NCBI GenBank assembly: GCA_965223415.1
Contig: OZ245002.1
Location: 4,096,001 to 4,160,000, forward strand
Direction of reading: 5' to 3'
Source: Myxococcota bacterium
GTDB taxonomy: Bacteria > Myxococcota_A > UBA9160 > UBA6930
Length of the DNA stretch: 64,000 nt
Shown: positions 1-64,000 of the stretch, piece after piece
Position numbering within the stretch: the first letter of the stretch is position 1
Layout: each line of letters begins with the position of its first letter
Made by a program: the position numbers and the translations under genes
Notes under the pieces: generated by a model
Databases searched by the model: none
The model's input: only the letters and a program-made list of their open reading frames with translations
What the model was told of the DNA's origin: nothing

Positions 1-507
1 CTGACCGGCTTCGCGCTGGAGGGCGTGAACGGCGCCGACGGAAGCACCACCACGACGATCGTGCTGAGTGGCTCGATCGGCGCGACCGGGCTCTTCGTCG
101 TGGCCGACCAGGCGAGCGGCGGCGGCAGCTCGGTGGCCGGCGCCGATCTCATCGCCAACTTCGACTTCCAGAACGGGCCGGACTCGGTGCGCCTGCTCGA
201 TGCATCCGGGGCGGTGATCGACGCGCTCGGCTACGGCAGCTTCGGCATCGGCCAGGTGTTCGCCGGCGAGGGCATGCCCGCACCGGACGTCGCCGCCGGC
301 TCGAGCCTGGCGCGGCTCGACGCCTGGCGGGATACGGACGACAACGCCCTCGACTTCGGCGTCCTCGCCAGCCCGACGCCGGGCACGGCCCCGGGCACGC
401 CGGTCCCCGAGCCCTCCCAGCTCGGCCTGCTGGCCGCGCTGCTGCTCACCCGTCCGCTGGCAAGGCGGCGGCTCGGCACGGGCCGGTCCCCGGCCGGGCC
501 TGCCTGA
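1..507 (+). CDS. PEP-CTERM sorting domain protein with lamin-tail-like region (5' end outside window)
   Basis: Frame is open from base 1; C-terminal VPEP + hydrophobic stretch + RRR; DFQNGPDSVRL...SLAR...DTDDNALDF...PTPG pattern resembles lamin-tail-domain surface proteins. Confidence 0.7.
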   Translation: MTGFALEGVNGADGSTTTTIVLSGSIGATGLFVVADQASGGGSSVAGADLIANFDFQNGPDSVRLLDASGAVIDALGYGSFGIGQVFAGEGMPAPDVAAGSSLARLDAWRDTDDNALDFGVLASPTPGTAPGTPVPEPSQLGLLAALLLTRPLARRRLGTGRSPAGPA

Positions 508-560
508 GCTCGACCCCCGGACGGCGTTCCCCCCTCGTTCCCCCGGACGACACGCCGTCC

Positions 561-598
561 CGCCCCGGCGCGCGCACCCCACTCGGCGCGCCGGGGCG
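561..598. terminator. GC-rich hairpin after the PEP-CTERM gene (possible terminator)
   Basis: 13-bp perfect inverted repeat cgccccggcgcgc / gcgcgccggggcg; no clear U-tract. Confidence 0.3.
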
Positions 599-710
599 TC
601 TCGGGCCGCATGGGGTTTGGCCCCCGCCCCGGGCGGCGGGCTTCAGCGAGCCCCCCCGGGAGCCGATACACCCGTTCGCAGACCTGGAATGCGTTCGGCC
701 GTTGCGTCGG

Positions 711-739
711 TTGAAATGGGGGGCGCCGCCCGCGACACT
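711..739 (+). promoter_or_regulatory. Putative sigma70 promoter of the ftsEX operon
   Basis: TTGAAA-N17-GACACT, 32 nt upstream of the ATG at 772. Confidence 0.3.
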
Positions 740-771
740 CGGCGCCGTCTCCCGGGGGTGAGAGCGCTCGC

Positions 772-1368
772 ATGCTGACGGGCTTCAACACGAACATCCG
801 ACATCGGGGCGTGTTGTTTCACGTGCAGAGCGAAGACAGCGGGCGCGATCATCCCCACGTGATCACGCACCTCTTCCACGGCGGCAACATCATGGCCTCC
901 GAGAAGAGCGGCTATGCCGACCGGGTCGACGACTCGGACCTGGAAGGCGTGGTGCGCGCGATCATGGAGGCCCAGCACAAGGCGGTGCTGAAGCGTCTGC
1001 GCGCAGGCGAGTTCGACGACGTGATCCAGGCCCGGCTCGGCGACGAGGTGTTCGGGGACGAAACGGCGCCCCCCGCCGCCGTGGAGGCCGCGGCGGCGGT
1101 CGACGCGCCGTCCGAGACCACCGCCCCGCCGACCCAGCAGGTCGCGGCCGAGCCGCCGCCGGCCGCGGCGTCTCCCGAGGAGCCGCCGCCGGCCGTGGCG
1201 TCTCCCGAGGAGCCGCCGCCGGCCGTGGCGTCTCCCGAGGAGCCGCCGGAGCCCGACGCCGGCCGGCCCTTCGGCGACGGGATCGTCTCGGACAAGCCCC
1301 TGGACGAGGTGATCCTCAACTACCTCGTCTCGAACGCACGCAAGCGCAAGCGCCAACAGGCTTCGTGA
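772..1368 (+). CDS. Hypothetical protein upstream of ftsE
   Basis: Globular N-terminus (GFNTNIRHRG..HVQSEDSG), Pro/Ala/Glu linker, C-terminal KPLDEVILNYL peptide; GC3-rich codons. Confidence 0.75.
   Translation: MLTGFNTNIRHRGVLFHVQSEDSGRDHPHVITHLFHGGNIMASEKSGYADRVDDSDLEGVVRAIMEAQHKAVLKRLRAGEFDDVIQARLGDEVFGDETAPPAAVEAAAAVDAPSETTAPPTQQVAAEPPPAAASPEEPPPAVASPEEPPPAVASPEEPPEPDAGRPFGDGIVSDKPLDEVILNYLVSNARKRKRQQAS
1151..1248 (+). repeat. In-frame 30-bp tandem repeat, about 3.3 copies (PPPA[A/V]ASPEE)
   Basis: agccgccgccggccgYggcgtctcccgagg at 1151, 1181, 1211, partial at 1241. Confidence 0.95.
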
Positions 1369-1399
1369 CCCTGCGCGCGCTCCGGCGCGAGCCGCTTCC

Positions 1400-2125
1400 G
1401 TGAGCCGCCGGGGCATCGAGCCCGCCCATGCGGGCGCCGGCGGGCTGGTGCGGCTCTTCCACGTCTCGAAGTCCTACGTGGCCGGGAGCTGGGCGCTGCG
1501 GGACGTGAGCCTCGAGCTCGGCAAGGGGGAGTTCGTCTTTCTCACCGGGCCGAGCGGCGCCGGCAAGACGACGCTCATGCGCATGATCTTCGCCGACGAA
1601 CATCCGAGCGAAGGGCAGATCATCGTGCTCGGCCGCAACGTGAGCCGGCTCTCCCCGGCGGCGGTGCCGCACCTCCGGCGACGCATCGGTGTCGTGTTCC
1701 AGGACTTCAAGCTGCTGGCGCGGCGGACGGTGGAGGAGAACGTGGGGCTCGCCCTGGACGTGGTGGGCACGCCGGCGCGGGAACGCAAGGCGCGGGTCTT
1801 CGCGATGCTGAAGCGGGTCGGGCTGCAGCACCGCCGCTATCACCATCCGCTCTCGCTGTCCGGCGGCGAGCAGCAGCGCCTCGCCCTGGCGCGGGCGCTG
1901 GTCAACGAGCCCGAGGTGCTGCTGGCCGACGAGCCCACCGGCAACCTCGACCCGGATCTCACCCTCGAGATCATGGACCTGATCGCCGACGCCGCGGCCC
2001 GCGGCACGGCGGTGTTCGTGGCCACCCACGACCACGCCCTCGTCGAGCGCTACGGCCGGCGGGTCGTGCGTCTCGAGGCCGGCGAGCTGGTCGAGGACTC
2101 GCCGGTGCGACGGTCCTCCTCGTGA
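1400..2125 (+). CDS. ftsE: Cell division ATP-binding protein FtsE
   Basis: GPSGAGKTT, LRRRIGVVFQDFKLL, LSGGEQQR, ADEPTGNLD; followed by ftsX; start may be GTG 1448. Confidence 0.93.
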   Translation: MSRRGIEPAHAGAGGLVRLFHVSKSYVAGSWALRDVSLELGKGEFVFLTGPSGAGKTTLMRMIFADEHPSEGQIIVLGRNVSRLSPAAVPHLRRRIGVVFQDFKLLARRTVEENVGLALDVVGTPARERKARVFAMLKRVGLQHRRYHHPLSLSGGEQQRLALARALVNEPEVLLADEPTGNLDPDLTLEIMDLIADAAARGTAVFVATHDHALVERYGRRVVRLEAGELVEDSPVRRSSS

Positions 2126-3033
2126 CGGAGCGCTGGCGGGCACGGATCCGCTACGTCCTGCGCTCGGCCTGGAGCGGGCTGCGCGCTTCGCCGGTGACCG
2201 GCGGCGTCGCCGTGCTGACGATCGCCCTGTGTCTCCTGCTGGTCGGCTCCTTCGCGCTGCTGGTGGCGAACATGGAGCGCATCCTCGACCGCTTCGGCGA
2301 GGAGTTCCGGGTCTCCGCCTACCTGGAGGAGGAGCTGTCGGACGAGGAGACGGCCGCGCTCCGGGAACGGCTCGCCGCCGCGCCGGGCGTGGAGCGGGTC
2401 GAGCTCGTGACGAAGGACGCCGCCCTCGAGCGCTTCCGCGGGAGCCACATCGGCCGGGCGGCGCTCCTCGATGGGCTCGACGACAATCCCCTGCCGGCCT
2501 CCCTCGAGCTCGTGCTGGCGCCGGCCCATCGCAGTGCCGAGGGGCTCGAGCGCCTCGCGGCCGCCGCGCAGGGGCTGCCCGGCATCGCCGAGCTCGGCTA
2601 CGGGTCGGACTGGGTGTCCGGCTACGGACGAGCCGTCGGGCTCGTGCGCAGCGTCGCCCTGGCGATCGGCGCGGTGCTGGTGCTGGCGACGCTCCTCATC
2701 GTGACGAACACGATTCGGCTGGCCGTCTACGCGCGGCGCGACGAGGTGTCGATCCTGCGACTGGTCGGCGCGAGCCGCACCTTCGTCGCCGTTCCCTATC
2801 TCCTGGAGGGCGCCGCGCAGGGGCTGGCCGGCGGCCTCCTCGGCCTGGGTCTCCTCTTCGCCATCTTCCACCTGGCGCTGCCCGTCTTCGCCGGCAGCCT
2901 GGAGCTCCTGCTGGGCTACGTGTCGCCGGCCTTCCTCGAGGCGCGGGCCTGTGCCGGGCTGGTCGCCGTCGGCGCGGGCCTCGGAGTGCTGGGCTCCGCG
3001 GCGGCCCTGGGGCAGGGCGGGCTCGAGGGATGA
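2122..3033 (+). CDS. ftsX: Cell division permease FtsX
   Basis: 4-TM layout, DNPLPASL, NTIRLAVYARRDEVSILRLVGA. Confidence 0.93.
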   Translation: MTERWRARIRYVLRSAWSGLRASPVTGGVAVLTIALCLLLVGSFALLVANMERILDRFGEEFRVSAYLEEELSDEETAALRERLAAAPGVERVELVTKDAALERFRGSHIGRAALLDGLDDNPLPASLELVLAPAHRSAEGLERLAAAAQGLPGIAELGYGSDWVSGYGRAVGLVRSVALAIGAVLVLATLLIVTNTIRLAVYARRDEVSILRLVGASRTFVAVPYLLEGAAQGLAGGLLGLGLLFAIFHLALPVFAGSLELLLGYVSPAFLEARACAGLVAVGAGLGVLGSAAALGQGGLEG

Positions 3034-4172
3034 GGGCGCCGTGCGTGGCGGCCGCCGCCCTGCTGCTGCTCGCCTCGCCGGCGGCCGCCCGGGACGAGGC
3101 GGTCGAGCTCGAAGATCTCCGGCGCGCGATCGAGACCCGCAAGGAGCGCCTCCAGGCCTACGAGGACGAGGCCAAGGGCCTGTTCGCAGCCATCGAGGCG
3201 GTGGACCGCGCGGCCCGGGCGTTGCGCCGCGACGCCGAGCGCGCGGCCGGCGACGCGCTGGAGGCCGAGCGCAGCATGCGGCGGCTCGAAGCGGAGGCGG
3301 CGGGTCTCGAGGAGCGCATGGACGAGACCCGGCGCGGCCTAGGAAAGCGCGCCGTGGCGCTCTACAAGGCCGGCGAGATCGGCCCGCTCCGCTGGGTGTT
3401 CGGCGAGGGCTCGCTGCGCGATCGCGTCGCGCGGGTGCAGGCCCTGCAGCTCCTGGTCGACCACGACGACCAGCTGATCCGACGCTTCGAGGCGGAGCGC
3501 GCGCAGCTCGACGCGGCCCGTGCGGGAGCCGCCCGGGCCGCGGTGCGCCGCGACGAGGCGCGGGCACGTCTCGAGACCCGCTCCCGGGAGCTCGAAGCCG
3601 AGCGCCGCACCAAGCGCGCGCTGCTCGTGCGCGTCCGCCAGGATCGCGCCAGCGAGCGAGCGCTCCTCAACGAGCTCGAGGCCGCCGCCGCCGAGCTCGA
3701 GGCCACCCTCGACGAGCTGCAGCGCGAGCCCTCGCTGCCCGGAATCCGCGGCCCGTCCTTCGCTTCCGGGAAGGGCCGCCTCGAGCCCCCGGTGCCCGGG
3801 GCCGTGGTGCGCTCCTTCGGGCGGGTGGTCGACGCCGAGTACCGCACCCAGACCTTTCGCAAGGGCGTCGACTTCGAGGTGGCCCTGGGCGAGCCGGTCT
3901 ACGCGGTGGCGGCGGGCCAGGTGCGCTTCGCCGATTGGTTCCGCGGCTACGGACGCATGGTCATCGTCGATCACGGCGAGGGCTGGTTCACGGTCTCCGG
4001 CCACCTGGACGACGTGGAGGTGCAGGTCGGGGAGCCCGTGGGCGCCGGAGATCCGATCGGCAGCGCCGGCGAGACCGGCTCGCTCCTCGGGCCGCGGCTT
4101 TACTTCGAGATCCGCAAGGGCTCGGAAGCCGTCGACCCGGCCGAGTGGCTCCGGCTGGTCCCCGGCCTTTAG
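3030..4172 (+). CDS. envC: Murein hydrolase activator EnvC (coiled coil + M23 domain)
   Basis: Signal peptide, long coiled coil, KGVDF/GYGRMVIVDHG/LYFEIR; ATGA overlap with ftsX. Confidence 0.88.
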   Translation: MRAPCVAAAALLLLASPAAARDEAVELEDLRRAIETRKERLQAYEDEAKGLFAAIEAVDRAARALRRDAERAAGDALEAERSMRRLEAEAAGLEERMDETRRGLGKRAVALYKAGEIGPLRWVFGEGSLRDRVARVQALQLLVDHDDQLIRRFEAERAQLDAARAGAARAAVRRDEARARLETRSRELEAERRTKRALLVRVRQDRASERALLNELEAAAAELEATLDELQREPSLPGIRGPSFASGKGRLEPPVPGAVVRSFGRVVDAEYRTQTFRKGVDFEVALGEPVYAVAAGQVRFADWFRGYGRMVIVDHGEGWFTVSGHLDDVEVQVGEPVGAGDPIGSAGETGSLLGPRLYFEIRKGSEAVDPAEWLRLVPGL

Positions 4173-4239
4173 GTAGACTCGCACGACGCCGAAGACGTCC
4201 TCTCCAATGGTCCCCGAATCTCCGGGCGAGGAGCCCCAC

Positions 4240-5628
4240 ATGCGCCGCAAAGGCAATCGCTTCCTGGTCGGATTCTTCGCCGGCACCTTCCTTGCGTCGC
4301 TGACGGTCTTCTCCGTCGCCGGCACCGGCACCCTGGCCGCCAATCGCTACGAAGACCTCTCGCTGTTCAGCTCGGTGCTGCGGCTGGTCCGCGACAACTA
4401 CGTCGAGGAGGTGGACGAGGCCGACCTCATCCGCGGCGCCGTGCGCGGCATGCTCGCCGAGCTCGACCCCCACTCGTCCTACCTGGATCGCCGCCAGCAC
4501 CAGGAGATGCAGATCGATACCAAGGGCGAGTTCCACGGCCTGGGGATCGAGATCAGCAAGCGGCGGGACGGCTTCATCGAGGTGGTCGCGCCGATCGAGG
4601 GCACCCCGGCCTGGCGCGCCGGCCTGCGCGCCCAGGACCGGATCGTCGCGATCTGCCCGACCGTCGTGCCCGACGACTGGACCGAGCCCTGCCGCGGCAC
4701 CAAGGGGATGGAGCTCCACGAGGCGGTGGCCCTCATGCGCGGCAAGAAGGGCACGACGATCACGATCCGCATCCTCCGCGAGGGCTTCGACGAGCCGGAG
4801 CCCTACACGATCCGCCGTGACGTGGTGAAGGTGGTGTCCGTCGACGGTCGCATGATCGAGCCCGGCTACGCCTACGTGCGGGTGCGCTCGTTCCAGGAGC
4901 GCACGGCGCGGGACCTGGAGAGCGTGCTCGAGCGCCTCCACGCCGAAGCCGCCGGCGGCTTCCAGGGCATGGTCCTCGACCTGCGAGACAACCCGGGCGG
5001 GCTCCTCGACCAGGCGGTGAAGGTGGCGGACCTCTGGGTGAAGGACGGCCTGATCGTCTACACGAAAGGGCGCGTCGAGAGCCAGCAGCAGGAGTTCCGC
5101 GCCCAGGCCGAGGGCGAGGTCGCCTACCCGATGGTCGTGCTGGTGAACGCGGGCAGCGCGAGCGCCTCGGAGATCGTGGCCGGTGCGCTGCAGGACCACC
5201 ACCGCGCGCTGCTCCTGGGCGGCAACACCTTCGGCAAGGGCTCCGTCCAGACCGTCTACCCGCTGGCGGATCGGTCCGGGCTGCGGCTCACCACCGCCCT
5301 CTACTACACGCCCGCCGGTCGTTCCATCCAGGAGGTGGGCATCGAGCCCGACATCGCGGTCGAAGAGGAGATCCCGGAGCCCGACGCCGCCGCCGATGCC
5401 GACGAGCGCGGCGGGCGCGACATCCGCGAGAAGGACCTCGAGGGCCACTTCACCCAGGAAGACGCGAAGCCGGACGCCGAGGACGGCCCCGGCGCCGGTC
5501 GGAATGCGGACGACGTGCAGCTCACCCGCGCCGTCGAGGTGCTGAAGAGCTGGACCTACTTCGACAAGCTGCGCGCCGCCCAGGCGGAGCGGCCGGAGCC
5601 GACGGTTTCGGCGGAGGTGCAGCCCTAG
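4240..5628 (+). CDS. ctpA: Carboxyl-terminal processing protease, S41 family
   Basis: LDPHS, PDZ GLGIEI, DLRDNPGGLL, SASASEIVAGALQD, TFGKGSVQT; GAGGAG RBS before ATG 4240. Confidence 0.93.
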   Translation: MRRKGNRFLVGFFAGTFLASLTVFSVAGTGTLAANRYEDLSLFSSVLRLVRDNYVEEVDEADLIRGAVRGMLAELDPHSSYLDRRQHQEMQIDTKGEFHGLGIEISKRRDGFIEVVAPIEGTPAWRAGLRAQDRIVAICPTVVPDDWTEPCRGTKGMELHEAVALMRGKKGTTITIRILREGFDEPEPYTIRRDVVKVVSVDGRMIEPGYAYVRVRSFQERTARDLESVLERLHAEAAGGFQGMVLDLRDNPGGLLDQAVKVADLWVKDGLIVYTKGRVESQQQEFRAQAEGEVAYPMVVLVNAGSASASEIVAGALQDHHRALLLGGNTFGKGSVQTVYPLADRSGLRLTTALYYTPAGRSIQEVGIEPDIAVEEEIPEPDAAADADERGGRDIREKDLEGHFTQEDAKPDAEDGPGAGRNADDVQLTRAVEVLKSWTYFDKLRAAQAERPEPTVSAEVQP

Positions 5629-5662
5629 CATCGGAGGCGCGCCGGGCGGTGTCGTTCCCGGT

Positions 5663-7180
5663 GTGTTGGCTCGGCTCACACGACGTTCCGTCCCCGCTTC
5701 TCTCGTCGCGGGGGTGGCCCTGGTGCTGCTGGCCGCGGAGCCTCCGCCCGTCGACCTGACGCGCCTCACTCCGACCGAGCGCCTCCAGAGCCTCTCGGGA
5801 GCGCGTCTTCCCGGGTTCTTCCGGGTGCAGGCGGAGGTGTGCCGGGGCGATGGGGTGGCCCGCGCCCGCTACCTAGAAGGCCTCGCCCGTGCGCTGGCCG
5901 TCCCCGGTGCGCCGCTGGCTCCCGCGTATCAGGAGATCGTGGGAGGCTGTCGCTTCGGGCCGCCGTGCTCGTGGCTGCGCGAAGAGCTCGGTCGATGGGG
6001 TCCGAGGGTCGACACCTTCCTGTGGAGGGAGGTCGCGTCCTGTCATCCTCTCGACGCGCCCGGGCTGTTCGACGGGTCCGGGGCGCCGGACGCGGCGGTC
6101 GTCGCCTACCACGCGCGTCGCCCGATCGGCCGTTTCCACTCGCGGCGGCTCGCCGAGATCGTGGCCGCTCGCTACCGGCTCGGAGATCCGGAGCCGCTGA
6201 GGGATGCGCTCGCCGTCTACGGACGCATGGTCCACGAGGAGACCGCGGCGCATCTCCTCGACCTGGCGTCGCGCCCGGCGGAGGACGAGATCCAGTGGGG
6301 GGTCGTGAAGGCTCTTCGGCACCAGAGCGATCCGAGCGTTCGGGAACGCTTCTTTGTCGCGTGTCGAGAGCGACAGCGCGCATCCGTGGAGCGGTGGCGC
6401 GCCCGCGGTGCCCATCCACGCGCCTCACCGCTCCGCTGGGGCGACGATTGCGCTCCCGGCGGGCGCTGGATCGACCGCCCCCGCGCGGCCGCCGAGCGCG
6501 GTCCGCCGGTGCCCGAGCACGCCGGCGGGTTCCCGGTCTGGCATGTGCCGGGCCTCCAGTTCGAGGATGCCTCCCGACTGCTCTGGGAGATGGCCGCCGC
6601 GCTCGCGCCGGACCTGGACGAGGTCGTGTTTCGCGACGTGTGGCCCGCGGTCGACCGGGTTCCCCTCCACCGCGGTCCGGCGCGCTTTCACGGCTTCATC
6701 AACGGGGACGCGATCGCCGTCGAGCTTCCCCTTCGCGACGGCAAGCCGGATCTCGGAGCATGGGCGGCGCTCGAAGCCGAGCTGCTCGCCGCGCTGCCCC
6801 GGCCGCGGCGCATCGACGTCTCGTGGCGGGGCGAGACCCGCAGCTCCGCCTACGAGCCGTCCCGCGAGGCCTACGACCTGGACCGCTTCGTCGAGATCGC
6901 CAACCGCACCCTGGCCCGGGTCGGCAGCGCCAGGCGCATCGAGCGGGCGCCCGAGCCCGGCTGGCTGCGCGTGACTCGCGCCTCCCGGCGTCTCTCCGAT
7001 ACGCTGGCGACGTGGAAACCACCGGGCGATCCGCCGGCGAGCAGGGCCCCCGCGTCTTCCAGGTCTCCGAGCTGGCCGCCGGCATCAAGAGCCTGCTCGA
7101 GGACGAGGTGGGGCGTGTCTGGGTCGTCGGCGAGATCGGGGACCTGTTTCGCGCGCGTTCCGGGCACTGCTACTTCGTGA
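5663..7180 (+). CDS. Hypothetical exported protein (3' end overlaps xseA)
   Basis: Signal-like N-terminus, GC3-rich codons, several Cys; no recognisable family; last 169 nt overlap xseA. Confidence 0.55.
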
Positions 7181-8424
7181 TGAAGGACAGCGCGGCCCAG
7201 CTCCGCGCCGTGTTGTTCCGCGGCGACCTCGCGCGCATGCCCTTCGATCCGGAGGAGGGCCTCGAGGTGGTGGCCCAGGCCGAGCTCGGCTTCTACGAGC
7301 CCCGGGGCGACGTGCAGCTGATCGTCCGCCGTCTCGAGCCCCGGGGGCAGGGCGCGCTCCAGCTGGCCTTCGAGCAGCTGCGCGGCCGTCTCGCCGAAGA
7401 GGGGCTCTTCGACGCGGCGGACAAGCGCCCGCTCTCGGCCTGGCCCCGTCGCATCGCCATCGTCACGTCGCCCGCCGGCGCGGCGCTCCACGACGTCCTG
7501 CAGGTGACGGGCCGGCGGGCTCCGGGCATTCCGCTGGTCGTGTGCCCGACCCACGTGCAGGGCGAGGGGGCCGAGGCGGAGATCGAGGCCGCCCTCGCCG
7601 CGGCGGGCCGGCTCCCCGAGGTCGACGTCGCACTGCTCGTCCGTGGGGGCGGATCCCTCGAGGACCTGATGGCCTTCAACAGCGAACGGGTCGCACGGGC
7701 GGTGCGGGCCTGCCCGGTGCCGGTGGTGTGCGGCGTGGGCCACGAGGTCGACGTGACCATCGCGGACCTGGCCGCCGACGCCCGCGCGCCGACGCCCTCC
7801 GCCGCCGCCGAGCTGGCGGCGCCGGACACGCTGCCCTGGATCCAACGCCTCGACCGGGAGAGCGATCGCCTCTTCCACGCCGTCGACGCGGCGCTGGATC
7901 GCCAACGCCTCGAGCTGAGTGCCCTGGGCGAGATGCTGCAGCGCTTCGCACCACGCACACGGCTTGCCGCCCAGGGGGAGCGCCTGCGCGCGGCTCGCAT
8001 CGGTCTCGACGCGGCGTGGCAGCGGGAGCGGGACGGCTGGCGTGCGCGGCTCCACGAAGGGCGCGGGCGGCTCGCCCGGAGCGGCGGGGCACTGGCACCG
8101 CTGCAGCGCGGGCCCCTGGGCGCACTCCACGATCGGCTGGATCGGGCGGGGCCGGGCGCCGTCTCGGCGGCGGGCGGTCGCCTCCGCGAGCTCGCTGGCC
8201 GCCTCCACGCCCTCTCGCCCCTGGCCGTGCTGTCTCGCGGCTTCGCCATCGTCCGGGAAGCCGAGGGCGGCGGGATCCTGCGACGCGCCGATGCGGTGGG
8301 CGCGGGCGCCCGGCTCGACATCCAGCTCGAGCACGGCCGGCTCGCCGCGGACGTCGTCGGGCCCGAGTCCGACGCCGGCAGCGCTCCCGACGGCTCGAGC
8401 GAAGAATCCCGAAAGAATGGCTAG
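7012..8424 (+). CDS. xseA: Exodeoxyribonuclease VII large subunit
   Basis: [66 protein letters not shown]. Confidence 0.95.
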
Positions 8425-8433
8425 ATTCGCCCC

Positions 8434-8703
8434 ATGGCGGGGCGTACGGCCAAGCGGGCCGCGGACACCACGGAGGGCCTCGATTTCGAGGGGGCCCTGG
8501 CCCGGCTCGAGGAGATCGTCGAGAGCCTCGAGGGGGGCGAGCTGGGCCTCGAGGCGGCGCTGGCGGCCTTCGAGGAAGGCGTGGCGCTCTCCCGGCGCTG
8601 CTCGACCCAGCTCGACGATGCGGAGCGCCGCATCGAGGTGCTGGTCGGCGACGGCGAGGAGCTTCGCACCGAGCCCTTCGACGCGGACGAGGCCGACGCG
8701 TGA
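8434..8703 (+). CDS. xseB: Exodeoxyribonuclease VII small subunit
   Basis: [33 protein letters not shown]. Confidence 0.95.
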
Positions 8704-9542
8704 CGCCCGAGGCCTTCCTCGAGGCGACGAAGCAACGGCTGGATCCGTTCCTGGACGGGGCGCTCCCGCCCGCCGACGCGCCCCCGGCGGCCCTCCATGC
8801 GGCGATGCGGCACCTGCTCTTCCCTGGCGGCAAGCGGCTGCGCCCCGGTCTCGCCGTCGCGGCCTGCGAGGCGTTCGGCGGCACGGCGAGCCAGGCCTTG
8901 CCCGCGGCCGCGGCGGCGGAGCTCCTGCACACCTACTCCCTGGTGCACGACGATCTGCCCTGCATGGACGACGACGACGAGCGCCGTGGCCGGCCCACGG
9001 TGCACGTGGCCTTCGGCGAGTCGACGGCGCTGCTGGCCGGCGACGCCCTCCAGGCCCAGGCCTTCGGCGTTCTTGCAGCGGCCCCGGCGCCCGCCCAGGT
9101 GGTGCTGGCGGCGACGCGGGATCTCGCCCATGCGGCGGGCTCCCAGGAGCTGGTCGGCGGCCAGGTGGACGACCTGGCCTTCACGCCCGGCGGCGCCGAC
9201 GAGGAGGCCCGGGTCGAGGCCGTGCACCTGCGCAAGTCCGCGGCGTTGATCGCGGCCTCCATCACGATGGGTGCCCGCTTCGGCGGCGCCGGGGAGGCAT
9301 GGCAGGGCCGCTTGCACAAGTTCGGCCCGGAGCTGGGCATCGCGTTTCAAATCGCCGACGATCTGCTGGATGCGGAGGACGGCGACGAACCCTGCTCGCT
9401 GGTGCGGGTTCTGGGTCCAGAGCGGGCGGGCGAGCGAGCCGAGTCCCTGCTGGACGGGGCCCTCGGCCGGATCGCGGAGCTCGGCCCGGAAGCCGAGCCC
9501 CTGAGAATGCTCGCACGCTATGCCGTGCGAAGGGATCGATGA
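8700..9542 (+). CDS. ispA: Polyprenyl (farnesyl/geranyl) diphosphate synthase
   Basis: [46 protein letters not shown]; xseB-ispA-dxs synteny. Confidence 0.9.
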
Positions 9543-9571
9543 GGCACCGGGCTCCTGGTGCGGAGGAATCG

Positions 9572-11476
9572 ATGAGCGAAGAGCGGAAGCTGCTGGACGG
9601 GATCGAGACGCCGGAGGATCTGCGCGCGCTCTCCCGCGAGCAGGTCGCCCAGGTGGCGCGGGAGCTGCGCGAGGAGATCGTGCACAACGTCTCTCGCACG
9701 GGAGGACACCTGGCGAGCAGCCTCGGCGCCGTCGAGCTGCTGACCGGCATCCACTACGCCTTCGAGACCCCCCAGGACCGGCTCGTCCTCGACGTCGGCC
9801 ACCAGGGCTACGCCCACAAGATGCTCACGGGCCGGCGGGCCGGCTTCGCGAAGATCGGCAAGGAAGAGGGCATCGGGAAGTTCCTGCGCCGGGCCGAGTC
9901 GCCCTTCGACCACTTCGGCGCGGGCCACGCGGGCACCTCGATCTCCGCCGCCCTCGGCATGGCGCGCGCCTTCGAGCACCAGGGCAAGGACCACTGCGCG
10001 ATCGCGCTCATCGGCGACGGCGGGATGACCGCCGGCATGGCCTTCGAGGCCCTGAACCACGCCGGGCACCTGACCCAGAAGAACCTGGTCGTCGTCCTCA
10101 ACGACAACGAGATGTCGATCTCGCCGAACGTCGGCGCCATGTCCTCCTATCTCTCCCGCAAGCTCTCCGCGCCCATGGTGCGGCGCATGAAGGGCTGGGC
10201 GAAGGAGTTCCTCACCTCCCTGCCCGGCGACATGCTGCACTGGGCCCAGAAGGCGGAGGAATCCCTCAAGGTCTTCTTCTCGCCGGGCCTGCTCTTCGAG
10301 GCGCTGGGCTTCAAGTACGTCGGACCGATCCAGGGCCACCGCATGGAGATCGTGCTCGAGACCTTCGAGAACGTGAAGGCCATGCTGGCCGCGGGCGACG
10401 GCCCGATCCTGGTCCACGCGCTCACCGCAAAGGGCTACGGCTACGAGCCGGCCCAACAGGATCCCTTCAAGTATCACGGCGTCGGCGCCTTCGACGTGGA
10501 GAGCGGCAAGTTCGCGCCGTCGAAGCCCGGCCCGCCGAAGTACCAGAAGGTGTTCGCCCAGACGTTGATCCGCCTGGCGAAGGAGGACGAACGCATCGTC
10601 GGCATCACGGCGGCGATGGCCGACGGCACGAGCCTCGACCTGTTCAAGAAGGAGTTCCCGAAGCGCTTCTACGACGTGGGCATCGCCGAGCAGCACGCGG
10701 TCACCTTCGCCGCGGGCCTGGCCAGCGAGGGCATGAAGCCGGTGGCCGCGATCTACTCGACCTTCCTCCAGCGCGCCTACGACCAGGTCGTGCACGACGT
10801 GTGTCTGCAGAACCTGGACGTGACGCTGGCCATGGACCGGGCCGGCCTGGTCGGCGCCGACGGCGCCACCCACCAGGGCATGTTCGACATCGCCTACCTG
10901 CGCACGCTGCCCAACATCCTGTGCATGGCGCCGAAGGACGAGAACGAGCTCCAGCACATGCTGCGCACGGCCGTCGAGTACGACGGCCCGGCGGCCATCC
11001 GCTACCCGCGCGGGAGCGGCTTCGGCGTGCCGATGGACCCGGAGATCAAGGCCCTGCCGATCGGCGAGAGCGAGCTGCTCCGCGACGGCAGCGACGCGGT
11101 GATCGTGGCCTACGGAACCCTCGTGCACGACGCCGAGGAGGCGGCCGCCGAGCTCGCCGCCGACGGCATCTCCGTGGCCCTCGTGAACGCGCGCTTCGCC
11201 AAGCCCCTCGATGCCGAGCGCATCGTCGCCCTGGCGGCGCGCACCGGCGCCGTCGTGACGGTGGAGGAGCACGTGGGCGTGGGCGGCTTCGGGAGCGCGG
11301 TGCTCGAGGCCCTCTCCGCCGCCGGCGTCGAGCCCCACACCCGCTGCCTGGCGCTCCCGGACCGACCCATCGAGCACGGCAGCGCCGAGGCCCAGAAGGC
11401 GGAGATCGGCCTCTCGGCGGACGGGATCGCGGCGGCGGTGCGGGAGCTGCTCGGAAGGGGCGGAGGCGTTTCCTGA
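9572..11476 (+). CDS. dxs: 1-deoxy-D-xylulose-5-phosphate synthase
   Basis: GGHLASSLG, DVGHQGYAHK, GDG..NDNEMSI, GIAEQHAV, YSTFLQRAYDQ, DRAGLVGADGATHQG. Confidence 0.98.
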   Translation: MSEERKLLDGIETPEDLRALSREQVAQVARELREEIVHNVSRTGGHLASSLGAVELLTGIHYAFETPQDRLVLDVGHQGYAHKMLTGRRAGFAKIGKEEGIGKFLRRAESPFDHFGAGHAGTSISAALGMARAFEHQGKDHCAIALIGDGGMTAGMAFEALNHAGHLTQKNLVVVLNDNEMSISPNVGAMSSYLSRKLSAPMVRRMKGWAKEFLTSLPGDMLHWAQKAEESLKVFFSPGLLFEALGFKYVGPIQGHRMEIVLETFENVKAMLAAGDGPILVHALTAKGYGYEPAQQDPFKYHGVGAFDVESGKFAPSKPGPPKYQKVFAQTLIRLAKEDERIVGITAAMADGTSLDLFKKEFPKRFYDVGIAEQHAVTFAAGLASEGMKPVAAIYSTFLQRAYDQVVHDVCLQNLDVTLAMDRAGLVGADGATHQGMFDIAYLRTLPNILCMAPKDENELQHMLRTAVEYDGPAAIRYPRGSGFGVPMDPEIKALPIGESELLRDGSDAVIVAYGTLVHDAEEAAAELAADGISVALVNARFAKPLDAERIVALAARTGAVVTVEEHVGVGGFGSAVLEALSAAGVEPHTRCLALPDRPIEHGSAEAQKAEIGLSADGIAAAVRELLGRGGGVS

Positions 11477-12219
11477 GCCGCTGCCCCCGGCTCGACGAGC
11501 GTGTTCACGGCGAGGGGCTCGCCCCCTCGCGAACCGCCGCCCAGGCCCTCATCCGCGCCGGCAAGGTGCTCGTCGACGACGTTCCCGTCGACAAGCCCGG
11601 CACCCGCGTCTCCCCCGACGCCGCCCTGCGCGTCCGTGGCGCGGCCCGGCGCTTCGTCTCCCGCGGCGGCGAGAAGCTGGCGGGGGCCCTCGACGACCTC
11701 GGCCTCGATCCCTCCGGCCTCACCTGTCTCGACCTCGGCGCCTCCACCGGCGGCTTCACCGACTGCCTGCTCCAGCGCGGCGCGCGCGCGGTGGTGGCCG
11801 TCGACGTGGGCTACGGGCAGCTCGACCTGAAGCTGCGCGGGGATCCGCGGGTGCGGGTGCTCGAGCGGACGAACGCGCGGCACCTGCGCCCCGAGGACGT
11901 GCCCGAGCGCTTCGACCTGGTGACGATCGACGTGTCGTTCATCTCGTCGACCCTGCTGCTTCAGCGGCTGCCAGAGCTGGCGCCCGCCGCCGAGGTGTTG
12001 GTGATGGTGAAGCCGCAGTTCGAGCTGACGAGGGAGCAGGTGGGGAAGGGCGGGGTGGTTCGGGACGAGACGCTTCGGGCGGAGGCGGTGGCGCGGGTGC
12101 GCGAGGCCGCCCGCGAGCTCGGCTACCGGGTGGTCGGCGAGGCGGAGAGCCGGCTGGCGGGGCCGAAGGGGAATCGGGAGGTGTTTCTCCGGCTGCGCCT
12201 TCCCGCGGGGTCGGCCTGA
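11473..12219 (+). CDS. tlyA: TlyA family rRNA 2'-O-methyltransferase (probable CTG start)
   Basis: S4 domain RLD..GLAPSR, FVSRGGEKL, DLGASTGGFTD, DVSFIS, KPQFE, GPKGNRE. Confidence 0.92.
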   Translation: MSRCPRLDERVHGEGLAPSRTAAQALIRAGKVLVDDVPVDKPGTRVSPDAALRVRGAARRFVSRGGEKLAGALDDLGLDPSGLTCLDLGASTGGFTDCLLQRGARAVVAVDVGYGQLDLKLRGDPRVRVLERTNARHLRPEDVPERFDLVTIDVSFISSTLLLQRLPELAPAAEVLVMVKPQFELTREQVGKGGVVRDETLRAEAVARVREAARELGYRVVGEAESRLAGPKGNREVFLRLRLPAGSA

Positions 12220-12274
12220 CCCGGAGCCCGGAGCGGCGCGGATCCCACGATGCCGAGCGCTGCCGTGGCTCGGC

Positions 12275-12290
12275 TGTGAACGAGTTCACA
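12275..12290. promoter_or_regulatory. CRP/FNR-family-like operator TGTGA-N6-TCACA
   Basis: tgtgaacgagttcaca matches the CRP core consensus exactly and lies in the intergenic region upstream of 12402. Confidence 0.5.
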
Positions 12291-12401
12291 CACCCCGTCG
12301 GCGGTCGGGCGGCACCCTGGGGTCGCAACTCACTCCCCTCGCACGTCGGGCGGGTGCCGAGGTCGGCCGCCCGTTCCGCACGTGCAGAAAGAGGAATCCC
12401 C

Positions 12402-14240
12402 ATGGCACGACTCAGCCCCGGGAAGGAGCGTCTGATCAAGGACGCCCAGGACCTGACGCCCGACATCTACCGCCGCCACGTGGCGCACAGGGCCCGCAAG
12501 ATCCTCACGGATCGACACATCGACATCCAGTCGGCGGACGATCTCGCCGACATCGAGAACGCCATCGCGGCGCACTTCGAGAAGATCGACCAGGGGGCGG
12601 ACTTCCTCCCCGCGAGCTTCCTCCGCGAAGGCGCTGCTCGCGCGGATGCCGTGTGCCGGATCTCCACCGGCACGTCCCTGGGGACGGGCTTCCTGGTCGC
12701 ACCGGGGATCCTGATGACCAACAACCACGTGCTCTCCACCGCGGAAGACGCTGAGGACAGCGTGGCCGAGTTCCAGTTCGAGAGGGGCCGGGCTCCGATC
12801 GTCGTTCCGATCCGCCCGGCAGCGCTCTTCGTGACCCACGAGGCGCTCGACTTCACGATCGTGGCCTGCGACACGTCGGGCATCGAGGGCGTCACCCCGG
12901 TGCCCCTTCTCCGCAACCCGGCGACGGTCGCGCCCAACGAGCGGGTGAGCATCATCCAGCATCCGCGGGGCCGGCCGAAGGAGGTGGCGCTCCACAACAA
13001 CCCGGTGACGCAGCTTCGGGACAAGGTCGTGCACTACCGCACCGACACGGAGCCCGGATCCTCCGGGTCGCCAGTGTTCAACAACGCCTGGGATCTCGTG
13101 GCGCTCCATCACGCGGGCTGGATCGACGCCGGCCGGGCGACCAACGAGGGCGTCCGGATCTCGGCGATCGTCGCTCACCTGCTCGGCGAGGTCGCCCGGG
13201 GCGAAGCGAAGCAGGAAGCCCTGCGGCCCGTTCTCGAGTCCATCCGGGGCACCTCTCCCTTCCTGGGGATCTTCGATCTCTACGGGCTGGGAGAGGACAC
13301 GCGCGAGGTCCAGGTCGATCACTTCGCGGGAACGCCGGACTTCGCCGACATCGGCGTCTGGAACATCGAGCACTTCAATGCGAGTGTCAGCAACGATCGG
13401 GTCGACCGCGTGGCCGATGTCGTGGCCGAGCTCTCCATGGACGTCCTCGGCCTCACGGAGGTGCAGGACGAGGCGATGGACCGGCTCGTCACCCGACTGA
13501 GCGATCGCGGGATGGCGGCGGACTACCAGCTGCTGAACGTCGACGGGCGCCAGGATCTGGCGGTGCTCTACGACCGGGACACGACCCACGTGCGGCTGCG
13601 TCGCGACATCGCGCGCCGCCACGCGAGCCGGCTCGGTGCCGAGACCCCGACGGGGCGGACGGCCTTCCCCCGCGCGCCGCTCTTCGCGGATTGCACCGTC
13701 GGCAACGGGGACGGCGAGGTGCGCTTCATCAAGATCCTCGTGCATCTGAAGGCGTTCGGAGATGCCCAGAGCCGGGCGAGGCGCCGCCTCGCTGCGGAGA
13801 AGCTCGCCGAGATCATCGACGACATCCGGGATCGGGAAGGTCTCCCCGTGGTCCTTGGCGGCGACTTCAACGAGCGGATCGACACTGACGTGCTCTCGGC
13901 GGTGACCGGCTCGCCGGACCTTTTCGCCATGACCAGCGACGACGCCAACACCGACGCCATCTCCTACGTCGGCGACTCGCATCGGTCGCTGATCGACCAC
14001 GTGCTCGTCACCCGCGACGTCGCGCTCGGGGACATCCACGGCGACGACGCGGCCATCGTGCGACTCGATCGGACCGTCCGCGACTTCGCCAGTCGCGTCT
14101 CGGATCACGTTCCGGTCGTGTTCCGCATGGTCCTGCGAGACCAGCCCGTCGACGTCGACGAGGTGCCGACGCTTGGAGACGGCCTCCTGGCACCGGTTCC
14201 GGAAGGCGCCTCACGCCTTCGGCTCGCGTTCGAGGACTAG
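12402..14240 (+). CDS. Trypsin-like serine protease fused to an endonuclease/exonuclease/phosphatase (DNase I-like) domain
   Basis: Triad motifs TNNHVL, LDFTIV, TEPGSSGSPVFN; EEP motifs WNIEHF, LTEV, VHLKA, GGDFNE, IDHVLVT, SDHVPV; AGAGGA RBS; no signal peptide. Confidence 0.88.
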   Translation: MARLSPGKERLIKDAQDLTPDIYRRHVAHRARKILTDRHIDIQSADDLADIENAIAAHFEKIDQGADFLPASFLREGAARADAVCRISTGTSLGTGFLVAPGILMTNNHVLSTAEDAEDSVAEFQFERGRAPIVVPIRPAALFVTHEALDFTIVACDTSGIEGVTPVPLLRNPATVAPNERVSIIQHPRGRPKEVALHNNPVTQLRDKVVHYRTDTEPGSSGSPVFNNAWDLVALHHAGWIDAGRATNEGVRISAIVAHLLGEVARGEAKQEALRPVLESIRGTSPFLGIFDLYGLGEDTREVQVDHFAGTPDFADIGVWNIEHFNASVSNDRVDRVADVVAELSMDVLGLTEVQDEAMDRLVTRLSDRGMAADYQLLNVDGRQDLAVLYDRDTTHVRLRRDIARRHASRLGAETPTGRTAFPRAPLFADCTVGNGDGEVRFIKILVHLKAFGDAQSRARRRLAAEKLAEIIDDIRDREGLPVVLGGDFNERIDTDVLSAVTGSPDLFAMTSDDANTDAISYVGDSHRSLIDHVLVTRDVALGDIHGDDAAIVRLDRTVRDFASRVSDHVPVVFRMVLRDQPVDVDEVPTLGDGLLAPVPEGASRLRLAFED

Positions 14241-14325
14241 CGCCGGCGAGCAGCCCCGTGTTGCCGAACCGGCCCTTCCCCCCGCGGGGGATGCCTGCTG
14301 AGGGCAGGGCTTCCGTTCGTCCTCA

Positions 14326-14350
14326 ATCCAGCACCAAACTGGTCCGATAT
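14326..14350. promoter_or_regulatory. Possible IscR/Rrf2-type operator
   Basis: atccagcaccaaactggtccgatat, a 25-nt imperfect palindrome with a loose resemblance to the IscR type-1 site, just upstream of a TAGCCT -10 box and iscA-iscS. Confidence 0.3.
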
Positions 14351-14405
14351 CCTTGGTTCGCTAGCCTTTCCGCTCCCATCCGCCCCTCCGGAGGACAGCC
14401 CCGCC

Positions 14406-14738
14406 ATGGCCCTCGTCACGGTCACCGAAGCCGCCTCGACGCAGATCAAGCGGCTGCTCGATACCGAGGGGAAGACCGAGAGCCATGCCCTGCGCATGAA
14501 GGTGGTGGGGGGCGGCTGCTCCGGGCTCCAGTACCAGCTGGCCTTCGACGACCAGGACAAGGACGGGGACACCGAGATCGAGTCGAACGGCGTGCGAGTG
14601 GTGGTGGACGAGAAGAGCGCGCTCTACCTGATGGGCACGATCCTCGACTACGTCGACTCGCTGATGGAGTCGGGCTTCAAGATCGAGAATCCGAACGCCA
14701 AGACGACCTGCGGCTGCGGGCAGTCCTTCGGAGCCTGA
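14406..14738 (+). CDS. iscA: A-type Fe-S cluster carrier (IscA/ErpA, HesB family)
   Basis: GGGCSGLQY, NPNAKTTCGCGQSF. Confidence 0.92.
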   Translation: MALVTVTEAASTQIKRLLDTEGKTESHALRMKVVGGGCSGLQYQLAFDDQDKDGDTEIESNGVRVVVDEKSALYLMGTILDYVDSLMESGFKIENPNAKTTCGCGQSFGA

Positions 14739-14750
14739 GGGCCTGGGCGC

Positions 14751-15959
14751 ATGAGCGGGGGCTCCCCGCCCGCGATCTATCTCGACCATCACGCCACCAC
14801 GCCGGTGGACCCCCGGGTGATGGAGGTGATGGCGCCGCTGTTCACCGAGGACTTCGGCAACGCGGCGAGCCACACCCACGTGTACGGCTGGCGGGCGGAA
14901 GGCGTGGTGGAGGTGGCGCGGGAGCGCATCGCCGAGGCGATCGGCGCCGGGGACCCGCGGACGATCGTCTTCACCAGCGGCGCCACCGAGAGCAACAACC
15001 TGGCGCTGCTCGGCGCCGTCGCGGCCTCCCGTGCCTCGCGACCCCACGTGGTCTCGGTGGCGACGGAGCATCCGTCGGTGCTGGACCCCTGCCGCGTGCT
15101 CGAGCAGCGCGGTGCGCGGCTGACGCTCCTGCCGGTCGACGGCGAGGGGCTCGTCGATCCGCAGGCGGTGGCGGATGCGATCGGCGACGACACGATCCTG
15201 GTCTCGGTGATGGCGGCCAACAACGAGATCGGCGTGCTCCAACCCACGACCGAGATCGGCGCCCTGTGCGCGGAGCGCGGCGTGCTCTTCCACTCCGACG
15301 CGGCCCAGGCGGTCGGCAAGATCCCCCTGGACGTGGACGACCAGGCCATCGACCTGCTCTCGGTCTCCGGTCACAAGCTCTACGGGCCGAAGGGCGTCGG
15401 CGTGCTCTACGTGCGCCGCCGCAAGGCGGGACGGCGGGTTCGCCTCGAGCCACTCCAGTACGGCGGTGGCCACGAGTGGGGGCTTCGGTCGGGCACCCTG
15501 CCGGTGCCGCTCATCGCCGGGCTGGCGCGGGCGGTGGAGCTGGCCCTGGCCGAGCGGGAGCAGGAGAGCGCGCGGCTGGGGAAGCTACGGGAGCGGCTCC
15601 TCGCGGGGCTTCGCGCCGGCGTTCCGGAAGTGGTCGTGAACGGCCATCCGACCCGCCGGCTCCCGGCCAACCTGAACGTGAGCCTGCCCGGCGCCCGGGC
15701 CGAGGCGCTGCTTCCCGCGCTCCACGACGTGGCGATCTCGAGCGGCTCCGCCTGCAGCTCGGCGCGGCCCGAGCCCAGCCACGTGCTGCAGGCCCTGGGG
15801 CTCGCGGAGGAGCGCATCGCCTGCTCCGTGCGCATCGGGCTGGGGCGCTTCACGACCGCCGAGGAGGTCGACCGCGCCGCGCGCCGCATCGCGGAGGAGG
15901 CCGGGAAGCTGCGGGAGGGCGCCGGGGGGTCCGGGGACCGGGCCCCCACGGTCCGCTAG
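14751..15959 (+). CDS. iscS: Cysteine desulfurase (IscS/NifS type)
   Basis: IYLDHHATTP, FTSGATES, ANNEIG, SGHKLYGPKG, SSGSACSS. Confidence 0.93.
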   Translation: MSGGSPPAIYLDHHATTPVDPRVMEVMAPLFTEDFGNAASHTHVYGWRAEGVVEVARERIAEAIGAGDPRTIVFTSGATESNNLALLGAVAASRASRPHVVSVATEHPSVLDPCRVLEQRGARLTLLPVDGEGLVDPQAVADAIGDDTILVSVMAANNEIGVLQPTTEIGALCAERGVLFHSDAAQAVGKIPLDVDDQAIDLLSVSGHKLYGPKGVGVLYVRRRKAGRRVRLEPLQYGGGHEWGLRSGTLPVPLIAGLARAVELALAEREQESARLGKLRERLLAGLRAGVPEVVVNGHPTRRLPANLNVSLPGARAEALLPALHDVAISSGSACSSARPEPSHVLQALGLAEERIACSVRIGLGRFTTAEEVDRAARRIAEEAGKLREGAGGSGDRAPTVR

Positions 15960-16027
15960 GATCCCCCGTTTCCGACCCCCCGGAAGCGCCGGACCCCGAC
16001 GGCCGGCAGTGAGCGAGGAGACCGAGC

Positions 16028-16648
16028 ATGGCGGAGCAGAAGGCCACCAACATCACCTGGCACGGCGGCCACGTGGAGCGCAAGGACCGCGAGCAGGTGC
16101 TGGGCCAGCACGGCGCGACGATTTGGCTCACGGGTCTGTCCGGCTCCGGCAAGTCGACGGTGGCGGTGGCCGCCGAGGCGGAGCTGCTGAAGCGCGGCCG
16201 CCTCGCCTACGTGCTCGACGGCGACAACGTGCGCCACGGTCTGAACAAGAACCTGGGCTTCTCGCCGGAGGACCGGACGGAGAACATCCGCCGCATCGGC
16301 GAGGTGGCGAAGCTCTTCACCGACGCCGGGGTGATCGTGTTCACGTCGTTCATCTCGCCCTACCGCGCCGATCGGGACCAGGTGCGCGAGCTCTTCGAGC
16401 CCGGCGACTTCGTCGAGGTCTACGTCGAGGCCGACGTCGCCACCTGCGAGGAGCGCGACCCGAAGGGTCTCTACAAGAAGGCGCGCGCCGGTGAGATTCC
16501 GGAGTTCACGGGCATCTCCGCACCCTACGAGGAGCCGGAGAAGCCCGAGCTGGTGGTTCCCACCGCGGGTCGGACGGTCGAGGAGAGCGTGGCCCAGCTG
16601 GTGGGCTATCTCGAAGAGAAGGGCTACCTGGCCTCTCCACAGGGCTGA
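16028..16648 (+). CDS. cysC: Adenylyl-sulfate kinase
   Basis: [46 protein letters not shown]. Confidence 0.97.
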
Positions 16649-16697
16649 GGCGCCGCGGGCGCTCAGTCCGGCTGGGGGGCCGGCCGATGGGGCTTGG

Positions 16698-18476
16698 ATG
16701 AGCGAGCGGAGTCGCTGGAGGAAGCGCTTGGGTCGGGCGGGGCTCGCTGCGCTCGTCGCGGCGGCGACCGGCTGCACGCACCTGCCTGGGCTCCCGGCCC
16801 GTTCCGCCGATCCCGCGGTCGCCGCCGTGCCGACCGAGGGTCCGCCCGAGTTCCACGTGCTGGTGGCCCAGCGCCTCGAGGGCGAGGGCCGTGTCGAGGA
16901 TGCCCTGGCCGCCTACCAGCGCGCCCTCGCCGGCGACCCGGGCTCCGCCTATCTCCACCGGCGCATCGCCGAGCTGGCCGCCCGGGGCAACCAGCTCGAC
17001 CTGGCCCTCGAGCACGCCGAGCAGGCGCTGGCCCGGGAGCCCGACGACGAGGGCATCCGGCTCTTCCTCGGCACCCTCTACCGCTTCCGGCGCGATCCGG
17101 AGAACGCCGAGCGCGTGCTGCGCACCGAGTCCGGCGAGCCCACCAGCACCGAGTCCGCGGCGCTCCTCTACGGGATCCTGGCCGAGGGTGGCCGCCACGA
17201 CGACGCCCGGGAGGTCGCCCGCTGGATGGTCGACACGGTGCCCGAGGCCATGCGCTCCTTCCTGGCCCTGGCCGACGCGGAGACGCGGCTCGGCAACCCG
17301 GGCGAGGCGGAGGCGGTCCTGCGCCGCGGCCTGATCCAGCACCCGGCGGAGCTCAGCCTGTTCGGCGCCCTGGCCCGCCAGCGCCGCGAGCGCGACGACC
17401 GGGAAGGCGAGATCGCCATCTACCGCGAGCTGCTGGGCGAGCATCCCGGGCACCTGGCGACGCTCCTAGCGAAGGCCGACGCCGAGCTGGCCCTGGGCCG
17501 GTCCGGCGACGCCCGCACCACCCTGGAGCGGGTGGAGAAGGAGCATCCCCGCGACCTGCGCACGCTCCTGCGTCTCGGCTTCCTCGACTTCGAGGAGAAC
17601 GATTTCGAGGCCGCCGCCGGCCGCTTCCGCCGCGCCCTCGCCCTCCAGCCCCGCCAGCAGGAGGTGACCTACTTCCTCGGCGTCGCCCTGCGCCGACAGG
17701 GCGACGAGGATGGCGCCCGGGAGGCCCTCGCGCGGATCGGCCGCGACCACCCGCGCTTCGCCGACGCCCGCACCCAGCTGGCCAGCATGGCGGAGGACGA
17801 GGGCGACGTGGCGGCGGCCATCGCCTACGTGGACGAGGCCCGCGGCGCGGCGCCGAACCGCGCCCTGGATCTCTACCTGGGCAGTCTCCAGGCGAAGAGC
17901 GGCGACGTGGCCGGCGCGCTGGTCTTCCTGGAGTCCCTGCTCGACGCCAGCGACGCCGACGCGGACGTCCTCTACAACATCGGCATCATCCACGGCGAGG
18001 CCAGCAACACCGACGAAGCCGTGCGCACGATGAAGGCCGTGATCGGCATGGACCCGAACCACGCCGGGGCCCTGAACTACATCGGCTACACCTACGCCGA
18101 GCGCGGCGAGAACCTGGACGAGGCGGAGAAGCTGATCGAGCGCGCCCTCGAGCAGCGGCCGGACGACGGCTACATCACCGACAGCCTCGGCTGGGTCTAC
18201 TACATGCGCGCACGCCCGCTGGTGGAGGCCGGCCGGGCCGAGGACGCGCGCCGCCTGATCGAGCGGGCCCGGCAGGAGCTCCTGAAGGCGGCCCAGCTGA
18301 CCGGCGGCGATCCGGTCATCTCGGAGCACCTGGGCGACGTGCACCTGCTCGAGGGCGACCGGCGGGGCGCCCTCGAGCGCTACGAGGAGGCCTGGCGCCT
18401 CGGGCCGCGACCCACCGAGCAGCCCCATCTGACCGAGAAGCTCGAGCGCCTGCGCGAGGAGCTCGGAAGGCGGTGA
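16698..18476 (+). CDS. TPR-repeat lipoprotein
   Basis: Lipobox ATGC; multiple TPRs; ALNYIGYTYAE..DSLGWVYY..EHLGD. Confidence 0.88.
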   Translation: MSERSRWRKRLGRAGLAALVAAATGCTHLPGLPARSADPAVAAVPTEGPPEFHVLVAQRLEGEGRVEDALAAYQRALAGDPGSAYLHRRIAELAARGNQLDLALEHAEQALAREPDDEGIRLFLGTLYRFRRDPENAERVLRTESGEPTSTESAALLYGILAEGGRHDDAREVARWMVDTVPEAMRSFLALADAETRLGNPGEAEAVLRRGLIQHPAELSLFGALARQRRERDDREGEIAIYRELLGEHPGHLATLLAKADAELALGRSGDARTTLERVEKEHPRDLRTLLRLGFLDFEENDFEAAAGRFRRALALQPRQQEVTYFLGVALRRQGDEDGAREALARIGRDHPRFADARTQLASMAEDEGDVAAAIAYVDEARGAAPNRALDLYLGSLQAKSGDVAGALVFLESLLDASDADADVLYNIGIIHGEASNTDEAVRTMKAVIGMDPNHAGALNYIGYTYAERGENLDEAEKLIERALEQRPDDGYITDSLGWVYYMRARPLVEAGRAEDARRLIERARQELLKAAQLTGGDPVISEHLGDVHLLEGDRRGALERYEEAWRLGPRPTEQPHLTEKLERLREELGRR

Positions 18477-19252
18477 GCCGCCCCGACACGGCCCGGCGCC
18501 GCGCTCGCGCCCCGGTCCTCGGCCTGTTGCTGCTCGCCGGCTGCCGCACCCTCGGCGTGCCCGAGGGCGACGCCATCGCGACCGACGCGCCGGAGGTGCG
18601 CGCGGCCCTGGCCGATCTCGCCGCTCGCAGCGGCGCGCACCAGAGCCTTCGCGGCAGCGCCCGCGTCTCCCTCGAGGGGGCGCGGGGCTCGAGCTTCGCC
18701 CGCCACCTGGTGGTCCTGGAGCGGCCGGCGCGCATCCGGCTCGAGGTGATGGGCCTGGTCGGCCAGCGCGTGGCGGTGCTCGCCACCGACGGCGAGCGCT
18801 TCGATCTCTTCCGCGCCGAGACCGGCCAGGTCGAGAGCGGCGTCGTCCATCCCGGGCTGCTGGGGGAGGTGGCGGGGGTGCCGCTGGCCCCGGAGGAGCT
18901 GGTGGCGCTGCTGCTCGGCGGCCTGGCGGTTCCCGGAGAGGCGCCCCAGGAGGCCCGGCGCGGCGCCGACGGCCGGCTGGCCCTCGCCTGGCCGACCCTG
19001 CGCGCCGTCCTCGACGCGGAGGGCCGGCTCCGAGCGCTCCAGCTCCGGGACGCGGCCGGCGGCGAGCTGGTCGACGTGGCCTACGCCGATCACCGCCCCG
19101 CCGGCACGGGCTCCTTCGCCCACCAGGTCGAGCTGGACTTCGGCAGCCGCGGCCTGCGCGCCGAGGTGGAATTCCGACAGGTCGAGCTCGATCCGGTGCT
19201 CCCGGAAGGGCTGTTCCGCCTCGAGCTTGTATCCTCGTCGCCCGGGGGGTGA
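18473..19252 (+). CDS. Lipoprotein, LolB/DUF4292-like (LolA/B-type fold)
   Basis: Lipobox LLAGC; ERPARIRLEVMG motif; beta-rich; directly follows the TPR gene as in TPR-lolB pairs. Confidence 0.6.
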   Translation: MSRPDTARRRARAPVLGLLLLAGCRTLGVPEGDAIATDAPEVRAALADLAARSGAHQSLRGSARVSLEGARGSSFARHLVVLERPARIRLEVMGLVGQRVAVLATDGERFDLFRAETGQVESGVVHPGLLGEVAGVPLAPEELVALLLGGLAVPGEAPQEARRGADGRLALAWPTLRAVLDAEGRLRALQLRDAAGGELVDVAYADHRPAGTGSFAHQVELDFGSRGLRAEVEFRQVELDPVLPEGLFRLELVSSSPGG

Positions 19253-19253
19253 G

Positions 19254-21245
19254 ATGCGTCAGGGGGGATGGTTCCAGGCCCTGCTCGCGGCCGTGCTGGT
19301 CGTGAACACCGCGCTCCTGCTGGTGCTCGTGCTCCAGCAGGACAACCGGGAAGAGCGGATGATCCGCCAGTCCGCCCAGTTCCGGGAGCTGGCGGAGAGC
19401 ACCGATCGCGTGCGCGGGGAGCTGCGCAAGCTGACCCGGGCGATCGGGGCGGGGGACCTGTCCGGGCTGCCACGCGACGGCGGGGAGGGGACGTCTTCCG
19501 ACCGCACGTGGCTACATCCGGAGGTTCCGAACTTCCTGGAGCCCCACGACTTCGAGGTCGTGCCCGTGTCGGCGGAGAACACCGACGGGGAGCTCACACT
19601 CTTCTTCTCGCCCAGCGATCCCAAGGGCTTCAACAGCCTGATCGAGAACGCGGCGGACCTGTCCTTCATCGAGTCGCTCGTGTCTGAGACCCTCGCCAGT
19701 CGGATGTCCTTCACGGATCCGGACCGCTGGTACGGGGAGCTCGCAGAGCGGGTCGAGGTGACGGACGATGGCAAGACCTTCACGCTCTACCTCAAGCCCG
19801 GTGTGCGCTGGCATCGGCCGGGCGGAGTCGATCTGACGGATCCGCGCTACGCGTGGTTGGATCGCGATCACGAGGTGACGGCTCACGACGTGGCCTTCGT
19901 GCTCCGCATGATCAAGGACCCGCAGGTCCAGAACGGCTTCATCAAGAGCTACTACGCCGACCTCGAGAGCTGGAAGGTGATCGATGACCATACGCTCGAG
20001 GTGCGCTGGTCGAAGCGGATCTTCACTGCCCTGGCTTCGACGCTCGGGCTCGGGCCGGCTCCGGAGTTCCTCTATGCCTACGACGAAGAGGGCAACCGCT
20101 TCCCGGATGAGACGCTCGGGCTGAACCTCAACCAGCACTGGTACAACAACAAGGGCATCGTCGGGACCGGGCCCTATCGCTTCATGTCCTACGAGCCCGG
20201 TGAGCGCATCGTCATGGAGCGCAACGAGGACTACCACGGTGAGCTGCCGGCGGTTCGGCGTATCGTCTTCGAGATCGTCGCCGACGCGAACGTGCAGTTC
20301 CTGAAGCTCCGCTCGCACCAGCACGACTTCGGCTCCCTCAGACCCTCCGAGTATCGGGACTTCGTGAAGCCCTGGGAGGACGATCCGAGCAAGCCCCGAC
20401 CCGCCGACAATCCGTTCGTCGGTCCGGGCATGGCCAACGACCGGCGCTCCACGCCCGGCTACTTCTACATCGGCTGGAACGCCGACAAGCCGATCTTCGC
20501 CGACGCACGCGTGCGCAAGGCCATGACCCACGCCTTCGATCGACGGCGCCTGGTCGAGAACGTCTTCGTCGGGCTCGGCCAGGTGGCCGCCGGCCCCTAC
20601 CTCGCCGATTCGCCCTACGCGGATCCCTCGATCCGCCCGTGGCCCTTCGACCTCGTGCGCGCCCGCGAGCTCCTGGCCGAGGCGGGTTGGACGGACACCG
20701 ACGAAGACGGCCTGGTCGATCGAGACGTCGACGGAGACGGCGCCAGGGAGCCCTTCGAGTTCACCCTCTTGATCTACGCCTCGTCGAAGGAGATGGACTC
20801 CGTCGCCAACGTCTTGAAGGAGGACCTCCTCAAGGCCGGCGTACGCATGAAGATCGACAAGGCCGAATGGAGCCTCATGCAGAAGCGCATGGAGGAGCGC
20901 GACTTCGACGCCTTCACCGGCGGCTGGGCGATGGGCTGGGACGTCGACCTCTTCCAGATCTGGCATTCGAGCCAGGCCGATCTCCCCAAGGCCTCCAACA
21001 TGATCGGATTCCGCAATCCCGAGGCTGACGTGATCATCGAGGAGCTTCGCGAGACCTTCGACACCGAGGCCCGCGTTGCCCTTGCCCGGCGCTTTCACCG
21101 CATCGTGCACGAAGAGCAGCCCTATAGCTTCTTCTACGTGCGCGAGCGCTACTACACCTGGTGGGACGAGGTTCGCCGCGTGGTCTTTCCGAAGGTCCGT
21201 CCACTGGTCCGGCCGATGGCCTGGTGGGTCGCACCCGAGGTCTGA
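19254..21245 (+). CDS. Peptide ABC transporter substrate-binding protein (family 5) with N-terminal anchor and coiled coil
   Basis: LAERVEV..DGKTFTLYLKPGVRWH, VTAHDVAF, GTGPYRF, FADARVRKAM, ARELLAEAGW. Confidence 0.9.
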   Translation: MRQGGWFQALLAAVLVVNTALLLVLVLQQDNREERMIRQSAQFRELAESTDRVRGELRKLTRAIGAGDLSGLPRDGGEGTSSDRTWLHPEVPNFLEPHDFEVVPVSAENTDGELTLFFSPSDPKGFNSLIENAADLSFIESLVSETLASRMSFTDPDRWYGELAERVEVTDDGKTFTLYLKPGVRWHRPGGVDLTDPRYAWLDRDHEVTAHDVAFVLRMIKDPQVQNGFIKSYYADLESWKVIDDHTLEVRWSKRIFTALASTLGLGPAPEFLYAYDEEGNRFPDETLGLNLNQHWYNNKGIVGTGPYRFMSYEPGERIVMERNEDYHGELPAVRRIVFEIVADANVQFLKLRSHQHDFGSLRPSEYRDFVKPWEDDPSKPRPADNPFVGPGMANDRRSTPGYFYIGWNADKPIFADARVRKAMTHAFDRRRLVENVFVGLGQVAAGPYLADSPYADPSIRPWPFDLVRARELLAEAGWTDTDEDGLVDRDVDGDGAREPFEFTLLIYASSKEMDSVANVLKEDLLKAGVRMKIDKAEWSLMQKRMEERDFDAFTGGWAMGWDVDLFQIWHSSQADLPKASNMIGFRNPEADVIIEELRETFDTEARVALARRFHRIVHEEQPYSFFYVRERYYTWWDEVRRVVFPKVRPLVRPMAWWVAPEV

Positions 21246-21251
21246 CAGGCG

Positions 21252-22700
21252 TTGCGCAGCTACATCGCCAAGCGCCTCCTGCTGATGATCCCGACCTTCT
21301 TCGGGATCTCCCTCGTGGTGTTCGTGGTGATGAACCTCGCTCCGGGGCATCCGGGCGGCACCCAGCTGGCGGCGGACCTGGCGGCGAGCGTGCGCGGCGC
21401 CGACACCCAGGAGTCCCACCGCATCTTCCGCGAGCAGTTCGGCCTGGATCGGCCGGTCCTCTTCAACACCTACATCTGGCTGGAGCGCGACGAGGTCGAG
21501 GCGGCACTGCGGGACCTGGCCGGCCACGAAGGGGCGACCCCCGCCGAGCGGGTGCGTGCCCAGGAGCGCATCGAAGACTGGGGGCGCTGGGCCGTTCCCG
21601 ACCTCGTGGCGGTGATGCGGGAGACGGCCGATCCGCTGATCCGCGATCTCGCGGTGTACGGCCTGCGCCTGGCCGCGAGGCGCCCCCTCGTCGATCCCTT
21701 CGCGAAAGGCCCCTCACCGGAGGTGCGCGCGGAGAACCAGCGCCGCAACGCGGAGAACGAGCGGATCCGGGGAATGCGCTATGCCCTGGACGCCCCGGAG
21801 GAGGCGAAGCAAGCGGTCGTCGCGGAGTGGTCGGCGTGGTTCGACGAGGTGCGCGGCCGGTTCGAGCTCGGCAACGCCGAGCGTGTTCGCGTCTTCTTCC
21901 TCGAGACCCGCTTCGCCCGGTACTGGGCCAACCTCCTGAAGCTCGACTTCGGCGTTTCGCTGGTCACGAAGGAGCCGGTCTTCACCACGTTGATGGAGAA
22001 GCTCCGCTACTCCCTCTCCCTCTCGCTGACCTCGCTGCTGCTCGGCTACCTGATCTCGCTCCCGATCGGCATCCACTCGGCCGTGTACAAGGACTCCTTC
22101 GCCGACCGCACGACCACCGTGACGCTCTTCATGCTCTATTCGCTGCCGAGCTTCTTCGTCGGGACGCTGCTGCTCTTCTGGTTCTCCGAAGGCTCGACGG
22201 TGTCGTGGCTGCGCTGGTTCCCGATCGGTGGGTGGCGCTCGCCGGGAGCCGACGAGATGACGAGCCTGGCGCAGATCCGGGACGTCACGTGGCACCTGGT
22301 GCTGCCCGTGGCGTGCATGACCTACGGCAGCTTCGCGGCCCTCTCGCGCTATATGCGCACCGGGCTCCTGGGCGTGATCCACTCGGACTACGTGCGCACG
22401 GCGCGGGCGAAGGGCCTGCCGGAGCACCAGGTGATCTTCACCCACGCGGTGCGCAACGGGCTCCTGCCGGTGATCACCCTGCTGGCCGGGCTGCTGCCGG
22501 CCATCCTCGGTGGCTCGGTGATCGTCGAGGTGATCTTCGACATCCCCGGTATGGGCCGCTGGCTGATCGAGTCGATCTACCAGCGGGACTACAACGTCAT
22601 CATGTCCGTACAGCTCCTCTCCACGCTGCTGGTGCTGTTCGGCATCCTGCTCTCGGATCTCGGCTACGCGCTGGTCGATCCGCGGATCCGGTACTCATGA
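21252..22700 (+). CDS. Peptide ABC permease (OppB-like) with large extracytoplasmic insert
   Basis: YIAKRLLLMIPT, DFGVS, DYVRTARAKGL, GGSVIVEVIF, RDY, DPRIR; TTG start. Confidence 0.9.
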   Translation: MRSYIAKRLLLMIPTFFGISLVVFVVMNLAPGHPGGTQLAADLAASVRGADTQESHRIFREQFGLDRPVLFNTYIWLERDEVEAALRDLAGHEGATPAERVRAQERIEDWGRWAVPDLVAVMRETADPLIRDLAVYGLRLAARRPLVDPFAKGPSPEVRAENQRRNAENERIRGMRYALDAPEEAKQAVVAEWSAWFDEVRGRFELGNAERVRVFFLETRFARYWANLLKLDFGVSLVTKEPVFTTLMEKLRYSLSLSLTSLLLGYLISLPIGIHSAVYKDSFADRTTTVTLFMLYSLPSFFVGTLLLFWFSEGSTVSWLRWFPIGGWRSPGADEMTSLAQIRDVTWHLVLPVACMTYGSFAALSRYMRTGLLGVIHSDYVRTARAKGLPEHQVIFTHAVRNGLLPVITLLAGLLPAILGGSVIVEVIFDIPGMGRWLIESIYQRDYNVIMSVQLLSTLLVLFGILLSDLGYALVDPRIRYS

Positions 22701-23911
22701 GCCGCCAGCCGAGCGATCGCATCAGCTACTGGGCCGTCGTCCGAAACCAGTTCAAGAAGAACCGGCCCGCGGTGTGGGGCCTCTGGTGTGCGGTCGGGCT
22801 CTTCGTGCTGGCGACCGGGGCGCCGCTCCTCGCCCTCGACCAGCCCTTCTTCTGGAGCGCGCGCGGTGAGACCTCCTTTCCGCTATTCGCGGCGCTCTTC
22901 AACCGGCTCCAGTTCGAGAACGGCGTCGACATCTTCTTCAACCTGCTCCTCGTCCTCTCGCCCCTCTACGCGGGCTTCGTCTTCTGGCGCCGGCGCCGGG
23001 GCGGCTTGCGGCTGCGGGCGGCCCTGGGCCTCTTGGCCTTCCACCTGCTGGCGACGCTCCTGGTGGTGCCGGAGAGCTGGCTCGGGGTGGCGAACCCCCT
23101 CCACCGGGACGCGCCCATCGTCGACTACCGGGGCCAGGAGGCGGAGCTTCGCGCCGCCGGCGAGGACGTGACGGCGCTCTTCCCGCCGCGCCGCATCCAC
23201 TACCGCGAGACGAACCCGGAACGCAGCGTGCAGGCTCCTGGGGCGGCCTTCTGGCTCGGCACCGACCTGGAGGGGCGCGACGTGCTCGTGCGCATGCTCT
23301 ACGGCACGCGCATCTCCCTCACGATCGGTGTGGTGGCGGTGGCCATCTACGTGCTGATCGGCATCGTGCTCGGAGCCCTGGCCGGCTACTTCGGCGGCTG
23401 GATGGACGTGGTGGTCTCGCGGCTGATCGAGGTGATGATCTGCATCCCGAGCTTCTTCCTCATCCTCACCCTCGTCGCGCTGGTGCAGGACCGCTCCATC
23501 TTCCACGTGATGGTCATCATCGGCGTCACGAGCTGGACCGGCGTGGCGCGGCTGGTCCGCGCCGAGTTCCTGCAGCAGCGCGAGCTCGAGTACGCCCTGG
23601 CCGCTCGCGCCCTCGGGCTGCCGCGCTGGCGGGTGATCTTCCGCCACATCCTTCCCAACGCGATGGGGCCGGTGCTCGTCTCGGCCACCTTCGGCGTGGC
23701 CTCGGCGATCCTGATCGAGTCCGGCCTCGCCTTCCTCGGCCTGGGCGATCTCTCGGTGCCGAGCTGGGGCGAGACCCTCAACGCAGGGCGGCTCGAGATG
23801 AAGCTGTGGCTGATCCTGGCGCCGGGCCTCGCGATCTTCTTCGTGGTGAGCGTCTTCAACCTGGTGGGGGAGGGCCTGCGCGACGCCCTCGACCCGAAGC
23901 TCCGGACCTGA
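22697..23911 (+). CDS. Peptide ABC permease (OppC-like)
   Basis: [39 protein letters not shown]. Confidence 0.92.
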
Positions 23912-23913
23912 CG

Positions 23914-24884
<971 letters not shown>

Positions 24885-24888
<4 letters not shown>

Positions 24889-26348
24889 GCCGCGACGCGA
24901 CGCCGCTGCTCGAGGTCTCGGGCCTGGTGAAGTACTACCCGGTCACCGCGGGCGTGTTCTCCCGGGAGGTCGGGCGGGTGCGGGCCGTGGACGGCGTCTC
25001 CTTCGGCATCGCGCCGGGCGAGACCCTCGGTCTCGTGGGCGAGTCCGGCTGCGGCAAGACCACCGTCGGGCGCACGCTCCTCCGACTCGAAGAGCCCACC
25101 GCCGGCCGCGTGTGCTTCGAAGGCGAGGACCTTGCCGCGCTTCCCCGCGCCGAGCTGCGCGCCGTGCGGCGCTCGCTGCAGATGGTGTTCCAGGACCCGA
25201 TGAGCTCGCTGAACCCGCGCATGACGGTGCGGGACATCATCGGCGAGCCGCTGCGGGTGCACCGCCTGGCCAAGGGCGAGGCCCTCGACGCCCGGGTCGT
25301 CGAGCTGCTCGAGAAGGTCGGCTTGTCCGGCGCCTGGCGGAACCGCTACCCGCACGAGTTCTCCGGCGGCCAGCGCCAGCGCATCGGCGTGGCGCGGGCG
25401 CTGGCCCTGGGGCCGAAGCTGATCGTTTGCGACGAGGCGGTGAGCGCCCTCGACGTCTCCGTGCAGGCCCAGGTCCTGAATCTGCTGATCGACCTGCGGG
25501 CGGAGCTCGGCCTCTCCTACCTCTTCATCTCCCACGACTTGTCGGTGGTGCGGCACATCTCGGACCGCATCGCCGTGATGTATCTGGGGCAGATCGTGGA
25601 GATCGCGTCGGCGGCGCGGCTGTTCGACGACGCGGTGCACCCCTACACCCGGGCGCTGCTCTCCGCGATCCCCGTGCCGGACCCGCGCCGCCAGGTCGAG
25701 CGCATCGTGCTCGAGGGCGACGTGCCGAGCCCGATGCATCCGCCGCCGGGCTGCCGCTTCCACACCCGCTGCCCGGCCGTCATGGACCGCTGTCGCCGCG
25801 ACGTCCCGCCGGCGGTGGAGCTGCCCGACGGCCACGTGGTGAGCTGCTTCCTGGCGGACGCAGCGCCCGCGGACGGCGACTGGCGCCGGGCTACCGCCGA
25901 GCGCCGCCAGGCGGCCGAGGCCGCCCACGCCGAGTCGCGGCGGGTGGAGGCGACCGAGGAGGGGCCGCTCCGGGCGCAGGCCTCCCTCGGCGTGGAGCCC
26001 GAGCCGCCGCCGCCTACCTGGCTCACACGCCTGGTCCCGGCGGCTCTTGCGCTCGCGGCCCTCGCGCTCCTGATCGCCGCCTGGCCGGGAACCCGCGCGA
26101 CCCGGGCCCGGGAGGAGCACGCCGGCCTCGCCCGCGAGATCCACGCCTTCGCCGACGCCACCGGCGCCTGGCCCGAGCGACTCGGCGATCTCGGCTGGCG
26201 TCTCTACGAGGTGTTCGACGACGGCGAGCCCGTCGATCCCTGGGGCCGGCGCTGGGACTACTCGGCGGGGGAGGGTGGCTTCCGCCTGCGCAGCGCGGGG
26301 CCCGACGGAGCCCCCGGCAGCGACGACGACGTGGGCGGCGCGGGGTGA
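24885..26348 (+). CDS. oppF: Peptide ABC ATP-binding protein (OppF-like) with C-terminal TM helix and GspG-like domain
   Basis: [29 protein letters not shown]; then a TM helix and [28 protein letters not shown]. Confidence 0.85.
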
Positions 26349-28324
26349 GGCCCGCCGTCGGCCTGCTGGCGTTGCCGCTCCTGGCGCTGCTCGGCATCGG
26401 CCTCACCTTCCGTGCCTCCCTCCAGGACCGCGCCGACTTCACCTTCGTGAACGGCACCGAGCCCACGACCCTGGATCCGGGCCTGATGACGGGGCAGCCC
26501 GAAGGCCGCATCGGCTGGGCCGTCTTCGAGGGGCTCACGCGACGCGATCCGGCGAGCCTGCGTCCGGTGCCGGGCGTCGCCCAGCGCTGGGACATCTCTC
26601 CGGACGGGCGCACCTACGTCTTTCACCTGCGAGCGGACGCGCGTTGGAGCGACGGGCGCCCCGTCACGGCCCACGACTTCGCCTACGCCTGGCGGCGTCT
26701 CCAGCTCCCGGAGCTCGGCAGCGAGTACGCCTACCTGCTCCACGGTGTCCGGGGCGCCGAGGCCCTGAACCGCTATGAGGCCCAGGCCGAGGCGCTACGG
26801 GGGCCGGTGCGCGCCGCTCTCGAAGCCCTGTCTTCGGAGGCGACCCTGCCCCCGGCCTGGGCGGACTTCGTCGGCCGACACGAGCTGGTGTCGACGGTGC
26901 GGGGCACGCGGGATCCCGTCCTCCTCGCCGGCCTGCGAGCGCCGCCGGCGGATCGCTCGGCCTTCCTGGCCGCCCTCACGAGGGAGGCCGATCGCCGCAG
27001 CGCCGAAGCGTCGCACGCCCGCGATCACTTCGGCCGCGACCTGGGCGTCTACGCCCGTGACGATCGCACCCTGGTGGTCGAGCTGGTGGCGGCGATCCCC
27101 TACTTCCTCGAGCTCACCGCCTTCTACGCCTCGTTCCCGGTCCCGCGCTGGGTCGTCGAGGTTCCCGGCAACGAGAGCGACTGGTTCCTGCCCGGGAAGA
27201 TCGTGTCGAACGGCGCCTTCGAGCTCGAGGCCTGGCGGATCGGCGACCGCGTCCGTCTGCGGCGCAGCGAGACCTACTGGGATCGCGCCAACGTGCCGTC
27301 GCGGACGATCGACGCGCTGCCCCTCGAGAACGTCACGACCGCGCTCAACCTCTACCTCTCCGGCGACGTGGACTGGATCCCCCGCTACCCGAGCGATCTG
27401 GTCGACGCACTGCGGGAGCGCCCGGACCACTACGACCACGCGGGCTTCATCACCTACTACTACCGGATCAACACCCGGCGCCCGCCCCTGGACGAAGCAA
27501 AGGTGCGCCTGGCCCTGGCCCTGGCCGTCGACCGGAAGGTCATCGTCGAGGAGGTGCTTCGCCTCGGCCAGCGGCCCGCCCGCCACATCGTGCCGCCGGG
27601 CGTTCCGGGCTACGAGCCGCCGCCCAGCGCCCTGGGCTTCGATCCCGCCCGGGCCCGGGCGCTGCTGGCAGAGGCCGGCTTCCCCGGCGGCGAGGGCTTC
27701 CCTGAGATCGGCATCCTCTACAACACCCTCGAGAGCCACAAGAAGATCGCCGAGCTGATCGCCGACCAGCTCGGTCGCCACCTGGGCATCTCGGTCAAGC
27801 CCTACAACCAGGAGTGGCAGTCCTATCTCGCGACGATGCGGTCCGGCGAGTACGACCTCGCCCGGGCCGGCTGGATCGGCGACTACCTCGACCCCAACAC
27901 CTTCCTCGACCTGTGGGTGACGAACGGCGGCAACAACCAGACCGGCTGGAGCGACGCCGGCTACGACCGCCTGATCGCCGCCGCCGGCGACGTCGACCGC
28001 TACGCCCGCGAGCCCTTCTTCGAGGGCCTCGCCGAGCCGGAGCGGGCGCGGGCCGCCCTGGCCCGGGCGCGGGAGGCCACCGACGTGCAGAGCCGCCGCC
28101 GGGAGCTCGCGGCCCTGCGCCTCCAGCTCCTGCGGGAGGCCGAGCGCATCCTCGTGGAGCGCGAGGTGCCCGTCCTCCCCATCTACTTCTACGTCGTCTC
28201 GGGCATGGTGCGCCCCGAGGTGGAGGGCTTCTACAGCGAGCTGCTCCAGCCCGACGGTCGCCGCCTGCCGAACCTCCAGGATCTCCATCCCCTGCGCTCG
28301 ATCCGCGTGCGGGGGCCCGGGTGA
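26345..28324 (+). CDS. oppA: Peptide ABC substrate-binding protein (OppA-like)
   Basis: [53 protein letters not shown]. Confidence 0.9.
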
Positions 28325-29436
28325 TCTCCGCCCTGCTGGCCGCCGGAGCCCTCCTCGCGATCGCGTCGATCGCGTTCCTGCCCCACGCAGTGACGCGCAT
28401 CCTGGGCGCGTCGCTGCTCGCCGGGCTGGTCTTCGTCTTCCTGCGTCACCTCACCGGCGACGCGGCGGCCGCGCTGGGCTGCGCGGCCCTGGCGGCTGCG
28501 GCCTGGCGCTGGCTTCCCGCCGCCGTGCTGCGGCGGGTCTCCTTCATGATTCCCTCGCTGGTGCTCCTGATCGGCGTCACCACTTGGCTCATGTACCTGG
28601 CGCCGGGCAATCCCTTCGCCCAGGAGAAGGCGATCGCGCCCCAGGTGGAGGCGGCGCTTCGGGAGCAGTACGGCGTGCCCGAGACGCCGCTCGCCTTCTT
28701 CGGCGTCTACATGCAGCGCCTCCTGGGCGAGGGCTCCCTGGGGCCCGCTCTCAAGGTGAAGGGTCGCAGTGTGCTGGACCTGCTGCTCCCGGCCCTGCCG
28801 GTGAGCCTCGGCCTGGGTGGGCTCGCGCTCTTCCTGGCCGTCGCCCTCGGCGTGGCGCTCGGTGTGCGCGCCGGCACGCGGCCGAACTCCCTCGCGGACC
28901 ACGCGAGCATGGGCCTCGCCCTGGTCGGCATCTCCCTGCCGAACTTCGTGATCGGTGCCGGGCTCATGATCGTGCTCGCCCTCGGCCTGGGCTGGCTGCC
29001 GGTCGCCGGCTGGGGCGGCTTCCGCCACGTCTGGATGCCCGCCATCACCCTGGCGCTGCCCCATGCCGCCACCATCGCGCGACTGGCCCGCAGCGGAACC
29101 TTGGAGGTGATGCAGGAGGACTGGATCCGCACCGCGCGGGCGAAGGGGCTCGCCGAGCGCCACGTCGTGTCCCGCCACGCGCTGCGCGTCGCCGTGCTGC
29201 CGGTGGTGTCCTACCTCGGACCGGCGGCCGCCGGCATCCTCACCGGCTCCTTCGTGGTGGAGACCCTGTTCGGCATCCCCGGCATGGGCCAGTGGTTCGT
29301 GAAGGGCGCCATCAACCGCGACTACTCGATCGTGCTCGGCACGGCGCTCTTCTACTGCGGCTTCATCACGCTCTTCAACCTGGCCGTCGACCTGGCCCTG
29401 GCCTGGCTCGACCCGCGGGCGCGGGACGCCACGTGA
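28321..29436 (+). CDS. oppB: Peptide ABC permease (OppB-like) with extra N-terminal TM segments
   Basis: APGNPF, SLPNFV, DWIRTARAKGL, TGSFVVETLFGIPGMG, NRDY. Confidence 0.9.
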   Translation: MISALLAAGALLAIASIAFLPHAVTRILGASLLAGLVFVFLRHLTGDAAAALGCAALAAAAWRWLPAAVLRRVSFMIPSLVLLIGVTTWLMYLAPGNPFAQEKAIAPQVEAALREQYGVPETPLAFFGVYMQRLLGEGSLGPALKVKGRSVLDLLLPALPVSLGLGGLALFLAVALGVALGVRAGTRPNSLADHASMGLALVGISLPNFVIGAGLMIVLALGLGWLPVAGWGGFRHVWMPAITLALPHAATIARLARSGTLEVMQEDWIRTARAKGLAERHVVSRHALRVAVLPVVSYLGPAAAGILTGSFVVETLFGIPGMGQWFVKGAINRDYSIVLGTALFYCGFITLFNLAVDLALAWLDPRARDAT

Positions 29437-30308
29437 GCGCGCCTCTGATCGAGACGGCCGGCCCCTGGGTGCGCGCCTTCCGGCGGCTGCGGCGACACCG
29501 CGCCGCCATGGCCGGAGCCGCGATCCTCGCCTTCGTGCTCTTCGCCTGCTTCGTGCTGCCGTGGCTGCTCGGTCTCGACCCGAGCGCCACCGCGCCCGAG
29601 CTGCGTCATCAGCCGCCGTCCTGGCGGCACTGGTTCGGAACCGACGCCCTGGGCCGCGATCACCTGGCCCGCACGCTCATGGGCGGGCGCGTGTCGCTGC
29701 TCGTCGGCCTCGCCGCCACCGCCGCGTCGGTTACCCTGGGCGTCGCCTACGGCGCGGTGGCCGGCTTCTACGGCGGTCGCGTCGACGAGGCGATGATGCG
29801 CATCGTCGATTTCTTCTACGGCATCCCGTACATGTTCCTCGTCATCCTGGTGATGCTGATGTTCTCGGAGACGGCGCGAGGCGAGGCGCTGCCCGTCTTC
29901 CTGGCACTCGGCCTCGTGCAGTGGCTTACCATGGCGCGCATCGTGCGGGGCCAGGTGCTCACCCTGCGCGATCGCGACTTCGTCCTCGCGGCGCGGGTGC
30001 TCGGCGCCGCCGATGGTCGCATCCTGCTGCGCCACGTGCTCCCGAACGTGATGGGGCCGGTGGTGGTCTACGCCACCCTCACGGTGCCGGCGGTGATCCT
30101 GCTGGAGTCCTTCCTCTCCTTCCTCGGGCTGGGGGTGGAACTCTCCTGGGGCCAGCTCGTGGCCGAAGGCGTGGCAGTGGTGAACCCGATCGAGTCTCCC
30201 TGGTGGCTGCTCGCCTGGCCCGCGGCGTTCCTGGCGGCCACCCTTTTCGCCCTGAACTTCCTGGGTGACGGGTTGCGGGACGCATTCGACCCGAAGGGCG
30301 CTCCCTGA
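29433..30308 (+). CDS. oppC: Peptide ABC permease (OppC-like)
   Basis: HWFGTDALGRD, GGRVSL, AARVLG, ESFLSFLGLG, GDGLRDAFDP. Confidence 0.92.
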   Translation: MSAPLIETAGPWVRAFRRLRRHRAAMAGAAILAFVLFACFVLPWLLGLDPSATAPELRHQPPSWRHWFGTDALGRDHLARTLMGGRVSLLVGLAATAASVTLGVAYGAVAGFYGGRVDEAMMRIVDFFYGIPYMFLVILVMLMFSETARGEALPVFLALGLVQWLTMARIVRGQVLTLRDRDFVLAARVLGAADGRILLRHVLPNVMGPVVVYATLTVPAVILLESFLSFLGLGVELSWGQLVAEGVAVVNPIESPWWLLAWPAAFLAATLFALNFLGDGLRDAFDPKGAP

Positions 30309-30402
30309 AGCGGGCGTCGGGGGGCGAATCCCCCGGGCGCCGAGGCGCCTTCAGCTCCCGGTCGGCTCCACCGATGCAGAACGCCGGGGGGCTGTCTCGA
30401 CC

Positions 30403-31113
30403 ATGCAGAGAATTGGAGAGGTCCTCCTCGCCGCTGGACTGATCAGCGAGACCCAGCTCACGGCCGCGCTCGGCGAGCAGGCCCGCTGGGGCAACCGACT
30501 CGGCGAGACGCTCGTCCAGCTCGGCTTCCTCGCCGAGCGCGACCTGATCCGGGTGCTCTCGGAGCGCTTCGGCCACCAGGGAATCGATCTCGCGGGCCGC
30601 CAGATTCATCCCGACGTCGTCGCCACCCTGCCGGCGGAGATCGCCTCGAAGTACGGGTGCCTGCCGGTGGCCCGGGAGCGGCGCGCGACGAGCGACGATC
30701 TCTACCTGGCCATGGAAGACCCGTCGAATCTCGTCGCCGTCGACGACGTGAGCTTTCGGACCGGCTGCACCGTCCACCCGCTGCTCGCAGGGCCCGTCCA
30801 GCTGCGCATGGCCATCGCCGCGTGCTACGAGAGCGGGCCGCTCGAGGGGCCGGCCCGGCTCGAGTTCGCGAGCGAGCCTGCGGCGGAGCCCGACCGCGCC
30901 TTCGGGGCCGAAGCCCTGTCCCAGGAGCGCTGGCTCGATGACATCGTCGAGCAGCTCGACGGGCCCGGTCGGGCGTCGGACGGGGCTCGCGAGGGCGACG
31001 CTGGCCGGGTTCCGACCCGGAAGATCCTGCAGGCCCTGACCCGGCTGCTGATCGCCAAGGGCGTCCTCACCCGCGAGGAGCTGATGGCCGAGGTGAAGCG
31101 GCTGGCGGACTAA
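30403..31113 (+). CDS. MshEN/T2SSE_N domain protein without an ATPase domain
   Basis: RIGEVLLAAGLISETQLTAALGEQ..RLGETLVQLGFL tandem motif; LYLAMEDP; no Walker A. Confidence 0.82.
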   Translation: MQRIGEVLLAAGLISETQLTAALGEQARWGNRLGETLVQLGFLAERDLIRVLSERFGHQGIDLAGRQIHPDVVATLPAEIASKYGCLPVARERRATSDDLYLAMEDPSNLVAVDDVSFRTGCTVHPLLAGPVQLRMAIAACYESGPLEGPARLEFASEPAAEPDRAFGAEALSQERWLDDIVEQLDGPGRASDGAREGDAGRVPTRKILQALTRLLIAKGVLTREELMAEVKRLAD

Positions 31114-31187
31114 CGCTTCCTTGCGTACCCGGCCTTCGCTACAACCACGCTTCGCGCGCACTTCGCGCGACACCGGGAGATCCGTCC

Positions 31188-31496
31188 ATGCGCCTCGAGT
31201 ACAGCTTTTCCCTGTCTGACGTCAGCGTCCCGCGGCTGTCGGTGGAGGCGGTCGAGGGCATCGGCAAGCTCTTCACCCTCGCCACCCTGGTGCTGAACAT
31301 TCTCGACGTGCGGGACGAGGTGGAGCTGGTGTTCCACGGCCTCAACCCGGACGATCCCGCCCGGAAGATCGAGGCCTTCCAGAAGATCGTGGCGGGTGCC
31401 GCGAGCGGGCCGGCACTGGCCTACAGCGAAGGCAGCGGCGGCGCGGTGCCCGGCTCCTCCTCCTACTACCAGTGGGTGACCGTCACGAAGGGCTAG
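31188..31496 (+). CDS. Small hypothetical protein (102 aa)
   Basis: GGGAG RBS, GC3-rich codons, no recognised motif. Confidence 0.6.
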   Translation: MRLEYSFSLSDVSVPRLSVEAVEGIGKLFTLATLVLNILDVRDEVELVFHGLNPDDPARKIEAFQKIVAGAASGPALAYSEGSGGAVPGSSSYYQWVTVTKG

Positions 31497-31568
31497 CCCC
31501 GACAATGGGTGACCGTCACGAAGGGCTAGCCCCGACAATGGGTGGTGAGCGTCACGGACGACTAGCCC
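31473..31568. repeat. 33-bp tandem duplication with internal palindromes plus a degenerate third copy
   Basis: tgggtgaccgtcacgaagggctagccccgacaa at 31473 and 31506; a 20/24 copy at 31545-31568. Confidence 0.9.
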
Positions 31569-33078
31569 TGGCGACGTCGCAGTCGCGGCCCTGCCAGCGA
31601 TGGCGGCGGGCCAGGCTGGCTCGCACGATCTCCCGGAGGGCGCGGGCGCGGCCGCCGGCGAAGGACTCGAAGGTCGCGTAGCGCAGGAAGGCCCGGCATC
31701 TCGCCTCCGCCGGCCAGGCGTCGGGGAGCGAGGCGTTCAGCTCGGCCAGCGCCCGGAGCCGGCGACGTTCCGGGAGCCGACGGCGGAAGCGCAGGCCCTC
31801 CAGGTCGATCAGCACCGGCGGCGCCCCCGGCGCGTCCGGGTGAGCGAAGAGATGGCTGGCCTTGAGGTCGCCGTGGTCGATCCCGCGCAGGTGGAGCCCG
31901 GTGAGCCACGGGCCGAGCTGGCCGAGCGCCGGGAGGCGGGCAGCCTCCGGCAGCGCCAGGAGATCGCACGCCGGCGAGAGGTCCTCGAGCACGAGCCACG
32001 AGCGCACCGGGAATCCGAGCACCCGCGCCTCGAGCATGGCCAGGGGCAGCGCGGCGCCGAGGCCGCGCTCCCGCAGGCCGTGGCCGCCGCGCCAGGCGCG
32101 CCAGGCCGGACTGCCGCGGAAGGCGTCGGCGACCACACGCAACGGGCCGCGGGGCAGCACCTCCTTCACCAGCACGCCGCGGCCGCCCGCGGCCACCCGG
32201 GTGATGCGCGAGCGGCCGTCGTCCTTGAGGACCGGGCCGGCATCGCCCTTCGCGAGGGCCTCGCGGTGGGCCGCCAGTGCCTCGGCGGCCGCCGTCTCGG
32301 GGAAGGCGTGCCAGCGCAGGCCGCGGCCGGCGTCCGTGCGCAGCCGCGCCGCCTGCCGCCCGGCGCGCAGCAGGCGTCGCGTGCGGCTCCGGCCGTGGCG
32401 CCAGGCCTTGGCGCGGGCCGCCTCGCCAATCGCCCGCAGCTCGTCCGCGTCGGGCTCGGTCGTGGCCGCGCGGCGGATCCGCAGGCGATCGGCCAGGGAC
32501 GCCCGGAACCAGAGGGAGTAGTCGAGCTCGCCCAGGTCGCGGCGCCGGGCCGCCGGGCCCGCTCCCCGTCGCGCGTGCTGGAGATCGAGGAGCACCGGGC
32601 CCCGGGCGGTGAAGAGCACGTTGCCGGCGTGGAGATCGCCGTGGACGACGCCGCTGGCGTGGACGGCGCGCACGGTCCGGCCGAGGGCTTCGAGCTGGGC
32701 CCGGCGCCTCGCCGGCTCGGCGGCGAGGCCGGGAGCGCCGCTCTCCCCCTCGAGGAAGGGAAGCACGAGGATCCGATCGCCGCCGGCCAGGCGGCCCCAG
32801 GCCAGGGGTGCCGGCACCGGCACGCCCGCCCCGTGCAGGGCCTGGAGGAAGTGGCGCTCCCGGTCCGCCGGGCTGCGACCGATCGCCGCCTTCAGGCGTT
32901 CGCGCAGGGCGTGGTGCCCGCCGGTGCGGAACCGCTTGATCAGCAGGTCGTCCCGCCGCATCAGCCGACGGCGGGGGTTGTCACGCAGGACGTCCGGCTT
33001 CGCGTGGCCCTGCAGCGCCGCCTCCACCCGCCGCTGCACCTCCGCGTCGCCGCCCTGCCAGGTGATCGCCTCGCTCAT
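31552..33078 (-). CDS. LPS/Kdo kinase-like protein with two tandem kinase domains
   Basis: VPVPAPL..HGDLHAGNVL..LLDL and a second VLVKE..HGDLKASHL..LIDLE; coupled to a GT4 gene. Confidence 0.75.
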   Translation of the reverse strand: MSEAITWQGGDAEVQRRVEAALQGHAKPDVLRDNPRRRLMRRDDLLIKRFRTGGHHALRERLKAAIGRSPADRERHFLQALHGAGVPVPAPLAWGRLAGGDRILVLPFLEGESGAPGLAAEPARRRAQLEALGRTVRAVHASGVVHGDLHAGNVLFTARGPVLLDLQHARRGAGPAARRRDLGELDYSLWFRASLADRLRIRRAATTEPDADELRAIGEAARAKAWRHGRSRTRRLLRAGRQAARLRTDAGRGLRWHAFPETAAAEALAAHREALAKGDAGPVLKDDGRSRITRVAAGGRGVLVKEVLPRGPLRVVADAFRGSPAWRAWRGGHGLRERGLGAALPLAMLEARVLGFPVRSWLVLEDLSPACDLLALPEAARLPALGQLGPWLTGLHLRGIDHGDLKASHLFAHPDAPGAPPVLIDLEGLRFRRRLPERRRLRALAELNASLPDAWPAEARCRAFLRYATFESFAGGRARALREIVRASLARRHRWQGRDCDVARASRP

Positions 33079-34175
33079 CGCCGGACCCGCCCGTAGAGCG
33101 CGTGGAGCTCCTCGACGCAGATGGCCCAGCTGCGCGTCTCGGCGCGGGCCCGCGCGGCCCGGCCGAGGCGCTCGCGGGCACCGGCGTCGACCAGCCGCTC
33201 GAGGGCGTCGGCGAAGCCGTCGACGTCCTCCGGGTCCTCGACGGTCCAGCCGGCCTCGCCCAGCCAGCGGGCCGCGCCGTTCGCTCCGCTCGTCACCACC
33301 GGCAGGCCGCAGGCCGCGGCCTCGAGGCACACGTTGGCGAAGGCGTCGTAGCGGGTGGGCAGAAGTAGCGCGTCGGCGGCCGGGTAGAGCTCGGCCGGGT
33401 CCCGCCCGGCGCCGAGGAAGCGCACGCGGTCGGCGACGCCCAGGCGCAGGGCCAGCGCCCGGCCCGGTGCTTCCTCCCGGCCGGCGACCCACAGCACGCT
33501 CTCCTTCGGGCCCGCGCGTGCCAGGGCGCGAAGGGCCGTGTCGATGCCCTTGCGGTGGTGGCCGTGGCCGACCAGCAGCCAGACGAGCCGGTCGCCGCAG
33601 TCGAGCTCTCTTCGCAGGGCCTCCCGGCCGGCCGGGTCGCGACCCGGCCGGAAGCGCTCCAGGTCGACCCCGTTCGGGATGACGGCGACCCGCTCCGGTG
33701 CCACCGCATGGTGTTCGAAGAGCTCGTCGCGGACCATCTCCGAGTTGCAGTGCACCCACTGGCTCGGGTCGCGCAATACGGCACCCTCGATGGCCAGCAG
33801 CACCGCGTGGCGGGGTGTCGCCCGTCGGAGGCGGGCTCCGGCGGGGCCGTAGGCGCGCTCCATGTAGGCCGCGTGGCAGCCGCCGCCGGTGCGGTAGACA
33901 TCCTGGTGGCGGGTTCGCGAGAAGGCGTGCACGGCGTCGTAGGCCCCCCGCGGCGCAGCGCGGGCCGCGGCCCGCGAGAAGGCCCACACCCGCCAGGGCT
34001 GCCAGGCCGCAGCCACCGGCAACGGCTGCACCCGCGGGCCCTCGGAGCGCTCGGCGCGGCGGGCGAAGACGCGCACCTCGTCCCCGGACGTGTGGAGCGC
34101 GTGGGCAGTGGCCCACGCAGCGCCCTCCACCCCGCCCCCCGGCTCGAATCGTTCGATCACCAGCGCGATCCGCAT
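33075..34175 (-). CDS. Glycosyltransferase family 4 (WaaG-like LPS core)
   Basis: MRIALVIERF..GGVE, VIPNGVD, RKG, YDAFANVCLEAAACGLPVVTS. Confidence 0.88.
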   Translation of the reverse strand: MRIALVIERFEPGGGVEGAAWATAHALHTSGDEVRVFARRAERSEGPRVQPLPVAAAWQPWRVWAFSRAAARAAPRGAYDAVHAFSRTRHQDVYRTGGGCHAAYMERAYGPAGARLRRATPRHAVLLAIEGAVLRDPSQWVHCNSEMVRDELFEHHAVAPERVAVIPNGVDLERFRPGRDPAGREALRRELDCGDRLVWLLVGHGHHRKGIDTALRALARAGPKESVLWVAGREEAPGRALALRLGVADRVRFLGAGRDPAELYPAADALLLPTRYDAFANVCLEAAACGLPVVTSGANGAARWLGEAGWTVEDPEDVDGFADALERLVDAGARERLGRAARARAETRSWAICVEELHALYGRVRR

Positions 34176-34304
34176 CGATGCCAGGAGGCTCCCGTGGGCG
34201 GTGGTCCTCTCGCGGCCTCGGGACCCCTCGACCCTCGGGCCGAGGGTAGTATATTGCCCCGCTCGGCTCCGGCCGCAGCAACGAGAGAACTCCGATTTCG
34301 CTCC

Positions 34305-34991
34305 ATGGCGCGCTCCTTACCTGCTGCTCCTTCGCACGCCTCTTCGAACGAGGTCGGCGAGACCACACCCAAGCCGAAGGGTGAGAAGCGAGACCGCATC
34401 CTCGAGGCCGCCATCGTGGTGTTCGCCCGCAAGGGCTTCCACAAGGCGAGGGTCTCAGACATCTCCGCGGAGGCGGAGATCGCCTACGGCCTCGTCTATC
34501 ACTACTTCAAGAACAAGGACGAGATCCTCGCCACGATCTTCGAGGAGCGCTGGCACGGCTTCCTCGATGCGGTCCACGCCATCGGCCGCGGGCCCGGAAC
34601 GCTGCGCAACCAGCTGGTGTCCATCACCACGCTCGTCCTGAACGCGTTCCGTCTGCGACCGGAGTGGGTGAAGGTGCTCGTCCTGGAGATCCAGCGTTCC
34701 AGCCGCTTCGCGGAGCCCGCCCAGCAGCAGGCGGTCGCCGCGCTGTTCGGCGCCTTCGAGGAGGTGCTGCGCGGAGGGCAGGAGCGGGGCGAGCTGCGCA
34801 GCGACCTGAACCTGTCGGTGGCCGCGACGCTCTTCCTCGGCGCCATCGACCTGGTGATCACGAGCTTCGTGATCGGCGTCGCCGAGGTGCCCGAAGGGGA
34901 AGCGGCCCAGCGCGCGTTCTACCTGGAGACCGCCCATCAGATCGTGGACATCTTCCTGCGCGGCGGCGCAGGGGTGGAGGGAGAAGCTTGA
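34305..34991 (+). CDS. TetR family transcriptional regulator
   Basis: RILEAAIVVFARKGF..ISAEAEIAYGLVYHYFKNKDEIL. Confidence 0.92.
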   Translation: MARSLPAAPSHASSNEVGETTPKPKGEKRDRILEAAIVVFARKGFHKARVSDISAEAEIAYGLVYHYFKNKDEILATIFEERWHGFLDAVHAIGRGPGTLRNQLVSITTLVLNAFRLRPEWVKVLVLEIQRSSRFAEPAQQQAVAALFGAFEEVLRGGQERGELRSDLNLSVAATLFLGAIDLVITSFVIGVAEVPEGEAAQRAFYLETAHQIVDIFLRGGAGVEGEA

Positions 34992-35722
34992 TCGAGGCCG
35001 ACGGCATCACCAAGCGTTACGGAGACTTCGTCGCCGTCGACGGGGTCTCCTTCACCGCCGGGGCCGGGGAGGTGATCGGCTTCCTCGGCCCGAACGGCGC
35101 CGGCAAGACGACGACGATGCGCATCCTCACCGGCTTCCTGCCGGCGACGGACGGCACGGCGCGCATCGCCGGCCATGACATCTTCGACGAGGCGCTCGAG
35201 GCGCGCCGAGCCATCGGCTACCTGCCCGAGACGCCGCCGCTGTATCCCGAGATGGACGTGACCGGCTACCTCACCTACGTCGCCAAGCTCAAGGATGTGC
35301 CCCGGGCCGAGCGGAAGGCCGCGGTGGAGAGCGCCACCGAGCGCTGCGGCCTGTCGGACGTCCACCGGCGGGTGATCGGCTCGCTCTCGAAGGGCTACCG
35401 GCAGCGGGTCGGCATCGCCCAGGCCATCGTCCACGACCCGAAGGTGCTGATCCTGGACGAGCCCACCGTCGGTCTCGATCCGATCCAGATCCGCGAGATC
35501 CGCCACCTGATCGCGGACCTGGCGGATCCGGAGAAGGCCGCCCACACGATCGTGCTCTCGACCCACATCCTGGCGGAGGTCGAGGCCATCTGCCGGCGGG
35601 TGGTCCTGATCCACGACGGCCGGAAGGTGCTCGACCAGAGCATGGAGGAGCTGCGCCAGGCCGGCGAAGCGCTCGAGGACGTGTTCGCGCGGCTCACCCT
35701 CCGCGAAGAGGAGGCCGCATGA
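34988..35722 (+). CDS. ABC ATP-binding protein (GldA-like)
   Basis: GPNGAGKTT, GYLPETPPLY, LSKGYRQRVG, LDEPTVGLDP; TTG start. Confidence 0.9.
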   Translation: MIEADGITKRYGDFVAVDGVSFTAGAGEVIGFLGPNGAGKTTTMRILTGFLPATDGTARIAGHDIFDEALEARRAIGYLPETPPLYPEMDVTGYLTYVAKLKDVPRAERKAAVESATERCGLSDVHRRVIGSLSKGYRQRVGIAQAIVHDPKVLILDEPTVGLDPIQIREIRHLIADLADPEKAAHTIVLSTHILAEVEAICRRVVLIHDGRKVLDQSMEELRQAGEALEDVFARLTLREEEAA

Positions 35723-36540
35723 GGCACGTCGGCGCCATCGCAGGGCGCGAGCTGCGCTCGCTCTTCGTCTCCCCCGTGGCCTACGCGGTCCTCACCCTGT
35801 TCGCCGTGCTGGCGGGATTCTTCTTCCTGCTCTCGGTGCAGGGCTTCCGCGAGACCGTGAACTACTACCAGCAGATCGGGCAGTTCGAGGTGCTGCGGGA
35901 GGTCAACCTGAACACCCAGCTGATCGGTCCCTTCGTCCAGGTGATGTGGATCGTCTTCCTGTTCCTGATCCCCGGCATCACCATGGGCCTCTTCACCTCG
36001 GAGAAGACCCAGGGGACCCAGGAGCTCCTGATGACGAGCCCCATCACGATGTGGGAGCTGGTGATCGGCAAGTTCCTGGCGGCGGCGGCCTTCGTGACCC
36101 TGCTGATCGCCATGATGGGCCTCCTGCCGTCGATGCTCTTCATCGAGGTCGGCAGCTTCGACCTGGCGGACCCGGATCCGGAAGGCCTGCAGATGGTCGC
36201 GGGGCTCCTCGGGCTCTGGCTGCTCGGCCTCACCTACGCGGCGGTCGGCACCTTCGCGTCGTCGGTCACCCGCAACCAGCTCGTCGCCTTCTTCCTCGCC
36301 CTGGCGCTGCTGCTGATCCTGTGGCTGCTCTCGGTGGTGGCGGACCTCGGCGTGGCCGAGGGCGCGGCGGGCACGGCCACGTCCGTGTCCGGGGTGCTGA
36401 CCTGGCTCTCCACCTCGGACCACTTCGACAAGCTGGCGCGAGGCCTGGTAGACACCCGGGACCTCGCCTACTTCGCCTTCATGATCGCGGCCTTCCTGAT
36501 CGCGACGAAGACCGCGGTCGAATCCGTGAGGTGGCGCTGA
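35719..36540 (+). CDS. ABC-2 permease (GldF-like)
   Basis: RELRSLFVSPVAY, EKTQGTQELLMTSP, RGLVDTRDLAYF. Confidence 0.88.
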   Translation: MRHVGAIAGRELRSLFVSPVAYAVLTLFAVLAGFFFLLSVQGFRETVNYYQQIGQFEVLREVNLNTQLIGPFVQVMWIVFLFLIPGITMGLFTSEKTQGTQELLMTSPITMWELVIGKFLAAAAFVTLLIAMMGLLPSMLFIEVGSFDLADPDPEGLQMVAGLLGLWLLGLTYAAVGTFASSVTRNQLVAFFLALALLLILWLLSVVADLGVAEGAAGTATSVSGVLTWLSTSDHFDKLARGLVDTRDLAYFAFMIAAFLIATKTAVESVRWR

Positions 36541-38141
36541 TGAAGCCCTGGGCAAGCCTGTTGATGGCGCTGGGCGGCGTCCTCATCCTGTTCGCCGTCC
36601 TGTCGTTCCTGGTGCAGCTCCTCTCGGGCCCCGTGCTGCTGTGGCAGGAGCTCGTGTGGAGCATCGGCAACCTGGTCGTCGGCGTCGGTCTCCTGGCCTT
36701 CGCCCTGTTCTCCAACGCGGACGCCTACCGCGAGCGGCTCCAGACCGGCGAGGCCCGGCGGGCCAGCAAGTACGGGACCAGCGCGATCGCGAGCGCCGTG
36801 CTCGGGATCGCGCTCCTCGGTCTGCTGGCCTTCCTCTCGACCCGCTACCACACCCACTGGGACTGGACCGTGGCCCAGGCCCACACGCTCTCGGGCCAGA
36901 CCACGGGTCTCCTCGAAGACCTGGAGGGCGAGATCTCGGTGGTGGGGGTCTACTCGCCGATGGCCGCGGTGCCCGCCAAAGAGCTGCTCGAGCGGTACAC
37001 CTTCGTGTCGGACAAGCTGAAGGTGGAATGGCTGGACCCGGAGCGGCAGCCCGGCCGCCTGCGCGACCTGGGGATCGCGCCGGAGCGCCTCCAGGCCGGG
37101 CTCCTCCACGTGACGATCGGGGAAGAATCGGTCGAGGTCCGCGAGCTCACCGAGGAGGCGCTGACCAACGCCATCGTGAAGCTCACCCGGCGGGACCAGA
37201 AGAAGGTCTACTTCGTCGTCGGCCACAACGAGCGGATCACGGAGGGCGAGGGCGCCGACGAAGCGACGGGCTACGCCTTCGCTGCCGAAGCCCTCGTCAA
37301 CGAGAACTACCAGGTCGAGACGATCCTGCTGGCCCAGACCGGCGAGGTTCCTGCCGACGCGGACGTGGTGGTGCTTGCCGGGCCTACGCGGCCTCTCCTG
37401 GAGCCCGAGCACGCGGCCCTGCGCGCCTACGCCGAGGCGGGCGGCGCGCTCCTCGTGCTGCTCGATCCCCGCGCGAACACCGACCTGGCGGCGCTCGTCG
37501 CCGAGTGGGGCGTCAGGGTCGGCGAGGACGTGGTGGTCGACCTGGTGGGCGGCATGGTCGGGACCCCGACCACCCCCTTCGCGAAGGACTTCGGCCCCCA
37601 TCCGATCACCGACGAGCTGCGCGGCTTCACCGTCTACGAGTTCGCGCGCAGCGTGACGCCGACACCGGAAGCTGCCGGCGCCTTCCAATCCCTGGTGCGA
37701 ACCGGCGAGGACTCCTGGTCCGAGGTGGACCTCGCCCGCCTGGAGCAGAAGGGCGAGGTGGGCTTCGACCCGGAGGACACCCGGGGTCCGGTCACCCTCG
37801 CCGTGGCGGGGACCCTGAGCCTCGCGGAAGTCGACGCCACGGAGGAGGGCGACCCGACCGACCCGGCCCGCATCGTGGTGGTCGGCGACGCGGACTTCGC
37901 CTCGAATCAACTGATCGGTGCGTACCTCAACCGGGACTTCTTCCTCAACACGGTGAACTGGCTGCTCGGCGACGTCGAGTCGATCTCGATTCGCCCGAAG
38001 CAGGGCGTGGCGAGCCGCCTGCAGCTCACGACCGAGGATTTCCTGGATCTGCGCTACGTTTCGCTCTTCGTGCTGCCCGAGACGATCGCGGTGCTGGGGG
38101 TGATCGCCTGGTGGCGCAGGCGCCGCGCACCGGGGCGATGA
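36540..38141 (+). CDS. GldG-like ABC auxiliary component
   Basis: WDWT..HTLSGQT, VYFVVGHNE, VVLAGP, RIVVVGDADF, NRDFFLNTVNWL. Confidence 0.85.
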   Translation: MKPWASLLMALGGVLILFAVLSFLVQLLSGPVLLWQELVWSIGNLVVGVGLLAFALFSNADAYRERLQTGEARRASKYGTSAIASAVLGIALLGLLAFLSTRYHTHWDWTVAQAHTLSGQTTGLLEDLEGEISVVGVYSPMAAVPAKELLERYTFVSDKLKVEWLDPERQPGRLRDLGIAPERLQAGLLHVTIGEESVEVRELTEEALTNAIVKLTRRDQKKVYFVVGHNERITEGEGADEATGYAFAAEALVNENYQVETILLAQTGEVPADADVVVLAGPTRPLLEPEHAALRAYAEAGGALLVLLDPRANTDLAALVAEWGVRVGEDVVVDLVGGMVGTPTTPFAKDFGPHPITDELRGFTVYEFARSVTPTPEAAGAFQSLVRTGEDSWSEVDLARLEQKGEVGFDPEDTRGPVTLAVAGTLSLAEVDATEEGDPTDPARIVVVGDADFASNQLIGAYLNRDFFLNTVNWLLGDVESISIRPKQGVASRLQLTTEDFLDLRYVSLFVLPETIAVLGVIAWWRRRRAPGR

Positions 38142-38151
38142 GGGCGCGACG

Positions 38152-39576
38152 GTGAGCCCGAGGACTACGTTGCTCCTGGCCGTGGCGGTCGCCGCCCTCG
38201 GTGCCTTCGTCTGGTTTTGGGAGGTGGAGGGTGCCGCCGACCGTGCCGCCGCCGAGCAGACCGCCAAGGAGGTCTTCCCGGACCTCACCCCCGAAGCCCT
38301 GACCGCGCTGGTCGTCCGCAGCGATGAGGGCGACGAGGTCCGCCTCGAGCGCGATGGCGGCTGGCGGCTGCGTGCGCCGGTCGACGCCCCGGCGGACCCG
38401 ATGACCGCCGACGCCCTCGCCGCCGCCGTGGCAGACCTGGCCACCGAGAGCACCTTCGACGATCCCGAGCCCCGGGAGAGCTACGGCCTGACCGGAGAGC
38501 CGCGGGTGCGGGCGGAGGCCGGCGAGCGCCACGTGGCGCTGTGGCTCGGCGACGCGACACCCACCGGCACCAACACCTACGTGGCCGCCGAGGGCGACGA
38601 GCGCGTCTTTACCGTCGCGACCTACCGGACGAACGCCCTGCGCAAGAGCCTCGGCGACCTGCGCGACGCGCGCATCCTCTCCTTCGATCGGGAGGCGGTG
38701 ACCGATGTCGAGGTGACCTGGAAGGGCGGTGGCGTCGCCGTCGCGAAGGGCGAGGAGGCGTGGCGGGTTCGCAAGCCCCTCGACGCCGCTGCGGACGAAG
38801 GGACGATCTCGGGCCTGCTGTCGGATCTCTCCTACCTCCGGGCGGAGGACTACGTGGACGAGCCGGCGGCGGAGCAGCGCACCGCCCTCGGGTCGCCCGC
38901 CTATCAGGTGACGCTGCGCGGCGCCGAGGACGCGGTGCTGGCGGAGCTCCGGATCGCATTCGCCGGTGGGGACGAAGGCGAGGGCACGCGGCGCCTCGTG
39001 CAGGGCCGGGAGGGCTTCCTCTACGAGATCGCCGAGGGCCGCCTCGACGACCTGCCGCGCACGGTCACGGCCTTCCGCTTCAAGGAGCTGTCGAGCTTCC
39101 CGGTCAACGACGCGGCGCGCTTCGAGCTGGCCTTCCAGGGCGAGGGCGAGGAGCTCCTCGTCCAGGCCGAGCAGACCGCGGAGGGCAGCTGGACCAGCAC
39201 GCCCGAGCCGCTGGCGCCGGGCAAGGCGAGCCGCCTGCTGTCGGAGCTCTCGAGCCTCGAGGCCGCGGACATTGCCGCCGAGAGCATGGGACCGGACGAG
39301 CTCGCCGGCATCGGCCTCGCGCCGCCCCGGGTGACGGTGCGCGTACTGCCGGAGGAGGGCGACACCGCCCTGGCGAAGCTGCACCTCGGCCGCCTCGAGC
39401 CGGGCCGGGGGATCGCCGCCCAACGTCCGGACGACCCCATCGTCTACTGGCTCCCCGAGGCTCTCGCCGAGCACCTGCCCGTGAGCCTCGAGGCCTGGCG
39501 CAACCGCTTCCTGGCGGAGGAGGCGGAGACGGACGAGGCTCCCGAAGAGGAAGAGGGAGCGGACGAGGAGGAGTAG
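38152..39576 (+). CDS. DUF4340-like membrane-anchored protein
   Basis: N-terminal TM; repeated W..P..AD/L.A..YGL..P units; standard position after gldG-like genes. Confidence 0.75.
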   Translation: MSPRTTLLLAVAVAALGAFVWFWEVEGAADRAAAEQTAKEVFPDLTPEALTALVVRSDEGDEVRLERDGGWRLRAPVDAPADPMTADALAAAVADLATESTFDDPEPRESYGLTGEPRVRAEAGERHVALWLGDATPTGTNTYVAAEGDERVFTVATYRTNALRKSLGDLRDARILSFDREAVTDVEVTWKGGGVAVAKGEEAWRVRKPLDAAADEGTISGLLSDLSYLRAEDYVDEPAAEQRTALGSPAYQVTLRGAEDAVLAELRIAFAGGDEGEGTRRLVQGREGFLYEIAEGRLDDLPRTVTAFRFKELSSFPVNDAARFELAFQGEGEELLVQAEQTAEGSWTSTPEPLAPGKASRLLSELSSLEAADIAAESMGPDELAGIGLAPPRVTVRVLPEEGDTALAKLHLGRLEPGRGIAAQRPDDPIVYWLPEALAEHLPVSLEAWRNRFLAEEAETDEAPEEEEGADEEE

Positions 39577-39579
39577 CCG

Positions 39580-40740
39580 GTGAGGATCCGAGGGACCTGG
39601 GCCGCCGCCGCGTTCTTCCTCTGGGCCCCGTCCCAGGGCGCCTGGGCCGCCGGCGCACCGGAGCCGCCGGAGGATGCCGTAGTGGCCGTGCTGCCCTTCG
39701 TTCCCGGCGATCCCACCCGCGTGATGGTGGATCTCGCGCCGGAGGGCCAGAAGCCCTTCGTGATGCTGCTCGACACCGGCGCCTCCGATTCCGTCGTTAC
39801 GCCTCGCATGGCGCGGGAGCTCGGTGTGCGGGTGCGGCGCGCCAAGACGACTCCCTACCGGCGGAGTACGAGCCTTGGACGCGACCTCCAGTTCTGGGTC
39901 GACGTCGCGAGCAGTGACACCGCCTCCAAGACCGGCTGGGAGTACGGGCTCCTCGGCGGCGAGTTCCTGGACGACTACGTGCTCGAGCTCGACTACCCGG
40001 CCCAGCGTGTCCGCTTCCTCGACCCGAAGAAGTACCGCGTCCCCGAGGTGGTCGAGGCGGCCGACGAGCGCGTCGTCCGGTTCAAGCGCTCGGGAACGCG
40101 CGTCTTTACCGAGATCGAGGTCGCTGGCGAGACGACGCGAGTGCTGCTGGATACGGGTGCGCCGGACACGGTGGTCCTCTCTGGGCGCGCGGCGCGGGAG
40201 CTCGGACTCGATCTCGAGAACCTGAAGTCCTTCGGCGAAGTGGGCACCGTGATGGGCCCGATGGAGGTCTTCCTGCTGGAGACCGAGGGGTTCCGCTGGG
40301 CCGGCTACGATTTCGACACGACGCCGATGCTGGTCGCGCCGAAGGGTTGGTACAACCAGGCGGGGGCCAACGACTCGGCGCTCGGCTACGACATCCTGCG
40401 GCAGTTCGTGATCCGCATCGACTACAAGCGCAAGCGGCTCTGGCTGAAGCGCTCCGGCGATCGGCGGGTGACCTTCGGTGGCGCAGACTGGGCCGCGGTG
40501 AAGGAGCTCGGTGCCATGCTCGCGCCCGTCGCGCCGGCCCAGTACTGGGTCTGGCAGGTGGACCCCGAGGGCAAGGCCGCGGCGTTCGGGCTGCGCGCGG
40601 GCGACTTCGTGGTCGACCAGCGAGCCGAGGGCCTCGAAGACCTGAAGGGCCTCATCGAAGCTGGCAAGTCGATCAAGGTCATGCGTCTCGACGAAGAGGG
40701 GATCGAGACGGTCTTCGACGTCGGGCCCCGGCAGCCCTGA
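39580..40740 (+). CDS. Exported aspartyl protease with two retropepsin-like domains and a PDZ-like tail
   Basis: Signal peptide; LLDTGASDS and LLDTGAPDT; GLLGGEFL / LGYDIL; AAAFGLRAGD. Confidence 0.82.
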   Translation: MRIRGTWAAAAFFLWAPSQGAWAAGAPEPPEDAVVAVLPFVPGDPTRVMVDLAPEGQKPFVMLLDTGASDSVVTPRMARELGVRVRRAKTTPYRRSTSLGRDLQFWVDVASSDTASKTGWEYGLLGGEFLDDYVLELDYPAQRVRFLDPKKYRVPEVVEAADERVVRFKRSGTRVFTEIEVAGETTRVLLDTGAPDTVVLSGRAARELGLDLENLKSFGEVGTVMGPMEVFLLETEGFRWAGYDFDTTPMLVAPKGWYNQAGANDSALGYDILRQFVIRIDYKRKRLWLKRSGDRRVTFGGADWAAVKELGAMLAPVAPAQYWVWQVDPEGKAAAFGLRAGDFVVDQRAEGLEDLKGLIEAGKSIKVMRLDEEGIETVFDVGPRQP

Positions 40741-40818
40741 CCAGCCGGGCGGCCGGGCGCGCCATCACCTCGAGGACGGGCTACACCAGGCGATGCGCCC
40801 GGGCCCGGAGGAGAACCC

Positions 40819-41781
40819 ATGACCCGACTCGGTTATCAGATCCCGAACTTCACCTACCCCGGCATCGGTCCGGCGGCCATCTACGACAACGTGGTCGCCC
40901 AGGCCCGGGCAGCCGAGGCGGCGGGCTACGACCGCGTCTTCGTGATGGACCACTTCTACCAGCTGCCCGGGATCGGTGCGCCGGAGGAGCCGATGTTCGA
41001 GTGCTACTCGATGCTCTCGGCCCTGGCCCAGCACACCGAGCGGGTGCGACTCTCGGCGCTGGTCACCGGCAACACCTATCGGAACCCGGCCCTGCTGGCG
41101 AAGAGCGTCACCACCCTCGACCACGTGTCGGGAGGGCGGGCCACCCTGGGCATCGGGGCCGGCTGGTTCGAGAAGGAGCACGTCGACCTGGGCTTCGAGT
41201 TCGGCACCTTCACCGATCGCTTCGAGAAGCTGGAGGAAGCCCTCCGGATCATCGCTCCCATGCTCCGGGGCGAGCGGCCGACCCTCGACGGCAAGCACTA
41301 CCGGGTGAGCGAGGCGGTGAACTCGCCGGCGCCGATCTCGAAGATCCCGATCATGATCGGCGGGCAGGGCGAGAAGAAGACCCTTCGCATGGTTGCCCAG
41401 TACGCGGACGAGTCGAACCTGGTCGGTCCCAACGAGGCGATTCCGCGCAAGCTCGAGGTGCTGGCCGAGCACTGCGAGCGTCTGGGCCGCGACCGCTCGG
41501 AGATCACCGTGACGAAGCTCATGATGGTGGCGGTGGCGCCCACTCAGGAAGAGCTCGACGCCGACCTCGCCGCGGTCGCGGAAGTGAAGGGCTGGAGCGA
41601 CGCCCACATCGCTGCGGCGAAGCAGGCGCTGATCACCGGCGACCCGGACACCGTCGGTGAGGTGCTCCAGAAGGCCGTCGCCGACGGCTTGGACGGGATC
41701 GTCGTCGACCTGCCCGCCAACGGGCACAACACCGAGCGGATCGAGCTGCTGGGCGAGATCGCCAACAAGATCCTGCGCTAG
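40819..41781 (+). CDS. LLM-class (probably F420-dependent) oxidoreductase
   Basis: VMDHFYQLP, LVTGNTYRNPALLAK, GIGAGWFEKEH, IMIGGQGEKKTLR. Confidence 0.88.
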   Translation: MTRLGYQIPNFTYPGIGPAAIYDNVVAQARAAEAAGYDRVFVMDHFYQLPGIGAPEEPMFECYSMLSALAQHTERVRLSALVTGNTYRNPALLAKSVTTLDHVSGGRATLGIGAGWFEKEHVDLGFEFGTFTDRFEKLEEALRIIAPMLRGERPTLDGKHYRVSEAVNSPAPISKIPIMIGGQGEKKTLRMVAQYADESNLVGPNEAIPRKLEVLAEHCERLGRDRSEITVTKLMMVAVAPTQEELDADLAAVAEVKGWSDAHIAAAKQALITGDPDTVGEVLQKAVADGLDGIVVDLPANGHNTERIELLGEIANKILR

Positions 41782-41834
41782 GGTGCGAGGAGCGCTTCGC
41801 TTCGACTTCTCCCGGACGTAGCGGGAGGGAGGGC

Positions 41835-42434
41835 CTAGCCGTCCGGCGACGCCGCGTTGAACAGCCGGTCCCGGGCACGCTCGATGTGCTCGCGCAGGGT
41901 CGCGAAGTGGCCGGCGGTGAGCCGGCCGAGCACCCGGGCGTCGCGACCCACGCGGACCTGGTAGCGGACCTTTCCCTCCTTCACCCACACGCCCAGACCG
42001 AAGCCCTCCACGCCGACGATGTGGGCCTCGGTCTCGAGGCCGCGGCCGCCTTCGGAAGCGACCAGCTCCAGGCTGGCCATCCCGCCGAGCAGCGTTTCCA
42101 CCTCGTGGAGGTCCAGGTAGGCGACCCGCTCCTCCGGCTCGAGCTCCGCCGCGTCCAGGTCGACGCGCAGGCCGAGCAGGCGCTGGCTCTCGTAGCCCGG
42201 CTCGAAGGCGCCGATGCCCGAGACCATCAGCGAGCCGCCGCCCTGGATGGGGATCGAGGGCTGGGGGCTCTGGCGGGTGACCAGCACCCGGCCCGTTTGC
42301 TCGAGGAAGCGCCGCAGCTCGCTCATCGTCGGCTGTGGCTGCGGCAGGGGGATCTCCGTCGGCGGCGGGTGGACCGGTTGTGCAACCGCCACGGCCGCCA
42401 ACAGAAGCGCCGCCAGGCCCAGGCTCTTGCTCAT
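41835..42434 (-). CDS. Hypothetical exported protein
   Basis: Signal peptide MSKSLGLAALLLAAVAVA; ATGA overlap with suhB. Confidence 0.65.
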   Translation of the reverse strand: MSKSLGLAALLLAAVAVAQPVHPPPTEIPLPQPQPTMSELRRFLEQTGRVLVTRQSPQPSIPIQGGGSLMVSGIGAFEPGYESQRLLGLRVDLDAAELEPEERVAYLDLHEVETLLGGMASLELVASEGGRGLETEAHIVGVEGFGLGVWVKEGKVRYQVRVGRDARVLGRLTAGHFATLREHIERARDRLFNAASPDG

Positions 42435-43222
42435 GCGCACCCCCGCAGCACGTCGAGCATGGGCTCGTGCAGGGCGCCGTTGCTCGCCACCACCGCGCGG
42501 CCACTCCAGTGGCCGCTTCCGCCCTCCGCATCGCTGGTGCGTCCGCCCGCCTCCTCGACGATCAGGCAGCCCGCCGCCACGTCCCAGGGCTGGAGCTTGA
42601 ACTCCCAGAAGCCGTCGAAGCGCCCGGCGGCGACGTAGCAGAGATCGAGGGCGGCGCTCCCGTCTCGACGCAACGCCCGAGCCGCCTTCAGGAAGGAGGC
42701 GAACTGGGTGATGTTGTCCTCCTCGCTCTTGCGGCGATCGTAGGCGAAGCCCGTGGCGAGCAGGCCCTTGGAGAGATCGGTCTCCGGCGAGACGCGGATG
42801 CCCTTGCCGTTGAGCCGCGCGCCCGCGCCGCGCTCGGCCTCGTACAGCTCGTCGAGGAGCGGGTCGTAGACCACGCCCAGCCACGGCTCCCCCGCCCGGA
42901 CCACGCCGATCGAGACGCAGAAGCGCGGGTAGGCGTGGGCGTAGTTCGTCGTGCCGTCCAGAGGGTCGACGATCCAGCGCAGCTCGGCGCCGGGCCGCTC
43001 CACGCCGCTGCCCTCCTCGGCGAGGATGGCGTCGTCGGGACGGGCGGTGGAGATCCCCTCGACGACGATCGCCTCGCAGGCCCGGTCGACCTCGGTCACC
43101 AGGTCGACCGCGGCGCTCTTGGTCTCGATCACCAGCTCGGTGGCATAGCGTTCCCGCTGGAGGGCGCCGGCCTCCCGGGCGAGGCGACGGGCGAGATCGA
43201 GGACGGGCGCGGCCTCCGTCAC
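42431..43222 (-). CDS. suhB: Inositol monophosphatase
   Basis: DLVTEVD, AEEG, WIVDPLDGTTNY, GSAALDLC, PWDVAAG. Confidence 0.93.
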   Translation of the reverse strand: MTEAAPVLDLARRLAREAGALQRERYATELVIETKSAAVDLVTEVDRACEAIVVEGISTARPDDAILAEEGSGVERPGAELRWIVDPLDGTTNYAHAYPRFCVSIGVVRAGEPWLGVVYDPLLDELYEAERGAGARLNGKGIRVSPETDLSKGLLATGFAYDRRKSEEDNITQFASFLKAARALRRDGSAALDLCYVAAGRFDGFWEFKLQPWDVAAGCLIVEEAGGRTSDAEGGSGHWSGRAVVASNGALHEPMLDVLRGCA

Positions 43223-44028
43223 GCCTCCTCCCCCGGCAGCCGGAAGAGCCGGCGTGCGTTGTCGGCGGTCCGCTCCGCGATCTCCTCGGCGGGGAGGCCC
43301 TTTACGTCGGCGAGCACGCGGCCCACCACCGCCACGTGGGCCGGCTCGTTGCGCTTTCCGCGGTGTCCTTCCGGGGCCAGCAGAGGGGCGTCGGTCTCCA
43401 CGAGCAGGCGTTCGAGGGGCAGGTCCGCGGCCACGTTGCGCAGGCCGCGGTCTCGCTTGAAGGTGAGGATCCCGGAGAAGGAGATCCAGAGACGGCGGTC
43501 GAGGGCGCGCCGGGCGAAGGGGAGATCATGGGTGTAGCAGTGGAGCACGCCTTCCACTTCGCCGCGGCCGCAGGCCTGCCAGATGTCGAGCATCTCCTCG
43601 TAGGCGGCGCTCTCCCGGTCGCGGACGTGGAGGCTCACCGGCAGGTCGAGCTCCCGCGCGAGGCTCACCTGCTCGGCGAAGACCTCGCGCTGCACCTGCC
43701 GCGGCGAGTTCTCGTAGAAGTAGTCGAGGCCGCACTCGCCGACGGCGACCACCCGCGGCGCCGCGAGCCACTCGCGCAGCTTCGGCCGACCCGCGTCGTT
43801 CAGCTGGTCCGCGTCGTGGGGGTGCACGCCGACCGTGGCGAAGACCCGGGGGTCGCGGGCCGCCAGCTCCACGGCGCGGCGGTTGTGCTCGACGCCGTAG
43901 CCGGCACCGACGGCGATCATCGTGGCGACCCCGTCGGCCTCGGCCCGCGCCATCACCTCGACCCGGTCCTCGGCGAAGGCGTCAGCCGTCACGTGGCAGT
44001 GGGAGTCGAGCCAGGCAGGGGCGCTCAT
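43219..44028 (-). CDS. tatD: TatD family nuclease
   Basis: DSHCH, GVHPH, GECGLDY, HVR, HCYT, ETDAP, NEP. Confidence 0.95.
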   Translation of the reverse strand: MSAPAWLDSHCHVTADAFAEDRVEVMARAEADGVATMIAVGAGYGVEHNRRAVELAARDPRVFATVGVHPHDADQLNDAGRPKLREWLAAPRVVAVGECGLDYFYENSPRQVQREVFAEQVSLARELDLPVSLHVRDRESAAYEEMLDIWQACGRGEVEGVLHCYTHDLPFARRALDRRLWISFSGILTFKRDRGLRNVAADLPLERLLVETDAPLLAPEGHRGKRNEPAHVAVVGRVLADVKGLPAEEIAERTADNARRLFRLPGEEA

Positions 44029-45581
44029 GCGATCTCCTCCGGGAGCTCGGCTCTGGGGAAGAGGGAATCGCCCTTGGTGGTGGCGGTGCCGGGTGCGAGC
44101 CGGTCCCAGGCCGCGGCGTCGTCCGGCAGCCGGGCGCCCGCGAGGAGCTCGGGCTGGCCGAGGCGGGCCAGGATCTCCGCGGCGGCCTCGGGGACGAGGG
44201 GCGCCAGCAGGAGCCCGATCGATCGCAGGGCCTGGCAGCAGGTGTAGAGGGTCGTGCGCACCTCTGCCTCGCGTTCCTCCTCCTTCGCCGCCTTCCAGGG
44301 CGCCCGCTGATCCAGGTACTTGTTGGTCGCGTCGACGAGGCGCATCACGGCCTCGGCCGCCCGGTGGAGCTCGAGGCTGCGCACCCGTCGATCCACCTCG
44401 GCGGCCGCGTCGGCCGCGGCCTGCCGTACGCCCGCTTCGAGCTCGGCCCCGGGGCCCGGCTCCGGCACCACGCCGCCGGCGAAGCGCGCGGTCATGTTCA
44501 GCGTGCGGCTCACCAGGTTGCCCAGGTTGTTGGCCAGGTCCGCGTTGATGCGCGTGACCAGCGCCTCCTCGCTGAAGCCGGCGTCGAGGCCGAAGGACAT
44601 CTCCCGCAGCAGGAACCAGCGGAAGGCGTCGAAGCCGTAGCGCTCGCGCATGGCGAGGGGCGAGATCATGTTGCCGAGGCTCTTGGAGATCTTGCGGTCG
44701 TCGACGTTCCAGTAGCCGTGGACGTCCAGGTGCCGGTAGAGCGGGATGTCCGCCGCCATCAGCATGCACGGCCAGAAGACGCCGTGGGGCTTCAGGATGT
44801 CCTTCGCCACCAGGTGCTCGACGCCGGCCCAGCGCTGCTCCCAGTCCGGGCCGTCGGGATAGCCCAGGCCGGCCAGGTAGTTGATCAGGGCGTCGAACCA
44901 CACGTAGCAGACGTAGTCCCGGTCGAAGGGCAGCTCGATGCCCCACTCGAGGCGGCTCTTCGGGCGTGAGATGCACAGATCGTCGAGGCCGCTGCCTTCG
45001 CGCAGCATCGCGATCACCTCGTTGCGGTAGCGCGCGGGGCGGATCCAATCGCGCTCGCGCTCGAGCTGCTCGCCCAGGGCGTCGAAATAGCGGCTCATCC
45101 GGAAGAAGTAGTTCGACTCGGTGCGCTCCTCCGGGGCGCGCTCGTGGTCCCTGCACAGCCCGTCCACCATGTCGCGCTCGGTGAGGAACCGCTCGCAGCC
45201 GACGCAGTAGAGCCCGGCGTACTCGCGGAAGTCGATATCGCCCTTCTCGTGGACGACCCCGAGGATGTGCTGGACGGCCCGGACGTGATCCCGGTCGGTG
45301 GTGCGGATGAAGCGGTCGAAGGAGATCCCGAGGCTCTCCCAGGTGGAGCGGAAGATCCCGGACACCCGGTCGGCGAAGGCCTTCGGGTCGCTGCCCTGGG
45401 CCTCCGCGGCCAGGGCGATCTTGTCGCCGTGCTCGTCGGTACCGGTGAGGAAGAAGGTCCGCTCGCCGGCCAGCCGGTGGTAGCGGGCCAGGGTGTCGGC
45501 GACGACCGTGGTGTACGTGTGGCCGATGTGGGGCTCGGCGTTCACGTAGTAGATGGGCGTCGTGATGGCGTAGTCGCTCAC
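44025..45581 (-). CDS. metG: Methionine--tRNA ligase
   Basis: TTPIYYVN..HIGH, GTDEHG, YVWFDAL, KISKS, NNLGNL. Confidence 0.97.
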   Translation of the reverse strand: MSDYAITTPIYYVNAEPHIGHTYTTVVADTLARYHRLAGERTFFLTGTDEHGDKIALAAEAQGSDPKAFADRVSGIFRSTWESLGISFDRFIRTTDRDHVRAVQHILGVVHEKGDIDFREYAGLYCVGCERFLTERDMVDGLCRDHERAPEERTESNYFFRMSRYFDALGEQLERERDWIRPARYRNEVIAMLREGSGLDDLCISRPKSRLEWGIELPFDRDYVCYVWFDALINYLAGLGYPDGPDWEQRWAGVEHLVAKDILKPHGVFWPCMLMAADIPLYRHLDVHGYWNVDDRKISKSLGNMISPLAMRERYGFDAFRWFLLREMSFGLDAGFSEEALVTRINADLANNLGNLVSRTLNMTARFAGGVVPEPGPGAELEAGVRQAAADAAAEVDRRVRSLELHRAAEAVMRLVDATNKYLDQRAPWKAAKEEEREAEVRTTLYTCCQALRSIGLLLAPLVPEAAAEILARLGQPELLAGARLPDDAAAWDRLAPGTATTKGDSLFPRAELPEEIA

Positions 45582-45612
45582 GGGTAGGGACTCGTGGACG
45601 CGTCGTCGCCGC

Positions 45613-46497
45613 TCACGCGAGCGCGCCGTCCTTCAGGGCGAGGAGCGCGCGCTCGGCCACCATCTGCGGGTTGGCGTTGCGCTGGGCCAGGCTCTTGCGG
45701 CAGCGCTGCAGGGTGTCGAAGGCGGCCAGGGCGCCGTCGAGGTCCGTGCGGCCTCCCTCGGCCGCGCCGCACAGCTCGCGGTGGAGCCATGCCGAAGCCG
45801 TCGCGAGCAGCTCGTTCACGCCGGCGGCGGCGATCGCCCGGGGCCCGCGGAAGCTCTCGGCCCAGTCGAGGAGCTCCGGAATGCCGGCCCCCCCGATGCC
45901 CTCCAGGCGCAGGGCGAGGGCGGCGGCCTCCTCGCCCTCGAGAGCCTGGGAGCTGCCGACCGGGAAGGCGACTCGCGTGCAGCGCGAGCGAACCGTAGCC
46001 AGGAGCCCGGCCGGGCTCTGGGTGACGAGCACCAGGCTGGTGCGGGGCGGCGGCTCCTCCAGCAGGCGGAGCAGCGCGTTCTGGGCCTCCTGATTCAGCC
46101 ACTCGGCGTCGGCGATCACGGCGGCGCGGCGGCCGTCCTCGCTGCCCCGCAGTCGCAGCGCGGACTGGACCGCACGCACCTGGCCGATGCGCACCCGCGT
46201 GTCGTCGGCACCGCGCTCGACCCACAGGAGATCCGGGTGGTCGCCCACGTGCCGCATCGGCGGGCCCTTCTTGCCGGCCCCATCCAGGGAGATCGGCTCG
46301 CCCGGCTCCGAGCGGCGACAGCTCCGGCAGGTGCCGCAGGGCGCGCTCTCGGGAGCGCCCTGGCAGACCAGCGCGCGCACGAACGCTGCGGCCGCGTCCC
46401 TGGGAGCTGCGCCTGGGCCCGAGAGCAGGTAGGCGGAGTGGATGCGGCCCGCGATCAGGCTCTCGCGGAGCCCCGGCGGCAGCGCGGCAACGGCCAT
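45613..46497 (-). CDS. holB: DNA polymerase III delta' subunit
   Basis: HSAYLLSGP, C..PCGTCRSC, HPDL, AQNALLRLLEEPP, TVRSRC; degenerate Walker A. Confidence 0.88.
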   Translation of the reverse strand: MAVAALPPGLRESLIAGRIHSAYLLSGPGAAPRDAAAAFVRALVCQGAPESAPCGTCRSCRRSEPGEPISLDGAGKKGPPMRHVGDHPDLLWVERGADDTRVRIGQVRAVQSALRLRGSEDGRRAAVIADAEWLNQEAQNALLRLLEEPPPRTSLVLVTQSPAGLLATVRSRCTRVAFPVGSSQALEGEEAAALALRLEGIGGAGIPELLDWAESFRGPRAIAAAGVNELLATASAWLHRELCGAAEGGRTDLDGALAAFDTLQRCRKSLAQRNANPQMVAERALLALKDGALA

Positions 46498-46693
46498 GCC
46501 GCGGCGAGTCTAGCGTTCGCCGGCGGAAGGTCAGCGCTTCACGGGGCTGCAAGGGAGCTGCGGGGGGACTTCCAAACCGTTGATTTTGCAGCCTTTTTCG
46601 AGGCGATGGCGGCGCCTGGTCAATTCCCTGGGAGCGTCCCTCAAGTTTCCCCGGCACGCGCCGAAACCGGCCACCAAGGGGGGTGCGCGACCC

Positions 46694-47134
46694 ATGGCAT
46701 TCGGACGCGGTCGAGGCGAGGAGGACGACACGATGGCAGGGAACCAACAGCCCGGAGGCAGCGGCGCGCAGCCCGGCCTCACGGCCTTCATCGACCAGGG
46801 CTCGGCCTTCGAGGGCAAGCTCTCCTTCAAGGACACGGTCCGCATCGACGGCAGCTTCCGCGGACAGATCAGCAGCGAGAACACCCTCGTGGTCGGCGAG
46901 ACCGGCGAGATCGACGCGAACATCGAGTCGAAGACCGTCGAGGTGAGCGGCCACGTCACCGGCGACGTCATCGCCACCCGCAAGATCGTGCTGCACAAGA
47001 CGGCCACCGTCGAAGGCAACCTGGACTGCCCCACGGTCGTGATCGAGGACGGCGCCAGCTTCAACGGCCAGCTCACGATGACCCGCGACAAGAAGGCCGC
47101 GCCCAAGCCGTCCGAGCCCAGCCCCCACAGCTAG
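46694..47134 (+). CDS. Bactofilin (polymer-forming cytoskeletal protein)
   Basis: FEGKLSF..VRIDG..GQI..VGETG..V.G.V..IEDGASFNG beta-helix pattern; alternative start 46733. Confidence 0.92.
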   Translation: MAFGRGRGEEDDTMAGNQQPGGSGAQPGLTAFIDQGSAFEGKLSFKDTVRIDGSFRGQISSENTLVVGETGEIDANIESKTVEVSGHVTGDVIATRKIVLHKTATVEGNLDCPTVVIEDGASFNGQLTMTRDKKAAPKPSEPSPHS

Positions 47135-47149
47135 CCGCACGACCCAAAG

Positions 47150-47270
47150 CGCAAGAGCGGGGACGTTCCTTGCGTCTTTCGCTTTCCGTCGGAGACGGAG
47201 TCCCCTGGACCGGCGCCGCCCTCGCACGAGAACGCAAGTTGCAAGGAACGTCCCCGCTCTTGCGTTCTCG
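47150..47270. repeat. REP/MITE-like element with a 24-bp perfect inverted repeat
   Basis: cgcaagagcggggacgttccttgc (47150-47173) / gcaaggaacgtccccgctcttgcg (47241-47264); nested 12-bp IR 47227-47238 / 47259-47270. Confidence 0.85.
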
Positions 47271-47273
47271 GGG

Positions 47274-47564
47274 CTAGGCGCGGGGCAGGAACCAGCGGCG
47301 GGGGCTGAGGTGGACCAGGAGGCCTTCCGGGCTGGCCTGGACGCTGAGGCCGGGCTGGGCGATGCGGATGCTGCCGTGGGAGACGCTGCCGGTCTGCAGC
47401 TCGAAGACCGTCGCGGCGCCGCAGGCGCAGCAAGTGGCGCGGACGCGGCGCTCGCCCTGCCAGGCGCGGTCGGGCTGGTCCAGCCAGACCGCCAGGTCCT
47501 GACGCTGGCCACAGGCGGGGCAGGGCAGCGGACGCAGGGCCGCCAGCGCGGCCGGCTCGGCCAC
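47274..47564 (-). CDS. Small Cys-rich zinc-ribbon-like hypothetical protein
   Basis: CPACG and CCACG pairs; GTG start immediately after the NifU-domain gene. Confidence 0.55.
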   Translation of the reverse strand: MAEPAALAALRPLPCPACGQRQDLAVWLDQPDRAWQGERRVRATCCACGAATVFELQTGSVSHGSIRIAQPGLSVQASPEGLLVHLSPRRWFLPRA

Positions 47565-47568
47565 GGGC

Positions 47569-47838
47569 TCAGCCTTCCAGCGGCGTCGGATCGCCCGGGA
47601 CGGGGACGACGCCGCTCACCTCCGGTACGGCCTCGCGGACGGCGGGCTCCAGGGCGAAGCGCACGGTCGCGCTCTGGGCGGGGCAGCTGGCGCAGGCACC
47701 CTGCATCTCCAGCTGCACCGTGCCGTCGGCCGCCACGCCCAGGAGCTCCACGTTGCCCCCGTCCCGGAGGAGGCCCGGCCGGATCCGGTCGAGGGCGCGC
47801 TCGAGCTTGCGACGGACGTCTTGGGAGGCTCCGGTCAT
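47569..47838 (-). CDS. NifU C-terminal domain (Nfu-type) Fe-S protein
   Basis: IRPGLLRDGGNVEL..QGACASCP; AGGAGG RBS. Confidence 0.9.
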   Translation of the reverse strand: MTGASQDVRRKLERALDRIRPGLLRDGGNVELLGVAADGTVQLEMQGACASCPAQSATVRFALEPAVREAVPEVSGVVPVPGDPTPLEG

Positions 47839-47891
47839 ACCCTCCTATCGGTCGTAGAGGCCCTCGGCCTGAACCGGCTAGAGTCCGCCGG

Positions 47892-48563
47892 ATGCAGGTC
47901 GTCGTGAAGCTCTTCGGCTCGATCCGCGAGGCCACCGGCGCGAAGGAGCTCGTGGTGGAGCTGCCGCCCGGGGCCGGGGTGGCGGACCTCCGGGCGCTCC
48001 TGGCCCGGGACCATCCGGCCTTCGACGAGATGGGGGAGCGCCTGCGGGTTTCGGTGAACCTGGAGTTCGTGAAGGGCTCGCCGGCCCTGGCCGACGGCGA
48101 CGAGGTGGCCTTCCTGCCCCCGGTGGCCGGCGGGCAGGGCGAGGTTGCCGGCCGCTGTCGCCTGTTGGAGACGCCCCTCGACGTGGGCGCCGTCGTCGAG
48201 CGAGTCGCGGGCCCGGACGCGGGCGGCGTCGTCACCTTCGTCGGGACCGTCCGGAACGCGTCGCGCGGCAAGGACATCCGCCACCTCGAGTACGAGGCCT
48301 ATCCGGGCATGGCCGAGCAGGAGCTGGACCGCATCTGCGAGGAGGCGGGTGCCCGCTGGCCTGGCACCCGGGTTGCCGTCGACCACCGGACGGGCCACCT
48401 CGAGATCGGCGACATCGCCGTGGTGGTGGTCGCCGCCTCGCCCCACCGCGTCGAGGCCTTCGAAGCCTGCCGCTTCACGATCGACACGCTGAAGGAGCGC
48501 GTGCCGATCTGGAAGAAGGAAGTCGCGACCGACGGCGCCTACTGGGTGGACGACCACGCGTGA
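47892..48563 (+). CDS. Fused molybdopterin synthase MoaD-MoaE
   Basis: MoaD (VKLFG..DGDEVAFLPPVAGG) in frame with MoaE (GGVVTFVGTVR, LEYEAY, SPHR, PIWKKE). Confidence 0.92.
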   Translation: MQVVVKLFGSIREATGAKELVVELPPGAGVADLRALLARDHPAFDEMGERLRVSVNLEFVKGSPALADGDEVAFLPPVAGGQGEVAGRCRLLETPLDVGAVVERVAGPDAGGVVTFVGTVRNASRGKDIRHLEYEAYPGMAEQELDRICEEAGARWPGTRVAVDHRTGHLEIGDIAVVVVAASPHRVEAFEACRFTIDTLKERVPIWKKEVATDGAYWVDDHA

Positions 48564-49090
48564 GCGAGCGCGAAGAATCCGCCAGCGTCCATCGTCACCG
48601 CCGCCGCGCGCCCGGAAGCCTCGCCATCGGTGTGATCACCGTGAGCGACACCCGCACCCTGGACGACGACACCGGCGGCGCGCTCGTCGTCCGCCTCCTC
48701 GAGGAGGCCGGCCACCGGGTGGCCGGCCGGGAGATCGTGCCCGACGACGTGGACGCGATCCGTTCCGCTCTCGAGGGCCTGCTCGCCCGCCCCGAGACCC
48801 GCGCCGTCGTGCTCACCGGCGGCACCGGCGTGGCCCCCCGCGACGTCACGCCGGAGGCGATCACCCCGCTCCTGGACCGGGCCCTGCCGGGCTTCGGGGA
48901 GCTCTTCCGCATGCTCTCCTTCGAGGAGATCGGTCCGGCGGCGATGCTCTCCCGCGCCACCGCCGGACTGATCGGCGAGCGTGTCGTCTTCGCGCTGCCG
49001 GGCTCCCGCGGCGCCCTGCGCACCGCCCTCGAGAAGCTCATCCTCCCCGAGCTCGGGCATCTCGTCGGGGAGGGCGGCAAGCGCGGCTAG
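48560..49090 (+). CDS. moaB: Molybdenum cofactor biosynthesis protein MoaB/MogA
   Basis: ITVSDTR, IVPDD, TGGTGVAPRDVTPEA, GFGELFR, LPGS. Confidence 0.92.
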   Translation: MSEREESASVHRHRRRAPGSLAIGVITVSDTRTLDDDTGGALVVRLLEEAGHRVAGREIVPDDVDAIRSALEGLLARPETRAVVLTGGTGVAPRDVTPEAITPLLDRALPGFGELFRMLSFEEIGPAAMLSRATAGLIGERVVFALPGSRGALRTALEKLILPELGHLVGEGGKRG

Positions 49091-49482
49091 GCGCCCGCGT
49101 CGTTGCGCAGGGCGTCCGCTACCCGCCCGAAGGCTTTGTGCAGCAGCTTCGCGAGCTCCGGCTCCGCGCCCACCTCCCCGAGGGCCGCGTCCATGCACCG
49201 GAGCCAGGCGTCCCGCTCCGCCGGCCCGATGGCGTAGGGTGCATGGGCGGAGCGGATGCACTTGCGGTCCTCCCGCATCAGGTAGAGGGGCGGTCCGCCC
49301 AGCCAGCCGGACAGGTACTCGAAGAGGAGCTGCCGCATGGGGGCGAGGTCCGGCGCGTGCATGTCCCGGATGGCCCGCGCCTCGGGCCTCCGCTCCATCG
49401 CGTCGTAGAAGCGGTCGACCAGACGGCGCACGCCGTCCGCGCCCCCCAGCTCCCCGTACGGGTCCCGCTCGCCGGCGGCCAC
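49087..49482 (-). CDS. Group II truncated hemoglobin
   Basis: YGELGG..VRRLVDRFY, WLGGPPLY, AHAPYAIG..RDAWL. Confidence 0.9.
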   Translation of the reverse strand: MAAGERDPYGELGGADGVRRLVDRFYDAMERRPEARAIRDMHAPDLAPMRQLLFEYLSGWLGGPPLYLMREDRKCIRSAHAPYAIGPAERDAWLRCMDAALGEVGAEPELAKLLHKAFGRVADALRNDAGA

Positions 49483-49486
49483 CGGC

Positions 49487-49675
49487 CTACTCGGTCTTGA
49501 GGGCCTGCCGCGGGCAGAGGCGGACCGCCTCGTGCACGGCCTTCTCGTGCGCCGGCGGCACCTCTTCGATCAGCAGGGTCAGGGTGTCGTCTTCCTCGAC
49601 CCGGAAGACCTCCGGGCACTGCTCCATGCAGATCGCATTGGCCTCGCACAGGTCGCGATCGACGAGGATCTTCAT
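49487..49675 (-). CDS. Small monocluster (3Fe-4S type) ferredoxin
   Basis: VDRDLCEANAIC..CPEVF..CPRQAL; AAGGAG RBS. Confidence 0.92.
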   Translation of the reverse strand: MKILVDRDLCEANAICMEQCPEVFRVEEDDTLTLLIEEVPPAHEKAVHEAVRLCPRQALKTE

Positions 49676-49704
49676 GACGGCTCCTTGGTGTTGGGGTGGT
49701 CGGT

Positions 49705-50373
49705 TCAGCCCGAGGCGACCCGGGGGTTCGGGGAGGCTTCCGCCGACGTCTCGAGGACCTCGGGTCGGCAGAGAACGCGCTCGAGCACCTCGACGATGCG
49801 CAGAGCGAGCTCCTCGGGCTCGGCGTCGGGGCTGCGCTGCAGACGGGTGGCGAGCTGGAGCTGCATCAGGCCGAACACGTTCGTGGCCATGAGCTCCGGG
49901 TCCTCGGCCCGGAAGACGCCCTCCTCGATGCCGCGCTGCAAGAGGGCGGTCCAGGCGCGGATCCCGTCCTGGAACGACGCGCTGGCCTCCACGTCTCCCA
50001 CCGCCCAGGAGCGGCCCTCGCGCAGGTCGACGCGGAGGTAGTCCGGGTGCTCCATCAGGAAGCCGACGAAGGCGTGAACGCCCCGGTGCAGACGCTCTCG
50101 CGGGTCGCCCGGCTTCTTCAGGGCCCCGGCCACCTGGGACAGGAAGGCCGCCCCGCGGAACTCGTGGAGGGCCGCGAAGACGTCCTGCTTGCTGGGGAAC
50201 GCCCCGTAGAGGGTGCCGAGGGAGATTCCTGCCTCCGCGGCTACGTCCGCCATCTTGGAGGCGTGGTAGCCGGCCTCGGCGAAGACCCGCTCGGCCGAGG
50301 TGAGCACCAGCTCCCGGTACATCTGCTCGCGGGCCTCGGCAGCTCGGGAGCGTCGGCGGGGGCGACTCGGCAT
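49705..50373 (-). CDS. TetR family transcriptional regulator
   Basis: [31 protein letters not shown]. Confidence 0.92.
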
Positions 50374-50389
50374 ACTCGAATCTTACCTC

Positions 50390-50417
50390 TTGAAATCGAA
50401 ATTTCCATTACTATCAT
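50390..50417 (+). promoter_or_regulatory. P450 promoter with overlapping palindromic TetR-type operator
   Basis: TTGAAA-N16-TATCAT; imperfect palindrome aatcgaaatttccatt at 50394-50409 in an AT-rich divergent spacer. Confidence 0.55.
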
Positions 50418-50444
50418 CGAAACGACGCATTCAGGAGGCAACCC

Positions 50445-51629
50445 ATGACGCTCGCCTACGACCCCTTCGACGAGGCCATCCGCACCGATCCCCTGCCGGT
50501 CTACAAGCGCCTGCGGGACGAGGCGCCCGCCTACTACATGGAGAAGTACGACGCCTGGGCCCTCTCGCGCTTCCAGGACATCTGGGACGCCTCGTCGAAC
50601 GACGCCTTCTCGGCGGCCCGGGGCACCACACCCGCCCAGCTGCTCACCAAGGACCAGCCCGTCACGCCCATGCTGAACGTGATGGACCCGCCGGCCCACA
50701 CCCAGCTGCGCACGGTGATCCGCCGCTGCTTCCTGCCGAAGAACGTACGCGCGGTGGAGCCCGTCGCACGCCAGCTCGTGAAGGAGCTGCTCGACGAGGT
50801 CGCCGACCGGGACGGGTTCGATGCCATCGGCGATTTCTCCGCTCGCCTGTCCGTCACCGTGGCCTGCATCGCCATCGGCCTTCCGGTCGAGGACGGGCCG
50901 ATGCTCTCGAAGCTCGTGCAGCGCTTCTTCCACCACGACCCGGGCCAGGAGGGCATCACTCCCGAAGGCTTCGCGGCGCTCACGGAGCTCTCCGCCTACT
51001 GCGAGGACATGATCAAGGCGCGCCGCAAGCAGCCGGCGGAGACCCCGGCGGCCATCGACGAGCTGGCCTCCTTCGAGCTCGCCGGCCAGCTCTTCTCCGA
51101 CGCCGACGCGGGCTCCCACGTCTCGATGCTCGTGATCGGCGGCTCCGAGACCTTCCCGAAGGTGCTGGCGAACGGCTTGCGGCGTCTGGCGGAGCACCCG
51201 GACCAGCGCGCCCAGCTCACCGCGGATCCCACCGGCATCCCCGACGCCTTCAACGAGATCCTCCGCTACGACATGCCCACCCAGTTCCTGGGCCGCACCC
51301 TCACCCGCGACGTCACGCTCCACGGGCAGACCCTGAAGAAGGACCAGCCCGTGATCTTCCTCTACGCCTCGGCCAACAAGGACGATCGCGAGTTCGACGA
51401 CCCGGACACCTTCGACATCCTGCGCCGACCGCCGCGTTTCCTCTCCTTCGGCGCCGGCAATCACCAGTGCCTCGGCACCCACGTGGCGCGCATGGAAGGC
51501 AAGATCTGTCTGGAGGAGATCCTGGCCCGCTTCCCGGATTACGAGGTCGACCTGGATCGGGCCGTCAGGCTCAAGACCGAGTTCGTCCAGGGCTTCGCAT
51601 CGCTGCCGCTGCGCATCAGCGCTTCTTGA
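50445..51629 (+). CDS. Cytochrome P450
   Basis: MDPPAHT, I-helix GGSET, EILR, SANKD, heme motif FGAGNHQCLG. Confidence 0.96.
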   Translation: MTLAYDPFDEAIRTDPLPVYKRLRDEAPAYYMEKYDAWALSRFQDIWDASSNDAFSAARGTTPAQLLTKDQPVTPMLNVMDPPAHTQLRTVIRRCFLPKNVRAVEPVARQLVKELLDEVADRDGFDAIGDFSARLSVTVACIAIGLPVEDGPMLSKLVQRFFHHDPGQEGITPEGFAALTELSAYCEDMIKARRKQPAETPAAIDELASFELAGQLFSDADAGSHVSMLVIGGSETFPKVLANGLRRLAEHPDQRAQLTADPTGIPDAFNEILRYDMPTQFLGRTLTRDVTLHGQTLKKDQPVIFLYASANKDDREFDDPDTFDILRRPPRFLSFGAGNHQCLGTHVARMEGKICLEEILARFPDYEVDLDRAVRLKTEFVQGFASLPLRISAS

Positions 51630-51685
51630 AGCTGCGGTAGGCTCTCCTCGCTCCCGAGTCCCGCACCCGGAAGGGAGAAGATGTC

Positions 51686-52249
51686 GTGCTCTGGTTGATC
51701 CTCGGCGTGCTGCTGTTCGCCGGCATGCACCTCACGAAGGCCCTCGAGGCCGGCTTCCGAGCCCGCTTCATCGAGGCACGCGGCGCCCAGCCGTGGCAAG
51801 GCGTGTTCAGCGTGGCAGTACTCGTCGGCGTCGGCCTGATGGTGCTGGGCTGGCGGAGCAGCGAGCCGAGCCATCTCTACGCGGTGCCGGCTTGGAGCCG
51901 CTGGGCGGCGAACGGGCTCATGGCCGTGGGCCTGCTGCTGTTCGTGGCCTCGGGCGTGCCGACCAACCTGAAGCGTTTCCTCCGCCATCCCCAGCTCACC
52001 GGCGTTGCCACCTGGGCCGCGGCCCACCTGCTCGCCAACGGCGACTCTCGCTCCCTCGTGCTCTTCGGCGGGCTCGGCGCCTGGGCACTGCTCGAGATCG
52101 CACTGATCAACCGGCGTGACGGTGCCTGGGAGAAGCCCGAGTCGCTGCCCTTCAGCGCGGACCTGAAGCCTCTGGTCGGGGCGGCGGTGGTTTTCGCCGT
52201 GCTGCTCTTCGTCCACCCGTGGATCGCGGGCGTGCCCGCGCTGCCCTAG
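51686..52249 (+). CDS. NnrU family membrane protein
   Basis: LILGVLLFAGMH, RHPQLTG..WAAAHLLANGD. Confidence 0.85.
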   Translation: MLWLILGVLLFAGMHLTKALEAGFRARFIEARGAQPWQGVFSVAVLVGVGLMVLGWRSSEPSHLYAVPAWSRWAANGLMAVGLLLFVASGVPTNLKRFLRHPQLTGVATWAAAHLLANGDSRSLVLFGGLGAWALLEIALINRRDGAWEKPESLPFSADLKPLVGAAVVFAVLLFVHPWIAGVPALP

Positions 52250-52259
52250 CCGAGCCCGC

Positions 52260-52928
52260 TCACCGGCGGAGGTCCACGCCGAGGTCCTCCCACATGCGGG
52301 CGTAGTCGTTGTCGACGGGGTCCGGGATCTCGTACAGCCACCCGCCGAGCGCCATCACACCGACCACCAGCACCGTGCCGGCGACACCGATCGGGAGCCA
52401 GAAGCCCGCACCGTGTCGAACGCGCTCCGGCAGCGGGCGGCCGAAGACCGACGCCGCGATCCCGAGGCCGTTCGCCAGGTGGTAGAGGCCGCACAGGGCG
52501 AACAGCGTGTAGTAGGGGTAGAAGAGCGCCGGGACCCACCAGAGCGAGAAGGAGAGCCCGGCGAAGCCCGGGTGGAAGCCCAGCAGGAAGGACGGCGAGC
52601 GCGTGGCCAATACGTGGCCTCCGATGACCAGGAGCAGGTAGTAGCCGGTGAGGCGGTGGAGGCGGCTGCGCCAGGAGCGCGTCGTGCGCCGAAAGCCGCT
52701 GCGGCGCAGCCTCGCCAGGGCGGCGCCCGCGTGGACGAGGAGGGGGAGGACGACCAGCGCCGCCTCGACCAGCGGCTGCTGGTAGACTGCGCGAGCGCGC
52801 GCCTGGAAGCCGTCGTAGGCCTCGGCGCTCACGCCGGCGAAGGCGAGATTCACCAGGTGGACCGCGACGAACACGGCGAAGGCGAGCCCGGAGGCCGCCT
52901 GGATCCGCAGCAGGTTTCGGTCGGACAC
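52260..52928 (-). CDS. Membrane protein with His-bearing helices (SdhC/cytochrome b-like)
   Basis: QAASGL..VHLVN, LLVHA, LHRLTG..GHV, LYHLANG; GGAGGAG RBS before GTG. Confidence 0.7.
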   Translation of the reverse strand: MSDRNLLRIQAASGLAFAVFVAVHLVNLAFAGVSAEAYDGFQARARAVYQQPLVEAALVVLPLLVHAGAALARLRRSGFRRTTRSWRSRLHRLTGYYLLLVIGGHVLATRSPSFLLGFHPGFAGLSFSLWWVPALFYPYYTLFALCGLYHLANGLGIAASVFGRPLPERVRHGAGFWLPIGVAGTVLVVGVMALGGWLYEIPDPVDNDYARMWEDLGVDLRR

Positions 52929-52952
52929 GGTTCGACTCCTCCCCGGAAGCCC

Positions 52953-53008
52953 AGGGGAGGCGAGGCGGCGAGAGGTTCCCGGGAACCTCTCGCCGCCCCG
53001 GTGCCCCT
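52953..53008. promoter_or_regulatory. Back-to-back ECF-type promoters forming a perfect 34-bp palindrome
   Basis: ggcggcgagaggttccc|gggaacctctcgccgcc (52964-52997); both strands read GGAACC-N16-CCCCT. Confidence 0.7.
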
Positions 53009-53015
53009 CCGGACC

Positions 53016-53504
53016 GTGGAAGACGAGCGTTCCGTTCGCGCCGCGCAGGAGGGCGACCCGATGGCCATGTCCCGGTTGCTGGACGGGCTGGCGCCGTACG
53101 TCGGCCGGATCTGCGGCGCCATCGCCCTGGACGACGGGCCCGACGCCGCCCAGGACACCCTGCTCCAGGTGTTCCGGGATCTGCCGGGCCTGCGGGACCG
53201 GTCGGCCCTGCGCCCCTGGGTGCGACGCATCGCGGTGCGCGAGGCGGTCCGCCACGCCCGCAGGGCCTTCCGCGAGCCCCCGACCCAGATCGATCTCCCG
53301 ACGGCTCCGGCGGCGGAGACCGCCGGCGACGTGCGCCGGGTGCTGGCGGGCCTCGCGCCGGACCAGCGGGCGATCCTGCTGCTGCGCGATCTGGAGGGGT
53401 ACTCCGAGGAGGAGGCGGCCCGGGAGCTCCGGGTGGCGCGGGGCACGGTGAAATCCCGCCTCCACCGGGCGCGGGGCGCCTTCGCCCGACGGTGGTCGTC
53501 GTGA
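53016..53504 (+). CDS. ECF RNA polymerase sigma factor
   Basis: DAAQDTLLQVFR..WVRRIAVRE (region 2); LLRDLEGYSEEEAA..GTVKSRLHRAR (region 4). Confidence 0.9.
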   Translation: MEDERSVRAAQEGDPMAMSRLLDGLAPYVGRICGAIALDDGPDAAQDTLLQVFRDLPGLRDRSALRPWVRRIAVREAVRHARRAFREPPTQIDLPTAPAAETAGDVRRVLAGLAPDQRAILLLRDLEGYSEEEAARELRVARGTVKSRLHRARGAFARRWSS

Positions 53505-53953
53505 GCGCCTGGCCGACCGCCGAGCTCGACGCCGTCGTGCGGCTCCGCGTCCTTGCCGCCGGCCTCCCGCAGGTGGCGCTCGAGGAGCGGGTCGTCGCGG
53601 TCGGGTTCGCCCGGGTATGGGCGCTGCTGGGCGATCTCGAGCGGGGTGCGCCCCGCTTCGAGACGGGCATCGAGGAGGTTCGGGTCCTCGAGCGGGAGGG
53701 CGACCGGCTCCGGGTGAAGGCCCGTGGGTCCCGGGGGCCGGCCGTGGAGCTCGCGGCGGAGCTCCGAACGGGTTGGTGTCTCATGTCTTCTGCTTCCGTG
53801 GTGATCGGGATGGCCGCGGCGCCCGAGGGCTCGGGCACCCGCATCGCGCACTTCGAGGGGATGCCCGGCCTGGTCGGCCGGCTGGCCCGGCCGCTCTTCC
53901 GCTGGAAGGTCCGCCGGGAGCTGGCCCACGTCGCCCGTCTGCTCGAAGGCTGA
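53501..53953 (+). CDS. SRPBCC/START-like protein
   Basis: WPTAELDAVVRLRVLA..VWALLGDLE; GTGA coupling to the sigma gene. Confidence 0.6.
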   Translation: MSAWPTAELDAVVRLRVLAAGLPQVALEERVVAVGFARVWALLGDLERGAPRFETGIEEVRVLEREGDRLRVKARGSRGPAVELAAELRTGWCLMSSASVVIGMAAAPEGSGTRIAHFEGMPGLVGRLARPLFRWKVRRELAHVARLLEG

Positions 53954-53986
53954 CCGCGGTACCCTCGGCCCGCGAAGGAGAACGCC

Positions 53987-55591
53987 ATGGCGAACGCCGC
54001 TCGGCGTAGCATCTGGGCCTGGGGCCTCGAGTCCGACGAGCCGAGCCAGGAAGAGCGGATCGGGTTCGCCAGGAGCCTGTCCGAGGAATGGGGGACGGAC
54101 CTGGCCGTGCCCGAGGCCATGCCCCTCTCGGCGATCGAGCTGCGGTCGCCGCGGGCCCAGCCCGGGGACGCGCTGGCGTCCTTCTGCACGACGGATCCCC
54201 ACGAGCGGGCGTTCCACACCTACGGCAGCGCCTTCCTGGAGCGGCTCTGGGCGTTCCGCGGCGAGTTCCCGCACCCGCCCGACTTCGTGGCGCACCCGCG
54301 TGACGAGGACGAGCTCGAGCGGGTGCTCGCCGTCTGCCACGACCGGGGCTGGCGGGTGGTGCCCTGGGGCGGCGGCTCCTCGGTGGTCTACGGCCTCTCG
54401 GTGCCGGAGGACGACGTCCCCTGCGTGACCGTCGACCTCGACCGCCTGGATCGAGTGCTCGAGATCGACGAGACCTCCCGGGCGGCGCGCATCCAGGCCG
54501 GCGTGCTCGGTCCGGCCCTCGAAGACCAGCTGCGCCCGAGCGGCCACACCCTGCGCCACTTTCCCCAGAGCTTCGAATGGTCGACGCTCGGCGGCTGGAT
54601 CGCCACCCGTTCCGGCGGGCACTACGCGACGAACCACACCCACATCGACGACTTCGTCGAGTCGGTCCGCATGCTGACGCCGTCGGGCTGGTGGGAATCG
54701 CGGCGGCTGCCCGGCAGCGGCGCCGGACCGAGTCCGGACCGGCTGGCGATCGGCTCCGAGGGGATCCTCGGCGTGATCACCGAGGCGTGGATGCGTATCC
54801 AACGCCGCCCGCGCTACCGGGCCACCGCCGGCGTGCGCTTCGACTCCTGGCAGGCGGGCGCCGAGGCGGCCCGGCACGTCGCCCAGGCCAAGCTGTGGCC
54901 GGCGAACCTGCGGCTCCTCGACCCGCGAGAGGCGAGGAATGCCGGGCTCGACGGCCGCCAGGCGCTGCTGATCGTCGGCTTCGAGTCCGCCGAGCTGCCC
55001 CAGGGCGGCAGCATCGCCCAGGCCGTCGAGATCGCCCGGGCGTGTGGAGGGCAGATCGGCGACGACGAGATCCGCGTTTCCGACGCCAGCGAGAAGGCCA
55101 CTGGCCGGGAAGGCGCGGTGGGTGCTTGGCGCAGCGCCTTCATCGGCGTCGGCAAGGGGCTGAACCTGATCACCGGCCTCGGGCTGATCGCCGACACCTT
55201 CGAGACCTCCATCACCTGGGACCGCTGGCCCGCCTTCGACCAGGAGGTGCGCGCCTCGGTGGAGAAGGCCCTGGCAGAGGTGGCCGGCGGCGGTGCGCTC
55301 TCCTGCCGCTTCACCCATGTGTACCCGGACGGCCCGGCGCCCTACTACACGTTCTCCACCCGCGGCCGCCAGGGGGCCGAGGTGGAGCAGTGGCAGGCGA
55401 TCAAGGCCGCCGCCACCGACGCCGTGATCCGCGCCGGAGGCACCAGCACCCACCACCACGCGGTGGGCCGCATGCACCGCGACGGATACGACCGCCAGCG
55501 CCCCGAGCTCTTCGCCCGCGCCCTCCGCGCCGCCAAACGCGACCTCGACCCCCGGGGAATCCTCAACCCCGGCGTCCTCATCGACCCCTGA
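53987..55591 (+). CDS. FAD-binding oxidoreductase, alkyl-DHAP synthase-like
   Basis: PWGGGSSVV, HFPQSFEWSTLGGWIATRSGG, GSEGILGVITE, HVYPDG, HHHAVG, NPG. Confidence 0.85.
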   Translation: MANAARRSIWAWGLESDEPSQEERIGFARSLSEEWGTDLAVPEAMPLSAIELRSPRAQPGDALASFCTTDPHERAFHTYGSAFLERLWAFRGEFPHPPDFVAHPRDEDELERVLAVCHDRGWRVVPWGGGSSVVYGLSVPEDDVPCVTVDLDRLDRVLEIDETSRAARIQAGVLGPALEDQLRPSGHTLRHFPQSFEWSTLGGWIATRSGGHYATNHTHIDDFVESVRMLTPSGWWESRRLPGSGAGPSPDRLAIGSEGILGVITEAWMRIQRRPRYRATAGVRFDSWQAGAEAARHVAQAKLWPANLRLLDPREARNAGLDGRQALLIVGFESAELPQGGSIAQAVEIARACGGQIGDDEIRVSDASEKATGREGAVGAWRSAFIGVGKGLNLITGLGLIADTFETSITWDRWPAFDQEVRASVEKALAEVAGGGALSCRFTHVYPDGPAPYYTFSTRGRQGAEVEQWQAIKAAATDAVIRAGGTSTHHHAVGRMHRDGYDRQRPELFARALRAAKRDLDPRGILNPGVLIDP

Positions 55592-55676
55592 TCAAGAAAC
55601 GGGGCCGGAGTTAAGAATTCAGTTGCCCCCCTTCGGGGGGCAACTGAATTCTTAACTCCGGCCCCGTTTCTTGATC
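55590..55676. repeat. Perfect 42-bp inverted repeat with a 3-nt loop
   Basis: 55590-55631 is the exact reverse complement of 55635-55676; GATC at both ends. Confidence 0.95.
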
Positions 55677-55702
55677 GCCGATAACGGGTTGTGGCTCGTC
55701 GA

Positions 55703-56971
55703 ATGCGGATTCTCCTGCTCGTGTCCCTGGCCTGCCTGCTGCTCTCGGCGGACCTGCACGTCTGGGTCGACGGGGAGGGGCGGACCCACGTCACGGACGA
55801 TCCCTCCCGGGTGCCCTCGGGGGCCGAGCGGGCGGCGGACGTGGGGGCGGTACGCGGCCTGTGGAACGGCGATCGCCTGGGCGAGCCGCTCTGGACGCCG
55901 CCCGGCTGGAGTGGGCGTCTCGAGGACCGACAGATCCGGGTCCTGCGCGACGCGGTGGCCGATCTGGGCCGCGGCGAGGCCGGTCGGGCCAGCTCGGCCC
56001 TGCGGGCGATCCTGCGCGACGAGCCGAACCGCCCGGAGCCCCACTTCTACCTGGCCCTGATCGAGGGCCGCAGGGGCCACCTGGAGCAGGCCGAGAGCCA
56101 CCTCCGCACCTTCCTCTCGGTGGCCGGCGAGCGCTTCGACCCCTGGCGCGCCTCCGCCGAGCAGCGCCTCGCGCGCCTCGACGACGAGCGCCGGCTCATG
56201 GACCAGCCCCGCGCCGGGCCCCTACGCCTCGTCGACCTGGAGCATGACGCCTTCCGGATCCAGGCCGACGCGGCGCTCCTGGCCACGGGCGAGGTCACCT
56301 TCGCCCGCACCGTGGCCCGCTACCTGGACGACGCCCGCAGCCTGGTGGGTAGCCGGGTCGGAGCCTTCCCGGCCGAGCCCACCGGCGTCGTGCTCTACGG
56401 CAAGGCGGCCTACGTGAAGGCCCACGCCCACCGCTTCAGCTTCCAGACCGTCGGCTTCTTCGACGGCCGCATCCACGTCGTCTCGAAGGCGCACCCGGCC
56501 GGCGAGCTGCGGACGCTCCTGGTCCACGAGTACACCCACGCGCTGTTCCGCGAGCAGACCGGCGGCGATCGTCCGTTCTGGCTGAACGAGGGGCTGGCCG
56601 AGATCTACGAGCGCGCCTCCCAGCGGCGCGCGTCGCTGTCCCGCAGCGAACGATCCCGGCTGCGCACCGCGATCGAGGCCGGCAGCTGGATCCGGCTCGA
56701 GCGCCTGGCACCGAGCTTCGCCGGCCTCGACAACCGCGAGGCCCGCCTCGCCTACACCATCGCCACCGCCGCCGCCGACTGGATCGAGCGCCACAGCACC
56801 CCCGCCGCCCGGGCCGAGCTGCTGCGCCGCATCGGCGAGGGCTGGCGCACCGATGACGCCCTGCGCGAGGCAGTGGGCACCACCACGACCGGCCTGGAGA
56901 AGGCGCTCAAGGACGAGCTGCGCGGCGCTCTCGCCGGCGTCCGGCCGCCGCCGGCGGCGAAGGGCCCGTAG
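55703..56971 (+). CDS. Exported metallopeptidase (DUF4124-like + TPR + gluzincin/MA domain)
   Basis: Signal peptide; WVDGEGRTHVTDDP; TPR; HEYTH..WLNEGLAE. Confidence 0.82.
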   Translation: MRILLLVSLACLLLSADLHVWVDGEGRTHVTDDPSRVPSGAERAADVGAVRGLWNGDRLGEPLWTPPGWSGRLEDRQIRVLRDAVADLGRGEAGRASSALRAILRDEPNRPEPHFYLALIEGRRGHLEQAESHLRTFLSVAGERFDPWRASAEQRLARLDDERRLMDQPRAGPLRLVDLEHDAFRIQADAALLATGEVTFARTVARYLDDARSLVGSRVGAFPAEPTGVVLYGKAAYVKAHAHRFSFQTVGFFDGRIHVVSKAHPAGELRTLLVHEYTHALFREQTGGDRPFWLNEGLAEIYERASQRRASLSRSERSRLRTAIEAGSWIRLERLAPSFAGLDNREARLAYTIATAAADWIERHSTPAARAELLRRIGEGWRTDDALREAVGTTTTGLEKALKDELRGALAGVRPPPAAKGP

Positions 56972-56980
56972 ACTCGGGGC

Positions 56981-57550
56981 GTGCGCAGGCCCGACCGTCC
57001 CCACCTCCTCGGCATCGACGACGGGCCCTTCGACAAGTTCCGCGACCCCCACGCCCCGCTGGTCGGCGTCGTGACCGAGGCCGGCGACCTCGTGGAAGGC
57101 GTCGCGGTCTCGCGCCTCGAGGTGGACGGCGACGACGTGACCCGGGTGCTCGCCGCCTGGATCGCCGGCCTGCGCTTCCGCCCCGGGCTCCACGGCGTGG
57201 TGCTGGGCGGCATCACCATTGCGGGCCTGTCGGTGGTGGACGTGCCCGCCCTCGCCGAGGCCACCGGCCTGCCGGTGATGGCCGTCGGGCGAAGGCCGCC
57301 GCGGGACGAGGCCCTGGTGGCCGCCCTCGAGACCGCCGGCCTCGCCGAGCGCGCCCGGATCGTCGCCCGCACCCCGGCGGCAAAGCCCGTGAGCGAAGGC
57401 CTCTACGCCGCCTGCGCGGGCCTGCCCGACGACGTCGCCGCCGCCTGGCTGCGCGCCGCCTGCCGCAAGAGCGCACTCCCCGAGCCCCTGCGTCTCGCCC
57501 ACCTGATCGCCGCGGCCATCGCGAACGGAAGCTCCCGGGGGCGGGTGTAG
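56981..57550 (+). CDS. DUF99 family (endonuclease V-like) protein
   Basis: LLGIDDGPF, VDGDD, GGITIAG, PEPLRLAHLIA. Confidence 0.85.
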   Translation: MRRPDRPHLLGIDDGPFDKFRDPHAPLVGVVTEAGDLVEGVAVSRLEVDGDDVTRVLAAWIAGLRFRPGLHGVVLGGITIAGLSVVDVPALAEATGLPVMAVGRRPPRDEALVAALETAGLAERARIVARTPAAKPVSEGLYAACAGLPDDVAAAWLRAACRKSALPEPLRLAHLIAAAIANGSSRGRV

Positions 57551-57560
57551 CGGACGGGCG

Positions 57561-58052
57561 CTAGCCCTCGGCGTCGGGCCGGTAGCGGGGCGTGGGGCTC
57601 ACCCGCACGGCGTCCCCGATCCGCCAGCCGGCCTGATCGGCCGTGCCCGCCGGAACCTCCAGCACCAGGTCGATGGGCTCGCGCGGCCGGTACCGGGGCA
57701 GCGGCGGATCCACCTCGTGGGGCACCCGCGCGTGGACGTCGACGATGCGCCCCGCGCGGATCCACACGATGTCGATGTCGAAGTGCATGTCCGGCATCCA
57801 GAAGAAGGGACGCTCCGGCGGCTCGTAGGGAAACAGCATGCCGCGGCCGGCGGCGAGGGAAGGGCGACCGGACAGGCCCCGGCGCCGGCGAGCCGGCGTG
57901 TCCGCCACGTCGGCTTCGATGCGGTGGATGCCGATCTCTACCGTGGCCGTTGCCGTAGGCGTCGGCGCCGCGGCGACCGGTACGGCGTCGTCGCCGGCCT
58001 CGCAGGCGGTCGCGAGCACCATCAGGGCGAGAAGCGGCGCGTGGCTCCTCAT
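57561..58052 (-). CDS. DUF192 family lipoprotein
   Basis: Lipobox ATAC; VADTP..GLSGR..GMLF..FWM..DIVW..VLEVPAG. Confidence 0.88.
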   Translation of the reverse strand: MRSHAPLLALMVLATACEAGDDAVPVAAAPTPTATATVEIGIHRIEADVADTPARRRRGLSGRPSLAAGRGMLFPYEPPERPFFWMPDMHFDIDIVWIRAGRIVDVHARVPHEVDPPLPRYRPREPIDLVLEVPAGTADQAGWRIGDAVRVSPTPRYRPDAEG

Positions 58053-58327
58053 CGGATCGTGAAGCCCACCAGGCCCTTCGGTGGCTCCGGCGTCACCTCC
58101 GCCGTGTCCACCTGCGCCCACCGGGGCCCCACCCGACAGAAGGCCAGCATCGCCTCCACCTGAGCCTCGCTCCCCTCGACCACCGCCTCGACGCTCCCGT
58201 CTTCCCGGTTGCGCACCCAGCCCCGGGCGCCGACCCGCTCCGCCTCGTCCCGGGTGCACGTGCGGAACGCCACGCCCTGCACCCGGCCGTGGACGCGGAT
58301 CCGCCTTCGCTGCTGGGCCTCGCTCAT
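58049..58327 (-). CDS. acyP: Acylphosphatase
   Basis: GRVQGVAFR, GWVRNREDGSVE, GP..AQV. Confidence 0.93.
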   Translation of the reverse strand: MSEAQQRRRIRVHGRVQGVAFRTCTRDEAERVGARGWVRNREDGSVEAVVEGSEAQVEAMLAFCRVGPRWAQVDTAEVTPEPPKGLVGFTIR

Positions 58328-58421
58328 GGGCGCTCTAGAATGGCGGACCCCGCGTCTCGGCGGAAGCGCAGGAAGGCTCGGAAGCAAGTCTCAGGTTATC
58401 TCTCCAAATGAAGCTCAACTC

Positions 58422-58763
58422 ATGGAATCTGAAAGGGAAATGCCCCGCATCCTCTCCCAGCGCGCTGCCCGCACCCTGACCAACGTGGCCGACGCCCTCG
58501 GGCTGGAGGAGCCGGCCCGGCTGGTCGCCCTGGCTCCGGCGGCCGAGGCCTGGCTGCGCCACCGCGGAGTGAGAGCGGTTCGGCGGGCCTGGCTGGCGCT
58601 CGCCTGGATCGAGTGGCGCCCGTTGTTGCGCATCCCGCCCGGCCGGCCCTTCTCGCGCCTGCCGCGGGCCGAGCGCCGCGCCCTCTTGGAGCAGCGCCTT
58701 CCGGGCGTCGTCCGGGGCATGATCGACGCCAGCGCGAAGCCCTACTCCTCGCCGGGTGCGTAG
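58422..58763 (+). CDS. Small hypothetical protein
   Basis: Open frame after an AT-rich spacer; PFSRLPRAERRALL; overlaps the sigma gene end by 22 nt; start may be 58440. Confidence 0.45.
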   Translation: MESEREMPRILSQRAARTLTNVADALGLEEPARLVALAPAAEAWLRHRGVRAVRRAWLALAWIEWRPLLRIPPGRPFSRLPRAERRALLEQRLPGVVRGMIDASAKPYSSPGA

Positions 58764-59695
58764 TACTCGAAGTCGACGACGTTCTCGCGCAGGTACTCCC
58801 GGAGCCGGTCGACCAGCCCCTTCTCGAGCTGCCGCACCCGCTCCCGGGTGAGGCCGAGCTCGTCGCCGATCTCTTGCAGGGTGCGGGGATCGGACGCCAG
58901 CACCCGCTCGCTCATGATGAGGTGCTCCCGCTCGTCCAGCTCCTCCGAGAACTTCTCGACGTGCTCGAGGAAGGTGCGACGCAGGTCCTGCATCGCCATC
59001 TGGTCCTCGGCGTCCTCCCCGGCGCCGGCTGCCAGGAAGTCGCCGAAGCGGGCGCCGTCCTCCTCTTCGCCGCTCACCGGCGCGTCCAGGGACAGATCGC
59101 CCTGGGACAGACGCTGCTCCATCTCGATGACGTCCTGCTCGGACACCTCGAGCCGCTCGGCCAAGAGCTTGGGGCCGACCTCGAAGCCCTGGCGCTCGAG
59201 CTCGCGCTTCTCCCGGCCGAGCCGGAAGAAGAGCTTGCGCTGGGCCCGGCTCGAGCCCACGCGCACGAGCCGGATGTTGTCGATCAGGTACTTCAGGATG
59301 AAGGCGCGGATCCAGTACGCGGCGTAGGTGGCGAGCTTCGTGCCCGCCATCGGGTCGAAGCGCTCGACCGCCTGCACCAAGCCGACGTTGCCCTCCTGGA
59401 TCAGGTCGAGGGTGTTCGTCCAGGCGCGCCGGTACTCCATGGCGATCTTCACGACCAGCCGGAGGTTCGAGAGCACCAACCGTCGCCCCGCCTCCGCGTC
59501 GCCGTGCTCCCGCCAGCGGACGGCCAGCTCGTGCTCCTCTTCCCGGGAGATCGGCGGGTACTGGCGCAGCTCCGCCATGTAGCGGGTGAGGGCGTCGACC
59601 CGCTCGACGCCCCGCTCGGCGGTCGCGGGGACGCGCTCCTTCGAAGGCTCGGCCGGAACCGGCAGCGTGGGATCGCGATCGTCCGCGGGGGGCAT
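58742..59695 (-). CDS. rpoH: RNA polymerase sigma factor, RpoH (sigma32) family
   Basis: NLRLVVKIA, DLIQEGNVGL, TYAAYWIRA, RpoH box AQRKLFFRL, TRERVRQLE. Confidence 0.88.
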   Translation of the reverse strand: MPPADDRDPTLPVPAEPSKERVPATAERGVERVDALTRYMAELRQYPPISREEEHELAVRWREHGDAEAGRRLVLSNLRLVVKIAMEYRRAWTNTLDLIQEGNVGLVQAVERFDPMAGTKLATYAAYWIRAFILKYLIDNIRLVRVGSSRAQRKLFFRLGREKRELERQGFEVGPKLLAERLEVSEQDVIEMEQRLSQGDLSLDAPVSGEEEDGARFGDFLAAGAGEDAEDQMAMQDLRRTFLEHVEKFSEELDEREHLIMSERVLASDPRTLQEIGDELGLTRERVRQLEKGLVDRLREYLRENVVDFEYYAPGEE

Positions 59696-59741
59696 CGGCT
59701 GGCAGGCTAGCTCGGGGGCCTTCACGGGGCCCGGAAACGAG

Positions 59742-59773
59742 AAGGGCGGGGTCGTTCGATCGGCCCCGCCCTT
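59742..59773 (-). terminator. Probable intrinsic terminator of the cytochrome c gene
   Basis: aagggcggggtcg / cggccccgccctt stem about 20 nt after the stop, followed by a pyrimidine-rich tail on the minus strand. Confidence 0.65.
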
Positions 59774-59792
59774 TCAAATCGACGACTTGCGT

Positions 59793-60161
59793 CTATTCCT
59801 TCAGGGTCTTGATGAACGCGACGACGTTGTCCAGGTCGGCGTCGGCCAGGTGGCCCCAGGGCGCCATCACCGGGTTGCCGCCGTAGGCGGCCGCGCCGTT
59901 CTGGATCACCAGCTTGAGATCGTTGTCCTCGCCGGGCGTGCCGTTCTTGTCCGCGTCGAACTTGAATTCGCCCACCGAGAAGTCCCGGGGCGGGGGCTGC
60001 AGGGCCACGCCCGCCGGCCCGTCGCCCTTGCCGGTGGGACCGTGGCAGGTGGTGCACAGCATGTCGTAGGTGGCCTTGCCGGCGGCGGCGTCGCCCGCGA
60101 AGCCGGGGGCAGCGAGGAGCAGGAGCGCGCCGCCGAGCAGCGCGAATTGGATTCGCTTCAT
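59793..60161 (-). CDS. Monoheme cytochrome c
   Basis: Signal peptide, CTTCHG, GDGPAG..PPPRDF, MAPW. Confidence 0.93.
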   Translation of the reverse strand: MKRIQFALLGGALLLLAAPGFAGDAAAGKATYDMLCTTCHGPTGKGDGPAGVALQPPPRDFSVGEFKFDADKNGTPGEDNDLKLVIQNGAAAYGGNPVMAPWGHLADADLDNVVAFIKTLKE

Positions 60162-60244
60162 GTCGTCTCCGTTGGATCGAGAAGGACGGTCCGGATTTGG
60201 ACGCGGATCCTAGGCAGGGGATTCATTGGCGTCCAGAACGCCTC

Positions 60245-61798
60245 TCAGCCCAGCTTCACGTCCTTCCATGCGCCCAGGAGCTCGAGCAGCGCCCGCACGC
60301 CGAAGCCCGTGGCGCCCCGGGCCTGGGTGGGGCCACCCGCCTCGGTATCCGCCACCGAGGCGATGTCCAGGTGAGCCCAGGGCAGGTCCTCGGCGACGAA
60401 ATGGGACAGGAAGGCGCCGGCGGTGATGGTGCCCGCGTCGCGGCCTCCGGTCTGCCGGACGTCGGCGATCTTGCTCTTCATGTGGTCCCGGTGGGCGTCC
60501 CACAGCGGAAGCTGCCAGAAGCGCTCGCCGGTGGCCTCGCCGGCCCGCACGACGGCTTCGGCCAGTCGGTCGTGGTTGGCCACCACGGCCGCCGCCCACG
60601 AGCCCAGGGCGATGGCTGCCGCGCCGGTGAGCGTCGCCAGGTCGAGGATCGCCTGGGGCTCGTACTCGGTCTGGGCGAGGTGGAGGCAATCGGCCAGCAC
60701 GAGCCGGCCCTCGGCGTCGGTGTTCGTCACTTCGATCGTCTTGCCGGAGCCACTCGTCAGGATGTCGTCCACCCTGTAGGCGTGACCGCTCGGCATGTTC
60801 TCGACCGCGCCCACGATGCCCACCACGTGGAGCGGGATCTTGAGCAGCGCGACGGCCCGCATGGCACCGATCACGGCGGCCCCGCCGGACATGTCGTGCT
60901 TCATCTTCACCATGCTGGCGGCGGGCTTGAGGGAGAGGCCCCCGGAGTCGAAGCACACGCCCTTGCCGACGAGGCACACGGTGGGCCGCTTGCGGGCGGG
61001 CTTCTTCTTGCCCTTCGCGCGGGTGGGTGGGTTGTGCTCGAGCACGATTAGGCGAGGCTTGTTGTGGCTGCCCTGCGCCACGGCCAGCATCGCGCCCAGC
61101 TTGCGCTTGGCGAGCTCCGCCGGCTCCAGGATGCGCGCCTTGAGCCCCACCTCTTTCGCCATCTTCTCGGCCGCCTTTGCCAGCCCTGCCGGCGGCATCA
61201 CGTTGGGCGGCTCGTTCGAGAGATCGCGCGCCAGGTTCTGGGACTCGGCCAGCGCCACGCCTCGCTGCACGCCGGCGCGGGCACCGCGCAGATCGCCGGA
61301 CTTCTCGAGGTGGATCTCGAGCTTTCCGACCGGGCCCTTCCCGCCGTTCTCCCGCCCGCTCTTCTGGTAGCGGTCGAAGCGGTAGTGGCCGAGCACGGCG
61401 CCTTCGGCGAGGGCCTGGCACAGGGCCGGCGCGCGCAGGCGACGGGTCGCCGGGGCGAGGAGCGCCGCGGCCTGGGTCTTGTGTCGGCGCGCCGCCCCCG
61501 CGGCGCGGCCGGCGGCGTCTCGGGCGGCCCGCGCGTCCACGCCCGATTCGGCGCCGAGGCCGATCAGGAGGACGCGCGCGGCGCCGCCCGCGGCCGGGTA
61601 GAGCAGCAGCGTCTCGCCGCGCTTGCCACGGAAGTCGCCGCGGGCAAGGGCGCTCGCGATGGCTCCGCCCAGGCTCTTGTCGAGGGCGGCGACCCGTCCC
61701 GGCAGCCGCCAGCGCTCCGGATCCAGCTCGGTCATGGGAATGGCGAGCAGCTCCGGCTCGTTGGCCAGCGGGCTGCGGGTGGATGCGGTGACCTGCAT
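60245..61798 (-). CDS. pepA: Leucyl aminopeptidase (M17)
   Basis: VGKGVCFDSGG, MKHDMSG, ENMP, NTDAEGRL, ATLTGA, HLDIA. Confidence 0.96.
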   Translation of the reverse strand: MQVTASTRSPLANEPELLAIPMTELDPERWRLPGRVAALDKSLGGAIASALARGDFRGKRGETLLLYPAAGGAARVLLIGLGAESGVDARAARDAAGRAAGAARRHKTQAAALLAPATRRLRAPALCQALAEGAVLGHYRFDRYQKSGRENGGKGPVGKLEIHLEKSGDLRGARAGVQRGVALAESQNLARDLSNEPPNVMPPAGLAKAAEKMAKEVGLKARILEPAELAKRKLGAMLAVAQGSHNKPRLIVLEHNPPTRAKGKKKPARKRPTVCLVGKGVCFDSGGLSLKPAASMVKMKHDMSGGAAVIGAMRAVALLKIPLHVVGIVGAVENMPSGHAYRVDDILTSGSGKTIEVTNTDAEGRLVLADCLHLAQTEYEPQAILDLATLTGAAAIALGSWAAAVVANHDRLAEAVVRAGEATGERFWQLPLWDAHRDHMKSKIADVRQTGGRDAGTITAGAFLSHFVAEDLPWAHLDIASVADTEAGGPTQARGATGFGVRALLELLGAWKDVKLG

Positions 61799-61903
61799 CA
61801 CGTCTCCTCACGTTGATGCGCCATGGGCGCTTTCCTAGACTGCGTCGATTCGCCTCTCGCCGCAGCGATTGCCGCAACGATGGGAGAGGCAAACGGAAGG
61901 TGT

Positions 61904-62644
61904 ATGAGCCTCATCCTCGCCGGGACGGACGTGGGGGGACGTCTCGCGAGCTTGGACCTCTTCGACCTGATCTGGCAGGCGTCGTGGATCGTCCAGCTCG
62001 TCATCCTCCTCCTGGTGGCCGCCTCGATTCTTTCTTGGGCTGCGATCGTATTCAAGTGGCGCGAGCTGAACGGCGCCGAGCAGGATAGCGAGGCCTTCCT
62101 CGAGACCTATCACGAAGCCGGTCTCGATCGCGCCTACGAGGCCGCCAAGGCCATGGAGCGTTCGCCCCTCTCGGCGATCTTCCTCACCGCCTACGGCGAG
62201 CTCCAGCGCATCGGCCGCTACGCCGGGCGGGCGCCGGACGATCCCCTCGACGAGGCCCAGGTGCACTCGCTCTCCCGTCAGGTCCACTGGGTGGCCGCCC
62301 AGGAAGAGCTTCGCCTCGAGGCCCGGCTCTCGTTCCTGGCCACGGTCGGCGCCGCGGCGCCCTTTGTCGGCCTGTTCGGAACGGTCATCGGCATCATCAA
62401 CGCCTTCTCGGGAATCGGCGCGGCGGGCAGCGCCAGCCTGGCCGTCGTGGCGCCCGGCATCGCCGAGGCGCTGATCGCGACGGCCATCGGGCTCTTCGCC
62501 GCCATTCCCGCGACCATCTTCTACAACCTCTTCGTCGCGCGGCTGCGCGAGCTTCACCGCGCCATCGAGCTGTTCGGGGACGAGCTGCTGGGCGATCTGC
62601 GGCGCCCCGGTGGGGTCCCGGCCGTGCGCGCGGTCGAGGCCTGA
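61904..62644 (+). CDS. tolQ: Tol-Pal system protein TolQ
   Basis: LATVGAAAPFVGLFGTVIGI, SLAVVAPGIAEALIATAIGLFAAIPA. Confidence 0.92.
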   Translation: MSLILAGTDVGGRLASLDLFDLIWQASWIVQLVILLLVAASILSWAAIVFKWRELNGAEQDSEAFLETYHEAGLDRAYEAAKAMERSPLSAIFLTAYGELQRIGRYAGRAPDDPLDEAQVHSLSRQVHWVAAQEELRLEARLSFLATVGAAAPFVGLFGTVIGIINAFSGIGAAGSASLAVVAPGIAEALIATAIGLFAAIPATIFYNLFVARLRELHRAIELFGDELLGDLRRPGGVPAVRAVEA

Positions 62645-62647
62645 GCC

Positions 62648-63055
62648 GTGGCCGGGGGGCGTCTGGGCCGCGAGCACGCGGCGATGTCCGAGATCAACGT
62701 CACGCCCTTCGTGGACGTGATGCTGGTGCTGCTGATCATCTTCATGGTGACGGCGCCGATGCTGCAGCAGGGCCTCGACGTCGATCTTCCCGAGACCACG
62801 ACCCAACCGCTCCGGATGCAGGACGAGCCGCTGATCCTGACCGTCGACAAGGAGGGCGCCTACCACCTGGCGAGTGTCGAGATCCCCTTCGAGGAGCTCG
62901 GCACCAAGCTCGGGGCCATCTTCGAGGCCACCCCGGACAAGGAGATCTTCCTGCGGGCGGACAAGGAGGCGCCCTACGGGCTGGTCGTGAAGGCCATGGC
63001 GGCGGCCCGGGAGGCCGGAGCCCGCAGCCTCGGAATCGTGACCGAGCCCGAGTAG
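62648..63055 (+). CDS. tolR: Tol-Pal system protein TolR
   Basis: SEINVTPFVDVMLVLLIIFMVTAP, LRADKEAPYG. Confidence 0.92.
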   Translation: MAGGRLGREHAAMSEINVTPFVDVMLVLLIIFMVTAPMLQQGLDVDLPETTTQPLRMQDEPLILTVDKEGAYHLASVEIPFEELGTKLGAIFEATPDKEIFLRADKEAPYGLVVKAMAAAREAGARSLGIVTEPE

Positions 63056-63092
63056 GGCGGAACCCGGCGCCGGCGACGGGCGACTGAACCAC

Positions 63093-63857
63093 GTGCAGGG
63101 AGTCCTCGAGAGTTGGGAGGCCGATCGCCAGCGGCAGTACCGCCGCTTCGTCGGGGTGTCGGCCGCCGTCCACCTGGCCGGGGCGCTCCTCTTCGTGCTG
63201 AACCCGAGCTTCGGCCGGGAGCCGGCCCTGCCGGGGGTGGTGAGAGTGGATCTGGTGGCCGTGGCGCCCCCGGCGCCCGCCCGCCGGCCCGCCCCGAAGC
63301 CCAAGGCGGCCCCGAAGCCGAAGCCCGTGCCGAAGCCCAAGCCGGCGGTGAAGCCCAAGCCCAAGCCGCCCGTCGTAGACAAAAAGGTGTTGCCCAAGGA
63401 GCCGGTCGCCAAGCCCACCCCGGAGCCGGCGCCGCCGGCCCCGGCCGAGAAACCGCTGGAGTACGAAGACGTGTTGGCTCAGCTGCGCGAGAACGCGAAG
63501 GAAGACTTCCCCGAGGCGGCGCCCCAGGTGGCGCCCCCCGCCGCCCGCACCGGGCCGATCGGCGGGCCGGGCCGGCCGATCTCGGCGGAGGAGTTCGCCT
63601 GGCGCGAGCGGGCCCGGGCCTTCGTGCTCCAGAGCTGGGTGCTGGCGCCGGGCTTCCGCTCCCAGCCGCTCGTGACCGTGGTGGACGTGGAGCTCTCCGC
63701 CTCCGGCGACATCCGCAGCACGCGCATCGCCGAGCGCTCCGGCAATCCCTGGTACGACGAGAGCGTCGAGCGGGCCATCCAGAAGGCCGGGCCCCTTCCC
63801 CCACCGCCGGAATCCGGCCGCTGGCAGTTCCGCTTCAGCCCCACGGATCTGCGATGA
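63093..63857 (+). CDS. tolA: TolA/TonB-family energy transducer
   Basis: TM with SAAVH motif, KP-rich linker, SGNPWYDESVERAIQKAGPLPPPP. Confidence 0.85.
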   Translation: MQGVLESWEADRQRQYRRFVGVSAAVHLAGALLFVLNPSFGREPALPGVVRVDLVAVAPPAPARRPAPKPKAAPKPKPVPKPKPAVKPKPKPPVVDKKVLPKEPVAKPTPEPAPPAPAEKPLEYEDVLAQLRENAKEDFPEAAPQVAPPAARTGPIGGPGRPISAEEFAWRERARAFVLQSWVLAPGFRSQPLVTVVDVELSASGDIRSTRIAERSGNPWYDESVERAIQKAGPLPPPPESGRWQFRFSPTDLR

Positions 63858-64000
63858 GGGCAGCACTCGCCATCGGGATCGCCGTGGGGTGTCTCACGTC
63901 CGCCGCCTGGGCCCAGGGTCGCGCGCCGATCGACGTGTTCGATCCGCGGGACCGCACGCTGAAGGTGGCGGTGCAGCGCTTCGCCCAGACCTCTCGCGGC
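63854..64000 (+). CDS. tolB: Probable TolB N-terminus (runs off the window)
   Basis: ATGA overlap with tolA, signal peptide, LKVAVQRF; called mainly on synteny. Confidence 0.6.
   Translation, partial: MRAALAIGIAVGCLTSAAWAQGRAPIDVFDPRDRTLKVAVQRFAQTSRG

Follow-up and report, generated by a model that had tools for sequence, protein, structure and literature searches.

A trypsin-fold serine protease joined to a DNase I-like nuclease in one cytoplasmic chain: a candidate protease-gated effector

INTRODUCTION

Trypsin-like domains fused to nucleases have been published as components of conflict systems, in the form of a computational prediction (PMC7159879), and a preliminary description of the locus studied here had rightly pointed to such fusions. 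The closest described system is NucA-trypsin, the 'System 3' of Kaur, Burroughs, Iyer and Aravind (eLife 2020), which is a computational prediction only (PMC7159879). According to the text of that paper, the proposed logic of NucA-trypsin is that proteolysis deploys the nuclease, and the genes are mostly stand-alone, with occasional links to S8 subtilases, EAD1 and STAND NTPases (PMC7159879). Our literature searches found no published defence or toxicity phenotype for the family, and the relevant papers were the two by Kaur et al.; PMC13069673 has a mention of IetAS only.

Two anti-phage systems, retron type XI with its RT-protease and Avs1b (AVAST type 1), use a protease as their effector, and the protease domains of both are homologous to the one described below. 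By profile, the closest solved proteases (1e-11 to 1e-9) are the staphylococcal S1B enzymes, V8/GluV8, Esp and SplA-F. The staphylococcal S1B proteases are secreted zymogens that are processed by other proteases; Spl, V8 and Esp are activated by N-terminal processing, and both V8 and Esp cleave after Glu. On the nuclease side, DNase I, DNase1L3, SpnA, ExeM/NucH and MnuA are secreted or surface-anchored enzymes. Caspase-activated DNase (CAD/ICAD) offers a functional analogy only, with no homology claimed: proteolysis sets free a non-specific DNase, kept in check until then by an inhibitor that is a protein of its own, and the genome is dismantled. The CAD folds are unrelated to those of the protein described here.

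We analysed a 64-kb stretch of DNA (the window), which encodes a protein, P0001, carrying both a protease and a nuclease domain.

RESULTS

Gene and protein layout

The coding sequence of P0001 occupies 12402..14240 on the plus strand (612 aa and the stop), from an ATG at 12402 to a stop codon at 14238-14240. We read a ribosome-binding site, AAGAGGA, from the sequence at 12389..12395 of the same strand, 6 nt upstream of the ATG. There is also a longer GTG-started frame from 12276, with no ribosome-binding site ahead of its start. Along the plus strand, the gene encodes a two-helix N-terminal segment with a conserved family motif (residues 1-59; 12402..12578), a leader followed by a trypsin-fold serine protease (residues 60-265; 12579..13196), a flexible interdomain linker (residues 266-313; 13197..13340), an EEP (DNase I-like) domain (residues 314-577; 13341..14132) and a short conserved C-terminal tail (residues 578-612; 14133..14237).

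The AlphaFold2 model of the whole protein has a mean pLDDT of 85.8 and a pTM of 0.86. Hydrophobicity reaches a maximum of only -0.07 in any 10-residue window of the first 40 residues and of 1.27 over all 19-residue windows; because these maxima are low, we take P0001 to have neither a signal peptide nor a membrane segment, a call that comes from a heuristic hydrophobicity scan and not from SignalP. By the same scan, P0001 does not qualify as a secreted or surface nuclease, for which a signal peptide, a lipobox or a cell-wall anchor would be expected. The preliminary description had spoken of one cytoplasmic protein of 612 aa with a helical N-terminal segment of ~60 aa, an intact trypsin triad, a complete EEP active site, a linker and a short C-terminal tail. 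All of this was borne out by the open reading frame, the missing signal peptide, the Pfam matches, the catalytic residues listed below, the boundaries given above and the two N-terminal helices of the AlphaFold2 model (residues 20-35 and 45-59, pLDDT >90).

Genomic setting

The gene is flanked by an intergenic gap of 182 nt on its upstream side, after tlyA (which ends at 12219), and of 165 nt on its downstream side, before an Fe-S_biosyn/IscA-like gene at 14406. It therefore stands alone between tlyA and iscA with its own intergenic regions, as had been stated, and the equally early remark that no sensor gene lies nearby also holds: among the genes called in the 64-kb window there was no sensor NTPase (STAND, NACHT), no subtilase and no other plausible defence gene. 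Before the P0001 gene lie xseA, xseB, ispA and tlyA, and after it the IscA-like gene, cysteine desulfurase and APS kinase. These are housekeeping genes, as are all the identified neighbours in the window; nadK and recN were not found in it.

The GC3 of the P0001 gene is 0.88 vs a window mean of 0.929 (sd 0.024, n=52 genes), which is about 2 sd lower and mildly atypical. A shift of this size is not decisive, and composition was not accepted as a sign of recent transfer. The nearby dxs is also in similarly lower-GC sequence. Insertion with a mobile element was considered and rejected too; searches around the gene for flanking direct or inverted repeats, terminators, promoters, tRNAs and Rfam families gave only short imperfect repeat pairs (72-93% identical). 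Among metagenomic proteins, the best non-self homologs of TlyA are 81-84% identical vs 66% for P0001.

Protease domain and its predicted pairing

Pfam Trypsin_2 matched residues 94-235 far above chance (E 3.3e-22; 80.2 bits vs a cut-off of 27.6). The catalytic triad consists of H109 (12726-12728), D150 (12849-12851) and S221 (13062-13064), and it is kept in 86 of the 87 sequences of the family alignment from which all residue counts in this paper were taken. From the domain score and the His-Asp-Ser triad, P0001 is a chymotrypsin-fold serine peptidase (Trypsin_2, clan PA). A profile search of the PDB with the protease returned SplB, SplA, V8 and Esp at about 1e-11, and Foldseek matched it to the protease domain of FAM111A (E 8.3e-11), Esp, V8 and HtrA. 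Four homologs carry the automatic JGI name 'V8-like Glu-specific endopeptidase'. D215, which by our own count we take to be the position equivalent to trypsin D189, would favour Lys/Arg and not Glu. The N-terminal extension of P0001 is placed where the pro-peptide of the staphylococcal S1B proteases sits, and pro-Esp entries of the PDB were among the fold matches. The S1B zymogens are secreted, however, whereas P0001 is cytoplasmic and its extension consists of 59 conserved residues with two helices.

When residues 1-300 were modelled as a homodimer, the score was 0.49 vs 0.00 for the best control. Of 30 proteins with a solved same-chain pair, 20 attain this mark, as does 1 of 23 that were solved as single chains. 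The contacts agreed between runs to at least 90%, with a partner pLDDT of at least 80, and the predicted interface is made of residues 65-84 (the conserved leader), 127-130 and 185-199. This score may stem from a resemblance to protease dimers of known structure, for example FAM111A (8s9k).

EEP (DNase I-like) domain

The second domain was matched by Pfam Exo_endo_phos at residues 320-569, again far above chance (E 6.8e-13; 49.3 bits vs a cut-off of 24.5). Together with this score, the metal-binding and catalytic residues N321, E323, E353, H448, D488, N490, D532, D568 and H569 assign P0001 to the EEP superfamily. All nine are kept in 80 of the 87 aligned sequences, the two catalytic sets are kept together in 80, and six of the seven sequences with a degraded EEP site retain the protease triad.

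In the fold comparison this domain came closest to DNase I, in its human and bovine forms (E 1.7e-11, TM 0.73 on the target), and to DNase1L3; TDP2 was matched as high as DNase I by TM (up to 0.74; E about 2e-9), and EEPD1 was also matched. The top EEP match by family profile was to the SpnA nuclease chains 9sf9/9sf8 (1.3e-10). Only the profile reached SpnA, whereas the EEP half on its own, searched against the PDB as a single sequence, gave nothing meaningful. Weak NCBIfam matches were obtained to the MnuA and ExeM/NucH nucleases, the scores for these secreted-nuclease models being far under the cut-offs (28.7 vs 185 and 24.5 vs 300). P0001 has its fold and full catalytic set in common with DNase I, DNase1L3, SpnA, ExeM/NucH and MnuA, but differs from all of them in being fused to a protease and having no export signal. 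Because Endonuclease_NS or Endonuclease_1 replaces it in relatives, the EEP domain is, as judged from sequence, best read as a nuclease.

Conserved segments outside the two domains

Residues 11-55 are modelled with pLDDT >90. The N-terminal segment carries the family motif L-C-P-G-K (LSPGK in P0001), followed by an Arg-rich helix, F-R-R-L-V-x-R-R-A-R. It had no match at E <= 1 in Pfam, including the EAD families; no look-alike was found outside the family in the ESM Atlas and the segment was absent from the searched proteins of 1072-3060 aa, the latter two being weak evidence. These three comparisons gave no sign that the N-terminus of P0001 is an EAD adaptor. In relatives that begin with a GDSL module the segment is internal, and therefore it is not an N-terminal export signal. 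The segment is strongly conserved, unlike many invader-sensing domains, a point that counts against the explanation we propose below.

The leader motif in P0001 reads E60-K-I-x4-D-F-L-P-x-x-F-L-x-x-G, and all but one of the 87 sequences have its E60. In the linker, the stretch 299-307 is flexible in the AlphaFold2 model (pLDDT <50) and holds the near-invariant E302 (codon 13305-13307; 85 of 87 sequences), which is part of a junction motif, E-V-Q-V-D-H-F. Only five Glu are kept in at least 90% of the sequences: two are catalytic in the EEP domain, one belongs to a protease-domain strand that is modelled with confidence and the remaining two are E60 and E302, located by or within the two low-confidence segments (62-65 and 299-307) on the borders of the protease. 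The junction motif, a pattern that was defined post hoc after the alignment had been seen, occurs in 47 of 72 EEP fusions vs 3.6 expected from shuffles and in 15 of 29 Endonuclease_NS fusions vs 1.4 expected. None of four Endonuclease_1 fusions has it, and about one-third of the EEP fusions are also without it; we list both against the proposed reading. The tail has a pLDDT of 54-78 and ends in I-P-x-G-A-x-x-L-x-L-x-F, with P600 kept in 80 of 87 sequences. In relatives, a C-terminal Endonuclease_1 or Endonuclease_NS domain is found in place of this tail.

Family distribution and neighbourhoods

Both domains are present in all of the 120 best homologs listed, and 8280 cluster representatives match the family at E <= 0.001. 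The family spans many phyla and one archaeon (a single homolog, 35% identity), with homologs of 51-65% identity in Planctomycetota, Acidobacteriota, Nitrospirota, Cyanobacteriota, Bacteroidota, Bacillota and Pseudomonadota. The phyla interleave on the tree, where the 12 Pseudomonadota rows require 6 changes. Of 269 family proteins, just 2 (one being a fragment) have a hydrophobic, signal-like N-terminus and 4 a TM-like stretch; among 50 nuclease-swapped relatives a TM-like stretch was seen in 7, mostly inside the protease fold.

For the homologs, 80 loci were listed, the source genome of the window not being among them, and five of these (L004, L034, L049, L054 and L077), where a simple gene caller gave no open reading frame over the match, do not enter the counts of neighbourhoods and architectures. 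We observed no conserved neighbour gene across 25 homolog loci. The commonest neighbour family spans 5 loci and looks generic, its two Pfam-scanned members being histidine kinases. Nor was there a conserved neighbour at the 50 loci of nuclease-swapped relatives (282 neighbours), where the largest common family covers 4 loci; no transporter gene is conserved nearby in the 25 + 50 loci. The homolog neighbourhoods are mostly metabolic or housekeeping. PADLOC matched 10 of the 127 neighbours within three genes at the 25 loci, and clear defence neighbours were found at only two, L005 (a methyltransferase) and L020 (two TIR proteins).

These observations agree with several expectations of the preliminary description, namely a one-gene unit (no partner is conserved across the 25 homolog and 50 relative loci), a patchy distribution over phyla and a family that is predicted not to be secreted. 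Enrichment in defence islands, which it had also considered, was not seen. P0001 likewise does not conform to a polymorphic toxin or toxin-immunity pair, with no conserved neighbour at the 25 loci and no Pfam trafficking domain. At one locus (L006) an Imm17 gene lies three genes away.

Exchange of modules around the protease

We examined the 50 closest protease-only relatives for which an open reading frame was called. Their second domain was Endonuclease_NS in 35, Endonuclease_1 in 5 and GDSL in 3, and 7 had none. A set of 46 longer representatives added 6 Endonuclease_1, 4 Endonuclease_NS, 7 GDSL, 1 Lipase_3 and 4 peptidoglycan amidase fusions, together with one protein having a STAND NTPase and EAD1 and one having EAD5. 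The former, P0162 (2645 aa), is a single metagenomic protein that joins a STAND NTPase, EAD1, trypsin, EEP and PhoD in one chain; the latter, P0210, has EAD5 and two trypsin domains. In 8 loci the GDSL-like module is part of the fusion; L041 and L044 encode it as a gene of its own further downstream. The window gave no tblastn match to it. Thus, one protease module is followed, always in this order, by any of three unrelated nuclease folds, and we therefore consider that protease and nuclease act as a unit.

Comparison with described systems

NucA-trypsin and P0001 share one leader-bearing protease clade, placed N-terminal to a non-specific nuclease, and most of the protease-only relatives counted above have this layout with another nuclease fold, as in NucA-trypsin. 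They differ in that nuclease, which has the EEP/DNase I fold in P0001, whereas NucA-trypsin is defined by Endonuclease_NS (ββα-Me); P0001 had no match to Endonuclease_NS in Pfam at E <= 1. P0001 would work like NucA-trypsin, yet by definition it is not a member. The words EEP and exonuclease are absent from the main text of both Kaur papers (figures aside), and EEP, Exo_endo_phos, NucA and Endonuclease_NS are absent from two text supplement files of PMC7159879. The EEP-bearing architecture would be an addition to the predicted NucA-trypsin kind, which has Endonuclease_NS instead.

The candidate defence role that had been given to the gene found no counterpart in PADLOC-DB 2.0.0, which holds no whole-protein model for P0001. 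Only its protease part was matched, by RT-Protease_XI (E 1.6e-9, residues 56-258), by Avs1b (E 8.1e-5, residues 82-157) and by weak PDC models. P0001 has no reverse transcriptase, msr/msd RNA or STAND NTPase, and retron XI and Avs1b have no EEP nuclease. Specifically, Pfam gave no RT domain, and Rfam gave no match in the window, hence no msr/msd RNA, so that P0001 is not a type XI retron; with no NTPase domain in the protein and no STAND/NACHT among the genes called in the window, it is not an Avs/STAND sensor either.

DISCUSSION

We tentatively propose, at somewhat less than an even chance, that P0001 is a self-contained, dimer-forming pro-enzyme whose protease gates a non-specific nuclease and which serves as an executioner of cell suicide or immunity. 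The protein would be made as a latent pro-enzyme and would pair via its conserved leader (residues 65-84). On a trigger, the protease may cut one or both of the flexible segments that border it, each of which carries one near-invariant Glu, E60 or E302, outside the structured part of either domain. The cut would separate or unlock the nuclease, which could then degrade cellular or invader DNA and bring about cell death or growth arrest, as in abortive infection or programmed cell death. By analogy, P0001 may be a functional counterpart of caspase-activated DNase, with everything in one chain where CAD has its inhibitor as a second protein. Counting against the proposal are the housekeeping surroundings of the gene and of most homolog loci, the lack of mobile-element marks, the only mildly atypical composition, the Lys/Arg preference that D215 would give, a fold match to TDP2 as good as that to DNase I and the PADLOC matches to the protease part alone.

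A bolder form of this proposal, which we regard as doubtful, is a one-chain 'apoptosis executioner', in which a latent dimeric protease senses the trigger, cuts itself at the E60 and E302 hinges and frees a genome-destroying DNase I-type nuclease. The trigger might be sensed via the conserved N-terminal segment or via the monomer-dimer state, and a single polypeptide would then hold the sensor, the switch and both effectors. One protease chassis may have captured three unrelated nuclease folds, lipases and cell-wall amidases, lineage by lineage, to dismantle the whole cell.

The family is widespread and horizontally scattered, and a published computational prediction would make it a protease-gated device for suicide or immunity. 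If so, it would provide a minimal protease-gated nuclease without an NTPase sensor or a partner gene, and an easy way to study by experiment the silencing and firing of bacterial suicide effectors; current defence catalogues (PADLOC 2.0.0) would be overlooking this protease-nuclease class. The three nuclease folds behind one protease are a clean natural experiment on effector modularity. Should the reading be wrong, the family would still be an uncharacterised cytoplasmic protease-nuclease with a cellular role needing explanation.

P0001 could instead be an effector that depends on a sensor gene located elsewhere, being recruited or switched on in trans by an NTPase (STAND or another kind) or by a protease such as a subtilase, with the N-terminal segment as a docking adaptor according to the 'EAD principle'. 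The domain sets of P0162 and P0210 are in favour of this, and S8 subtilase genes lie no more than two genes away in 4 of the 25 loci (L007, L010, L011 and L014); the protease clade also provides the effector of Avs1b, and EAD1- and STAND-linked versions of NucA-trypsin are described in the text of Kaur et al. (PMC7159879). However, the N-terminal segment has no EAD or other Pfam match and no look-alike outside the family (the search of longer proteins being weak), the 64-kb window contains neither an NTPase sensor nor a subtilase, no partner gene is conserved over 75 loci and P0162 is a single metagenomic protein, which makes a sensor in trans unlikely. We give about the same low standing to the idea of a digestive or lytic cocktail that is released by a non-classical route or by lysis, for predation, scavenging or the removal of extracellular DNA. 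Relatives do add Endonuclease_1, Endonuclease_NS, GDSL, class-3 lipases and N-acetylmuramoyl-L-alanine amidases, all families that usually act outside the cytoplasm. SpnA, ExeM/NucH and MnuA, the nearest EEP relatives among solved or curated proteins, are nucleases of the cell surface or the exterior, Spl, V8 and Esp, the nearest solved proteases, are secreted, and the producer has no visible immunity gene. Against release stand the rarity of signal-like N-termini and TM-like stretches in the family, the position of most TM-like stretches of the swapped relatives within the protease fold, the lack of a conserved transporter nearby, the internal N-terminal segment of the GDSL-led relatives, which is no export signal, and a spread over phyla with very different secretion machinery and an archaeon.

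It is improbable, in our estimate, that the two enzymes are fused yet independent, or that the nuclease is harmless or specific and free of protease control. Harmless cytoplasmic EEP enzymes do exist, exonuclease III being an example, and the xth model matched weakly (E 0.069); the pTM of 0.86 may also suggest a fixed two-domain body and not a tethered pro-form. Repeated independent fusion to three nuclease folds in the same order argues for coupling, however, and so do the linker motif that EEP fusions share with roughly half of the NucA ones and the triad surviving in six of the seven sequences with a degraded EEP site. More remote still is DNA-protein crosslink repair, in which the protease would trim the trapped protein and a TDP2-like EEP domain would remove the phosphotyrosyl-linked peptide or process the DNA end. 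DNA-protein crosslinks are a substrate of FAM111A, TDP2 works on DNA ends with a phosphotyrosyl link, and both enzymes, like EEPD1, were among the fold matches. The sequence affinities, however, are to non-specific nucleases, the FAM111A and TDP2 matches being fold-level at 14-19% identity. Repair leaves the fusions to non-specific nucleases, lipases, amidases and STAND/EAD modules unexplained, and no DNA-repair neighbour recurs in the 25 loci. In the window itself, this cytoplasmic single gene without an immunity partner lies four genes downstream of xseA-xseB (exonuclease VII), as a role in repair would allow.

Architecture of the protease–EEP protein

The protease–EEP gene (12402-14240, + strand) spans 612 codons, and its ATG lies six bases after AAGAGGA. 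Pfam placed Trypsin_2 at residues 94-235 (E 3.3e-22) and Exo_endo_phos at residues 320-569 (E 6.8e-13), both well over the gathering score. The AlphaFold2 model, computed from an 87-sequence alignment, was confident (mean pLDDT 85.8, pTM 0.86). In it, two N-terminal helices (20-35 and 45-59, pLDDT > 90) lead into the protease barrel, a pair of linker helices connects this to the EEP sandwich, and the tail is modelled with lower confidence; pLDDT fell below 50 at 62-65, 299-307, 518-524, 545-548 and 589-591. The preliminary description is therefore borne out wherever it could be checked: in the length, the helical N-terminus, the positions of the triad, the EEP motifs and the tail, and also in the two intergenic gaps that flank the gene.

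By family profile, the nearest solved proteases were SplB, SplA, SplE, V8 and other glutamyl endopeptidases, the exfoliative toxins and FAM111A; by fold, they were the FAM111A protease domain, Esp, V8 and HtrA. The EEP part matched human and bovine DNase I (E 1.7e-11, TM 0.73 on target) and DNase1L3 best by fold, and then TDP2, EEPD1 and nocturnin, the TDP2 match being as close as that of DNase I (TM up to 0.74). Its best profile match was to chains 9sf9/9sf8 (E 1.3e-10), a code cited, among the papers searched, by one relevant paper, whose subject is Streptococcus pyogenes nuclease A. In NCBIfam, this part gave weak, sub-threshold matches to the MnuA and ExeM/NucH nucleases.

Distribution of the family

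A word-seeded homolog search scored 8000 candidates, 1827 of them with E ≤ 0.001, and Pfam found both Trypsin_2 and EEP in all of the best 120. These were mostly 560-720 aa long (87 proteins), with 32 of at least 850 aa and one shorter, and the non-self members were 52-66% identical to the window protein. They came from Planctomycetaceae, Acidobacteria, Nitrospirota, Myxococcota, Gamma- and Alphaproteobacteria, Thermoanaerobaculia, a Prochloraceae cyanobacterium and Tatlockia. Exhaustive HMMER against 1.84 billion cluster representatives gave 8280 matches at E ≤ 0.001 and 466 at E ≤ 1e-30. A pattern search using one genome per species found relatives encoded in 290 of 600 among the matches listed. 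The best 80 of at least 290 relative loci were kept for analysis; the match covered both domains in 26 of them and the protease part only in 54.

On a quick maximum-likelihood tree of the window protein and 25 of the 26 two-domain loci, the phyla interleave. Six changes were needed for the 12 Pseudomonadota rows, at least three of them forced by starred branches, and three for the four Acidobacteriota rows. The tree neighbour of the window protein came from Planctomycetaceae (63% identity, SH-aLRT 89, not starred), and local vertical clusters were seen for Roseobacteraceae, Solibacteraceae and Bacillota. The patchy distribution, which the preliminary description had listed among the marks of a defence gene, was thus observed, and it suggests horizontal transfer. 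A Nitrosopumilus (archaeal) metagenome bin encodes a full-length homolog on a long branch (L018:1409-3277; 35% identity, both domains), which could reflect either cross-domain transfer or a binning error; an astacin metalloprotease gene adjoins it.

Exchange of nuclease modules

Among the 54 protease-only loci an ORF could be called in 50, and there the second domain was Endonuclease_NS in 35, Endonuclease_1 in five and GDSL in three, the remaining seven being protease only. Fusion of the leader-bearing protease to nucleases, as the preliminary description had it, is seen in these relatives. Their nuclease fusions share the layout of the window protein: an N-terminal extension of ~60-150 residues, protease first and nuclease second. 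The 46 longer EEP-fusion representatives carried additional Endonuclease_1 (6), Endonuclease_NS (4), GDSL (7), Lipase_3 (1), Amidase_3 (2) or Amidase_2 with DUF2272 (2) domains, and one longer representative had EAD5 and two trypsin domains. Another of the 46, the metagenomic protein P0162 (2645 aa), carries a STAND-type NTPase (AAA_16/NPHP3_N) together with EAD1, two stretches of trypsin, EEP and PhoD, and is either a genuine sensor–effector fusion or an artefact of assembly.

These swaps and added modules indicate that nucleases of three unrelated folds and, in fewer cases, lipid or cell-wall hydrolases and conflict-system adaptors have been attached to one protease chassis. Taken with the fold and profile matches, the nuclease swaps make a non-specific DNase the best reading of the putative role of the EEP domain.

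A GDSL-like module of ~340 aa was fused N-terminally in eight loci (L005, L009, L010, L011, L015, L017, L028 and L047), and directly downstream of the protease–EEP gene in two Rhizobiaceae loci it was a separate gene (L041:11764-12810 and L044:11703-12704; 30-46% identity to the fused forms). In this fusion/fission pair the family has a second effector that recurs; the 64-kb window holds no copy of the module.

Clues to a putative activation mechanism

From conserved residues and a dimer model we infer several clues to the mechanism. Only five glutamates were at least 90% conserved in the 87 sequences. Two of them, E323 and E353, belong to the EEP catalytic set, and a third, E249, is in a protease-domain strand that the model folds with confidence. 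The other two, E60 and E302, are located at or within the low-confidence segments 62-65 and 299-307 that flank the protease core, and each is preceded by a hydrophobic residue and followed by [K/V]-[I/V]. The leader E-[KR]-[IV]-x-G...D-[FL]-L, conserved throughout the nuclease-fused protease clade, starts at E60, and a junction motif, E-x-x-[VIL]-x-[PD]-D-[FYW], starts at E302. This latter pattern, written post hoc with the alignment already seen, occurred in 47 of 72 EEP fusions (3.6 expected from shuffles), 15 of 29 Endonuclease_NS fusions (1.4 expected; two apparently spurious) and none of four Endonuclease_1 fusions (0.2 expected).

The closest proteases of known structure are secreted zymogens that exact N-terminal processing activates, and several cut after Glu. 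The automatic JGI label of four homologs was 'V8-like Glu-specific endopeptidase'. D215, which by our own count we take to occupy the position of trypsin D189, would favour Lys/Arg, for example at K61-I62, instead of Glu.

Modelled as a homodimer, residues 1-300 scored 0.49 and passed the controls (best control, 0.00). Of proteins solved as same-chain pairs, 20 of 30 attained this mark, and of those solved as single chains, one of 23. Contact agreement between runs was at least 90% and partner pLDDT at least 80. The predicted symmetric interface comprises leader residues 65, 68-75, 77-78, 81 and 84 together with residues 127-130 and 185-199, and such an interface would offer a plausible role for the conserved leader. 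Since the PDB contains the FAM111A protease domain as a dimer (8s9k), resemblance to a solved complex may account in part for this result.

Genomic context

Upstream of the protease–EEP gene are xseA, xseB, a polyprenyl synthase gene, tlyA and a presumed dxs named by sequence; downstream are an IscA-like gene, a class-V aminotransferase (cysteine desulfurase), an APS kinase, a TPR protein and an oligopeptide ABC system. All other Pfam-matching genes of the window were housekeeping. Neither Pfam nor PADLOC scans found an NTPase sensor in the 64 kb, so the earlier remark that no sensor gene lies nearby holds. A search around the gene for signs of insertion revealed no tRNA, Rfam family or terminator, and no flanking repeat that was convincing. 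Its GC3 deviates mildly (0.88 vs 0.929 ± 0.024 for 52 window genes). The presumed dxs (9560-11476, +), which the GC3-based gene caller missed, lies in sequence with a G+C of 0.66-0.71, which is less than on either side and close to that of the protease–EEP gene; the lower G+C of the latter is therefore not unique in the stretch.

Next, the neighbours of 25 two-domain loci were compared using crude gene calls and BLASTP clustering (L004 had no ORF call). No neighbour family occurred in more than five loci, and thus no conserved partner gene was found; the claim of a stand-alone gene holds family-wide. Members of the commonest neighbour family (five loci) took varying positions, and the two scanned with Pfam were sensor histidine kinases. 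Nor was a partner conserved around 50 protease-only loci, where the largest family shared among 282 neighbours reached four loci.

The 127 neighbours within three genes of the 25 loci were heterogeneous and mostly metabolic by Pfam. Ten matched PADLOC at E ≤ 1e-8, and the clearly defence-like ones were a type II methyltransferase (L005) and two TIR proteins, one with NB-ARC (L020); less specific were three subtilases, a patatin, a TPR protein and two ABC ATPases. Defence-island enrichment, raised in the preliminary description, was therefore not seen in these neighbourhoods. The sole locus that looks like a defence island is L020, on a Thermoanaerobaculia contig, where a TIR gene adjoins on one side and a TIR-NB-ARC gene lies two genes off on the other (4-861 and 6836-8167). 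Two associations recur in sub-branches of the family: one is the GDSL-like module described above, the other an S8 subtilase, found within two genes in four of the 25 loci (L007:8654-9949, L010:6371-8017, L011:6558-8462 and L014:8014-9033); three of them match PADLOC 'subtilase', one also IetS.

This adjacency echoes the subtilisin link reported by Kaur et al. for NucA-trypsin systems. In their computational study (eLife 2020; PMC7159879), these systems are sometimes accompanied by S8 peptidases, EAD1-linked peptidoglycan-targeting effectors and a STAND NTPase. The window protein would, by its domains, work as such a unit; unlike those systems, it is without the defining NucA domain, and having EEP in its place sets it outside NucA-trypsin by definition. 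We file it as a variant, with an EEP nuclease, of that computationally predicted kind. The main text of both Kaur papers contains no occurrence of EEP or exonuclease, and the two text supplement files of PMC7159879 none of EEP, Exo_endo_phos, NucA or Endonuclease_NS. The literature searched yielded the term 'NucA-trypsin' only in Kaur et al., and no experimental study of the protease–EEP family.

Possible roles of the protein

We tentatively read the protein as a protease-gated suicide or immunity nuclease, a role that we consider possible and somewhat short of probable. The comparative analyses support a single gene, a cytoplasmic product, two active enzymes, conflict-like modularity and patchiness, and to this extent the earlier interpretation stands. 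The housekeeping context, here and at most homolog loci, counts against its simplest defence-island expectation. We hypothesize that the protein would serve in defence, cleave itself and sense its own trigger.

Four other roles carry smaller weight. The protein may be a released digestive enzyme, as its closest solved proteases are secreted; a hydrophobic N-terminus occurred in two of 269 family proteins, one a fragment, and a TM-like stretch in four (and in seven of 50 protease-only relatives, mostly inside the protease fold), so that export signals are essentially absent and the cytoplasmic assignment made earlier is upheld. It may act in crosslink repair; the TDP2 match speaks for this role, and the exchange of EEP for unrelated nucleases against it. 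As a trans-activated effector it would be switched on by another protein; the subtilases close by at some loci speak for this, and the finding of no partner shared across loci against it. Lastly, the protease and nuclease activities may be uncoupled; the recurrent layout and the junction motif speak against this. The protease-gated nuclease keeps the larger weight.

Other genes of the window

PADLOC, run on 64 window proteins, gave generic matches only: ABC ATPases, the cysteine desulfurase (DndA/SspA), TatD (QatD) and a sigma factor (MzaA). The cysteine desulfurase (14751-15959, +), beside the IscA-like gene, matched DndA at E 8.9e-155 and SspA at 1.3e-152; none of the 64 proteins matched DndB-E or SspB-D. 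To all appearances this is an ordinary enzyme of the IscS/NifS type, and it illustrates how a defence scan could mislabel such a protein. A GT4 glycosyltransferase (33078-34175, -) with a secondary match to Pfam GT4-conflict (E 4e-10) adjoins a Kdo/WaaP-like kinase gene (31555-33078, -), and this pair probably belongs to ordinary envelope biosynthesis. A retropepsin-like aspartyl protease protein (39580-40737, +; Asp_protease_2 / gag-asp_proteas, E about 1e-16 in Pfam) and an Endonuclease dU (Endo_dU) gene (56981-57547, +) are unrelated to the protease–EEP finding.

Follow-up and report, generated by a model that had tools for sequence, protein, structure and literature searches.

The ATPases of ABC importers are soluble cytoplasmic subunits. 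Some of them, such as MalK, MetN (C2), ModC and OpuAA (CBS), carry a regulatory domain at the C-terminus, and these domains lie in the cytoplasm, where they sense ligands or regulators. To our knowledge, all accessory domains on importer ATPases are cytoplasmic. Two described systems are of particular relevance here. One is the DppBCDF transporter of E. coli where DppF is reported (PMC12136057) to be paired with DppC and to hold a [4Fe-4S] cluster with C293, C299, C306 and C323 (spacing 6/7/17). The other is the major pseudopilin of type II secretion, GspG (also PulG, EpsG and XcpT; PF08334 T2SSG, TIGR01710), which consists of a hydrophobic N-terminal helix, alpha1-C, a short helix and a small sheet, with a DPWG..Y motif and an Asp-rich C-terminal loop. 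In a study of PulG/OutG (PMC13081927), the calcium ligands are D117, D124 and D125, spaced by +7/+8; binding is through the side chains of D117, D125 and possibly D124.

The window, a 64,000-nucleotide stretch of DNA from a Myxococcota bacterium, is part of a complete single-contig genome. It contains an opp operon in which these two protein families meet in a single gene (Table 1). The preliminary description of this DNA had pointed out the fusion and knew of no described example. Our literature search, in sources of which parts were available, likewise found no published description of an OppF-GspG-type fusion.

Table 1. Features of the fusion gene and its operon (positions are those of the window).
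Feature	Position	Strand	Basis or remark
SBP1, family-5 solute-binding protein of system 1, N-terminal TM anchor and helical stalk	19227..21245	+	
OppB1 permease, 482 aa, ~170-residue insertion between TM1 and BPD_transp_1 core	21252..22700	+	
OppC1 permease, OppC_N and BPD_transp_1	22697..23911	+	
OppD ATPase	23806..24888	+	true start may be nearer 23908
Fusion gene, 487 aa: OppF/DppF-type ATPase, linker, TM helix, GspG-like head	24885..26348	+	ORF translation, Pfam, codon phase, conserved frame
ATPase core, residues 1-325	24885..25859	+	Pfam, NCBIfam
ABC_tran, residues 36-186	24990..25442	+	PF00005, E 4.7e-32
oligo_HPY, residues 238-303	25596..25793	+	PF08352, E 2.8e-19
Probable [4Fe-4S] site in oligo_HPY region, C290, C296, C303, C321	25752..25847	+	invariant Cys
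Linker, residues 326-380: DW..AT.ERR helix, then acidic/proline-rich stretch	25860..26024	+	alignment
One hydrophobic TM helix, residues ~381-402, W-P-G kink at end	26025..26090	+	hydropathy, tail model
GspG-fold head, residues 403-487: alpha1-C, short LGWRL helix, three-stranded sheet, DPWG..W.Y	26091..26345	+	AF2, VIA-align, hhalign
Putative Ca-binding loop, G472-P-D474-G ... D481-D482	26298..26330	+	invariant Asp, spacing
SBP2, OppA-like binding protein	26345..28324	+	
Second permease pair, OppB2 (~28321-29436) and OppC2 (29433-30308)	28321..30308	+	

The open reading frame is one real gene, encoding an ABC-importer ATPase that is predicted to be membrane-tethered. Its GTG start overlaps the OppD stop, and its TGA stop overlaps the GTG start of SBP2 (GTGA). 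The GC content at third codon positions is 0.90-1.00, in a single phase, in all 180-nt intervals from 24850 to 26379, and the phase switches only past 26290-26380, so the tail is coding sequence read in the frame of OppF. In the whole protein Pfam finds ABC_tran, oligo_HPY and T2SSG, the last at residues 447-481. The landmarks of the preliminary description, the SCFLA at the usual OppF end (residues 320-324, 25842-25856) and the hydrophobic helix, are both found, and so is its central claim of an ATPase and a GspG-like domain in one frame, which is conserved across genera. The fused frame is free of stops in all five congeneric genomes, and a search of contigs from named Myxococcota-type MAGs recovered it open in nine of ten loci; the tenth (L022) is a false match. 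Additional fused representatives are P0005, P0030, P0039 and P0049, each with ABC_tran, oligo_HPY and T2SSG. Among the best 150 library matches, 12 contain an OppF core and 4 more begin with an OppF C-terminus.

On its sequence, the ATPase core is a member of the OppF/DppF-type (PepT family) importer ATPases. Walker A (GESGCGKT), the signature (FSGGQ) and Walker B of ABC_tran are all present, as can be read in two stretches of 16 and 12 residues of the translation. The best NCBIfam model, for the subfamily of dipeptide ABC ATP-binding proteins (NF008453), scores 405.7 bits against a cut-off of 408, and the curated equivalog cut-offs are missed, with 393 vs 540 bits for OppF (NF011659) and 356 vs 660 for DppF (NF043071). 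The gene lies beside those of the OppB/OppC permeases, OppD and a family-5 binding protein. Four cysteines, C290, C296, C303 and C321, are invariant in an alignment of seven fusion proteins and are spaced by 6/7/18; by analogy with DppF they probably form a [4Fe-4S] site. The core thus resembles OppF/DppF, as in E. coli DppBCDF (PMC12136057), in its two domains, its four-Cys motif and its opp-type operon. However, the known OppF/DppF proteins are soluble and end soon after the last cysteine, whereas the fusion protein runs 165 residues further and is predicted to reach the periplasm.

The first part of this extension is a linker, with a mean identity of 38% within the genus. A full-length AF2 model (7-row alignment; pLDDT 54.5, pTM 0.38), which is confident in the head only and is no guide to the packing of the linker, the TM helix or the domains, tentatively places a helix at residues 333-355 of the linker. 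In a separate model of the tail, helices 2-22 and 24-50 meet in a kink at W-P-G, as expected of an alpha1-N that is continuous with alpha1-C. The features that mark a prepilin are missing. The motif G|FxxxE occurs in none of the 14 fused proteins, TIGR02532 (the class III signal) has no match on the tail but matches the genome's own GspG with 26.7 bits, and the translation has no Glu in the TM helix, Glu5 included. As the prepilin cleavage site and Glu5 are missing, the head should stay attached, which agrees with what had been concluded at first from the lack of a visible site. One hydrophobic segment, the derived form, precedes the head in the window's genus and in L017. In P0005, P0039, P0049, L018, L019, L021 and L044 there is a hairpin of 35-38 residues and an Arg/Lys-rich loop before the last helix. 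The number of segments is therefore odd (1 or 3) and, given a cytoplasmic ATPase, the predicted topology puts the head in the periplasm, the location that had been suggested for it.

The head resembles GspG in both sequence and predicted fold. The DPWG, W..Y, S.GPDG and DD motifs are invariant in all seven aligned fusion proteins. The Pfam T2SSG model has a cut-off of 21 bits, which the whole protein misses (18.9) and the isolated tail just exceeds (21.5); two relatives, P0030 at 38.9 bits and P0039 at 32.3 bits, lie above it. TIGR01710 scores 21.1 bits on the tail, below its cut-off of 88.85. With a profile of the seven tails, 8 of the 10 matches at E<=1 are solved GspG chains (best 2.4e-5). 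Tail residues 27-108 align by hhalign to residues 49-149 of the genome's own GspG (probability 90%, E 1.5e-6), with 21% identity and about 15 residues fewer in the alpha-beta loop of the head. The predicted fold agrees. The AF2 model from the alignment of the seven tails has a pLDDT of 85.3, and in VIA-align its match to EpsG (3gn9_A) covers 83 residues with Z 10.9 and an rmsd of 1.8 A. Major pseudopilins take all seven top places (Z 8.5-10.9), and type IV pilins reach Z 7.6 at most. Foldseek ranks 1-15 are likewise all major pseudopilins, with E of 4e-3 to 0.24 and none at E<=1e-3, and T2SSG is found in 29 of the 30 nearest Atlas clusters. The GspG identity and the pilin fold proposed for the tail are both borne out by these comparisons, the fold as a predicted structure. 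The homology and the models indicate that the tail corresponds to a whole pseudopilin minus the leader and cleavage site, related by descent to the major pseudopilin GspG.

The head also has a putative calcium-binding loop. D474, D481 and D482 are invariant in the seven aligned fusion proteins, have the +7/+8 spacing of PulG/OutG and align to the equivalent loop of solved GspG in the seven-tail profile. The Asp residues of the GspG loop, recognized in the first reading of the DNA, are thus present, and by analogy the loop may bind calcium. That said, the tail differs from GspG in more than the missing leader, cleavage site and Glu5. It follows 380 residues of cytoplasmic ATPase and linker, is encoded in an opp operon rather than a gsp operon, has the shortened alpha-beta loop and has an invariant LGWRL motif of its own, which is found in 45 of the best 150 library matches.

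Among the neighbouring genes, OppC1 is likely the membrane partner of the fusion ATPase, by analogy with the DppC-DppF pairing. Pfam gave no meaningful match for the insertion of OppB1, the loop of OppC1, the stalk of SBP1 or the linker, and HEAT-like repeats, considered for the OppB1 insertion, were not supported. A long OppB1 and an anchored SBP1 are also present in G027, the closest tail-less relative, and in six further loci that lack the tail; therefore neither is a tail-specific partner. The second permease pair has no ATPase pair of its own in this genome, which has only two oligo_HPY domains. In L017, L019 and L020, OppC2 is followed by OppD2, and in L017 and L019 then by OppF2 (the L020 sequence ends inside OppD2). 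The joint presence of the tail and OppD2/OppF2 in L017 and L019 indicates that the tail is older than the loss of the second ATPase pair. Outside the window, SBP2 lies directly 3' of the tail in 11 of 12 tail-bearing loci with downstream DNA inspected, the exception being L018. Of these 12 loci, 11 have a second Opp system after the tail, as opposed to none of seven tail-less loci, a difference that is not independent evidence because the tail-bearing loci may be one clade.

The tail is rare. In a phylum sample of 401 genomes, full-length OppB1-type systems are found in 67, and only 5 of those 67 have a tail-bearing OppF. All seven tail-less orthologues inspected have a short or acidic/Pro-rich C-terminal extension without a TM helix or head, and in G027 there is no tail gene at all. 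A tree of 26 OppF cores leaves the tail-bearing rows as an unresolved comb, groups six tail-less rows in a single supported clade (95/91) and places G027 with the window's genus at weak support (83/71). A single gain of the tail may explain its distribution. Judged by the sequences compared, the tail is a lineage-specific add-on in a group of Myxococcota, and is under purifying selection.

T2SSG domains without a prepilin N-terminus are not restricted to this fusion. GFTL[IV]E is found in only 2 of the best 150 library matches. Some other non-pilin T2SSG proteins have two to four tandem copies after an apparent signal peptide, and others have just one copy, joined to Lnb_N, alpha-2-macroglobulin or HEAT repeats. 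They are presumably extracytoplasmic, and the start of two related ones, P0007 and P0008, resembles a signal peptide by eye. Unlike the fusion protein they have no ATPase and have other partner domains, and most lack LGWRL. Our literature search found no study of non-pilin T2SSG-domain proteins.

On balance we lean towards the tail being a lineage-specific periplasmic accessory of the transporter, a tether for the OppF subunit with a contact or docking surface, and not a part of a secretion pilus. The module, which has neither prepilin-peptidase site nor Glu5, would be neither cut off nor polymerised. The ATPase would remain cytoplasmic and lie next to OppC1 in the OppB1C1 translocator, as DppF does with DppC, and the helix would span the membrane once, or three times in the more distant relatives. 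A calcium-stabilised head would then lie on the periplasmic face, near the loops of the permeases and the binding protein, which is anchored in the membrane and docked there. The tail would anchor the OppF subunit, and the head would offer a small contact or docking surface; the invariant LGWRL helix is the candidate for this surface, with SBP1, SBP2 or the permease loops as possible partners. The basic transport cycle does not need the tail, because most orthologous systems lack it.

It is also conceivable, although we consider it unlikely, that only the membrane helix or helices matter, holding OppF at the membrane, and that the head is a hitch-hiker or decaying remnant without a partner. 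In G411 (L057), inspected by eye, the head ends before the last strand and the Ca loop, yet the hydrophobic segments are kept, and the GPDG..DD loop of G209 (L044) is degenerate, so some lineages can do without the head. The tail is also the fastest-evolving part of the operon: congeners share 48-58% of its residues and 85-89% of those of the core, which fits a loosely constrained module. The unrelated disordered extensions of the tail-less orthologues suggest that the OppF end tolerates variable appendages, and this genome has a single ATPase pair for two permease pairs. The tail, however, predates the loss of the second ATPase pair, as L017 and L019 indicate. Moreover, within the genus dN/dS is lower for the head (0.28) than for the TM helix (0.48) or the linker (0.50), with 0.125 for the core. 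The alignment of seven tails has 29 invariant positions, including the Ca-ligand Asp residues and the subfamily-specific LGWRL, and these are kept across lineages where the cores differ by 30-40%. For these reasons we prefer an accessory in which the head itself has a role.

The preliminary description had suggested a link between peptide import and a T2SS/T4P machine. The helix and head would dock into the platform or pseudopilus, so that peptides are taken up beside secretion. The tail does retain the full pilin plan, in which a hydrophobic, Pro-kinked alpha1-N leads through alpha1-C to a GspG head. There is a gsp cluster in the genome, with GspF, GspG and a further pseudopilin, and the operon ends with a c-di-GMP-binding MshEN-domain protein, MshEN being a module otherwise found on T2SS/T4P ATPases. 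But this protein is kept in the genus and also in G027, after an operon without a tail, and is thus not tied to the tail. The sole gsp cluster found, where the genome's one further T2SSG match lies, is at C1:4.52 Mb, ~400 kb from the fusion gene; the tail has no gsp or pil cluster context. Pilins need Glu5 and the cleavage/methylation site for assembly, and both are missing. An N-terminal cytoplasmic domain of 40 kDa would block extraction from the membrane. Finally, the head has 21% identity to the genome's own GspG, and the residues it lacks are in the alpha-beta loop, which carries secretion specificity in PulG/OutG (PMC13081927). The proposed link is not upheld by this evidence, and we regard such a coupling as improbable.

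It is more doubtful still that the gene yields two products, a protease or an internal start giving rise to the tail as a free pseudopilin-like protein. Core and tail are in different frames in one locus, L043 of G327, and many short library entries consist of the TM helix and head only, including a 73-aa fragment annotated as GspG. These short entries, however, come from short contigs, such as the 920-bp contig of P0014, or have their start within OppF, as do P0015, P0034, P0046 and P0100, which begin with the OppF C-terminus. The break in G327 falls in a repeat-rich linker and may be an indel error in the tandem repeats of a 10-contig assembly. There is no prepilin site, and in at least 14 other, independent loci the frame is continuous. 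Separate genes in relatives, which would have spoken against the fusion first proposed, are therefore suggested by this one locus only.

An assembly artefact, in which a lost stop or frameshift joins OppF to a small downstream gene, can be dismissed despite the long spurious open frames of high-GC genomes, since the codon phase is constant over the junction, the fusion is conserved across genera and the Logan contigs of four runs (at most two samples of one study, possibly the source of the present assembly) show no indel or other difference over 25600-26600, three runs spanning it unbroken and the fourth through two contigs (25600-25769 and 25745-26600).

A more specific form of the accessory role, which we put forward tentatively, is that the nucleotide-binding subunit of a type I ABC importer reaches through the membrane and its head contacts either the anchored SBP1 or SBP2, the translationally coupled binding protein of the neighbouring second system. 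The head would serve in docking or sensing and so couple the delivery of substrate in the periplasm directly to the ATPase; docking of binding proteins had also been suggested in the preliminary description. In the window's genus this might let a single OppD/OppF pair serve two translocators. If such a contact is made, the tail would be a new kind of importer accessory, domesticated from a subunit of a secretion pilus.

In summary, the fusion resembles MalK, MetN, ModC and OpuAA in having an accessory domain at the C-terminus of the ATPase but, unlike these, it is predicted to cross the membrane. An importer ATPase that brings a membrane anchor of its own and has a folded domain in the periplasm would be an exception to the rule that this subunit is soluble and cytoplasmic, and would offer a direct physical link between both sides of the transporter. 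It also shows that the GspG head is used outside pili, as a stand-alone, presumably extracytoplasmic module in a large and unstudied set of proteins.

The gene for OppF-tail, a fusion of an OppF-type ATPase (the core) through a linker to a transmembrane (TM) helix and a GspG-like head (the tail), is tightly packed into its operon. Its GTG start and the stop of OppD, the gene upstream, share nucleotides, as do its TGA stop and the GTG start of the next gene at 26345. The genome has a G+C content of about 72%, and third-position G+C remains at 0.90-1.00 in a single constant phase in all 180-nt windows across 24850-26379, shifting phase only downstream, which shows the tail to be translated in frame with OppF. 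Pfam identifies ABC_tran (residues 36-186, E 4.7e-32), oligo_HPY (residues 238-303, E 2.8e-19) as well as a borderline T2SSG match at residues 447-481, which scores 18.9 bits in the whole protein and 21.5 bits in the tail alone, with a cut-off of 21. The preliminary description had correctly located where OppF ends and where the hydrophobic helix and the motifs lie, and the fusion it proposed is real: the tail is in frame with the OppF core, with no stop, in all five other congeneric genomes, at 48-57% tail identity. A lost stop or frameshift was checked with Logan contigs from four runs, which cover the region with zero differences (25600-26600 is in a single piece in three runs and covered by two contigs in the fourth), although these runs represent at most two samples of one study and may be the source of the assembly itself. 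Among congeners, dN/dS is 0.125 in the core and 0.28 in the head, against 0.48 in the helix and 0.50 in the linker (15 pairs, dS near 1). Purifying selection thus acts on the head, more weakly than on the ATPase.

The fusion is also found in other species. Scanning a single genome for each species yielded 10 loci, nine of which encode it; their MAGs carry the titles Deltaproteobacteria, Myxococcales or Polyangiaceae and, in one case, Spirochaetales. The tenth (L022) was a false hit, and in one of the nine (L020) the ATPase part is garbled in a way that resembles frame errors. A word-based protein search retrieved the proteins P0004 and P0005, the latter with precomputed ABC_tran, oligo_HPY and T2SSG domains. 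Across 401 genomes sampled evenly from the phylum, with OppF adjacency checked at the 30 best tail loci, strong matches adjoin an OppF core in G000, G004, G209, G327 and G411. Four more tail matches, with long open frames, occur in G126, G140, G273 and G369, all without an OppB1-type system. The fusions are annotated at source as 'oligopeptide/dipeptide ABC transporter ATP-binding protein' or 'hypothetical protein', and in the available portions of the literature outside subscription journals we found no paper on an OppF + TM + GspG-head architecture.

What kind of domain is the tail? A profile of A2, an alignment of seven tails, was compared with solved structures, and GspG-type pseudopilins made up eight of the ten matches at E<=1 (best 2.4e-5). 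With hhalign, tail residues 27-108 match residues 49-149 of the genome's own GspG (probability 90%, E 1.5e-6, 21% identity), in which the alpha-beta loop is longer. This GspG is a 159-aa protein that starts RRRRG/FSLIE, and its gsp cluster lies about 400 kb from OppF-tail. The AF2 model of A2 (pLDDT 85.3) has a helix at 2-22, a kink, a helix at 24-50, a short helix at 57-67 and three strands. Foldseek ranks 1-15 for this model are all major pseudopilins, none reaching E<=1e-3. VIA-align superposes it on EpsG (3gn9_A) with Z 10.9 and rmsd 1.8 A over 83 residues; its top seven entries are all major pseudopilins (Z 8.5-10.9), followed by type IV pilins at Z 7.6 or less. T2SSG is present in 29 of the 30 nearest ESM-Atlas clusters. 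According to PMC13081927, PulG/OutG coordinate Ca with two backbone carbonyls, residue 122 and the D117 and D125 (possibly D124) side chains. The tail's invariant D474, D481 and D482 show an identical +7/+8 spacing. Taken together, these results identify the tail as a whole pseudopilin from about the third residue on, with a hydrophobic alpha1-N, an alpha1-C and a GspG head that probably includes the Ca loop. The GspG-type assignment, first made from the sequence, is thus supported by the profile matches, hhalign and the VIA-align fold match.

That said, the defining features of a pseudopilin proper are missing, which rules it out as one. The prepilin cleavage/methylation model TIGR02532 matches the genome's own GspG but not the tail, the prepilin motif is absent from all 14 fused proteins, and the tail's hydrophobic helix contains no Glu. 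The tail also scores only 21.1 bits with the GspG equivalog model, against a cut-off of 88.85. As had been proposed, this GspG-fold domain should stay attached.

The tail has one hydrophobic segment in the window's genus and at L017. More distant fusions (P0005, P0039, P0049, L018, L019, L021 and L044) have a hydrophobic stretch of 35-38 residues that turns at its centre, then an Arg/Lys-rich loop that resembles a prepilin leader, and a last helix. Starting from an ATPase in the cytoplasm, a single crossing or three would leave the head outside in both forms. The probable Ca site also points this way, and so do the N-termini of related tandem T2SSG proteins (e.g. P0007 and P0008), which by eye resemble signal peptides.

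A tail-profile search over 1.84 billion representative proteins gave 4205 matches with an E-value of 1e-3 or lower, 188 of them at 1e-10 or lower. Among the best 150, which we examined, 12 carry an OppF core (phmmer), four more begin with an OppF C-terminus, only two have a prepilin N-terminus, and 45 contain the subfamily motif L[GREK][WF]R[LT]; many of the remainder have 2-4 tandem T2SSG-like domains. A Pfam scan of 46 of the 150 found oligo_HPY, with or without ABC_tran, in 12, and T2SSG combined with Lnb_N (P0072), alpha-2-macroglobulin domains (P0111) or HEAT repeats (P0150). Two matches, P0052 and P0103, are apparently spurious, with unrelated Pfam families only and no T2SSG. Separately, P0007, P0008, P0010, P0013, P0072, P0111 and P0150 belong to a large group of T2SSG-domain proteins outside the pilins that seems not to have been studied; some have 2-4 tandem copies after apparent signal peptides, and others are fused to the Lnb_N, alpha-2-macroglobulin or HEAT partners just named.

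The OppB1-type system is widespread: 67 of the 401 sampled genomes have a full-length orthologue of OppB1. We inspected seven tail-less orthologues, that of G027 and six of other families; their operons run SBP1-OppB1-OppC1-OppD-OppF and are not followed by a second system, and their OppF has a short or acidic/Pro-rich C-terminal extension with neither helix nor head. At L098-L102 (G046, G202, G380, G057 and G345) the extensions are 60-240 residues of acidic/proline-rich, low-complexity sequence in place of the TM helix and head. A 26-row tree built on the OppF core groups six tail-less rows in one supported clade (95/91), leaves the tail-bearing rows without a resolved grouping, and places G027 weakly with the window's genus (83/71); a single gain of the tail is conceivable. 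Several observations speak against the tail having a strong or essential role: it is absent from most orthologous systems and evolves fast, its head is cut short in G411, and its Ca loop is degenerate in G209. G327 (L043, about 960-1560) points the same way, since core and tail occupy different frames there, with a linker of ARDEDA-type tandem repeats between them; the break reflects either a true split or an indel error in an assembly of 10 contigs.

Features of the window around OppF-tail
Feature	Position	Strand	Description
Two Opp-type systems, one operon	19227-30308		2 binding proteins, 2 permease pairs, 1 ATPase pair
SBP1 start	19227-19700		uncleaved-looking TM anchor, then a charged helical stalk of ~100 residues, then the family-5 binding domain (by eye)
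OppB1	21252-22700		482 aa; ~170-residue helical insertion between TM1 and permease core
OppF-tail ORF	24885-26348	+	487 residues
Four-Cys motif, oligo_HPY region	25752-25847		also in the same region of OppD; spacing as in the E. coli DppD/DppF [4Fe-4S] site
Small MshEN c-di-GMP-binding protein	30265-31113		likely start near 30403; NF053729 69.9 bits; PF05157
ABC ATPase, ABC-2 permease, unassigned 504-aa ORF, DUF4340 protein	34664-39576
Aspartyl-protease-domain protein	39580-40740		after the DUF4340 protein

The operon runs SBP1, OppB1, OppC1, OppD, OppF-tail, SBP2, OppB2, OppC2 and the MshEN protein. In relatives, OppC2 is followed by an ATPase gene of the second system, OppD2 (L017, L019 and L020), and then by OppF2 in L017 and L019, the available DNA of L020 ending inside OppD2. 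The complete genome studied here has two oligo_HPY domains only, those of OppD and OppF-tail, which are themselves its best matches to OppD2 and OppF2. With one ATPase pair for two permease pairs, we infer that OppD/OppF-tail is shared. The OppB1 insertion, which matched no Pfam family, occupies the region that in E. coli DppB holds a 'scoop motif' contacting the binding protein.

It had been suggested that the tail could couple peptide import to a type II secretion system (T2SS) or type IV pilus machine. We found no support for this beyond the pilin-like plan of the tail and the distant gsp cluster. The MshEN neighbour, which ends the operon in the genus, is not tail-specific, since it also lies behind the tail-less G027 operon (39% identity); through it, a c-di-GMP link to peptide uptake is possible.

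How might the tail be placed? In E. coli DppBCDF, as described in PMC12136057, DppF lies under DppC and each ATPase carries a [4Fe-4S] cluster on four Cys. C290, C296, C303 and C321 of OppF-tail fit this pattern. The full-length OppF-tail model was of poor quality; by analogy with DppC-DppF, the ATPase would sit under OppC1, the linker of about 55 residues would lead back to the membrane, and the helix would then cross it. This would put the head at the periplasmic face, close to the docked binding protein and the loops of the permease, and the invariant LGWRL helix is a candidate contact surface. The tail is most likely a lineage-specific, permanently tethered periplasmic accessory of the transporter.
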